NCBI GenBank assembly: GCA_904063045.1
Contig: CAJFCJ010000077.1
Coordinates: 21,229 to 74,748, forward strand
Length of the DNA: 53,520 nt
Direction: 5' to 3'
DNA from: Dimorphilus gyrociliatus
Taxonomy: Eukaryota; Animalia; Annelida
Positions 1-53,520 of this stretch are shown here, one piece after another. The translations under genes were made by a program, and so were the position numbers. Within the stretch, counting starts at the first letter, position 1; the number at the start of each line of letters is the position of its first letter. The notes under the pieces were generated by a model that saw only the letters and a program-made list of their open reading frames with translations, made no database searches and was not told the DNA's origin.

Positions 1-2
1 CA

Positions 3-2150
3 GTGGAAAATACTTTTCAAATGCTCTGTCAAGGTTTAAAATTTTCTTCAAAATCTTTAAAACGAATTGACTTGCCCTGTTGTCATTTAAATTATGAGCT
101 AGCTAAATATTTGGCAAATTTATTTACCTTCTGTTCATCATTAGAAACAATTGATTTATCAGAGAATCAAAGAGCACGATATCCATTTAATATGATATGT
201 CATGGACTAGTCTCCTCTTCAGAAACTTTAAAACATATTAATTTGAGAAAAAGTGATTTAAATCCTCAGGCAGCTGAGCAGTTTGGAAAATTGTTTGCAT
301 GCTGTCCATCATTAGAAAGTATTGATTTATCAGAGAATGAAAATATGGGCTGTGAATTTAAAATGATATGTGATGGACTAAAATTTTCTTGCAACACATT
401 AAAACAAATTCAATTGAGAAAATGTGATTTATATTATGAACAAGCTAATTATTTGGGAAATTTAATTAGTTCCTGTTCATTATTAAACAATATTGATTTA
501 TCAGAGAATCAAAACATGGGTTATGAATTTAAAATGATGTGTGATGGACTAAAATCTTCTTCTCAAACATTAAAGCAAATTCAGTTGAGAAAATGTGATT
601 TAAATTATGAACAAGCTAAATACTTAGGAAATATGTTTAGAGTCTGTTCATCATTAGAAAATATTGATTTATCAGAGAACCAAAGCATGGGTTATGAATT
701 TAAAATGATATGTGATGGACTAAAATCTTCTTCTGAAACATTAAACCAAATTCAGTTGAGAAAATGTGGTTTAAATTATGAACAAGCTAAATATTTGGGA
801 AATTTGTTAAGCTTCTGTTCATCATTAGAAAATATTGATTTATCAGAGAATCAAAACATGGGTTATGAATTTAAAATGATATGCAATGGACTAAAATCTT
901 CTTGCAACACTTTAAAACAAGTTCAATTGAGAAAATGTGATTTTAATTTTCAGGCAGCTGAATGTTTAGCAAAGACATTTAGATGGTGTTCAAAAATAGA
1001 ATATATTGATTTGTCACAGAATCAGAGTATGGGGTATGGGCTTAAAAAGATATTTTATAGACAAAATTATTCATTTATGTGCCTAAAAGCAGTTGACCTT
1101 AGAAGGTGTGTTTTAAATAAGGAACAAGCTAAATATCTTGGAGAAACACTTAAACAGTGTTTCTTATTAGAAGTGGTTGATTTATCTGAGAATGAAAGCA
1201 TGAGATCCGGATTTAAAATGATATGTGAGGGACTCAAGTCTTCATTAGCCAATTTAAAACAAATTATGTTAATCTCTTGTTGTTTGAATTTTAAGCAAGT
1301 GGAACATCTTGGAAAATTCCTTAGCATGTGCTCATCAATTGAAGTTATCAATGTATCTAAGAATCAAACTATGGGAAAAAGATTCGAAGCCCTGTGTGAA
1401 GGACTAAAATCTTCTTTCAGAACTTTAAAACAAATTAGCTTTTCCTCTTGTGATTTGAGTTGTAGACAAACTGAATGTCTGGGAAAAACATTAAGAAAGT
1501 TTTTATCATTAGAAGTAATTGATTTGTCAGATAACCAAAGTGTGGGGTATAAATTTGAAAGTATATTTGAAGGAGTCAAATCTTCCTCAACCTCATTAAA
1601 ATGTATAGATTTGAGAAAATGCAATTTAAATTATAGCCAAACTATTAGCTTAAAAAAGACATTTAAACATTATTCAACATTGAAAATACTTGATTCACCT
1701 CTGAATGAAGGTACAGAAATGTTTTTTAAAATATGTTTTGGTCTTAAATCTTCCTTAAATACTTTAAAACGTATTGACTTGCCATCTTGCAATTTAAATA
1801 CTCACCAAGCCGATTATATTGGAGAAATATTTAAACTGTGTTTTCTATTAAGAGTCATAAATTTAAGTTCAAATGTAACAATGGGAAGAGGATTTAAAAA
1901 TATATGTCATGGACTCAAAACTTCTTCAAAGAATTTAAGAGAAATTTCATTGAACAATTGTGATTTAACCTTTAATCAAGCAGAATGGTTAGGAGAAATA
2001 TTTAGGCATTGTTCATCATTAGAATTGATTAATTTATCAAGGAATCCAAATATGGGAAATGGAGTTATGATGATATGTGATGGACTCAAAAATTCTTTAA
2101 AAACTTTAAAACAAATTGATTTGAAGCAATGTGACTTGAATGATAACCAA
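3..2150 (+). CDS. Ribonuclease-inhibitor-type (NLR-type) leucine-rich repeat array, about 12.5 bipartite 57-aa units; 5' end lies outside the window
   Basis: The open frame shows repeating SLExIDLSENQ / TLKQIxLRKCDLN units. The DNA motif attgatttatcagagaa recurs at 150, 321, 492, 663 and 834 (171-bp period). The repeat type matches the C-terminal LRRs of the NACHT genes at 36064 and 39838. Confidence 0.93.
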
Positions 2151-3547
2151 ATATTACATTCAAACTATTTATTTGGAACCATTGTTAGTTTTAACATTTC
2201 AACCATTAAAAACAGAGCTATACTGGATTATGATTTTATCAATCCTTCTTTACAAACTCTTAGAGGATGTTCCATTTATTCCTCTGATTCTTGTCCTCAA
2301 TCAAGTTTACCATTTAAAAAAGCTTTTCCAACAACAATTTATAGATCTAAGAGTGTTGATATTGGTGTTGAACTTGGATTTTATGCTGATGAACTAAAAT
2401 CACAGAAACATATGTTTGATATTAATTTTGAAACATCAAATACAAATAAGAACCAAAGCAGGATGACTGAAAGTCTTTTGAAAAATTGTAACAACTTTTT
2501 AAATTTCCTTTTTCTTTTTTTTTTTAAAATGATATTTTTCCTTTCAGATGAATGTATGGAATATTTGAATAGAATTGAAAGAAATTCTAATTTGAAAGAG
2601 AATCTAGATAGGAGGAAAGGGCATATACATTCTGTTGTTAATTGGCATGAGAATTATGTAGAAATATTTCTATTCATGAAAAGACAGCAAACATTTTCTT
2701 ATTCTGATATTGGAATTAGTATGGTTTTAACAGAAACCTTCTCAGAAAAAGATATTCTTTTTCTTATTAAAATTTTTCCAAATACTATTGAAGTAATCAA
2801 TGATTTAATGATTGAAAAAGAATTAGGCTGGTTAACTGTTCCATTTTTCAAATTAAATTCTGAACTTACTGATAATTATTTACTAGATGGAGACTGGATG
2901 TCTTTTAAATTACTTCCTTTTCACACTTATCATTACCATAGTGATAATACTTTTGAAAGAAAGTCATTCTTTTTCTGTTTATATGTATTAAAAAGCCTGT
3001 GTGAAGGACTAAAATCTTCTTTCAGAACTTTAAAACAAATTAGCTTTTCCTCTTAGATAAATACATAAAACTGGAACAATTTCTACAACTGGCCACAAAT
3101 AGTTGATATATAATTTTTAATTTATTCATTCAAATATATTACCTCAATTCAAATTTTCTTTTTTGTTTTCAAGGTATCAAAGGATCTATTCATTTTGAAA
3201 TTCCTGGCATTGATATATCTAAATTTGAATCCAGTGTTACTCTAAAAATAGAAAATACTAAGGGTGGAACTTCAACGAGTTTATTTGATAATTTCATTTG
3301 CTATAAAGAAATAGGAAAAAAATTAGATAAAGATGAAAATGATGATAAATGCCCAAAGAATTTTATTACATTTACAGAAAAAAATAGTAATTAATTTTTA
3401 AAAACTTAGTTTCAAAATTTAAAGTTTAATTTTTGTTTTTTTTTTTTTTTTTTAAATTCAACAGAAAATCAAGTTAGTTTACCCTTTTCTTTTGTAAGTG
3501 AAAGTTTTTTAGAGGATCCTGAACTATTGAAACAAATTGATGATTCG
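2151..3547 (+). CDS. Non-LRR linker exons (about 400 aa) between the LRRs and the caspase; possible ZU5-UPA (FIIND-like) domain
   Basis: In frame with the LRRs. Predicted introns: 2488-2547 (60 bp, in frame, GT..cag), 2941 or 2977 to 3173, 3387-3464 and 3548-3609; all are phase-compatible. Motif GHIHS...YVEIF...TFSYSDIGI followed by FLIKIFPNTIEVINDLMIEKELGW. Confidence 0.55.
2996..3054 (+). repeat. Exact 59-bp copy of LRR-coding sequence 1391-1449
   Basis: cctgtgtgaaggactaaaatcttctttcagaactttaaaacaaattagcttttcctctt is identical at both positions and in the same reading frame. Confidence 0.97.
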
Positions 3548-3609
3548 GTTTTGTATATAATTTATTAATTATATTGTAATTTATTATTTTTTTTTTTTCA
3601 ATATTTTAG

Positions 3610-4567
3610 TCCTTATTTGATACTAGAGGAAGGCATAAAGCTATAATTATTGTTATCACAGAGAACAGGGAGGTTGGAACAAGGACTGATTTACTCAATC
3701 TTTATGCAGTTTTTAGCAGTTTAAATTATGAAATAGAAGAATGGAAAGATGTTAATAAAAAAGAATTATTAAAAAAAATTAGACATTTGAAAGTGATAGA
3801 AGAGCGGAACAAAGATAACTTAATTAAATCTTTAATTGTGGTTATTCTAGCTCATGGAATAAATGATCATATTATACTAGAAAATGATAAAATATCATTT
3901 GAAGATGTATTATGCCAATTTGATGCTGATTCTTTTCCAATACTTACAGATATTCCAAAAATATTTATTTTTCAAGCTTGTAGAAAAAAAGAATCATCCA
4001 GAGCAATAGGTTTGTTTTATTATATTTATTCACTTTAAAACCAATAGATCAGACCATATAAAATAATGACCTTTGACCAGTACTGTAAAAAGTATATTGT
4101 AACTAAAACTATTAAATAATATTTTCAAATATTCAATAGTAGACCAAGGCAATTCCAGACCCCTTCAAACAGATGCTTCACCTACTTCAGTTCAAAATTA
4201 TCTTCCTTTACAAGAACCAAAAAAGGTGCAATTTCATGAAATGTATTCAACTCTTAAAGGTATTTGTTAATAATTTTTATTGGTTAGAAAATCTTTTGTA
4301 AATTCTTTTGATTTTTTTTTCAAAATAGGAGAAGCAGCTTACAGAACTAAGAGTGGCAGTATTTATATTAGGGGATTCATTCTAGCTATGTGCTATTTAC
4401 AAGAAAGCCGTTTGAGAACTATCCAACAAGTTACAAAATATGTAAACTTTTGGGCAAATCAATCTACAGAAAACATGATACCTAACCAAGTTCCAATTAG
4501 AACAGAAACTCTTTCAAAGGATTACTTTTTCTTTCCACAAAAAAATGAAGGTCAAAAACAAAGTTGA
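3610..4567 (+). CDS. Caspase (peptidase C14) catalytic domain, p20 + linker + p10, in three exons: 3610-4009, 4143-4259, 4329-4567
   Basis: p20 motifs RHKAIII, REVGTRTDL, VVILAHG (catalytic His) and PKIFIFQACRK (catalytic Cys). Linker LQTDA. p10 motifs YSTLKGEAAYR..SGSIYI and ETLSKDYFFF. Phase-1 GT-AG introns at 4010-4142 and 4260-4328. Confidence 0.92.
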
Positions 4568-5225
4568 AAAGGTGACTTTAGTTTGTTGTAAATATATTTT
4601 AGAAAACTATAGACTTAATTCATTACTAATTTGAAATTACAGGTTAAAATATTCCTGTATCATAACTTTACATTTTACCTTGTCTTTGCTCAATCCAACA
4701 AGTTTTATCCTTAATATTTTTTTTATGTAAATAATGTAGTTCATATATCTGAAAACTAAACTTTGCACCTTAGTTGTTTTATTCTTTAAATAAATTTCAT
4801 CTTCTAAAACTTTTTATCTGAGATATTCTTTTCATAAAAAAAATATTTCCAAATTGCCATTTGGGACATTCTTTCCAATTTGTGATGTTCTTTTGGAATT
4901 GGTGTACCGGAATTACTTTATATACATAATTTCTGAGCTGTTTACCAATTAATAATAAAATTAGTTTTAACTGACAAAGAACATGGAAAAGATGCATTTC
5001 AAAATTGTTACATCTTATTCAATACCAGATGCTGAAGAGGAAGGCTTATTTTGGAATTGGCACATGTTCAACAGAACCTGGACAAAACGTCCCATTGACA
5101 AACCATTTTGTGCCTCTCATTCATTGTTGGTTGAATGTAATAAAACTTTCTGAATTGGACTCTCAGAAAAATGAAAATTGTGTATAAATTAATTTTTCCA
5201 CTGGCTCTATTAATTATGAACATTT

Positions 5226-6181
5226 TTAACAACCACAATGGGTTTTTTCAACAACCCTGTCCATTTTAAACCTGTTATGATTATCTTGTTTAATCAAGTA
5301 GTTTTTGAAAACTTTACCAGTTTTCTCTACGAACTACTATTTTTTATCAGTGTACTTTCCTATCATGGGGTTGTAGATTGCTATTTAAATGTATTCTGTA
5401 GTAATAATAGTTTTTTATAGGCTTGTATTAAAAATGGACTAAGATAAATGTTAAAAAAGCAATTAAATTTTCAATTCTCTTCATATAGGTTAGATTGGTT
5501 TTTTCTTGTTATATATATTTAAAAAAAATCCACATTTTTCCATAAATACTCTGATATTTTAAATGGTTTTAAAATATCATTAACATTTATCAACCAACAT
5601 TCAGCTTGGTTCCTCACTACATTTTTTCCAAAAAATTAAATTTGTATCAACTGCAATTGAAATAACTTTTGATCCATTTTCCTTGTTTGATTGAACTTGG
5701 GAGTAAAAATTGTATTCCTTTTTCCCTATGTTGCCAATAAGTCCATCCATTTCTTTATAGTCTTTAGGTGACAGTTTAAAACTTACATCTAAATGAATTT
5801 CTGATAAAGAATGAGAAAATTTCTGTATTTGAATCATTTTTTCAAAATAAACTAAAGATTTTATAAATATTTGATTTTTTGTTATTAAATATTCAAATAT
5901 TTTAGATCTGACGATAGTCTTTTGTATATTTCCATTCCAGTCTAAAATTTGTCCATTGTCAAGAAGAATAGTATCAGTTGATGTTGTTATATTACCAAAA
6001 TCCGATTTTATAAAAATTCTATGAATGTAATAATCATCTTGAAATCATCCGATTTAGTATTAAACATAAACAAACTGGCACTGTGTAGCACCAAGTATCT
6101 TCTCTGCTTGGATATATTGTTTATAATCTTGTGTAACTATGCCAACAAAATCAATTCCTAGTTTAAAGTCACTAAAAGCAG
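5226..6181 (-). pseudogene. Degraded coding remnant resembling the inter-alpha-trypsin inhibitor heavy-chain C-terminal / vWD-like domain
   Basis: Acceptor tttatag, then AFSDFKLGIDFVG, a frameshift, then DDYYIHRIFI..DTILLDNGQILDW..EIHLDVSF..EMDGLIGNIG. Several stops; the remnant ends KTHCGC*. Confidence 0.35.
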
Positions 6182-7770
6182 CTATAAAAAAAAACTTTTG
6201 TAAATATACTCCAATAAAACCAGTAATTTTTTAACTAACAAGATAAGATACTAAGAAACATCAAGGAAAAAGAGAAATAATTTAAATTGCTCTCCATTTC
6301 TCTTTTTTAAATTGTTCTCTTCCAAACCATTCAAATTTTGTATTTATATATAAAAATATATGAATAAAAGAGTCTCTCATGACCACAAAAAAAGAAATCT
6401 TTTTTCAAACATTGCTTACTCTGTTTACTTGAATTGTATTGTATGAAAAAAAATAGAGACCTCTCATAGAGACAGGACCAACCAATATTTTGAGTTATGT
6501 AGCAGACATTGAAAAGTTCTTTGCATACAGCAGTTGGCTTGTTTGTTAGTGTTAAATAGGAAACACCCTGAAAATTTAGACTAATTTGATACTGAGCTGT
6601 CTTTATTTTGTGAGTGAGGAGTTATTATGAAAATTCTATAAATAACTTTGTCTTTGAACATGCTGTAGAATGTTCTGAAGGCCAAATGACGCTTAGTTTG
6701 ATAGAAGAACTTTTTGAATGTAAGATCGGATCCTAAAGGAGAGAGATGAACACAAGCTAATTCAACAATAGTTCTCATAATAATGTTCCAGAGGAAATTT
6801 TGGTACTGATTCAATTGACTTACATTTTAAATTTATTAATATTATTCTTATAGATATGATGGTATTGCGCAATCAATGCTTTTATTAAACATTCATATAA
6901 AATAATATTGTCTCAAGTCTACTAAGTTTCCTTAAGAGCATTTATCAGAAGCTGAAATACACACCAGTTATGTTTTAACTTGCAAATGCATAAACTTGTC
7001 AAGCTGAAACAATACAAATTTAGTACAAAACAAAGTAAGGCCTTTTTACAATATAAATAATTCCAGTAGGAAATGACAAGCCTGCTGGATAAGTTACTTG
7101 AACGGAATTAGGTGAATAATCATTCAAATACATTCATTAAATATTCAATTCTCCTTAGCTAACTATGTCCAATAAAAACAGAATTGTTTTTAAATTGATC
7201 TTCATTATATTATTTTCTAATTGCCCTCCTATTAAAATAATCTACAATTATATAAATATAGTTGATAGCCTTTTGTAATCTGAAATCCTAATAAGTGGCA
7301 ATTTTACTAATATGCTTTATTGAAAATATAGACTTGAGGTCAGTATTACAGGGGAATTTCCTTTTTTGCTTACATTACCAGGTTGTACTGATACCCTGAA
7401 GTCATTTTCCTAAAGTGTTGTCCTCCTAGCTGTGTTAGGGTTTGAGATTAGCAATGGCGTCTGCAAACACCAAATGATGGCACCACTTGACAATGAACAC
7501 ACAAATGAAATCATCTCTTTGAACTTTCATAGTCCTACCTAACACAATGACCTTGTTAAGTATTGATATTAAATACTATTGAGTTAAGTCTACAGTTTTC
7601 TAAAAAACATTTTTATCCTTTAGAAAACCTTACAAAATGTATGGCCTGATGCTATTTTGACTGGGTGTTTTTTTTCCTGGTTACATGAAATATTAAGAAA
7701 AATACAGGTTCACTATTTCTAAAAATGTTCATTATTTAATTCAATATATGCTTTCTTTTCAGGAATTTGG

Positions 7771-10700
7771 TTATAGAAAGAATTTAGAAAAGAAGAGGAA
7801 ACTTTGGAGTTCATGAAAATGATTATGGTTATATAATAGAAGTGTTGAAATAGATGTTGCCTCTAGAGTAGAAGGTAATGAACTACCAGAATCAACCTCT
7901 TTTATAGGCAAAGGATATGATGCTACATAAACAAACATGTTGACAACAACAACAAGTGTTTATTTAAAAAAAAATCACATTAGTGATACATATCAAGAAA
8001 TCAAGAAAAAAAATTATTAGTAAAGAACAAACTGTCATAATTATGTAAAAAGAATCCTGATTTACATTTCAAACATATTCTACCATGTGCACACATTCCA
8101 CATCCAGTAATTGAACATGAAATGCATGCTAGTTTATCATCTTGCAGAGCAAATCCTATACTACACGTATCACATTTTGCTTTTCCACCTAAAGGAGTTG
8201 GTCCACAAGTTGAGCAATTGGCAAAAGCAGCTTCAGAACATGGGATACAAGTTCCATCAGTTTTTAGTGAAAATGATTTTGAAATGCATTTTGTACATCT
8301 TGTTGTCTTATCAGCATTGGCTGTACATGTTTCACAATTTGATGGACATGGTACACAAGTTCCATCCAATGCCTTGGCATATTTGTCATAACACTTTGTA
8401 CATTCATATTTCTGATTGTATGAACATTCTTTACAGAATTTTGGACAATGACCACAATCATCACTATTCAAATAAAACTTATTTGAACATGTTAAACAAA
8501 CCAAATCACTTCCACCAGATGGAACAGAACATGTTTGACAATCTCCAATACCACATAAATCACACAAAGCTCCTTTCAAGTCATATTTTGCAAGACAACT
8601 TGTACATTCAACTGATGCTCCATTGAGAGAACAAACACTGCAACCAGTTGGACAAGGCAAACACAAATTATCAGTTGTTTTGTAATATTGTGCTATACAA
8701 GATAAACAAGTAAATTTGCTTGTTGCAGCATCAAATGAACATCCACTACAACCAGTAGGACATGTTTTACATTCACCATTTGAAAGTATTGAAGTTGCTC
8801 TATTACATGATGAACAAGTAGTCTTTTCATTACTTCTGGTTGATGCAAGACAACCAGCTTTATTGTTGTAGCATTTTTGATCACTAGAATCAAGGAAATA
8901 ACCAGAATTACATTGTCCAGTATCACACTTGTCTTTTCCATTTGTTGAGCAGCTCTTACAATTAGGATTGCATTCTAAAAATATAAGTTTATAATTCCTG
9001 TTTAATAATTTATTGATAAAGAAATAATGCTTATAATATTTTCATACTTTCACATGCTACTGGTGTTGTAATAGTGTTTAATGTATATCCTGTTTTGCAT
9101 ATCTTTGGTATGAGGGTGTCACTAGTTGCTGTCTCATATGCACATCTTGAAACTCCACTACCAGTACATTGTATGCAAGTTCCTTCTGTTCTATGTCTGA
9201 TATATCCATCCTTACAACCATTTGGAATACAAGTTGTTCCATCCACACAGAAATCACATCCAAATACACATGACTGACATACACTATTACTATCCATATA
9301 ATATGCAGTATTACATTTCAAACATTTCAGAGTATCACCAATTTGTTTAACACATATGTCACAACCAGTAAGAGAGGCACATGAATCACAATTGAACTCG
9401 CTATCTCTTAGAGCAGCAGCTCCACATCCAAATGATAGACATAGTGCTCTAGTGCTCTTGTTTGATCATCAGGATCAATTCTGCAATCAGAGCACACATG
9501 TGGTGACTATGGACATTGAATACAAAGTCCTACATTATTGAGTGCATAACCAGCTGAACAAACTGTACATTTATTATCAGTTGTAGCAGAACCTCCAGAT
9601 GTATCAACTGTGCAGGTTTGACATCCTGTACCACATGCCATTTAGCTGTACCTCTGAACATCCTGTTTTGCCAGCAGTTACACAAGCAATACAATCATCT
9701 CCAGCACTATTTATTAATCTTGAAGCACCGCAATCACATGTGCATGTTGTTGCTCCAGCAGCAACTACTTTTGTTCCTCCAGTACAAGGTTTTGAGGAAA
9801 CCACACATGACAATCCATCTTCAGCTAAAATATATGCACCTGTGCAGGTTGTACATGCTACTACATAAACTCCATTTTTAAGTTTCAATGTGTGAGCAGA
9901 ACAGTTGGGAATTTCATTATTTTCTGTGCATCCTGATAATGTAGGATGTTTATGGTATACTTTTCCTGCTGCATCAGCAGTACATCTTCCACACATACAT
10001 GTACCTCCCGAAGATACAGCAAGTGTGCAATGATCCAATCCAGCAGCAGTACATGATATACAATCATATTTTGTTGGAGAATAATCAAGAACAAATCCAG
10101 TATCACATCCCGCACATCGGCCACTATTTGCTGGAGCAACTGATGCTGCTGATGCAAAATATCCTTTGCAGTGCTGTAGGATCAGCTGTAATAACTGACA
10201 TTACTGATCCAGTATCTAACATTTTTCCTGCTGCAGCAACCATACAGACAACTGCACCTCCTGCAATTGAGTAGTTCTCTTTGCATCCAGTTACTGAATC
10301 ACATCCACTTGATGTTACTATTTCTTTGTTATTAGCACATTTTACACAATCAAGAGTACCTCCTCCAGCATTATTATATTGTTGTAAACAACCAGCTATA
10401 TGAGGGCCAGCAGGCGCACCAGGAACACAATCTCCAATTCTTTTATTTGTATTTGCTACAACGCTTGGATCTGCTGTGGCAAATGTATCAGAGCATCTAA
10501 TACATTTACAATCTGCAACAGGTGCTGGTCAGCAACTGATGCCCATTTTGTATCACAATTGGAAACAGAAGCAGGAGTACATGTAGCTACTGGCGTTTGA
10601 CTGTCAATACCAAGTTTATTTGGATCTGTACAAGCTGTACAAAATACTGGATTAACACCTTCAACATCACAATCAGAACAACCAGCAGGGCAAGGTGCGC

Positions 10701-11962
10701 AAGAATCTGAAGAGAAATAATATCCTTTTGTGCATGCCAAACTTCTTGCATGTTCTGGTCATCCAACTGCGAGACCTACAAATGCTTTGCATCCAGTAGG
10801 AATTGCTAAACAACATAGGAAACATACAGTTTAAAAAAATTGTTTTTTATTAAAGTTATTATGTATACATAAGCATATTTCAGCTCCAATTTTCTGAGTA
10901 TAATCATATTGACACTTATCAACTGTAGCTGAACCAATCGGACCACTACACCAGAGAACATTTGGAATTTCTTCAACGCAAGCTGTAAATTGTATTGAAT
11001 GTAAATATTTTGGACATCAATCAGTTAAATTATAAAATGCGTTACCTTTACAGCCTTGATATCCAGAACCAGCTTGTAGAACAGTGTGTTTACCAAAAAT
11101 ACTTGTATCACCCATACATTCACCTGATTTACATCTACAACTACCTCCAGAAAGTTCCAGAACTTTACATTGAGGTGATGCAATAGTACAGTCTGTCAAA
11201 TATTTTAAAAAGTTTTAGTATTTTTTTCCACAAAAAATTCATTTTGTATAAATACCATAACATCCTTTTGTCAGACTACTAGATACTTCTATTGATACCC
11301 ATTGTTTTGAACCTTTACATGTTTTACATTCAACATCCATCTTGTCAGCTGATAGTTGGCAGTCTTCACAGTCGGTTCCACAAGATTTACACACTCCTGC
11401 ATTTGCTCCTGCTAGAATAACAGGACAAGATCTACAAAAGCAGGCTTCATTTTCATCATTTACTTTTTTGGTTGCACATGACAAATCAGAAGGACAACTT
11501 GCAGCACAAGTTTTACTTGAAAATGAAAACTTTTTGTTATTTACACTAGAAGCTTTGGAAGCACAAGGAGATCTCAGACATTCCACTTTGTCGCCAATCA
11601 CTTCACAGTAATCACAGTTCAAAATTGAACATGACATTCAAGAATCAATGGCTCCACTATTTGCATTAAATTTTGGGGCATATTTTGCACTACACTTTAA
11701 ACATGTTATAGTAGAACCTCTCTAATTTGCAGAATGGAACTACATGTTTCACATTTCTTTGATGTTGTGAGAGCATAGGCTTTAGACATACATTCAGTAC
11801 ACGTATCTTTATCCAAACACTTGTTACAACCAGAAATTGCAGTGGAGCATAATTTGCATGTGTTGATGTTATTGCTTGTTTCCTTGTATGCATTTGTGTC
11901 ACAGGAACTACAACTGACACCAGTGTCTTTGTTATAAGTGCAAGCTTTGCAGTAGGAAATTT
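7771..11962 (-). pseudogene. Multi-exon cysteine-rich furin-like-repeat (CxxC, VSP/PCSK5-like) surface protein; 5' portion disabled
   Basis: Dozens of CxxC/CxxCxxC-GY motifs in ORFs 11239-11637, 11017-11199, 10456-10740, 9604-10038, 9031-9321 and 8001-8666. In-frame stops at 11638, 11017, 10759 (TGA) and 9507 (TAG), plus several frameshifts. Exons 9442-9048, 8974-8033 and 7922-7771 are open. Confidence 0.85.
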
Positions 11963-12255
11963 CTTAATTTTAATTGTGTTAAATGCATCTTTGTCATAAA
12001 AAATTGTAAAATTCTAATGACTGTGAAAATTTCCTTTTTGTTAAATAATAACTGACCATTGAACATTCTTATTTCTAACAGAAATTGCCAAGCAAGAGCA
12101 GTACAGTTCTATTTGTGTGAGTCGCAAAGCAATTGGCAAAGATAATTTTTCTGATGATTTTCATTGTTAAATTTTGCCAAATGGAAGTCAAAAAGGTAAA
12201 CTCTTAGTCTTTCACAAAGGCTATTCATACAATATTAAATGGAGAACTAAAAGAA

Positions 12256-12720
12256 TTAATATATATTTTCTATGTAATTGCATTCTTGTAAAGTTAAAGA
12301 ACATTCTGAAAATTTGATCTCTCTTAAAGTACTTGATGAGTTGGAAAGTCCTTGAAATCTATCTGATAATCCAACTCCCATACCAACATTTCCACCTAAA
12401 TCTATTTCTTCTAAGTTGCAACAATTTTCCAATAATTTTCCCAAATGTTTACAAGCATTTCCAAATATTTTACAGAAATTTAAATTGATACTTTTCAAAG
12501 ATTTTGAAGAGGAGCAAAGTCTATCAAGAATATTAAGTAGTCCATTTTACATTTTATGGCAAAAGTCCATTAAAAATCTCTACTAATTCATTATCTATAT
12601 TATGATTTTTACTTAAATTTTGTTCTTTCAATATTTGAGCATTTTATCAATAAATTTTTTATATTTAGACATTGATCTTTTGTCAAATAACAATTTTTTA
12701 AATTGATATCTTTTTTTTTA
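12256..12720 (-). pseudogene. Decayed NLR-type LRR fragment
   Basis: KDINLKNCYLTKDQC..CSNIER, a frameshift and a stop, then LCSSSKSLKSINLNFCK..CCNLEEIDLGGNVGMG. Same 57-aa repeat family as the other LRR arrays. Confidence 0.8.
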
Positions 12721-12863
12721 ATATAGTTTAAGAAAGAGATAGCTTTGCTTTTATTGTGAATTATAACCATTCTAATTCTAAACAATCTTTGATAAGAGAG
12801 ATTGGACGACCTCTATTCTCCTCTTCTGGTGGTTGAGAACGAACTTGTGGTTCTATTTAGACT

Positions 12864-13070
12864 GGAGTTGACAGAAAACGTCCACAAATGAGAAATTTCT
12901 AGACAAAAATTTGGATGGAGAAATGGTTAGGCAAAAGAAAACAGCAACTTATTTGTACTTAGGAGGGTCTCCTCTCAGGGTTAGGGGTAATGGAAAAGGT
13001 TAGGTACAGTTAAGGGCTGGGTTAGGGTTAGGGTAAAAGCACTCATTTGTGGACATTTTCTGTCGTATCC
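12864..13070 (+). mobile_element. MITE-like element with subterminal inverted repeats and internal TTAGGG-like units (copy 1)
   Basis: Arm gacagaaaacgtccacaaatgag (12870-12892) matches the reverse complement of 13042-13064 at 22/23. Internal ggttagggttaggg. Related to copies at 28229 and 34521. Confidence 0.75.
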
Positions 13071-13575
13071 GTTTTTCAACATATATTTGCATTTAAGTGA
13101 AATTTTTTGTAATTTATGTGTTCTTTTGGTTCATGGATGTTTTTTTTTCAGTTTATGGATGTTTTCTTGTGGGTCATGGACACTTTCTTTCTGTTTATGG
13201 ACGTTTTCTGTCGCATCCGTAGGAATTTGTCTCTTTTCATTTTTTAGACAAAAGAAACATAAAGCGCCAACAGTAGAATTTATTCTGAATTGTCAAAAAT
13301 CATACACTGAAGAATTGGATTGGAAGAGACAAGTCTTTTGCAGACATTTCAGAAGATATAAGTGACCTGGAATATTTAACTGATATTGCTCTTTCAGAAA
13401 ATAGAGCTGATTGTACATCTAAAGTCACCAATTTTTATTTATGTTAACTAACCTTAGATTTAATAAGTAGCAAAGAAGAAGGCAGTCAAGAATGGTCAGC
13501 TCATTGTAGTGAGAATAATTGTATTGGACAATATATTAGGGTCACCTGGAAAGTTCTCGTTCTTCTTTTTCAGAT

Positions 13576-13985
13576 TTACATAAATCTTTTTTGATAATGC
13601 TTCAATTTTTTTTTACATAGCATTTTTTGTATTACTGGCACAAGATCGGCTTCTCTTTTTAACTCATCTAGAAGATGATAAAATGATTTGCTGTTTCCAA
13701 CATTTAAATTCAATCTGTTATGAAAACCTTCCACATCAACAACTGTAATATCTATAGCAACAGGTTTATTTGTACAAAAATATTTAACAATCTGATGGTC
13801 TCCCAAATCTTCCTGAGGATGGTTTTCATCAGCCATTCCATCACTTGTGATAAGAGAATCAATCATTTCATTGTCAGAAACTATTTGTTTAGCTTCAAAT
13901 TCCTTTTTGTCACATCTTCTTAACACAATCTTTGCTTGGCAATTTTGAATTGAAACGCAGAGTGCATACAGATTGTCTGCAAGAA
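13576..13985 (-). CDS. Exon-like ORF of unknown function, probably part of a disrupted multi-exon gene
   Basis: Acceptor ttgcag followed by about 135 open codons with protein-like composition. The frame appears to shift in a poly-A run. No domain recognised. Confidence 0.3.
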
Positions 13986-14254
13986 ATAATATGAAATATA
14001 TAAATTTGATTAAAAAATGATTTTTAACATACCCTGTAGACAAATCCAATGATTAGTATGCTTACAAAGAGAGCATTTTCCCTTTTTTTGCTTGTTTATT
14101 GTCTTTTTGCAAGAAAAGTATTGTGGCCTCATTTTTGAATTCTAATATTATTTTGTAGAGAAAAAACTTTGATAAGAAATCTCTGAAAGAAAATGTAATA
14201 ATACTGCTTTATTTGCTTCTATAATATTTAAACAACTAAAGATGCAAGAGAAAA

Positions 14255-14923
14255 TTATGGAATCAGGTTGTATACCTGAGGTTTCCCCCCCCTCCCCCTC
14301 AATTTAGGGAATATGACTTTAACCTTTTCTGTAGCTATTGTTTGGAACTCATTTCTGACGTAAGATATATCAATTCCGCAACAATTTTCAGCTACTGAAT
14401 GGTATGATATAGTTTCTAAATATTGTCTGCTGATTAGTGACACTGCCACTCCGGTATCGATAAGGGCTGTAATTATGTGATTGGTTGATTTACCAGACGC
14501 TGGGGTTTGTACTGTTGTCTCGTATATGGTCATTCTTTCTTGCCTTTCCTTTGATTGATTATAATTGATAGAAGATATGGCTTTCAGTGACACTAGTATG
14601 GCCACCTTGTAGACAGTTCTGACACCTGTGGAACCTTTGAATCATCAGCTGTCTTTCTTTGCACACCAAGTTTGATGTAAAACAGACAATAGACCTAACT
14701 TTCTTACCACTGAGCCAAAATCACCGAGATGTTTATTAATTGTGGATATAGTTTGGGATTGAGCATCATATAGTAATCTCTGTGAAAACTGTATAAGTTT
14801 CTCGAGTCGAGAGCATCCTTTGTATTTTACCAACTTCAACATTGCAAGAAGTGTCTTAAACTCAATCCAATCGTCAACATTTTGATGTGGGAATGGAGCT
14901 GTTTTGTCCAAGATTTGTTCCAC
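14255..14923 (-). mobile_element. Ty3/Gypsy gag and aspartyl protease fragment
   Basis: ALIDTGVAVSLIS retropepsin active-site motif in 14255-14605, with a helical gag-like ORF at 14645-14923 upstream. Confidence 0.7.
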
Positions 14924-15192
14924 AATATTACCACCTCATAAGGTAGTATCGCCATAAACATAATCTAAAGTTTAGACAAAACTCAAAAAAATCTTCTTCT
15001 TTATCGCTATCATTTGCCATTTCAAGATACTCATGGCACATTGTCTCCTCTGCTGTCCAGTTCTTTAAAATCCATACCATGCCACAACTAAAGTCTCAAT
15101 AACTTTTAAACCAGGGCTTGTAAGTTGAGAAAGTATTTAGTGACAGTACTTTAATCAATTCACTTTGTATTAATGCTAAAAATATAGGCCTA

Positions 15193-15800
15193 CAGTGTAC
15201 CATTTTAAAAATACAGCCATATATAAAAGGAAATGCATTTCCCAAGCTTGTCAATTTAATTTTTTAACTGTCAGCCAGTTGTTAAAATATGCTTGTTTAG
15301 AACTAGAAGCTTATTTTACTGAATACATATTTAAGGAAAAAGTATATTTTGTGAACACTATTTTTTTGAATCATTTATTTTATTTTGGTATAGCAAAATG
15401 AGATTAAGAGTCTGGTAATTCAAAAATATAAAGAATTAGGAAAAGTAAGGGAAATGGCAAGGGACTTGGGAATGGCACCATCTACAGTAATCAATATTTT
15501 AAAATATAAGCCACCTAACCAAGGGAATAGGGGATCATCCAAAAAGATTCATAGAAAGAGATCTAGCTAGAGAGAGTAGAACTGTGAAGAGGCTTAAAAG
15601 AAAAAAGCAAAGGGTGACACAGGAAAGGCTGTAAATGAATTGTTAAATGAAAATAATATGGACATCAGTGGAAATTTTATCAAATAATTGATAGTCAGAT
15701 TTTTGGCAAAGGGGGACAATTTGATGTCAGCTTAATATTTACAGATGGCCCAAGTCAGAGTTGAATGACCATGGGCATAAGAACGAATCAAGCCAAACAA
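15193..15800 (+). mobile_element. Tc1/mariner-like remnant (left end plus HTH of a decayed transposase)
   Basis: Begins TA|CAGTG at 15191. Translation near 15400-15510 gives EIKSLVIQKYKELGKVREMARDLGMAPSTVINILK (paired-like HTH), followed by stops. 15222-15340 is shared with other repeat copies. Confidence 0.55.
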
Positions 15801-15929
15801 GAGATGAATGTATCAATTTTTTTTATAGCTTTTTTACTGAAACAAAATTTTATTCCAAAAGAAAATTATCCTTAAAAATCAATAATTACCATATCAGGCT
15901 ATTTATTCAAATTTCAATTACATTCATAG

Positions 15930-17852
15930 TCACATATCTGTATTTTCCACGCAACCTCTATACATTACTTTGCAAGTGTCTCCTACTTTTAATTTCACAA
16001 GGCCTGTTCTGGATACTAGCTCAGCATATCTATTATGATTGTTATTCTTGTGTAATGTAAAAGCAATCCCATTGTTTACTTCAATATGAGCCTCAGCTTG
16101 ATGGGCTACTATGCTCAATTCTATAAAATAAGTTGCATTGATTGGTGCTGTAAAAACTCCTGCTCTATTCCATGAATTTGATGTGTCTATTGCTATAGTA
16201 TCAAATGTCAATGTTTTAAGTGTTGAAGAACATTGTGTTAGATTGTTATAACCAAAAACTGCTGGCAACGATTCATTCAACTGAAATGCCGTTATGTATG
16301 ATTCTAACATGGGACTTGTATAATGTCTGCTTCCATGAAGCTGCAATCGTTCATGTGCTTTCATATTGTGCAAAAATCCTCTAGACAAGTGATATGTAGG
16401 CTGCCTATAGCCTCCAAAGTATATTTTGGAATGTATTATAGAATATTTTCCTATAAAATTATTTGTAGAAATTTCAATTTTATGATCACTTTGATGATAT
16501 TTAATTCCACCACCAAAATTGATATAGTATAAACCAGCTTGCCTTGAATATATAATTTGCTTGCTTGGTGACATTGTAAAACCTCTCAGAGCAATGACAA
16601 TATCTAAAGGTTTTGAAGAAGCAAGAGATATTTTATCAGTAGCAGCACAAATATAATTATTGGTTTCATATCTAAAACCAACCCAAGCTGTTTCCTTTCC
16701 TCTTTCTGTTCCAAATAGAATGGAATTGTTTTTATAATGGTTAATAAAAGGTCTATGTATACTGCTTAAGAAATATAAAGCACTTCTTGAAATTGTATTA
16801 GTTGTGGTTCTGTGAGTATACATTATCCTTTTGTATAGACCTACTGTTACACCAGAATTCTCCAATCCCATATAAGTACCTTTTTCAGTTCTTGTTGTTA
16901 TAGAAAAAAAGTACATTCCAGGCTTTTTAATTCGTACTTCTTTTGTCACTGAATTATATAGATTATCATCATTTACATCAATAGAGCTCCACTGAATGTT
17001 TTCAGCATTAACATGTGTTGTCTCTTGCAATGATACCATAAATGCTGGATTTGCAGGTTCTGTACAATTAGGAGATTTACATTCTCTTATATCAATTGGA
17101 GTGCCAGGGCATTCAGGTCCACCATTCTCAGGAATAGGGTTGTTACAATCTCTTCTCCTTGTTTGAATACCATCACCACCACATTCTGGCTCACAGTCAG
17201 ACCAGATTGACCATTCACTCCAACCACCTGCAATGGGGCACTTTGAATCTTTAAGTGGGACACACATTTGAGCACTACATTCTCTGGTATTAACAAATGG
17301 AGTATAAAAATAGCCATCAGGACATTGCTGTGGCTAAGATTCACCATTGTTACAGTGATAGTAAATTCTACAATCAATCAAACTTGGAACAGTATCATTT
17401 TTATTAGGATTACATTCATTTGTCTTAGTAAAACACTGCTTTCCATTAAATTCTAATTCACCAGATGGACATGGAATTGCTTTCTGTGAAAATGACATAG
17501 GGCGTTGTTGAGCAGTTTCCAAACAACCAGAAAATTCAGGATCTACACAGGCAGTTAGACTGCAGTCTGATAAGGAGAATTTAAAGTGAAGTCCAGGTGG
17601 ACATTTCCTTAAATGTGAAGTCCCATTAATACAATGATGATATGTATCACACAAGGAATTATCTCTAAATACCCCATTGATTGGCCTTCCTCTGTCATCA
17701 ACAGGACAGAAGAACGAAGCAGAAATGGTATTATAGAAGGAAAACAGATCTGTAAAATTGCAGTCACATAGAAATAAAAAAGATATTTTATATAATTAAA
17801 AAGATCACATACACAAGCAAAAGAATTGGATTTTCTTAGTAATGACTTCCAT
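15930..17852 (-). pseudogene. Secreted protein: signal peptide, 2 chitin-binding type-2 (CBM14) domains, TSP1 and 3 C1q-like domains; interrupted by one in-frame TAG
   Basis: Exon 1 at 17852-17813 (MEVITKKIQFFCL), intron 17812-17750 (GTATGT..cag). CDTYHHC..CPPGLHF and CRIYYHC..CPDGYFY (CBM14). WSEWSIWSDC..CGGDGIQTRRRDC (TSP1). TFDTIAIDTSNSWN..GVFTAPINATYF (C1q). TAG at 17334-17336 lies in the same frame as both flanking ORFs. Confidence 0.82.
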
Positions 17853-18262
17853 GAATGTTGTTCAAAATACAGAAATTTTGGATGTAGGACAATGATCATC
17901 TGACATATATATATACTTCAATTAGAGTTGGCCCTTATAGATTTGATTAAGCTTACAGAGTCAAAAACTAGCATTAAATAGAAAGTTGAAAAGTTAAAAA
18001 GTATGTTACATTGTGTGTTTGATAAAAAACAACTGTCAAACCTCTAAAGAAGAGTTGTTTTTATCATTCATTATCAGCCTGTTTCTCTTTGTAATAAACA
18101 TAAATGTTCACTTATCTTATCAATATCATCTTATTCAATCTTTAGGATAAAGAATTCTCGTTAAATCTTATCTAAAAAATTTGCTTTTTTACATTTTTAC
18201 AACTTTCATTATATTTAATGTTTATACTATTGTACTGCTCTTGCTGGCAAAATCTATGCATT

Positions 18263-18797
18263 TGCAAGTTATAACAATACTGGTTCTACTCGAACCTTTT
18301 AAACAAATGTTTAAAATAAAATGGTTTATTCGCAATAATAATACTTAAGCAAGTAACAATATGAGAGTTCAATAGCAGAGTAGATAGTTCGTAAAAGCAG
18401 GTTGCCAAATTACTAAACTGTCTTCCAATGTTGAGGAGTAGATGGATGGTTCCAGGGGAGGTTGTTTCCAGGTTATCTTCCCAGGTCCTGGGGTCCTGAT
18501 GGGAGCGCCTAGAATGAAAATAGTGAGGTTGTATATGCTTTGAGGTTTGCCCCTGATATCCAATTGTCACTTTACAGTTGCCTAAATGTGTAGTTCATAT
18601 TTATCTTCAGCAACAGGATGTTACAAGGTTCAACATTTAGGAATTTTAATTGAATTGTAACTTGGCCACACCTTTATCTTGATTTAATAAGAATTACTGG
18701 TGGTTGTTCTTCTTTATCAGTTTGTTGTTGAGCAGAGCTACAACTTTGTTTAGTTTAGGGTTTTCAGGGAGGTTTTCTGTGGTTTTACTTGTGGTGA
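18263..18797 (-). repeat. Left arm of a 535-bp inverted duplication (partner 22790-23323)
   Basis: The reverse complement aligns with 22790-23323 at about 97% identity by eye; the twin ORFs MDIRGKPQSIYNLTIF.. confirm it. Confidence 0.95.
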
Positions 18798-19427
18798 CTG
18801 TGTCTTCTCTTTGTGTTCTTCTTTTTGCCACTATATTTGAAAATGATGATACATATTGTTGAAATTGCAATACTCAAACAAATATTTTTTATGATAATAT
18901 AGAGTGTTTTCCCAGGTTGATAGTACCAATTATGAAAAAACTGCTTAATTCCAGATAGATTGGGTACAATGCCATTTTTCTCTGCAGCAGTGATCATATT
19001 ATCATACCTGGCCTGCTTCTGTTTCAGTGAACTGATTACTTGCTTGATTTTTGATTGTTGGTATGAAATATCTTTCTTTATGCCATAGTTGAGTAGGACA
19101 GCTAATCTGAAAATTTCAATTTTTGGTTTAGAAAGGTGATTGTAGATATTTAACTGCAGACACAGTGTGAAATCTGCATCCTCTTTCTGAATAATACACG
19201 TATGTTTTGTCTTTCACTGGTTGGTTTTTTATAGGATTTAATGAGTTGTGAGTTGTTTTGTAGAACAACTTGTTTGACTTACTCTCAGTGCAGGTAATTT
19301 CTTCAAGATTAACCTGCTGTAAAATATGAGCAACTGGTTCCACTTGGAAAAGCAGGTTCTTTATAGTGAGAAGTAAAAATTGAGAACATTTGTTATCCTT
19401 TTTCATCACTCTTAAGTCACAAGCCAC
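18785..19427 (-). mobile_element. Envelope/glycoprotein-like C-terminal remnant next to a Gypsy pol fragment
   Basis: ACDLRV..C..LLFQVEPVAHILQQV..EITC, then a single TM helix ICLSIAISTICIIIF and a basic tail KYSGKKKNTKRR. Frameshifted. Confidence 0.45.
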
Positions 19428-19465
19428 TTCTGTTGAGTCTATTGGTGAGGATTGTTTAATTATAG

Positions 19466-20236
19466 CTAATTAGTCAATCCAAAAAGCATCTTAATAAATT
19501 CAAACAAGCCAAATGGTGTAATAAATGCTGTTTTAGACCTATCTTCTTTCTTGATGTTAATATGGTGGTATGCACTTGTCAAATCCATTGTAGAAAAGAA
19601 TTTATTTCCTCCTCCCTAATGGTCAAAAAGATCATCTTGATTTGGCAGTGGATACTTGTTTTTAACTGTCATTTTGTTTAGTTTTCTATAATCTACACAC
19701 ATTCGTAGACTACCTTCCTTCTTTCTTACTTGGTTGAATAACTTTGCTTTTTACCAACTCAGCTATTTGTTGTTTACATTCTTCTTGTTTTTGAGGAGGC
19801 ATTCTATATGGCTTTTGTCTATATGGTGTTGAACCTGGTTCAAGAGTCATTTCCAGAGGTGGTACCTCTGGATTGCCAATATCAAATCTGTCTTCTGCAA
19901 TAGTTTCTTTATATTTCTTCAGAATTTGAGCAACTTTTTGCTTCATCTTAGGATTTTCTTGTTCAATTGTTGTCTGAAGGGTATGTATTTGACTCTCATT
20001 CTTTTTCATTGTGAGAGTCCTTTGAAAGATAAATGTTGTGTTTTAATAGGGTAATTCTTTTCCATAACTGGCTGGAGTATAACCTGCCTCTTACAGAAGT
20101 CAAGGGTAGTTCCATTTTGTTGTAGAAAGTCACACCCAATAATACATTGTTGTGTAATGATTTTGTTGATCTGAAAGCATTGTTTAATAATTTTTCCATT
20201 GAAATAAAGTCTGAGATATGCAAAACTCAGAAACAT
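19466..20236 (-). mobile_element. Ty3/Gypsy pol fragment (protease C-terminus and N-terminal half of RT)
   Basis: CIIGCDFL; PYRQKPYRMPP; [22 protein letters not shown]; FSTMDLTSAYHHI; KTAFITPFGLFEF..MLFGL. Truncated before YxDD. Confidence 0.92.
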
Positions 20237-20543
20237 AAATATAAAGAATTGGAAGGTAAAATTTGTTTTGTTTGGAAAGAATTTGCAAATAGTAATAAAA
20301 CAGCTGATGATATTTCAATAGAAGTTTGCAACATGCATTATCCATAACTTTTAAAAGGGGGTTGTTGAAAACGCCCACTGTGTTTTTTGAAAATGCCCAC
20401 CATTCCTAAGCTACAAAAGTTGTATAATTACATATGAAATGATAACACTTTAAATTGAAACAATAGAGACAGTAAAAATATTAGTTTTTACATGTGTATT
20501 AAAAAAATGTAATAGAATTATTTAGAGTAGAAACATTGGAATA

Positions 20544-20638
20544 GGGGTGAAACCATACCTGGATTAAATCGTACCCACTACAGGGTTAAACTGTACCCAC
20601 GTTAAACCATACCCATTATGGGGTTTAACCGTACCCAT
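20544..20638 (+). repeat. Five irregularly spaced copies of a TTAAAC(C/T)(G/A)TACCCA-like motif
   Basis: gtgaaaccatacc, ttaaatcgtaccca, ttaaactgtaccca, ttaaaccataccca, tttaaccgtaccca. Confidence 0.8.
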
Positions 20639-21160
20639 TGTTAATTGCCAAAGGTGTAAGCAATGACATCATCTTATTTCTCATGATAAACTCATTGCAT
20701 AAAAGTTCAGATAGTTGTTTAAATACAGTTTGTAAATTTTGGAAGTTCTTCTTCCAGTTTCTGGAATTGTGATGTCTTTTTCATCATGTTTTCCTCCACT
20801 TTCCTTTAGCAATATCTGGGTTGCACTGTAAGAGTGTAAATTTCCCATTTGCTTTCATTATTTAAAATTGGTTTCGTGTTGGACTTACATACCAAACATT
20901 TAATTTTGGTAATGAGTTGAAAGTGATTTCTTTGTCCTTCAATCTGAAATCATCCAATCTGAATCTTGCAGTAAATTTCAATTTGGAATTTTTCAGCATT
21001 GTCAGAATGTAATTGTTATCTATATCCCAAATATCAAGTGAAATAATATTTTCCAAAATAAGTGTTTTTACTATTGTTTTGATTGTGTTTTTAGCAACAT
21101 GTGAGAGCTTTTATCACCTGCTCTATACCAATCATTATAAGTTACAATATTTAATTTATC

Positions 21161-21440
21161 TGTGTACTTTGTTGTATTGTAATTGTAGGAATTTCTGGTT
21201 CGTCACAACTGTAATGGTCCTTTCCAATCATTTACCAATTTGCCAAAGTACTCAAACAAATAAAACCTTTCAAGTTTGTCTGCAAATAGTCTAATAAATG
21301 TAATTTTGATAGAAATTAATGAACAAAACACGAGTATTTTGTCCAAAGAATATATATTGAGTGAAATGAGCTTCTAGATCTAAAAAAGCAAGTTTAAACA
21401 ACCAGCTGACAGTTAGAGAACTGAGCTATCAACTGTTAAT
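21161..21440 (-). repeat. Dispersed repeat family copy, probably Tc1-like DNA
   Basis: Near-identical to 34964-35230 (gtactttgttgtattgtaattgtaggaatttctggttcgtcacaactg..); reverse complement of 23598-23892. Confidence 0.85.
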
Positions 21441-21924
21441 TTAGTAGAGTATAGCTGACCAATGTATGTGTTTCATTTGCATTTCTCAAAAAGGATTTCT
21501 TTTTTCCTTGAAACTTTTCCAGTCTCATAGCTTTAATATTTGAAATAACTAACTCTGTTAGCATTATCCTATTTGCATTTAATAAATCAAATGGTTTATG
21601 TGTAACTAACACTCTAGTTCCTGGTCCACCAAATCCTCTTATGTATCTGTCTTGATATGGGAGGTCCATTATTGCATAACTTGGATATGAGAAGTATCTT
21701 CTTACCTTGAAGCATTCTACATTTTTATCCATGGCTTTCCAAGGTGATGTATAACTCTGTGTATTATTACCAATAGTTAACTGGCATAATCCACTCCATT
21801 TTCTTGTATTTATCCTGTTCATTTCTTGTCCAATGTGTTCATTTTGTATTTGTACCCAGTCAGCAATTGTGTTAATTGTAGGTTTCTTTGCTAAGTGGTA
21901 CTTTGTCACCTTTCTTATTGTCAC
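21436..21924 (-). CDS. Orphan 162-aa ORF inside the retroelement-rich interval
   Basis: Open frame with protein-like composition, cut at its 3' end by the repeat at 21161-21440. No motif recognised. Confidence 0.3.
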   Translation of the reverse strand: MTIRKVTKYHLAKKPTINTIADWVQIQNEHIGQEMNRINTRKWSGLCQLTIGNNTQSYTSPWKAMDKNVECFKVRRYFSYPSYAIMDLPYQDRYIRGFGGPGTRVLVTHKPFDLLNANRIMLTELVISNIKAMRLEKFQGKKKSFLRNANETHTLVSYTLLN

Positions 21925-22464
21925 TGATTTGCTTCAGTTCTTTTCTATTCTTTTCTACATTCTTATGTGTTATGTTTTCCTTTTCCTTAACATTCATTAA
22001 GTGTGAATCAGAGTAAATTATTTCCTGAGGGTACAGGAGAAAACGTTCACTATGTGAGTGGCTGGCTAGAATGGGCCGCCATCATCTCCTTTTGGTTGTT
22101 ATTAAGATCTTAAGGAATCCATTCTTCACGGATCTTTCTGTACCAAAATGGTAGGGTTAGTTTTCCAACTTTTTGAAAATTGCCATCTGAGAAATAGTCC
22201 AATTGAGTTTCAATTTTCAAAACAAAAAAATTATTATGCTACTAAGTCAAAAGTTTGAAAATGTGACACATATTTTTCACATATAAGTAATACAAAGAAA
22301 TTATTTTTTTACATATTATTACATAATTAAAAGAAAACTGGTAGAAATATTGTAGCATATATTTTTTCATTAAAAATATTAAATTTTACCATTTCTATTA
22401 ACATGGAATCAAATGATGAGATAACTGAAAATCTTGCAAGTCAACACAATAATTTGATGGAAGT

Positions 22465-22737
22465 GTGATTTATAGCTTTTCAAAATCAGGTTGTAATCAA
22501 GAGAATTATTCATTTAAGATATTCAAGGGAATGAGCCAAAAAGGAAAAGATTTTCTGCTTTTCAACAATTTCTATTATAATATAAAGAAAAAAGAAAAAA
22601 GACAACATTCTGCATATGCAGTGTTGGGAATCAAAGAAACAAATGTTCAGCAACTGTCAGCCAGCAGGGGAACAACTTTTATCCTGGAAAGATATCACAT
22701 TCTTATGAAAGAGTACCAGATCTTTAAAAGAAAATAA
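22465..22737 (+). pseudogene. FLYWCH zinc-finger remnant
   Basis: FKIFKGMSQKGKDFLLFNNFYY, then in a shifted frame CSVGNQRNKCSATVSQQGNNFYPGKISH. Confidence 0.6.
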
Positions 22738-22789
22738 TGATTAGGAATGAACTGAAAAATACTTGCAATAAAGATATTTTTATTTCATC

Positions 22790-23323
22790 TCACCACAAGT
22801 AAAACCACAGAAAACCTCCCTGAAAACCCTAAACTAAACAAAGTTGTAGCTCTGCTCAACAACAAACTGATAAAGAAGAACAACCACCAGTAATTCTTAT
22901 TAAATCAAGATAAAGGTGTGGCCAAGTTACAATTCAATTAAAATTCCTAAATGTTGAACCTTGTAACATCCTGTTGCTGAAGATAAATATGAACTACACA
23001 TTTAGGCAACTGTAAAGTGACAATTGGATATCAGGGGCAAACCTCAAAGCATATACAACCTCACTATTTTCATTCTAGGCGCTCCCATCAGGACCCCAGG
23101 ACCTGGGAAGATAACCTGGAAACAACCTCCACTGGAACCATCCATCTACTCCTCAACATTGGAAGATAGTTTAGTAATTTGGCAACCTGTTATTACGAAC
23201 TATCTACTCTGCTTTTGAACTCTCATATTGTTACTTGCTTAAGTATTATCATTGCGAATAAACCGTTTTAATTTAAACATTTGTTTAAAGGTTTGAGTAA
23301 AACTAGTATTTTTTTAACTTGCA
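22790..23323 (+). repeat. Right arm of a 535-bp inverted duplication (partner 18263-18797)
   Basis: ORF 23024-23218 is nearly identical to ORF 18369-18563 on the opposite strand. Confidence 0.95.
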
Positions 23324-23515
23324 TTTCAATAATTTGTTGTAAATTTTTTTTGGGGCATGAATATGATATTTAGACCCCAAAGAGAAATTATTATTTCTTT
23401 GAATGACACTGGCAGGACATTCCATTTTCTTGCTTCTAACTCCACATCTCCATGTTTGACATGTGGCCCTAATCTTAGGATTATATTTTATATGTGTGAT
23501 ATAACAGTTTTTCAT
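23303..23515 (-). pseudogene. FLYWCH zinc-finger remnant (second half)
   Basis: TWRCGVRSKKMECPASVIQRNNNFSLGSKYHIH. Confidence 0.65.
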
Positions 23516-23597
23516 ATTTTTGTTACATGAGAATTATGAGACTGTCAGATTTCAACTTTGTAATCCTTTGACCACTTGAACCCAAGCTTTGGAAATG

Positions 23598-23892
23598 TAT
23601 AAAAGGAAATGCATTTCCCCAGCTTGTCAGTTCAGTTCTTTAACCATTAACTGGTTGTTTAAACTTACTTGTTTAGAACTAGAAACTCATTTACTCAATA
23701 CATATTCTTTGGACGAAATACTGGTATTTTGTTGAATTATTTCTACCAAAATTACATTTGTTAAGACTATTTGTGGACGAACTTGAAAGGTTCTAATTGG
23801 ACCAGTACTTTCGTAAATTGATAAATGATTGGAAAGGAAAATATTGTTCTGAAGAAGCAGAAATTCCTACAATTACAATACAACAAAGTACA
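23598..23892 (+). repeat. Dispersed repeat family copy interrupting a FLYWCH domain
   Basis: Shares tataaaaggaaatgcatttccc..cttgtttagaactagaa with 15222-15340 and is the reverse complement of the 21161 and 34964 copies. It joins immediately after the WRC motif of the ORF at 23767-24204. Confidence 0.85.
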
Positions 23893-24502
23893 TCTCCAAA
23901 TTATGGAAGTCTTGTCTTTTCTTTTGACAACAAATGAGTGACCATTAGATAGAAGAAATTCTTTGCCCTTTTGACTTCCTGTAGGGAATATTCTGAAATT
24001 ACCATTGCTGTCATAGTTTATCTCTGGTATACTTTCAAAGGAATCCTCCATATTGATATCATTCTCATTCAAATGTAATGTATTTCCATGCAGAGGGCTG
24101 CTTTCACTAAGATTATCAACAAGCCTGTACTCTGCATCACAATTCAGTGTTTCAATAAGTGTAACCACTTCTTCATGATCAACATCCATTATTATATTTT
24201 GCAAATCTATCTCTTCTCTTGTACGATTTAGATCTATATTTTCAGCATTTGAGACTTTATTGGTAGCTTTATCTTGTAAAATTTCATCACTATTTGCTCA
24301 GAATAATTCTGATTCTCTTTTTATCAACACTTGAACATATAGAACATAATCCATCTACAAAAGAAAGAGCTTAGTTTCCATTAAAATCAATTTGGAGCTT
24401 ACCCAATAAACAAGCCCAATGGACTTTATGATGACAAAGTGAACAAACACCTTGCTTTAGCTTGTTAATCTTTTTCTTACATCCAAAACAATATGGTAGC
24501 AT
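23893..24502 (-). pseudogene. PHD finger, acidic linker and FLYWCH gene remnant (Mutator/Phantom-like transposase N-terminus or related host gene)
   Basis: Exon 1 at 24502-24403 (MLPYCFGCKKKINKLKQGVCSLCHHKVHWACLL), 48-bp intron (gtaagc..tag), then DGLCSIC completes C4HC3. After a frameshift: FRIFPTGSQKGKEFLLSNGHSFVVKRKDKTSIIWRC. Confidence 0.65.
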
Positions 24503-25020
24503 TGTGGCAAAAATCTCCTTTGAGCTGCTTTAACCTATTGGCAGGAATTTAAAAATAGTGCAAAATATTCAACCTCTTAGGAAAAACTGGTGGACAATTT
24601 AATAATTTTTCATCCAATATTTACTAACTACTAGAAAAAAATTTTAAATTAACTTATTCTATTCAATTTATTAGTATTGTAAATATTTCAAAATTTTGTG
24701 GCCGTTTTCTGTTGATCCCTAAATCCAGTATGTAGGTCTTACTACTGGAAGTCTCAGGGATAGGTTTCACAATCATAAGGTGAGAAACAAAGCCAAAAAA
24801 TTGGTATCTGATCACTTTAGACAACAGGGATTGGATAAGTTGACATATTGACAAAAGATAAGAAAGCTGTTTGGTATATATTTTACATTTAGATGTGACA
24901 ATTGAAAGAAATAGTTTAGATTATAAAGGTATTGCAGGTATATAAAATGTTAATGAATTTTGACAATTTTGACACTAATCCTAATCCAAATCAAGCCTTA
25001 AGCTTTTAAATGATACCAGT

Positions 25021-28000
25021 CTAATTGTCCTGTATCCGAAAAAAAAAGTCTTCTTTACAAATGGAACAAACTGTACTCCCACTCATAACCAAATCCTTGA
25101 AGCAATTGATATGATAATAATGAGAACAAATGGTTTGAAGACTAAAACTTTCTAATAATTCACATTGGCAAATGCAGCAAACTCTATCTACAATTTTTGT
25201 AGAATAGAGAATATTTTGAATAAGAACAGCGCACGGGTTATCTTCTCTTTTCGTTTTTAGAAGATAGTATGTTATATTCTCTGCTGCTTCTTTCAATTGT
25301 AAAATAGCTTTTTGCCTTGAGCTTACTCTTTTAGATTCAATTGCAAACCAGAAATTTTCTGTTAGACTTTGCACTAAATTAATCATTTGACGTTTTGGAA
25401 GAATATACATTTCCTGTTCAATAAATAAATTATATAGATGATATAATTGATTATGATCTCGATTTTCGAATAAAACACGATAAGGTATTTCGCAACATTC
25501 GCAATCTTCACAATTTTCTTCTAAGCTTTTCTTTATACATTCAATACAATAATAATGTTCAGCTTGTAATCGAATTGAAAAGAAAGGAGGAATTTCATTA
25601 GAACAAATTCTACATAGATTTTCCTTTCTTGAAATCACAACTCTATTTTTAATGGAAAATGTAACTGCTCCGCTTGTTAATGTATATAATTTTTCAATAC
25701 TTGTCTGTAATTCCTTTTTGACAGTTTTTTTTTGACAAAGACGCTTATCTTGACAATTATCCCTTAATATTGAATTTAAGATTTCATCGTTAAAAGTATT
25801 GGAAATTTTCTCCATCGTATTTTCATCGAAAACTGGTATTTTACATTTGCAGAATATTTCATATAGATTATTCAATTTAGTATTATCTCCTTGTTCGAAT
25901 AGGATAACGTATGGTATTTTGCAACATTTACATAAATCCTCTTTAACAGATTTTTTAATACATCTATAACAAAAGTAATGTTGAAATTTTAAGCTGATCA
26001 AATGAATTTGACGAATATTTTTAAAACAAATTTTACATTTTTCATCAACTATTGGTTCTTTTACTATTCTATTTCGAAGAGAGAATGTATACTTTTCATT
26101 GGCAATTTCGAACAATTGTTCAATACATTCGGCTATTTCAGTTGTAATATTTTGAATAGAATCCAAATTTTGATGAAGTATTTCATCGCTAATATTTTTT
26201 GAAATTAGTAACATTTCCTCTTTGGAGAAACAATTGATTTCATTTACAACAAAGAATCCGTAAAGATGTGTTAATTTATCGTTATTTTGCTTTTTCCATT
26301 CCAATAATATCTTATATGGTATATTGAAGCACATACCATTGTTGTCAATATTGTTCATATTTCGCTGTAGACATTTAATACAAAAATACAGCTTGAAAAA
26401 GAATTGAACACCATTATAGGGTTGAATAACTCCAAGGCAAATATTGCATGCGACTCCTTCTTCTATTACTAATGATTTCTCAATACTGTAAGTTGCTGAT
26501 AAATATCGAAATTGTATATTTTTTTCAATGTGTTCCTTAATTTCGAGTTTAAGTATTTCAACAGAAGAACAACCTTGGTTATCGTAGAGAGACTTTATAA
26601 ATGATTCATTAAATTTATCTATATGACAAATAATACCATTTTTAGTTGGTTCTTTAATTTCGTACTCTGTCAGAATTTTACTAAGATATTTTAATTGAAG
26701 ATTAGAAGTACCTCCGTCAAATGTGGCAAAACACCAATAATATTTGAGAACATCTATGTTATTCTGTAAAATTATCTTTACATTTTTAGAATTCGAATAT
26801 TTCCGTCTCAAGATGTTAATTAGATAAATACAACACCTGACCATTACATATATTAAGAGTAGTATGATTGCCAATGTCTGGTGATAAAGTAATAGGTAAA
26901 TATAAGTTAGAATTAATATTATTGGTATGGCAAAATCTAATAATCTAGGAGATTTGAAGATTTCCTTTGGAATGGTTGCCATAAAGTATAAATTATGTAT
27001 GATTATTAGAAATTCATGAACGCTCATCCATTCGTATTCAAGTAATTTTAGACGAATTAACGGTTGATCCTCGAACAATTTTCTATTTGAAGGGTAAATT
27101 AGCATGAGAAAAAGCACTGTTAACGATACGACTGAAGAAGATAACTGAACTGGACTTTTTTTTTCAAATATCTGCATTGCTGTTGAGAGTACTTGGCAAA
27201 ATCCAATGAATAGAATCACCTTAACATAAATATAATCATTTCCATCTCCATTCCGAATGACATATTCGTATCCTTCGCTAATCGGCAAAGAGACGTTGTC
27301 ACTCCAACATTTCAAATCTCTTATCTGAATGATTCCATAATCAGTAGTGTCGATACTCAAACTATTGATTGTAATTAAACTACTCTGAATAGGTTCTGAA
27401 GTTGCTATTAAATACTTTTTGGAAGATTTTCCATTGAATTTTTTAAATTTTTGAAAATGACGTTTCGACGTTATAATTGTAACTTGTAAATAGAATACAA
27501 CTCTATTCAACCAATGTCGAATTGATAAAAAAGGTTGATTTGCATAAGAACTAACTAGAACCGGATTATCCAGATCATTGACATAGATAAGATGTAGTTG
27601 CTCTTTAAATCTCTTAGATTTTTGAATTTTTAAACATATTTTAAAATTTTCATCATTTTTTTTTCTCTAGATTTTTACTTTTGCAATGAATTTCTTCAAA
27701 ATGAAAATAAGATTTTTGCTTAAATGTTTTCAACCAAGAAATATATTCCTTTAATTTCTGTTCAATAAATTTTCTCTCTAAACTTTTCGTACTTTTAATA
27801 AAAATTAATTTACACTTTCTTATTATTGATTTTCTTTGATGTTTTGGTATGAAAGATTCTTCATATGTTGAAAAGTCTTCATTTGTTAGGTCGTGGTTTA
27901 TTTTAGCTAAAGACGTCTTAAAATGATCCAATTCGTGAATATTCCTATAAATTCTCTCTTTGTCATCCGAATTCTTTAGAAAAACATTAAAGTGATTCAA

Positions 28001-28054
28001 GTTTAGAAATATTGCAACATTTGATAAAAATATAAATGTATATGATGCGACCAT
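25021..28054 (-). CDS. Intronless multi-pass membrane protein with four tandem RING-like zinc fingers; two ORFs (28054-27653 and 27510-25021) are joinable by one frameshift in an A9 run
   Basis: Hydrophobic segments (IYVKVILFIGFCQV; LLDFAIPIILILTYIYLLL; TLAIILLLIYVMV). Three CxxC..HYF/YCxxC..CxCC-type repeats and a terminal RING-H2 CCICQC..CSHYYHINC..CSIC. The frame of the long ORF is open upstream of 27510 as far as the T9 run at 27656-27664. Confidence 0.82.
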
Positions 28055-28228
28055 TATGAAAAAAAAACACTTTCTAACAGTCAGCCCTTAGAAAATGGTT
28101 TTAAATTTAGTTTATAACCATTGATATAGGGGGCGCATGATTGTTATTTAAATTATTTGCTTATGTCAGAATGGTTAGTCATCAGGGATCGTGGTACAAA
28201 CTCAGAAATAAGGTAATCGGTCACAAGG

Positions 28229-28381
28229 GGATCAACAGAAAACGGCCCCAAGAAGGATATTTTAAGGCAGCATTTTGGGTTAAGAAATGGTTAGGAGAAA
28301 TGAAAAAGGGTTACGGATACATTAGGGATGGTTTAGGGTTAGGGTAAAACCATGCTTTTGGGGCCGTTTTCTGTCGCATCC
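28229..28381 (+). mobile_element. MITE-like element (copy 2) with a 9-11 bp target-site duplication
   Basis: Perfect 17-bp inverted arms at 28235-28251 and 28358-28374. Internal gtttagggttaggg. The flanking direct repeat (c)ggtcacaagg occurs at 28218-28228 and 28381-28391. Confidence 0.85.
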
Positions 28382-28573
28382 GGTCACAAGGTACAAAGTA
28401 TTACAGAATAAATCCAGTTCTGTAGACATATGATGAAATATTTGCCAACAGGTCAAAAGGTCACACAAGTTCGTCAGGTAAAACGATTGAAGAGGTATTG
28501 CGCAAATGCTAAATTATTCAAGATTTTCGGTCATGACCTTTGAAAAGTGTCTGTATTTAATTAGGGTTTTTTT

Positions 28574-28986
28574 TTATGCAAGTTGCAGTGAAGATGGCGG
28601 AGCCAATTCTTCAATCATGACAGAATAGTAAAATTTTGATATTTCTTTGTGATAATCTGGACAAAAGAAGAGAAATCTATGAAATTGATTATCACCAATG
28701 TAAGATGATTTAAGAGAAAGTGAGAGAAGACAATCTACTGCTCTCAACGACAATTGGTTTTGTTGACATTTTCCATGCAAGTGCATAGCAATCATAACAA
28801 TAAGCGCAAACACAACATTGGCTGACAGATCCGTATCTAAAACAGTAACTTTAATTCCAGTTTCGACAAATTCACTTTTATACTGAAAGCAGTTTTCCAA
28901 AGATTTTCGTTGTAAATTGACTGATTGCTGTAGACCGGAAGTCCAGTTTATCCTAACTTTTTCAATGAATTTTACATTGAATTGCC
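28574..28986 (-). CDS. Exon-like ORF of uncertain identity (weak Tubby-C/LURP-one-like C-terminal pattern)
   Basis: Acceptor ttcatag at about 28987 and an open frame containing VTVLDTDLSANVVFALIVMIAM. The upstream segment has stops. Confidence 0.25.
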
Positions 28987-30098
28987 TATGAAATAAGAAA
29001 AAAAGATGACTAGTTGTTTGAATAGAATAAACAAATGACTTGCCTGTTCATAATGCAAAACACACTTGGTTTTCCATATATTTCAAAAGAAATATCTATA
29101 TATTGGCCATTGCAGTTGGTACCACTGCACTGGGCGAATCATTCTTCCAGATTAGAGAGCAAACCACTTGTATGATCTAAAGCTATTTCGCAACTATAAT
29201 TCGCAGTATATTGAGATGTTGCTGTACAGATTGCTCCGTTTTTCACCGAAGCTATATCTGTGTAAAATTTACCACTGTCTAAAACCATAAAGCTCCTGGA
29301 ATATAACCTTTGCTATAGATTATTGGTGTTCTTTAATTCAATGATTAAGGGAATGGGAGAGGAATCCATTTAAAATAAATAGCAAGTTGTAATTTTCAAA
29401 GAATTATAAACAAATCAAATTTTTTGGATAGTTGTATCAAAAGTCGATTAATGTTTGAACTGTACTGAGCTATTGGATAATGGCGCTCTATTTGAGCATC
29501 AATCCATTCATTCTCCTCTCTTCCAAGCAACCAAAAAATAACTCTTACCCTACTCGTTCAAAGGGAGTTGATTGGATGAGAATTTACCATCATGAATTGC
29601 CACATATCAATTAGGCACGAAAAGAATAGTGAAACATCTCATCTGTTGTGAATCTGATTCCAAAATGTTATGAATTTTTCTTATTAGACAATGTTTGTTA
29701 AAAAAAGATGACTTTGAATAGTTTGTCAGAGTTGACAAGTGTACAAATTGGATGAAATTCGACATAGTTTTGAATAAATTAAAAACAAAGAGTTTTGCAT
29801 TAATCCTATTTTTAAAATTAGTCGTCTTTATTCATTTATGGATTAGTAGACATATTCTAATGACAAAGGCTTATAAATTTCTATCAAATAAAATTTTTGT
29901 CATCAACATTTTACCAATTTATTGAAAAACTATAGTTAGACATAACAGCTAATTTCTCTCGTCTGTATGAAAAGTCAATCAATTAATTAAATACCTTTGC
30001 TGAGACCCCATTCTGGTAGCAAAGACACTTGGAACTTTTAAACAGCTTGTGAATTGAACCTTTGGGATACAGAGGAGAGAAGAATTTGAAGAGTTTAC

Positions 30099-30350
30099 AT
30101 TAAAATCAATTCTGAGCTTACCTGATACACAAGCCCAATGGACTTTATAATGACAAAATGAGAAATGCCTTGCTTCAGCTTATTAATCTTTTTCTTATAT
30201 CCAAAACAATATGGTAGCATTGTGGCAAAAATCTCTTTTGAGCTTCTTTATCGTATTGGCAAGAATTAAAAAATAGTCCAAAATATTCAACCTTTTAGGA
30301 AAAACTGATGGAAAATTTACTATTGTTTCATGCAATATTTACTCACTACT
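30099..30350 (-). repeat. Second copy of the 5' region and exon 1 of the PHD-FLYWCH gene (24381-24632)
   Basis: Roughly 85% identity by eye, including atccaaaacaatatggtagcattgtggcaaaaatctc and the gtaagc donor; frameshifted. Confidence 0.88.
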
Positions 30351-30868
30351 ACAGTACTGGCAGTAAGTCACTGTTACACCTAAAAAAAATAATATTTTCT
30401 TGATTTTTTCTCTTTCCATACTTAAAGAATGAAAATGAAGGATATTATTATATTTAATAATATTCTTCTTATCATTATAGAGAGAAAATATACAGTACAA
30501 AGCTGAAGCCCAAGTAATAGTAGTAGTAATATGGATGATGAAAACTTGTTGACTACTTAGTAACTATTACTGTGATTGTTGTATTTATCAGTTTTAGTTT
30601 TGGAATTTCAAATAGTAGATTTAGAACATTTCTAATGTTTCTAAAACAGTGGTTTTAAGGCTACTTTGAGAATTCAAAAAAAATGAGGAAGTGATTCAAC
30701 AATCTCACTTCTTATATTACACTTATTCACTTCTTGGGCAAGACTACCACTCAGAAAATGTTCCTAAGTGAGACATTTGAAAGCAACATTTCGGATTGCA
30801 AAATGGTTAGGAGAAGTAAAGTAGCTATTGATTTGTGGTTAGTGGGCTTCCATCTAAGGATGCTGTAA

Positions 30869-31081
30869 TGAGTAAAATGAGCTTCTAGCTCTAAACAAAT
30901 AAGTTTAAAGAACAGGAATTGAATAAATCTAATGTGAATTTTGTGGGATTTGTATAGTCTTTTAAAGGGTTGATAGTTGACAAATCAAAATTTTCACAAG
31001 AATAAAAGTAACATTTTTTAAGACAAAGAAAAGTTGTAAATATGTTGATGTAATTATTGTTTTCCTCTCTTAAAAAATAGT
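30869..31081 (-). repeat. Dispersed repeat family copy
   Basis: Aligns with 35160-35384 (tgagtaaaatgagcttctag..agggttgatagttgacaaat..aaagttgtaaatatg). Confidence 0.85.
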
Positions 31082-31094
31082 AGTGTGTACCTTC

Positions 31095-34000
31095 TTAGCA
31101 TTCATTATTATATATCAAAGTTGCTCTCTGTCCAAAAACAGAATTCTTATCATCAGAAAGCTGAGCTATCTCTGTTGAATACGCTATCAGACATAGTTTA
31201 CTGTTGAAATTATATGAAAAGAAAACACAGTAATTGAGTTTACAGAAATTCAAACAATATGTTAAAGTTCCATTTGTTGCTGTTGAATATTCTGTTAGCT
31301 TTTTTTCTTGTATTATCTTCATTCCAAATGTTTTTTCTTTATTTTGCAAATTCAATGTATTTGAAATTTAAGATTATGGATATTGAATTGTAGAATAATT
31401 ACCTGATGTCCTTCCCAATATCCTAATATTACTAAAGCCTAATTCATGATAATTAGTTTTTGTATTTTTGACAATTATCAATTCATTTCCCTCTAAAGCA
31501 CAAAGACAGTGAATTTGAATAATAGTTCCAACAAACGCATCTGTTATATTTCCACATAGGGTGGTTAAGACTCTATTTTTATATCCAACAAACAATGACA
31601 GTTGATTGAGTGAATCTGTCTTAAAGATACAAATGATTCTTACATTGCATTGATATTTTTAGAATAATTTTCCCTACTTGATTTTTATCAGTGACTGTTT
31701 CAAGTTGAATTTGATGTATATAATAAGCTTTTCTTAGCTTTATTCTAATTAATACATTTCCAAATAATGTTATTTTTGAACATGATGAATATTTTTCAAC
31801 AGTTTCAATATTATAAAAATCTTGACCAAGTAATGTTGAAGATGAACTTTCATCATTCCAAGTTAAATTTGAAATTGATGCTATTCTAGAAATTGCAATA
31901 TCAGCAGAAATGGTATGTATATCAATGGATTTTCCAAATATGTATAATTCCAAGATTGTTAATTGATTTGTTGTTTCTATATTTAGTAAATTACCAAACT
32001 CCATATTATGTTTACAATCCCAACTTAAATCGCCATTTTGTTGATTTCTAGAATCTTTTTTGCATTTAATGCCAAATTTTGAGATGGTATCTGCATCATG
32101 TGTCCTAATAATGTTGAATTCAATATGTTCGTATATACTCTCTATAATAATATATTTAAAAATTGTTATTTGAATTAATTTTTGAAGAATCTCTCTACCT
32201 GGTTGAAAACTGGTAGTTTTTATTAGAATGTATTCTAGTCTATAGAATTGGAGGAGATCAATATTCATTGAACTAATTGAAAATGGTTTTGTTTTTGTAA
32301 AGTATCTAAACGCATCACTAGCAAACATTGCTGAATACTGATGTGTGGGAGTGGGTGGATTGGTAGATGTTAAATAATTCCAACAAGCTTTATCATGAGC
32401 GATATTTGCATATTCTATTGATTATAATTAACACATATTTAGATAAAGGGGATAAATCATTAAATAAATAATGAATAATTTACCTGGTTGGCCAATAGAC
32501 AAACCTCTCACATCAATTCTTTTCAATTTAAAATTCTGTATATTTTCCTCTTTAATTTTGAGTTCAATAAATTCACCAATGAGAAATTGATCACAAATTA
32601 CAACAATATTGGAGATTGTCTCAGTAGGATTCCTTCTCGAACACATTTCTCCTTCGTAATAAGATATTGACATTTTCTTGACATAAATTTCATATGTGTT
32701 TGTTGTATATATTTGAAAAAGTGATATAGAATACACTAGATATTGACCTTTTAGATGAATAGATAGAAAATGGTAAACTTTTGTCAGAGAAATAACTCCA
32801 TGTTGAACATTTTGTTTGCTAGAGAATAAATCTTTCCTTAAAGTTGATGGAAATTCTACCAAATTCATTGCCAAATTGTCTTTAGAATAAAAGAAATAAG
32901 TGATAAAATACAATGATAAACTAGAGTTATACTTGTATAAATTTCAATTTCACATATGGTTATTTCCAAAGTATTTTTGAAAACAAAAACTAAATATCTT
33001 CCCAAAATGTTATTTGTATAAGCTGTAAATATTTTTGGAAATTCTGTTCCAAGTGCAATTGCCTTCGAATATTGGACATTTTTCCCAGAGGAATTTTTAA
33101 CTATCATTAACATATCTATAAAGAAAATTCTTATTATAAAATTAATTTTTATGGAGAAAGATTGGAAGGTTAATATGCTATTTAAATCACCTAAATCATT
33201 TTTTGTATAAATTACTAGTACTTTGAAAATTTGTTGTTCTACTAAATCAAAAATTGCGTAGATATCTTTTTGGCTATCAGGATCCTTGAACAACATTGGA
33301 CATTGGTCTTTTAAACCATCAACCAAATAGGCTTTGTCTTTTGAAATTTTTGGTTCCTGTTGCATTATACTATTCTTAATGGCATTGTACTTTCCAACTG
33401 ATTCTTGGCCTAAACAGAATCTTTCAGCAAGTTTGTCATCCACTGATTTTAATTTTGTAGTCAAATTTCCAAAATGTTTTATTTCCATTATCATTTTACT
33501 GATACCTTTTTCACTTTTATACTTCTCACTCCATATTGGATATTTGACTTTGAACCAAAACATTCCTTTTGCACAATTTGAATATTTTCTAAAAGCAGTT
33601 ACGGCGCACAATTCAAAGATAGGCGAATAAATATCCAATTCTTCACAGATTTCATTAAGAAATATATCTATTTGAAATTAATATAGATTTTTGTTATTTT
33701 CTAAAATTCAAATGTTTTTTTTTTACCAGTTTTCATAAGTGAATGTATTGTTTCTCCCACAATAGATTTCTTTTGCTGACATTTCATTTTAAGAATGCAA
33801 CTCTTGAATTTAGTTTCATTGACTGTAAAAGCAATGCAATCATTTTTCTTTTTACATTCATTGAAACAATGTTGTATCAAATTTGTGTTTGAAGATAAAA
33901 TCTTCATTGAATAATCAGAATTATCATTTTCACAATAGAAATTTAAAACAACCAGATCTGAATTATTTTATATAAAAAATTAAGCCTATATCTTTTTAAA

Positions 34001-34235
34001 ATTGAAAAAAAAAAATACCAGAATTGCATACTCCACTATTAAATGGATGTTGACATTTGCAAATTCCATTATCACACCAGCCTTTATTGTGTAAGCAATC
34101 ATTTAAACTTTTGCAGTATTCTAAACAAGCATATTGTTCACATTTAATACTAAAAGAAACGAGTATTTTACCTGCAAAATTGATATTTATATACAAATAT
34201 AAAATAATGAAGTTATAGTAGTAGAGTTTTGTCAT
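31095..34235 (-). CDS. Multi-exon secreted lectin-like protein: signal peptide, EGF, PAN/apple, several F-type-lectin/galactose-binding-like domains and a terminal PAN/apple
   Basis: CLHNKGWCDNGICKCQHPFNSGVC (EGF). CFNECKKKNDCIAF..C and CLNFCKLNYCVFFSYNFNSKLC (PAN). AYLVDG..GRYLVF..LEITICEIEIY and LIGEFIELK (FTP/F5-8-like). Exon boundaries only partly resolved. Confidence 0.68.
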
Positions 34236-34520
34236 TGAAATTCAACAGTAATGTGTAACTTTGTCAGTTGTGATAATTAACACACCAACTGAATGGATGA
34301 TAACATTATAAACAGATAAACAATTATGTTTGTCGAGTCTCATTTATATATATAAATAATATGTTTCCGGTTAGTTAAAGCTGTTGTGTTTGATAGGAAA
34401 TTAATAAATTATTGATCCAATTGTTATATAATACTTGTTGTAATTTACAATTGCTTACTGAATTATATCTTATTTTCTTTCATAAAGAATGTACACTGTC
34501 AATTAAACATAATTTTCTAA

Positions 34521-34631
34521 GGAGTCTCTTGTCTAAGGGTTGGAGACAATGAAAGAAGTTGAGTACAGTCAATGGCTGGGTTATTGTTAAGGTTTTAAGC
34601 ATTGATTTGTGGACATTTTCTGCTAAATCCC
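34521..34631 (+). mobile_element. Degenerate right half of the TTAGGG-containing MITE
   Basis: agggttgg..gtacagtcaatggctgggtt..gatttgtggacattttctg aligns with 12976-13070. Confidence 0.7.
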
Positions 34632-34739
34632 TAAATCTTTAGACCATTTCCAGTGTTTTTTATTAAAAATAACTCAAATCTTTCATAGTGGTATCTTTAG
34701 ACAAAAGTAACATTACATATAACTACAAATAATTGAGTT

Positions 34740-35384
34740 TTTTAGACTAGATAGTTTGTAATAGCAGATTTCCAAATTACCAAACTAAAATCCAGCATTG
34801 AAAAGTAGAATACTTGTTCGAGTTTAGTTTTCATATACCTTGAGGTTACTTCTAACTTTCCAATCATCACTTTGCAGTTTGTGAACTGTTTAGTTCATGT
34901 TTATCTTTGATAATAGGATTTTACACATATTGAATAAGTGGCCCTTAATTGAAAATTGTTATCTGTACTTTGTTGTATTGTAATTGTAGGAATTTCTGGT
35001 TCGTCACAACTGTAATCGTCCTTTCCAATCATTTACCAACTTGCCAAAGTACTCAAACAAATAGAACCTTTAAAGTTTGTCCACAAATAGTCTAACAAAG
35101 GCAATTTCGGTAGAAATTAATTAACAAAACACCAGTATTTCGTGCAAAGAATATGTATTGAGTAAAATGAGCTTCTAGTTCTAAACAAGCTAGTTTAAAC
35201 AACTAGCTGACGATTAGAAAAGTGAACTATCAACTGTTAATTTCGTAGGGTTTATATACTCTTTTAAGGGTTGATAGTTGACAAATTTCAATGTTGACAA
35301 AAACAAAAGTAACATTTGAAGACAAAAAAAGAAAAGTTGTAAATATGGTCATGTTTTTATTGTTTTCCTCTTCTAAATAATAGT
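34740..35384 (-). repeat. Longest copy of the dispersed Tc1-like repeat family
   Basis: 34964-35384 matches the copies at 21161, 23598, 30869 and 15222. 34740-34960 is a diverged homolog (about 70% by eye) of the 18263/22790 inverted-duplication sequence. Confidence 0.75.
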
Positions 35385-36063
35385 TGAATTTCTCAGGTTG
35401 GAGAGTTGCATAAGATGTAACAATTTTAGTAGGACAAGTCCAACAATCAAGAAAACATGTAGATTGTATATTTGACTGTTTTTATATTCTACCTTAATAA
35501 TGATATTGAATTGATTGAGTTAGTAAATTTAGCATCAGCATATGCAGAGGAAGTATATCTGATTAATGCATGTTAAGAAGAACAGTATTGTGTATACAAT
35601 ACTGTTGAATAGTCAATATAATCTAAACTTAGAATTGAAGCATAATTGATAATTAATTGATAATTAATGCTAGGTTGCAAATAGCAAATATTCTTTATAT
35701 AATTTAATAGGTTTTATTGCTGCGTAATGTGTATGCACTGCCCTACGCGAAACTAGGTCACTACTGCTTATCTTTATCAGTGCTATCTGCATAGTACAAT
35801 ACTGGTTCAATACTACTTCTCTATTTTAGAATATAGCTGACGAATGTATGTGTACATTATCTGTTATATAGTCCGCGACAAAAATATTTGTATATGGAAA
35901 AAAAATAAAATTTATACAATTTTTACTATCTTTTTATCAAAGGTCAAGGTCAAAAATTAAAATTTCCTAAATTATAACCATTATTATAACCATACAATAA
36001 CATTTTTTACTGTGGTTAACCAATTTTTCTTATTCTGTTTGGAATATTAAATATTAAAAAAAT

Positions 36064-39000
36064 ATGGATTCAACAGATAAACTTACGTTTAATTACTATT
36101 TAGACGAGATTAAAACCTTATCAAATCAGGAAAGTATACTATTTCTAGCTTATATAGAGCAACTTGAAATTAATAGTTGGGCAAATGTGCAGGATATCAC
36201 TAACAAATTAAAAGATCCTTTGAAAAAAGAAAATATAATTAAAAATTTGCTTAACCACCTTAGTAAACTTTCAAAAGAGAAAACAATTAATATAATAAAA
36301 AAGATTGGTGAGGATGGTAATAAACAAGCTGAGGAATTGAGTGTTAAATTAAACGATCAATCTTCAGTTTGGGAGAAATTAGTAGCTGATACAAAGGAAG
36401 AAAGACAGAAGGATTGTGGTATGATTTCTTTACTTTCATTTAGTAGAGAAAAAAAAGTAAAAATCGAAGATATAAACACTCCAGTTAAACTATTAAAAAT
36501 TGAATATGAAAATATTTTAGAAAGAAAACTGGTAGATATAGACGCGCCTTATGAGAATTTTTTTAGAATATTCAATAGGGAATGTTACAACAAAATCTTG
36601 ATACAAGGTAAACCTGGTGGTGGAAAAAGTGTTCATATGAAAAGTATTCTATACAAATGGTCTAAAACTATTAAGAATAAAAGACTATTTCTATTTCTTA
36701 TTCTAAAGAATATTCAAGGAAACAAAAGCATTTATGAGGAGATAATTGAACAAAACTTTAAAAACATTCCATATATCAATTCTGAAATTATTGAATTATT
36801 TTTTAAGGAAAAGAGAAAAGATGTTGTATTACTTTTAGATGGAGCTGATGAATTTCATCTAGAAAATCATAAAATCAATGACATCATTTATCAATTACAA
36901 CCAAATCTTCCAACTGCAATATGGTCTCGTAAATGGAAAGCTCAAGAATTCGCAGATACTTGCGATATAGCATTTGAACTTATTGGATGGGATATTCCTC
37001 AAATCGAAAATTTCTTTACTAAATGCTTTATTAATGAACAAAAAAGTAAAATGTTTATTGAAGATGTTTTAGAAAAAAATTATAATATTCAAAAATTGTG
37101 TAGTTTACCTATTCTTGCAATGATTCTCTTCCATGTTTGGATAGAAGATGAAAAGATTTCCAATAAATCTCTATACAACATTTATAAAGATTTAGTTGAA
37201 ATTATTCTCAGAAAAAATGAAGTTATATTAAATGACTCGGATAGAAAAAATCTTTACCAATTGTGTTTTATAAACCTTTCAAAGAATAGAATTATCTTAC
37301 CTGAAAATGAAAAAGAACAAAAACTATTTCGGGAAGGTTTAAAAGGACTAATACAGATTTTTCCATCTGAATTTCATAAAACAGAATTACAATTCTATCA
37401 TTTATCATTTCAAGAATTTTTTTCAGCAGAATATATAATAGAATTACTGGAAAAAGAAGATGACGATGGTATAAATACAATGAGTAATTTGGATAATATT
37501 GTCACAGAAACAAATAATACTAGAATCTATAGTGTCATTGATTTTATAAAAGCTTACAGTCAATCTATGTTTAATGATATTATTCTCTCATCTGAACTGA
37601 TAAGAAAAATGTACAATTGTAGTCAAAATGTTGAAGAATTATTATGTCAAGATTGGGATGATTGCGATACAATAATCTTAGAAAATGATGATATTCATGA
37701 TTACATTCTGGAAATTTTATTAAATACGATTGGACAATTTTTAAAAGTAATTTTCATAAAAAATATAAATATGAATATAACATTATTCTTTCAATTAATT
37801 TTGAAAAATGCTAAGAATTTAAATAAACTCATTATTCATCATACCTATTTAAAATTTCAATATTCATACGAGATAGACTTAACTGAAAAATTATGGAATT
37901 TGGAAGAATTTGAAATAAACGATTGTTTTTTGAATAAACAAATTATGATAGATGTTGGTGAAATTTTAAAATTTTGTCCTTCAATAGAAAATTTTACATT
38001 AACAAATTGTACATTATTTGATGATGATCAGAATTTAAAAAGAATTTTTGATGGATTAATATCAAATTTAAAACTAATTAATATTTCAAATTGTAATTTA
38101 AATGATAAACAAAGTCAAATTATTGGTGAAAAACTTCAGTATAATTCAACATTAGAAAATATCGATTTATCATATAATAAACATATTGGGAATTTATTCA
38201 AAAAAATACTAGATGCTTTGGAAACTCCTTGGAAAAATCTTAAACAAATCAAATTGGCAGAATGTAATTTAAATATAGAACAAATTGAAGATCTTTACAA
38301 AATACTTCAAAACTGTTATTCTCTAAATGCTTTAGATTTAACAGGAAATCCAAATATTAGTGAATTGGCAAACAATTTTCAACTTGACTTTTTTAAAAAT
38401 ATTAAAAATATTTTTCTTAAAAATTGTTGTATTAAAAAAGATAATGGAATTTTTTTTGAATCTTGTTCAATGCTACAAAATTTGGATTTATCAGAAAATA
38501 GAATAATGGAAGATGGTTTTAAGAATATTTGTAATGGAATATCTTTATCACGCAATTCTATAAAACAAATAAATCTTGAAAGTTGTTTTCTGACTGAAGA
38601 ACAAGGCGAATGGTTTGGAGATTCCTTGAAAACTTGTACTTTATTAGAAAGAATTAATTTATCATTTAATAGAGTTGGTGAAAAAGCTTTTAAAAAAATA
38701 TTGGATGGATTATTGCCATCATCTACTAAATTAAAAGTAATAGAGTTAAAAAGTTGTTGTTTGACAATTGAAATTGTAGATTGCCTTTCAAGCACATTAC
38801 AAAAATGTACTTCATTACAAAGTATTGATTTATCTGAAAATGAGAAATTAGCAGATGGATTTCAATGTATATTTAAAAAATGTACAAAAGATTTAAAAAT
38901 TATTAAAATTTCAAAATGTAATATTAATGAAACAGATTTTGAAGATTTATTACTGAATTACAATTCATTAGAAGTTATTGATTTTTCTTTTAATGAAAAA

Positions 39001-39285
39001 ATTGGTAATGGATTTCAAAATATTTGTAAAAAATGGACAAATGGAATTTCTTCTCAACTAATTGAAATAAATTTATCTTATTGTAATCTTTCTGAAAACA
39101 ATGGAATATGGTTTGGAAAAATGCTTTGTTATTGCAAAAATATAATAAATCTAGATTTATCAGGAAATGATAAACTTGGAAATGGAATTGATGAAATTTT
39201 TAAATGCTTCAAATTGTGTATGAAATTAAAATTTATCAAATTATCAAATTGTGGAATTACTTTAACTTCCTGTACATTTATGTGA
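36064..39285 (+). CDS. NLR-like protein: N-terminal helical (death-fold-like) domain, NACHT and LRRs; single exon, intact
   Basis: Walker A ILIQGKPGGGKS, Walker B VVLLLDGADEF, FYHLSFQEFFSAEY and RNI-type LRRs; 1073 aa open. Confidence 0.93.
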   Translation: MDSTDKLTFNYYLDEIKTLSNQESILFLAYIEQLEINSWANVQDITNKLKDPLKKENIIKNLLNHLSKLSKEKTINIIKKIGEDGNKQAEELSVKLNDQSSVWEKLVADTKEERQKDCGMISLLSFSREKKVKIEDINTPVKLLKIEYENILERKLVDIDAPYENFFRIFNRECYNKILIQGKPGGGKSVHMKSILYKWSKTIKNKRLFLFLILKNIQGNKSIYEEIIEQNFKNIPYINSEIIELFFKEKRKDVVLLLDGADEFHLENHKINDIIYQLQPNLPTAIWSRKWKAQEFADTCDIAFELIGWDIPQIENFFTKCFINEQKSKMFIEDVLEKNYNIQKLCSLPILAMILFHVWIEDEKISNKSLYNIYKDLVEIILRKNEVILNDSDRKNLYQLCFINLSKNRIILPENEKEQKLFREGLKGLIQIFPSEFHKTELQFYHLSFQEFFSAEYIIELLEKEDDDGINTMSNLDNIVTETNNTRIYSVIDFIKAYSQSMFNDIILSSELIRKMYNCSQNVEELLCQDWDDCDTIILENDDIHDYILEILLNTIGQFLKVIFIKNINMNITLFFQLILKNAKNLNKLIIHHTYLKFQYSYEIDLTEKLWNLEEFEINDCFLNKQIMIDVGEILKFCPSIENFTLTNCTLFDDDQNLKRIFDGLISNLKLINISNCNLNDKQSQIIGEKLQYNSTLENIDLSYNKHIGNLFKKILDALETPWKNLKQIKLAECNLNIEQIEDLYKILQNCYSLNALDLTGNPNISELANNFQLDFFKNIKNIFLKNCCIKKDNGIFFESCSMLQNLDLSENRIMEDGFKNICNGISLSRNSIKQINLESCFLTEEQGEWFGDSLKTCTLLERINLSFNRVGEKAFKKILDGLLPSSTKLKVIELKSCCLTIEIVDCLSSTLQKCTSLQSIDLSENEKLADGFQCIFKKCTKDLKIIKISKCNINETDFEDLLLNYNSLEVIDFSFNEKIGNGFQNICKKWTNGISSQLIEINLSYCNLSENNGIWFGKMLCYCKNIINLDLSGNDKLGNGIDEIFKCFKLCMKLKFIKLSNCGITLTSCTFM

Positions 39286-39499
39286 AAATAATAAATTGCA
39301 AAATGAATTTTGAAGTTCTATTAGAGTTTTTTATAAAAAAGAATAGATGAATATTGCCACATGAAGTTGTGTATAGTAATATAGCTTAAACATAAAATAC
39401 AATGAAAGTTGTTCAATCTGTTTATTCTGAAGTTTCAATTAAAGGATATGTCTTTTTTCATTGGACATAATCAGTTCTATGATTTATTCATGAATAGTG

Positions 39500-39837
39500 T
39501 ATATGTGTTTCTTTTACATATTCAGATTGTTTATCATTCAGAGAACATTCCCCTTCAAGGTTAATTTGTTTTAAACTGTTGAAGAAGATTTTAGTCCATT
39601 ACATACCATTTTAAATCCATTTTTCTGACATCCATTACAAGCCAAATCAATGCTTTCTAACAATGAACAATGTGCAAGTGTTTCTCCTAGATATTTAGCT
39701 TGTTCATCATTCAAAGTACATTTTTCAATGTTTATTTGTTTTAAACTTTTTGCAGAAGATTTTAGTCCACTACATACCATTTTGAACCCATTTCCCATAC
39801 ATCTATTCCCAATCAAATTTATATTTTCAAACATTGA
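39500..39837 (-). pseudogene. Disabled LRR tail of the minus-strand NLR
   Basis: Same frame beyond the TGA (SMFENINLIGNRCMGNGFKMVCSGLKSSAKSLKQINIEKC..), then a 1-bp frameshift near 39575. Confidence 0.85.
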
Positions 39838-42822
39838 TCAATATTTAAGTGTTGTTCCTAGATATTTAGCTTGTTCATCATTCAAAAAACACTGTTCAAG
39901 GTTAATTTGTTTTAAATTCTTTGAGGAAGATCTGAGTCCTTCGCATATGACTAGAAATCCATGTCCCATATTACTGTTTTTTGATAAATCTAGATTCCTT
40001 AAGGAGAAACAATGTATTAAGTTTTTTCCTAACTTTAATGATATGTCAGGATTGAGTTTGCAATCTGATATATGAATATTTATCAGTGTACTTTTAAAGT
40101 TATTAAAATTTATATAAAGGTGGGGTTCAGGAAAGTTAAATATGATGAAATTTTTTAGATTTGTACATTTGGAAAGTAGATTAGGTGTTCTGCTATGTAA
40201 CCTTTGTAGTGTTGTATATTCACTTATATTAAATGTCTCTATGGTTTGGCTAAGTGCTTGAATAAAGTCCTCTAAAATGTTATATCTATCAATAAATTTG
40301 ATATCATATAATTCAACTGGAAAATGAAGCATAGAAATTAATTTTTTTTTCAATGCCCATTTTAAACATTCCAAAGTATCTTTTTTTAAAACTGTTAATG
40401 GTTCACTATTGACAGTTTCTTCCTCATTGACATTATTAAAGAAAATTTCAATATTCTGAATATTGAAAACTCTAATCTTTATAGTATTTAATAGTAAAAT
40501 ATTTTTATAATCAGACATAACTGTTTTGTGAGTTGTTATAGAAATATTTCCTACATAACTATAACAGTTTATGAAAAATTCATTATTTGGGTCTTTTATT
40601 GAACTATTATTTATCAGTATTTTCTTAAATCCATGTTGCTTTCTTTTAAATTTTAAAACTTCAAAAAAGCTATCCATTTCTTTTGCATAAAGAATTTTAT
40701 TTTTTATTATTATCTCATGAAGATATGGATGTTCTTTAATAAATTTTAATGGATATTCTTTGTAAAAAATTTCCGAATTGTATGATATATCAATTAAACT
40801 TGTAAATTGTCTTCCAAATACAACTTCAATCATCCAATTTGTCTGTAATTTATCACTGGAAATAGTTAATTTTTGAATTTTTTCTCCTGATGAAATATTT
40901 CGCTTTCGTTGTACTAATACTCTAGTAATATTAATATTTAAATATGTAATATTGGTAGAAGTTATCATTGCTAGGAGTTGTTCATAGATCATATTATAAG
41001 AAAAGTGAATATCCTTATTCTGTATATCAATGTTTTTTATTAATGGAGAATATAGAGTAAGTTGATTGAATAAATAATAAATACTAATTGATGTGTTGTA
41101 GATGTAAATATCCTGTAAATATCTTCCTCTAATTTCTATTAATAAGTTAATTAAAGTATCATTTAAATGTTCATTTTTTAAAGTAATCTCTTTGCAATTT
41201 TCTAAACCACTTGATAAATAATTTTGTACCTTATCACTACAATCAAACATTTGCTTAGCAATTCGTGAAGCGAGTAGAATATTTTGAAAAATTGTTTTAG
41301 AATATTGTTGAACAAAATCTAAAGTGTTGTATATCTTTATATTATTAATTTCTTTTAAAATTGAATCTAAACTTTTTTCTTCATTTGAACAAATTTCCAA
41401 TGTTGAAATATTTTGTTTATTTTTTCTTTGAAATACTTTTATTAAATATTTAGCTGAAAAGAATTCTTGAAAAGATAAATGATATAGTTGTAACTCTTTC
41501 TTTTTCAATTTACTTGGAACAATATCAATTAAACCTTTTAAACTTTTTTCAATAGCCTTTTCACCAACTGAATCCATATTAAAGATAATTTTACTCTTTG
41601 AAAGATTAATAAAACATAATTGATAAATTTCTTCAATGTCATATTGAATTTCATTTTCAGGTTCTAAATTTTTCTCTTGAACTATATTGATGAAATCATC
41701 ATAAATTTGAAATAGAGTTTTGTTAAAAATGTAACCTTTTTCTTTCCAAATATAAAATAGAATCATAGCTAAAAGTGGTATTTGGCATAAATTTTGTATT
41801 CTTGGATGTTTATTAACAATATTTTCAACAAATTGTATTGAATCTTCAATATTTTCTGTTAAAAAACATTTTTGAAAGAAAGTTTTCATTTGTTGATTAT
41901 TCCATCCAGTTAATTCAAATGCAATATCACAAGTACTTAGGATTTCTTCTCCTTTCCATTTTCTAGTCCAAATGGAAGTTGGAATATTGCAGTTCGCTCC
42001 GTTGATTATATCATTGAGTTTATGATTTGAAAATTGAAATTCATCTGCTCCATCTAGTAATAAGATTATATCTTTTGTCTTTTCTTTAAAAAATAGTTCA
42101 ATAATATTTTCATTAACATATTCAATATTTTTAAAATTTTGTTTACAAATCTCTTGATAAATTGTTGTGTCTTTTTCAACATTTCTTAAAATAATGAATA
42201 CACACAATTTTTCATGATTAGTATTCCATTGATTATTTGCCCACATATGAATTATATTTTTCATATGGACAATTTTCCCTATTCCTGGTTCTCCTTGAAT
42301 TAAAAGCTTATTAAAATCTGTATAAAACATTTTATAGAAGTTTTCATAATCTATTTCTGTATTGATGAGTTTTGAATCAATAATATCTTTTTGAACAATT
42401 TGTGATATTTTAATGGATGTAACAATATCAGTAAGTTTAACTTGTTTAGTTTTACCAAATGGTAGTAGCTTAACTGTTGAGAAATCTTTTCTTCTTTCTT
42501 GTTTTGTATCAGAAATCAATGTTTTCCATACACATTCAGGATTATTTAAATAGTGGACCAAATCTTTGCTAATATCACCCATATCTTGTAAAATATCAAC
42601 AATATGTATCAATTTAAAGTTTTTCAAAATTTTAATGAGCTGTACAATAGCTTCACTATTTTGTTTTTCATATTGATATTTTAGTAGATTATTTGCATCT
42701 ATGGAAATGAGTCTTTTTGAAACTAAATGATCACAAAACAATTCAAAGGCTAATGGCTGATTTAGTAAGATTTTAAAATTGTCAATATAAAAATTGAAGC
42801 ATAATTTTTGTATAGAATCCAT
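39838..42822 (-). CDS. NLR-like paralog: CARD/death-like, NACHT (degenerate P-loop GKI), long insert and LRRs; truncated by an in-frame TGA
   Basis: Probable ATG at 42822 (MDSIQKLCFNFY, paralogous to MDSTDKLTFNYY). LLIQGEPGIGKIVH, LLLDGADEF and YHLSFQEFF. TGA at 39838-39840 falls at a consensus Cys. Confidence 0.9.
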   Translation of the reverse strand: MDSIQKLCFNFYIDNFKILLNQPLAFELFCDHLVSKRLISIDANNLLKYQYEKQNSEAIVQLIKILKNFKLIHIVDILQDMGDISKDLVHYLNNPECVWKTLISDTKQERRKDFSTVKLLPFGKTKQVKLTDIVTSIKISQIVQKDIIDSKLINTEIDYENFYKMFYTDFNKLLIQGEPGIGKIVHMKNIIHMWANNQWNTNHEKLCVFIILRNVEKDTTIYQEICKQNFKNIEYVNENIIELFFKEKTKDIILLLDGADEFQFSNHKLNDIINGANCNIPTSIWTRKWKGEEILSTCDIAFELTGWNNQQMKTFFQKCFLTENIEDSIQFVENIVNKHPRIQNLCQIPLLAMILFYIWKEKGYIFNKTLFQIYDDFINIVQEKNLEPENEIQYDIEEIYQLCFINLSKSKIIFNMDSVGEKAIEKSLKGLIDIVPSKLKKKELQLYHLSFQEFFSAKYLIKVFQRKNKQNISTLEICSNEEKSLDSILKEINNIKIYNTLDFVQQYSKTIFQNILLASRIAKQMFDCSDKVQNYLSSGLENCKEITLKNEHLNDTLINLLIEIRGRYLQDIYIYNTSISIYYLFNQLTLYSPLIKNIDIQNKDIHFSYNMIYEQLLAMITSTNITYLNINITRVLVQRKRNISSGEKIQKLTISSDKLQTNWMIEVVFGRQFTSLIDISYNSEIFYKEYPLKFIKEHPYLHEIIIKNKILYAKEMDSFFEVLKFKRKQHGFKKILINNSSIKDPNNEFFINCYSYVGNISITTHKTVMSDYKNILLLNTIKIRVFNIQNIEIFFNNVNEEETVNSEPLTVLKKDTLECLKWALKKKLISMLHFPVELYDIKFIDRYNILEDFIQALSQTIETFNISEYTTLQRLHSRTPNLLSKCTNLKNFIIFNFPEPHLYINFNNFKSTLINIHISDCKLNPDISLKLGKNLIHCFSLRNLDLSKNSNMGHGFLVICEGLRSSSKNLKQINLEQCFLNDEQAKYLGTTLKY

Positions 42823-44198
42823 TTTGTAATTGCTCTTTAAAAAAGTTATGTTATCTGGATGTTTAAATATTATCTGTAAAATAAATTTATTTCTATTAAG
42901 TGAAACTCCAAGCAAAAAGAGAAGTGAATTTTTACTAGTGTATCTACAATGGCATAGAATTCATGAATCTTAAAAAGCATTTCAAAAGTGCACAACATAA
43001 AAAACACATTATAAAAATTTTTGCTTAGTCATGATTATTGTTCTGCAGGTATAGAGACCTACTAAAAATTTTATTACTTGTTTATAGACAATAAAATGTG
43101 TTTCTAATTAACAATCTCTAACAGTAAAGTTCCTTTATAGCAATTTATTTTTAAAAACTACAGGAAATGGAAATACTGTACAATCATTAATATGATTATT
43201 AAAAAAAATGAATAAATTTGTAAAAGAAAAACTTACATATTACTCCTTTTAAGTTGTTTAATGATGCTTGTTTAGTGGTTGAGCTCTTCATATTACAATT
43301 CTAGAAATATGTAAATTTGACACAACATTCCTTGAAATAAATAGTTAACAGTAGCATTCTGCACAATGCCCAACCAGGTGTGTAGGTAGATACACAAAGT
43401 CGCCTTTGGGGTTTACACACTGTACATTCATTTATAATGACATTTTCATATTTAGACTGTATATATTACTGCTAAGGTCTGAGTTTGGCCAAATGGTGAT
43501 TGGCCAAATTTTGTTTTCAGCCTGTCATCCAGGCCTCTTTTGGTGTGTCCTATGCACCTATTCACTGTTTCCAGCTTCTGTGTCACACTCATTTTTCCTG
43601 CGTTCTTCGCCGTTACAAAGTTATTTCAGAGAGTAAACAAAATTTGATATTTTACAAGATTTTGCTTCCTTGTATTATGAATTTATAAAGAAAAAAAAAT
43701 TTTAATCTCCTTCAAAGTTTTGCCATAGTAAAAATGCTATTTGAGAGAAATTTGAAAAACAGTTTCTTTACTCAAGTTGCATATTAGCAAAATATCAAAT
43801 ATATTATTCTGCTCTAATATTACTTTGTTTAATTGCTTGAGAATATTCTTTAAATGTGCTGAAGATTTTTAAGGTTTTCTAGTGTTTTTCTTAAATATAT
43901 TTAATACACAAAACACTATTGAAATTACTGATACAACTGTCACTTCTTTTGGATAATTTAATACATAAATTGAGTAGTAATGGAATTTATCCTATATAGA
44001 GAAAAGTATAATATTGAGTAATTAGTAAGTAAAAATATGGTAAACTACCAACTTGAAATATTATCATTAAAAGGAGAAATTGTGAAGCAACAAAGAAAAT
44101 TACAGCTAATATCTATGAATAGAATTTACTAGAAATTGAAACAAGGGCAGTAAAATGTCAAGTGTATCTATGAACTAACTTTTACACTTACTATTTCT

Positions 44199-44468
44199 TT
44201 GGAACAAAGAAGAGGAGAATCGTTAAAAGAAACACTTGAATCCACCAAGATCAGTTTCCTGCTGCCTACAACTATCAAGGTTCTGGAATACACCACAATC
44301 ATTCAGTTTGGCAAACTATATTGGCAACCTCCGAATATGAAAATTACAACTAACCTGGACTACCTGGAAGATTGTTTACCAGAGCAGTCCTATTGTGAAA
44401 CAGAAGAAGCAATTATTGTCTTAAGAAACCTCAAAAATAATTACACAGGTGGGCAACAATCACCATAG
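44199..44468 (+). mobile_element. Envelope/glycoprotein-like retroelement fragment
   Basis: GKLYW..LEDCLPEQSYCETEEAIIV resembles the Cys-spaced pattern of retroelement env-like glycoproteins; an isolated fragment. Confidence 0.3.
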
Positions 44469-45486
44469 ACAAAAAATTAGCAACAGAATTACTGGACATC
44501 CCTTATCAAGACAGTTTTTTGTAAAATGTTTTTTCAAGTTGTTTCCATAAAGTATCCAAATATTTTTAATATTTTAATTCATTGTCCTAAATATAGAACA
44601 ATATACAAGATTCCCCTCTTTGTTTCCAATTTCTGATACAGGATACTAATAGCAATAATTTTGCTCTTATTTTCACAATCTATGGAATTATTGTACCACT
44701 TGAAGTATGGTTTACTGGTTTTACATATTATTTTCTATATAAATAGGTTTATGAAACAAAAGTTTGTCCTTTTGGAAAATTCTTCCAAGAAAGTTAAATT
44801 TACATTTTCCTATAAAATATAATCTGAGAAGACATGATAAATATTCTCTTATGGACATTAATATCAATACTAAGTACTTTTCTATATATAAAAAAAAAAA
44901 TGTTTACCTACTTTTCTTAGAGTTGTATTCCAAATTTCAGATTCATAGTAATAGTTATATAAAGTATTACATTCAATCTATGAACATGACTACTTCCAAT
45001 GAACAGAGTGTTAAAAAGGATATATTAGAATAAGATGTCTTAAGGGAATGTTTGTTAAGATTATAAATAGGTCATTTATGTCTTCAAGTAGTTTTAGAGA
45101 GGGATCAAGATGGTGGCAATAGCCTTTAGGGCTAAGGGAAAGAGGATTGGCAAGATACTAACTGACTTTTCCTATTGATGATTTCTAATCCAGGGTGGTA
45201 TTATTTTTTTTAGGAAAATCATATTATTAAAATTATTTTCACGTATTGCTTTCTTTTTTTTGAAATACAGATAATTAAAAAAGAGTTAACTGAAAGGAGA
45301 AATGTAATACTCCTCTTATTTCTGCCAGAATGCATACTCAAATTTCTCTGATTACTGCAATTATCATTTGTGATATTTAAGAAACGACAAACAGCATATA
45401 TATTCCAGTCTTTGACATTTGTTCTTTATGTTCTTGTACAAGTTTTAAAGAAGTAAGCTGAAAGAAGAAGAAAAAATCTGTAAACA

Positions 45487-46458
45487 ATGAATGAAACTTT
45501 TGAAATATCTTATAAAAAATCAGTGGAATTGGGAAATACATTCTTAAAAATAAAAGATAATTCAATATTTATTTTAATATCATCGATTTACGGTTTAATT
45601 ATGGCATTTGGAATATTTGGAAATATTGCAATAATCATTATATTTTCCAAAGGAAAACTCTATAAAAATACTCAATACGGCTTTTTTCTTCGTTTCATCG
45701 CCTATATCGATCTATTTTCTTGTTTAATTTCGTTTCCGCTAATTTATCATAGAGACATTCAAAATCGTTTTTTGCCTATATCCAATCCGTTTATTTGCAG
45801 TTTTATAATAGTTTTGCAGGGTGTTTTTCCCTGGACATCAGTAAGTATGCTACTATTGATTTCAATAGAAAGATTTATAGTCATTGTGAAACCATATACA
45901 AAGATCAGTAAAAAGAAATGGAGAATAGTCAATTTAATTTATGTTTTGTTCATAATTTTTATATCATGCCTTTACTCGGTTGAAAATGATAGTTCAACGG
46001 GAAAGTATTTATGCTACACGTCCGGATCAACGTCTATATATGGAGCTATTGTTTTAAATATAGTATCAAGTGGGATTGTTGGTATTCCAATCATTTCGAC
46101 TTGTCTCTATATAATCATGTTTTACAAACTTAGAAGACAAAAATCTTTAATTGGATTGAATTCTACAACTCAAAATGAAGAGAATAGTATAAAAACACAG
46201 CAAAATAGGAGAAGAACAATTAAACAGATGCTTATTTGTTTCTATCTAGTAATGTTTTACATAATCTTTACAATTCCAATACTTTTATCCGCTTCACGAG
46301 TGTTGAAAGCCAGAGAATCAGTATTCTATCATATTATCTATTTAAATAATGTCATCAATTTCATCATTTATTTTTCAAGATTAAAGACATTTAGATTATC
46401 TTTTAAAGCACTTTTCAGTAATTCATCACTGGCAAAGATTAATATATCTACTCAGTAA
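45487..46458 (+). CDS. Class A (rhodopsin-like) GPCR, single exon
   Basis: Seven hydrophobic segments: TM1 GIFGN, TM2 IAYIDL, TM3 C...SIERF and TM7 NNVINFIIY. Confidence 0.92.
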   Translation: MNETFEISYKKSVELGNTFLKIKDNSIFILISSIYGLIMAFGIFGNIAIIIIFSKGKLYKNTQYGFFLRFIAYIDLFSCLISFPLIYHRDIQNRFLPISNPFICSFIIVLQGVFPWTSVSMLLLISIERFIVIVKPYTKISKKKWRIVNLIYVLFIIFISCLYSVENDSSTGKYLCYTSGSTSIYGAIVLNIVSSGIVGIPIISTCLYIIMFYKLRRQKSLIGLNSTTQNEENSIKTQQNRRRTIKQMLICFYLVMFYIIFTIPILLSASRVLKARESVFYHIIYLNNVINFIIYFSRLKTFRLSFKALFSNSSLAKINISTQ

Positions 46459-47571
46459 GAAAAGTGAAGAAATTGGAAAAATATCAATGAAAAGCAAAAA
46501 TATATTGTAAATTGTTGTTTGAAAAAATAATTCAAAATGTTTGTAATGTAATTGTATAAAAATAATGTTGCAAAGGATGATTAACAATACATTTGCAGCT
46601 AAATTAATGTTTAACTTAACTTGTTTCTATCTTATTCACCTTTATATAGATACATTTGACAATGGATAAATCTCAAAAGCTCAGAGTTTTTCAATCTCAC
46701 TAGTGAATGTCATTACAGCTATTTAAAAAAAAAAAGACCAAATTACTTTGGTCAAGATGATCAAATATGATATTCCTCCCTGGAACCTAAACTTAACCCT
46801 TCAACAGGGTTAACAATTGTAAAATCTTACTCTTTGTGTATTGTATTTCCTTTCCAGAGATCAAAGATACAGATAGTGAAAAAAGAAAAAAGGTTAGAAA
46901 AGTTTGACAAAAAAAATCACGTGACAAAAAGATCTTTCAATTTGAATAAAACAATTTTCTTTTTTGTAGAAGGTTCTTTACAAAATTACCAAAACTTTGC
47001 ACATCCTTTTGCATTAATTCATCTTTTGCATTTAAAATATATTCTGATGTTAAAATGTAGAATTTTCCTCTTTTGCCTCTCTGCAAGAATAAAAAAAGAG
47101 GAGAAATTATAAATATCTCACTTGTATAATGTTGCTATTGTTGAAGGTAAAGAAATTTTTGTTTTTTTTTAACCATTAAAAATATATGCTTCAACTCAAT
47201 TAATCCATTATAGCACAAGTTTGCTTTATGAAAAGCAACAAGAATTTTGCAGAGGTCTCTTGTTAATTTTAAAATATTGGGAAATGTATAAAAAGATTGT
47301 AGGCCTTTTAAGTTTTCAAGAGAAAATAATAAATTGTTTTCATGTAGGAAGTGTTGATAAGTTTTAATGAATGTAATATCTGAAAGAGAAATGAGTATTT
47401 TAAGTGTTTAATTAATTGAAGAAACTAATGAAAGAGAAGAAGTTTTATTGCAGAAGTAAGAACATTTATTTGTGTTTAAAAGAAGCAGGCTGTTTGTCTT
47501 ATTTTGCCTAAAGAAAAAGAACAACAATTGCATTAGTCATGTTATTTTCAAATCGACATAATTAAGCTCTA

Positions 47572-50483
47572 CTACATTCTTTTCGCTTTTTCCTTCTTTT
47601 GGAATGCGTAATATGATGTTACATCCCGAAAAGTATACAATAAGGGATTAATCACAGAGTTTAATGGCAAAAAGAAAATAACCAATGTAACATATAATTC
47701 CTTTTTAATAACTAATTTAAAAAGAGTTCCATAGACTCCTGCAAAAATTGAATGAAGCTTACAAGATGAAAAGAGAGAGAGAGAGAGAGAGAGTTGTATT
47801 AAACCTAAAATTGAAATTGGAAACCAACAGCAAATATTTGTTATAACAACCAAAAATGCATTTATTTTAAATTTCTTTTGTTGACTTTCAAATGCATTTT
47901 TATTATTCATCAAATTTTTACTTGTCAATGTTTCATGCCATATTCTTATGTATAGGCCAAATATTATTAAACATAGAAGAGACATTAATATTCCAAAAAT
48001 GAAAAATGAAAATAACCATCCATCCAATTTTTCACTGGATATTTGTAGTGTAAAACAAACTGGACTACTTGAATAATAATTCTAAAGTAGACAGTTGGAA
48101 AATTTTTCTTTAATTTATTAAAACAAGTGTTTTTGCAAAGTTGCTTTATAAAATACTTGATAGATAAACAATGGAAGGGCTGATACTAATCCAGAATTTA
48201 TCAAAGCAACAACAATTAGAATTCTTGTCCTTGGTTTTGTAAATATCTTCTTGAATGGGTAAACAATCATTAAATATCTTTCGAATGTTATCAATAGTAA
48301 ACTTTGAACTGATAGCAATATTGATAAACTGCAAAACCATCCAATAAAGTGGCAATAATTGCTTTTTCTCCATCCATAATCATTCTCTATATAATTTCCC
48401 CTATAATAAATATCAACACATCCAATTATTGCGAAATAGATTGATGTACAAAAATCAGCGAATGATAGACTTAAGTGAAAGAGACTTATCTTTCCACTCT
48501 TTGAAAATAATCCCCTAAATAAAAGCGATGTAATATTTTCGATAAAACCAATTACGGAGAGAATCCAAAGGGTTGAACGTAACGATTTTGACCCCAAAAG
48601 ATCAGAGCAGGAATTGAATAATGAGCTTGTTGGATAGCATTCTTTTATATCTTTATTATATTGCAATGAAAAGCAGCAAAATGAGAAATAGTCGCTATAC
48701 AGAATTTGAAGAGACTTCAATGGTTTAATAAGGCTACTTTGGTAAAATAACGAAACGTATGTGTTTCCTAAAAGGAGAACTTTTAACGAAGATAAAGATT
48801 TAAATGAATTTTCTTCAATATCTTTAATAAATGATTGTTCTATTGTTAAATTTTGTAATTTATTCAAATTTTCAAACAATTTCTCATTGAAATAATGAAT
48901 TGTTGTTGAAGTGAAATTTATTGATAATAAATGTATTGAATATTTTAATGAGGTATGAATATTCATACTTAAATTAGCTTTATTAATATTCAAAAATTGT
49001 AGAATATTTAATGAATTTGTAAAAATTAATGATAAATTGACAAATTTACAATCAATTAAAGATAGATTTATAAGATTTGGGAATAATTTCGAAATTGGTA
49101 AATTAATATTTTTCCAGTTGTAAAATGATAATACAGTTGTTGAATAATCAATTATTTCTAATGGAAATATTTTCATATTTTCAATGACATTCAATATTTC
49201 AATTGTTTTAAAATTTAATGATAAAATTTGAGTAAATAGAATTTCAAAATTCTTTATAGTGAAATCATTAAATTTACATTGAACTGAATGGAATTCTTGA
49301 CAATTGCAAAAATTTGGACATGTTAAATTACTATTGCAATATAATTCATCATTTCCCTTCTGACAATCAACAATTCCATTGCAAATTTCATCAACAGAGA
49401 TGAATGTTCTCTCTCTTCTACATTTTAAATAGCCTTTTGGCCTGAATTCGTCTATTTGAAGTGATAGTATGAATTTTTCAAAAAAGACTTTTTGTCTTCA
49501 TTTTTCATTTACCGCAGTTGATTTCATCATCGTGATGAGTACAATGTACTATTCCATCGCAAACCTGTTTTATAGATATACAATATCTACTTTCAAAGCA
49601 CAAATATTGGCCAATTGGACAATTAGTTTTTGAACAATTCTCCAATGCTGAGAATGGATAATGAACTTTTGTTAAAAGTTTTCCCATTGAATTATAAACA
49701 ACTTGACATTTATAAATATTTGTATTATTTAGAATTGAACAAGTTTTTCTATGAAATCTCTTAAGACTTTGACATTCATTTTCATTTTCATCATTTTCAT
49801 CGAAACAATTCACTTGTAGATCGCATTGTTTCATTTTTAATTCACATTTACCATCACATTTAAACTGTTGATATTTCTCGCAATCTTTATGAATTTACAT
49901 AGATACAACTCTAATTCATTCAGTAAACAAGTAAACTAAACAAACAACCTAACCTACCTACCTATTTTTGAACTTTCAAAGCTACATTTCTCATCACTGC
50001 TATCAAAACAATTTTTCTCACCATTGCAAAAGTATTCCTTATCAATACATTGATGATTGTCACATCTATTAGTTTAATTGAAAACAATATAAAAGTGATT
50101 TCAATGATTAAATGATTAGAGCTAAATAGATTTATTTCTCCACTACCTATTTTCCATTTTACAAAGTGTAAATTCTAGAATCATTATGCAACTTTGAACA
50201 GAGGGATTAGTAGTAACAATGATTGTTTCTTACCACAGAACAACTCGTCAAGTTTATTTGGACAATCGTAAACGTAATCGCAAACGAATTGACTATTTAT
50301 TGTTGTATTTGAATCGCAATAGAATACGGTATTCAAAGAACAAAATTGTTCATCCTCCCCAGAATAGCAGTCTTTATATCCATCGCATTTATTTATTGAA
50401 TGTATGCATAAATTATCTTTGATACATTGGAAGAAATTTCTTGGACATTTTAATGGATTGGTATTCTCCAAAGCTTTTGACAA
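47572..50483 (-). CDS. LDLa repeats, LRR and 7TM GPCR (GRL101/LGR type C-like), multi-exon
   Basis: Several LDLa modules (CDGYKDCYSGEDE, CDYVYDCPNKLDE, CNGEKNCFDSSDE, CDGIVHCTHHDDE, CNGIVDCQKGNDE). LRRs LNKLQNLTIE..FKSLSSLKVLLL; hinge FCC..C..C.DLL. TM2 LSFADF, TM3 ITFERY, TM7 LPLNSVINPLLYT. In-frame 66-bp intron at 47739-47804. Confidence 0.9.
47772..47793. repeat. (AG)n microsatellite inside an intron
   Basis: About 11 AG units. Confidence 0.95.
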
Positions 50484-50544
50484 TGAAATATTAAAAATAT
50501 CTAATTTTCAAAATAGAAAAGCTTGATATTATTGAAAGATTAAT

Positions 50545-50590
50545 TATTGTTGTTGTTATTATTATTGTTGTTGTTGTTGTTGTTGTTATT
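50545..50590. repeat. Compound (TTG)/(TTA) microsatellite, intronic
   Basis: ttattgttgttgttattattattgttgttgttgttgttgttgttatt. Confidence 0.95.
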
Positions 50591-50654
50591 AACTGAGTTA
50601 CTAAGTTTTAGGAATACCCTAAAATATCTTCCCAAAAAAACAAAAACCCTTTGT

Positions 50655-53471
50655 CTATTTATCAACAATAATAACTTTAGTTTTTTTTTTTTTTTTTCTA
50701 CATGGAACTTTGCAAAAATTTGTTGTTATGATTCTCTTTTCACAATGGAATGAAAGTACTTTGTATTTAATTCCTGGATGATGGCCATGAGTTTCCAAAT
50801 AATAACATTTTAAATTAGATTTCATGTGGAAAAATTCTTGAAATGGCTTATTTGAAAATAGCTTTAAACACCTTGAAATATACCTGAAAAAATCATTTAT
50901 TGAAAAATTCTTCTCTTCATTTAACATACCTCTCTCTCTTATTTTACTGTGAATTGAATTTAAATGAAAAACCATAAAATTTTTCAGGTTTTCCATCATC
51001 GTAGACGAGTTGATCTTCTCCTTTAAAGTTCTTTAAAATTTTGAATTCTGAATGAAATAATTATTGAAAACAGGGTTATAAAGGTTACAGCAATGAATTT
51101 TATACTTCCGGGTAAGTAATGCTTATTTTCAAATACTTTTATCTTTGTTCCTTCTACGATTTGTGAAAAAAAATGAAAATCTCCGTGTGAAAGATACGAC
51201 AATGTATAGTTTCTTTCATGGCAATATTCAACTGCTCTATTGATTGAAATTGGACTTTTGTACTCAAATAAACTGTAACAACCGCCATGAAAATGAAAAG
51301 CTTGTGGATTTGTACATAGAATTTCTGAAAGAATTTCAAAAACATTTAAATGTAAACTTGTTTATAGTAATTTTAGCTGTTAAGGCCTAGCCAACTAGGC
51401 TAAAACTTTATCTTTTCTTATGTTTTAATTTATTGAATTAGCTATTACCATGATTATTGTTACACTCCAGAAAGTTACCTTGAAAGACACCAAATACAAC
51501 AGCTCTATTTAGGATGAAACTTATTAATGAAAAGATAAAAGAACAAATACAAAAAAAGAACAAATGTTGGCAGGAAAATGTGTATATGATTCTGGAATTG
51601 TAGATTAGTATCATTAGTCCTACTCAATATTATTCTATATTTAGGTAATGATATATTTAACATTCTTCTGCTAACATATATATCTCTCTGTTTGCTTGTA
51701 ATATAAACTAAACTGTGTTGAATGTTTTTCAAATGAAATGTTGCACTGGGTTATATTATTTGCATTTGGACAATTTATTACAAATGCAAAGACTTTATCT
51801 ACTTGTAGGTAAGTGTTGCCTTGACCCTTTAATTTACCATTTTTAAAGCCAAATGATTTGCAGATTGAATACATTTCATATGTTTTAAGACTTTTCAATT
51901 TTGGATAGTACCAGGCATAATTATAATACATAATCAACATTCCTTTATAACTAGTATACTTATGTTTACTTGTTGAAGACAAATAATTAGTTGGATCATT
52001 AAATAACACAAATGTATAATCTATATATTAATATTTTTGTCCTTTAAAAAGTTCTGATTTTCTGTTTAAATATCTTTCCAAACCTTTTATATTATTATCT
52101 CTTACGTCACAGTAGGCGGCGAGGGTAAAACCTCTTGTATATTTATCTTTTAGCCTACAACCGCTAAATCTATCACTATCATTCCAATCGCAATTGTATA
52201 AGAGAGGAATGTTATAAATTTGAAAGTGATAACTCAGTTGCGGGCATTTGTCGACGAAGCGAGAAGTTTTGAAATATGATCTTAAAGTGTGTGATAGTGG
52301 AAGGGAAACTTTTCTACCAATATTACATAAAACTTTACCAACATTGAGTTGTACAGGTCCACCTTCAAAAATAATTGGTGTGTAGCCAAATGTTTTTGAT
52401 AAAAACATGTATGATAATAAGTGTTTGAGTTTTTTCTTAAAAATGAACAATTTGTGAAATTCTGTCATAGGTTCTATGGAAATATCTGTCAGATGAAAGC
52501 AAATTGTTTGTTTGTTTGTTTGTTTGTTTGTTTTTCAAATATTTTGGCTTACCCTTCAAATCACTTTTAGTACAATTTATTGATTTCAAATAGGTCAAGT
52601 CACTACCAGTTTTCCTTAAGTTTAATTTCATCATTTTGTTAGCAAAATCAACTACAAATTCTCTTTCTTCATATTTTAAAAGAGTTGTTATGTTCTTTTT
52701 ATAAAATTGGGCCATTTCACAAACATTAGTACTACTATTTTCCAATTGTACTAATTTGAATGTTTTACTCTTGTACCTAGTGAAAAGCTGGTAGAGATGT
52801 GTCTCAGGTGACAGAAGGGCGTAGATATCTATTAATTAAGGGGGTTTTTTTGTTTCTTTTAGTTATTTTGCAATCAATCAATCAATCATAAAATTCAGTT
52901 TTATCTTACACGGAAAATTACGTTTAAAACATTTCAAACAAAACGAAGCTATAAAAGTCTCCACTTGATTCAACTCTTTTCTACAATGGATGACAAACAT
53001 AGAAATATTTACTCATTCAAATATTATTTTCCTACAAAATGTGATGATCATTTTCAAACACAACTATTAGTGATAAACTATCTAATATAGATAATTTATG
53101 TAGGTCAATTACTTTTTTTTTCAATTGGAACACAAAATATTTTAAATACCATTTTGTGGATTGCAAGCTTCAGCTAGAAAATGTATATTATCATAACCTA
53201 AAAGTTGGCAAAGTTCCATATAAAATTCTCTTTTCACAAGAGAACCAAAAGCAACATTTCTTCTTTGTCCAGTTGAATTTACTCTAACAAACACTTTCCC
53301 ATAACTTGATATATTGTCTTCAACAATTGGTTCTAGAAAATACGTAACATTTGTTTGATCTAAATTATATGATAGTATATTTCCCTGGAAACTGCATGCC
53401 AATGAATAAATAAAAGATATCAAAGAGGGAAATAAAACAATTCTATACAAAAGTCTCACAGTTCCTGCCAT
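50655..53471 (-). CDS. Upstream exons with signal peptide and Cys-containing SRCR-like modules, probably the N-terminus of the LDLa-LRR-GPCR
   Basis: MAGTVRLLYRIVLFPSLISFIYSLAC (signal peptide). ELCQLLGY, SICKSFGFK and INCPNANNITQC patterns. Splice connectivity not resolved. Confidence 0.5.
52505..52531. repeat. (TTTG)n microsatellite
   Basis: tgtttgtttgtttgtttgtttgtttgtttt. Confidence 0.93.
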
Positions 53472-53520
53472 ATTCCTGAATGAAAAAACTGCTACTGTCT
53501 TTATATCTATGTTTTATATA

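Follow-up and report, generated by a model that had tools for sequence, protein, structure and literature searches.

Can an LRR sensor and a caspase be encoded in a single chain? To our knowledge, death-fold adaptors are the sole path by which animal NLRs and PIDD1 engage caspases. The question is raised by positions 3-4567 of the window, the whole 53,520-nt stretch of Dimorphilus gyrociliatus contig CAJFCJ010000077.1 that was analyzed, in which a first-pass annotation had predicted an LRR array, a linker, and a caspase as one protein. In GenBank, these positions are annotated as DgyrCDS14786, which already models an LRR-caspase fusion. Judging from sequence, we consider it somewhat probable that the segment is the 3' part, as far as it is readable, of a single gene of a sensor-module-caspase family, in a short form with a predicted new splice.

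Gene model and reading frame

DgyrCDS14786 was rebuilt exactly from the window coordinates. The GenBank model omits the exon at 2548-2940 that the first-pass annotation had proposed and places the exon 4 donor 5 nt downstream, paired with a different acceptor. Comparison with paralogs indicates that the omitted exon is conserved coding sequence. In the chain of the first-pass annotation (Table 1), the phases agree and all junctions have canonical GT-AG sites, as had been claimed, giving a predicted product of 1309 aa. The predicted introns are GT-AG, GC-poor, and short (60-233 nt), which is typical for D. gyrociliatus, since its genome has a median intron of 66 bp; the same genome is without operons or trans-splicing (PMC7854359).

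The LRR array passes into a non-LRR region in one open frame, as first described. The stretch 2151-3053 (301 codons) contains 0 stops in this frame, versus 21 and 43 in the other two, and shuffles of the stretch contained a mean of 24.9 stops, with none of 20000 being free of them. The candidate intron at 2488-2547 is in frame and lacks a stop; therefore, the ORF would survive read-through. Both alternative exon 2 donors preserve the frame, and the paralog homology of exon 2 extends to about 2990. The long ORF is closed by a TAG at 3054-3056, which overlaps the last base of an exact 59-nt copy of an LRR unit.

Table 1. Features in and near the gene at window positions 3-4567; exon and intron boundaries are predicted.
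Feature	Position	Strand	Description
NLR-type (ribonuclease-inhibitor-like) LRR array	3..2150	+	~12.5 units of 171 nt (57 aa); open at window edge
Non-LRR tail	2151..2487	+	112 aa, in LRR frame, without family match; donor GT at 2488
Candidate 60-nt intron	2488..2547	+	GTAACA...TTTCAG, 18% GC
Exon 2	2548..2976	+	N-terminal beta-sandwich of middle module, motif GWLTVP; donor 2941 or 2977
Exact 59-nt copy of LRR unit 1391-1449	2996..3054	+	Sits at module breakpoint
Exon 3	3174..3386	+	Module end and pre-caspase linker; LFDNFICYKE aligns with paralog DgyrCDS14372
Exon 4	3465..3547	+	Linker
Exon 5	3610..4009	+	Caspase large subunit; His codon 3853-3855, Cys codon 3979-3981
Exon 6	4143..4259	+	Inter-subunit linker
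Exon 7	4329..4567	+	Caspase small subunit AAYR...GSIYIR; stop TGA 4565-4567
AATAAA	4789	+	3' of exon 7

LRR sensor, 5' edge, and caspase

The 171-nt LRR units span 15 to 2192 (12.5 units) and lie inside ORF 3-3056. They match the LRRs of the neighboring NACHT genes, as the first-pass annotation had stated, with 33% identity over 478 aa for the gene at 36064 (E = 4e-56) and E = 5e-18 for the gene at 39838. Both neighbors match Pfam NACHT. The window gene thus has one of the NLR hallmarks considered, LRRs of the ribonuclease-inhibitor type that are homologous to the C-terminal arrays of NACHT proteins. The upstream NACHT anticipated by the first-pass annotation is present in at least two paralogs, L002 and L009. 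The window copy itself begins at an assembly gap of 1609 N, which lies directly upstream with a retroelement beyond it, and no NACHT was found beyond the gap within the 8.2 kb searched. The LRR ORF is indeed open at the window edge, but this is because the gap starts there and not because readable sequence continues.

An assembly artifact in this repeat-rich, gap-prone region, with an LRR array misjoined to a caspase locus, would be in keeping with the gaps that border both this locus and its closest paralog and with a short-read graph that is ambiguous across the 59-nt repeat. We regard it as highly improbable. An independent short-read contig (run X1) covers 1420-3025 with zero differences, other contigs tile 3025-5034, and both junctions of the 59-nt patch are present in reads. 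In addition, three further loci repeat the domain order, and two of these come from independent Logan assemblies. The first-pass annotation had named a misassembly near 2150 as a specific concern, and this is ruled out by the exact contig that spans the position. In a bisulfite run, the differences were C>T only.

The Pfam profile Peptidase_C14 was matched by exon 3610-4008 alone (E = 3.2e-16) and by the annotated protein (E = 2.2e-21; profile positions 2-232 of 233); the score of 77.1 bits compares with a curated cut-off of 21.4, and both large and small subunits are covered. The catalytic His (LAHG) and Cys (QACRK) align with reference caspases, the final Gly of the QACxG motif being Lys here. 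The S1-pocket Arg and the GS-x-x-I motif of the p10/small subunit are also present, with AAYR...GSIYIR aligning with SWR...GSWFIQ. By its sequence, the window gene encodes a caspase (peptidase C14A) with all catalytic residues, in agreement with the earlier call of an intact His and Cys. Neither the annotated protein nor the linker pieces matched Death, CARD, DED, or PYD. Because no in-frame Met lies between exon 2 and the catalytic Cys, the caspase is unlikely to have a start of its own. Compared with the caspase exons of the closest paralog, dN/dS is 0.43, a value that mostly reflects the time before the module deletion described below.

The middle module and its partial loss

In paralogs, a complete, beta-rich module of ~420 aa precedes the caspase. 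The window copy retains only its first ~125 and last ~45 residues, and the absent ~300 aa include the ZU5-like core and the F-S/C-x-H-G motif of the paralogs. The blocks of the window gene are collinear with paralogs DgyrCDS14372 and DgyrCDS14409, and exon 2 is homologous to the former (E = 2e-6) and to the N terminus of the latter (E = 1e-3).

Profiles of FIIND, ZU5, and UPA had no match at E<=10 in window positions 2130-3053 or in the annotated linker. The profile scan of the window gene therefore returned Peptidase_C14 but none of these three, and the label "FIIND-like" is not supported for this copy, from which the ZU5-like and F-S/C parts are deleted. For the complete module of the paralogs, Pfam ZU5 gave E = 0.023 (15.4 bits, below the cut-off of 21), ZO-1 ZU5 was the sole sequence match in a PDB profile search and a weak one (E = 0.56), and Atlas feature matches were mostly to ZU5, FIIND, and UPA clusters (0.70-0.78); all of these ZU5/UPA signals are below significance thresholds. 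An F-S or F-C followed by x-H-G/D lies at the putative ZU5/UPA border of the paralogs, and the homologous stretch is the one deleted in the window gene. The AlphaFold model of exon 2 (pLDDT 72) is a beta-sandwich with only generic beta-sandwich matches in PDB, AlphaFold DB, and ESM Atlas, and we do not assign it to ZU5. In Foldseek every E value was >0.1, and Z values against ZU5 and FIIND chains were 3.3-5.0, whereas unrelated top matches reached 7.3. Single-sequence AlphaFold of DgyrCDS14409 gave a pLDDT of 34. The family module probably combines a beta-sandwich with a ZU5-UPA-like part C-terminal to it.

The 59-nt patch at the breakpoint is identical to the upstream LRR unit at 59/59 positions, while LRR units are 60-75% alike among themselves; this rules out a chance origin. 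We propose that a deletion removed the ~300 aa of the module and that its scar is the exact, templated copy. Since the patch is exact, a recent event is suggested, and intact caspase exons therefore say little about function after the deletion.

We read the window copy either as a shortened variant or as a young pseudogene. As a pseudogene, it would be an ancestral fusion broken by deletion and patch, with an ORF that ends at TAG 3054 and caspase exons that are an untranslated, undecayed remnant. This would agree with the loss of ~300 aa of a conserved module, with the exact patch at the breakpoint, and with the assembly gap and retroelement upstream. It would also agree with the frame-restoring donor and acceptor, which are not ancestral, because the paralogs have no intron there; if these sites are unused, TAG 3054 ends translation, leaving dead caspase exons behind it. 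We nevertheless consider a pseudogene possible rather than probable, because seven of the seven predicted exons are open, where a random frame in an AT-rich genome would contain ~25 stops per 300 codons. Either of the two donors keeps the frame, the catalytic residues are intact, and dN/dS points the same way, though mostly as a pre-deletion signal. Under the favored reading, one gene in a short form, the copy would encode the LRR array, the tail, the two retained ends of the module, and the caspase.

Family members and comparison with known systems

The order of sensor, ~420-aa module, and caspase is repeated at three other loci, L002, L006, and L009, so that paralogs of the kind sought after the first-pass annotation were found. 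L002 (DgyrCDS14372) encodes NACHT-LRR-module-pseudo-caspase. Its NACHT ORF (Pfam E = 2.5e-13) lies in an unannotated exon upstream of DgyrCDS14372 and shares its frame with the LRR ORF, from which it is split only by a stop within a candidate 99-nt GT-AG intron. As in the window gene, the LRR array of DgyrCDS14372 is followed by the module and then by the caspase fold, with 28-29% identity across linker and caspase. DgyrCDS14372 differs in its complete module, in the NACHT exon in frame upstream, and in its caspase, which is dead by sequence (His to Asp, Cys to His, and S1 Arg lost). In L006, LRRs (E = 4e-67 to the window LRRs) and module (E = 3e-17) share one unbroken 1423-aa ORF, and a caspase exon follows 670 nt after it. 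L009 has a NACHT-like ORF, then the module, and then the caspase. L006 and L009 are AT-rich Logan contigs from independent assemblies, and by homology the family is so far found only in D. gyrociliatus and such contigs. Word-index protein searches for long or mid-length relatives returned only the gene's own GenBank protein or nothing, and no transcript-derived protein fragments of the window gene were found in them. Observed DNA anatomy, homologies, and repeated domain order indicate that an LRR-to-caspase fusion-gene family is real at the DNA level. The single chain first proposed stands in that it is encoded on one strand in a continuous frame, in an order repeated in paralogs.

The family also bears on whether the window holds two overlapping or adjacent genes, an NLR-type gene ending in 2487-3056 and a module-caspase gene that starts from the Met at 2556 under an internal promoter. 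The module stands at the very start of DgyrCDS14409, with no LRR in the 4 kb upstream of it, and the in-frame ATG at 2556 comes right after the 60-nt intron, both as two genes would predict. This arrangement is quite unlikely, however. Because the LRR frame stays open up to 3054, the module stub would be included in any LRR transcript that reached there. LRR and module share one ORF in L006 and lie 90 nt apart within one annotated gene in L002, and D. gyrociliatus lacks operons (PMC7854359).

For one-gene members of the family, we infer transcription, splicing, activity, and the following mechanism. Ligand sensing by LRR/NACHT would lead either to oligomerization or to cleavage at F-S/C that frees a UPA-caspase fragment; built-in caspase domains brought together in this way may be activated without CARD, DD, or PYD adaptors. 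Only the oligomerization route would be left to the window copy, and it would require the predicted splice from 2940 or 2976 to 3174. A more far-reaching proposal, which we hold to be doubtful, is that D. gyrociliatus and perhaps other dinophilids have single-chain NACHT-LRR-FIIND-like self-cleaving ZU5-UPA-caspase inflammasomes together with regulatory pseudo-caspases, and that the window gene is an expressed, functional short form whose LRRs drive the caspase without the ZU5-UPA step. If true, a natural chain that unites sensor, ZU5-UPA-like module, and caspase would offer a minimal system in which adaptor-free, proximity-induced caspase activation and FIIND-type "functional degradation" could be tested, and it would show innate-immune rewiring in a very compact genome. 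The complete members L006, L002, and L009 are better study objects than the window copy, which mainly records the decay or remodeling of such genes by deletion with a templated patch.

NLRP1 is NACHT-LRR-FIIND-CARD, and CARD8 is FIIND-CARD. The family resembles them in its succession of NLR-type sensor, probable ZU5-UPA-like module, and death effector; at the position of FIIND self-cleavage its paralogs have an F-S or F-C motif, and they give weak ZU5 and FIIND signals. It differs in that the C-terminal domain is the caspase itself and not a caspase-recruiting CARD, in that no FIIND, ZU5, or UPA match is significant, and in that neither the ZU5-like core nor the motif is left in the window copy. 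PIDD1 is LRR-ZU5-ZU5-UPA-DD, and the PIDDosome recruits caspase-2 through RAIDD. By analogy, the family would share with PIDD1 an LRR array, a two-part beta module, and a death-signaling end, as well as the concept of proximity activation of an initiator caspase. Unlike PIDD1, the window gene has no death domain in its annotated protein or linker pieces, its LRRs belong to the NLR/ribonuclease-inhibitor type and share homology with the neighboring NACHT genes, and at least two family members have a NACHT. An ENA metagenome protein, P0059 (1737 aa), likewise has NACHT and caspase in one chain, which is certain because it is one uninterrupted 5214-nt ORF; it differs in having a CARD between the two and neither LRR nor module.

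Among annelids, with D. gyrociliatus sampled, species-specific caspases have non-CARD, non-DED pro-domains, namely kinase, TIR, Z-binding, ROC, ankyrin, subtilase, and a lipoprotein attachment-site profile; LRR, NACHT, and ZU5-UPA are not among the pro-domains reported in that survey (bioRxiv 10.1101/2023.12.11.571055). From amphioxus, hybrid gene models of the "LRRs-caspase" and "TNFR-caspase" kinds appeared in 2008 (Genome Biol; PMC2575513); together with DgyrCDS14786, the LRRs-caspase models leave unsupported the first-pass remark that no described protein of this architecture was known. The amphioxus LRRs-caspase models belong to another phylum, stand outside the cDNA-verified gene set, and have no reported ZU5/UPA-like module or NACHT (PMC2575513). 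The likeness to the window gene is one of architecture: LRRs precede a caspase with a QACXG-type site within one predicted chain, which that paper put forward as directly connecting recognition with apoptosis (PMC2575513).

The LRR-to-caspase frame and its annotation

The first-pass annotation had joined an LRR array to a caspase through a chain of exons running from position 3 to 4567. The phases of this chain agree, and all junctions are canonical GT-AG. Its introns are 60 to 233 nt long with 8 to 24% GC, and its exons have 25 to 36% GC; in the D. gyrociliatus genome, introns have a median length of 66 bp, and operons and trans-splicing are absent (PMC7854359). The C-terminal end of the product matched Peptidase_C14 over the full domain (E 2.2e-21, profile 2-232/233), the catalytic motifs LAHG and QACRK are intact as first read, and the small subunit contains the Arg and a GS motif. 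No in-frame Met occurs in the window from exon 2 (2548-2976) to a point past the catalytic Cys, which argues against an independent caspase gene.

The open reading frame at 3-3056 encodes 1017 aa and opens with ~12.5 LRR units of 171 nt. Past position 2150, the LRR frame continues for 301 codons with 0 stops, whereas the other two frames contain 21 and 43. Shuffling of this stretch gave a mean of 24.9 stops, and none of the 20000 shuffles lacked a stop. Misassembly at the LRR/non-LRR transition had been raised as an alternative. Since a contig from short-read run X1 is identical to window 1420-3025, the transition is not a misassembly, and further contigs tile on to 5034. We confirm the LRR-to-caspase sequence observation. 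The word depth of X1 is very high at 12719-13112 (up to ~62000), 4926-5122 (~4300), and 592-788 (~2500) and is ~100 to 200 next to these stretches, which suggests repeats of high copy number or shared k-mers.

GenBank model DgyrCDS14786 (1112 aa) was exactly rebuilt from window exons; the fusion is therefore already a public gene model. This model skips 2548-2940, and two of its junctions differ slightly from those of the first-pass chain. The exon that it leaves out is real coding sequence by homology: it matched residues 1189-1266 of DgyrCDS14372 (E 2e-6) and residues 1-81 of DgyrCDS14409 (E 1e-3), caspase-bearing paralogs recovered by an exhaustive HMMER search. This homology runs beyond 2940, to ~2990, and favours the alternative donor originally offered at 2976. 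Word-index protein searches returned no transcript-derived fragments of the window gene.

The frame is indeed open at the window edge, and the cause is an assembly gap, because a run of N (8201-9809 of L001, the fetched locus, in which window base 1 is base 9810) directly precedes the window. A check of the sequence 5' of the window found no NACHT upstream of the gap in L001. Retroelement-like ORFs lie there, of which the 123-aa ORF has integrase-core-like sequence. The closest paralog, DgyrCDS14463, is also cut by a 5' assembly gap (L003:6347-9940), and its caspase starts 4 nt past that gap; both loci seem hard to assemble.

Features of the window and of related loci
Feature	Location	Strand	Remark
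DgyrCDS14786 exons	window 192-2487, 3174-3386, 3465-3552, 3627-4009, 4140-4259, 4329-4567	+	exact reconstruction
NACHT-LRR gene	window 36064-39285	+	tail-to-tail with next
NACHT-LRR gene	window 39838-42915	-	tail-to-tail with previous
TSP1 + C1q protein ORF	window 15930-17267	-
829-aa ORF	window 25021-27510	-	RING finger at end
Rhodopsin-type GPCR ORF	window 45487-46458	+
LRR + 7TM receptor fragment	window 48118-49194	-
Retroelement-like ORFs (361, 440, 170, 123 aa)	L001:3880-7993	-	upstream of gap
Family members on AT-rich Logan contigs	L006:2-5407; L009:3081-9377		runs SRR23372229, SRR23372216, SRR23372228

Paralogs and the module between sensor and caspase

A search for paralogs with the LRR-to-caspase order, as had been proposed, showed that the order recurs in L002 and L006. 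In L002, DgyrCDS14372 contains an LRR array, a beta-rich middle module, and a caspase fold from which the His, Cys, and S1 Arg are gone. Directly upstream of its start is an unannotated 696-aa ORF (L002:676-2766, contig CAJFCJ010000034.1) that matched Pfam NACHT (E 2.5e-13) and the window's NLR (E 3e-30). The NACHT and LRR ORFs share a frame, and the TAA between them sits in a candidate 99-nt GT-AG intron (2669-2767), whose donor reads GTAGGT and whose AG acceptor is rich in pyrimidines. The public model probably lacks its 5' part; in full, the protein would read NACHT-LRR-module-pseudo-caspase.

L006 (run SRR23372229) contains a single uninterrupted 1423-aa ORF composed of an LRR array and the whole module (LRRs versus the window's, E 4e-67; module versus DgyrCDS14372, E 3e-17), with a caspase exon carrying His and Cys 670 nt downstream. 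L009 contains a NACHT-like ORF, then the module, then a caspase, and DgyrCDS14409 has module and caspase without LRRs. Sensor, module, and caspase are therefore repeatedly linked. In the Logan assemblies, at least six different exons encode a caspase large subunit that has both His and Cys (P0014, P0037, P0042, P0060, P0063, and P0065). For the family, in silico evidence and the paralogs support the predicted single-chain reading. The LRRs are, as claimed, related to those of the window's NACHT genes at 36064 (E 4e-56, 33% identity) and 39838 (E 5e-18), both of which matched Pfam NACHT (E 3e-8 and E 1e-8, respectively); neither has a module or caspase 3' of its LRRs.

DgyrCDS14372 and DgyrCDS14409 have ~300 aa in common beyond exon 2 (E 5e-29), and the module reaches ~420 aa when L006 and L009 are added. 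No member's module reached a Pfam cut-off; ZU5 on the L006 module scored below it (E 0.023). The sole PDB sequence match was a weak one to the ZO-1 ZU5 domain at the motif lvdCkPdGlkF (E 0.56), and ZU5, UPA, and FIIND clusters predominate among named Atlas feature matches (scores 0.70 to 0.78). AlphaFold models exon 2 as a beta-sandwich (pLDDT 72), and ZU5 and FIIND structures ranked only low among its matches. Downstream of the lvdCkPdGlkF motif, each of the four complete members carries F-S or F-C and then x-H-G/D; in PIDD1, NLRP1, and CARD8, the F-S bond at the corresponding position is self-cleaved. These weak signals are concordant, and the module is probably ZU5-UPA-like, although unproven.

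The scar in the window copy

The homologous blocks of the window gene are collinear with DgyrCDS14372 and DgyrCDS14409, yet their spacing is ~65 aa in the window copy and ~390 aa in each paralog. Window exon 3 corresponds to the end of the module and to the linker that precedes the caspase. These alignments indicate an internal deletion in the window copy. The label "FIIND-like" does not apply to this copy, since the ZU5-like and F-S/C motifs belong to the stretch that was lost.

Positions 2996-3054, right at the breakpoint, copy LRR positions 1391-1449 with 59/59 identity and form an isolated LRR fragment flanked by non-LRR sequence on both sides. Both junctions of this copy were found in short-read contigs, whose ends fit 31-mer graph breaks. 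The deletion may have been repaired by templated insertion, as from end-joining, and the perfect identity of the copy suggests that the event is recent. The paralogs have no intron at this site; therefore, donors 2940/2976 and acceptor 3174 would be new sites. Without the candidate splice from 2940/2976 to 3174, the ORF would end at TAG 3054, and the single-chain product of the window copy depends on this predicted splice across the scar. Comparison with the caspase exons of DgyrCDS14463 gave a dN of 0.23, a dS of 0.53, and a dN/dS of 0.43, indicating past purifying selection and silent on the time since the deletion.

Comparison with described fusions

The first-pass annotation knew of no described protein with this architecture. 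That view does not stand: besides DgyrCDS14786 in GenBank, amphioxus gene models published in 2008 include LRRs-caspase and TNFR-caspase hybrids that carry QACXG sites, and the RT-PCR-verified list of that paper includes TNFR-caspase, without any LRRs-caspase model (PMC2575513). A lophotrochozoan caspase survey that sampled D. gyrociliatus reported several unusual annelid pro-domains, and LRR, NACHT, and ZU5-UPA are absent from its list (bioRxiv 10.1101/2023.12.11.571055). A literature search by the names of such fusions added no further report, and we found no description of the combination seen in the Dimorphilus family in the searchable literature. Complete family members are better targets than the window copy.

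A metagenome contig (L005, ENA ERZ25766962) has a single uninterrupted 5214-nt ORF (1001-6214) whose product contains NACHT, a faint match to Roc, CARD, and caspase. TAF1-subunit and LSM genes are on its flanks, and its source is a eukaryote. This protein has NACHT and caspase in one chain, as predicted for members of the Dimorphilus family, but with a CARD between the two and with neither LRRs nor the module. Homology searches also matched amphioxus Roc-COR-caspase models. Taken together, these cases show that sensor-caspase fusions exist as database models.
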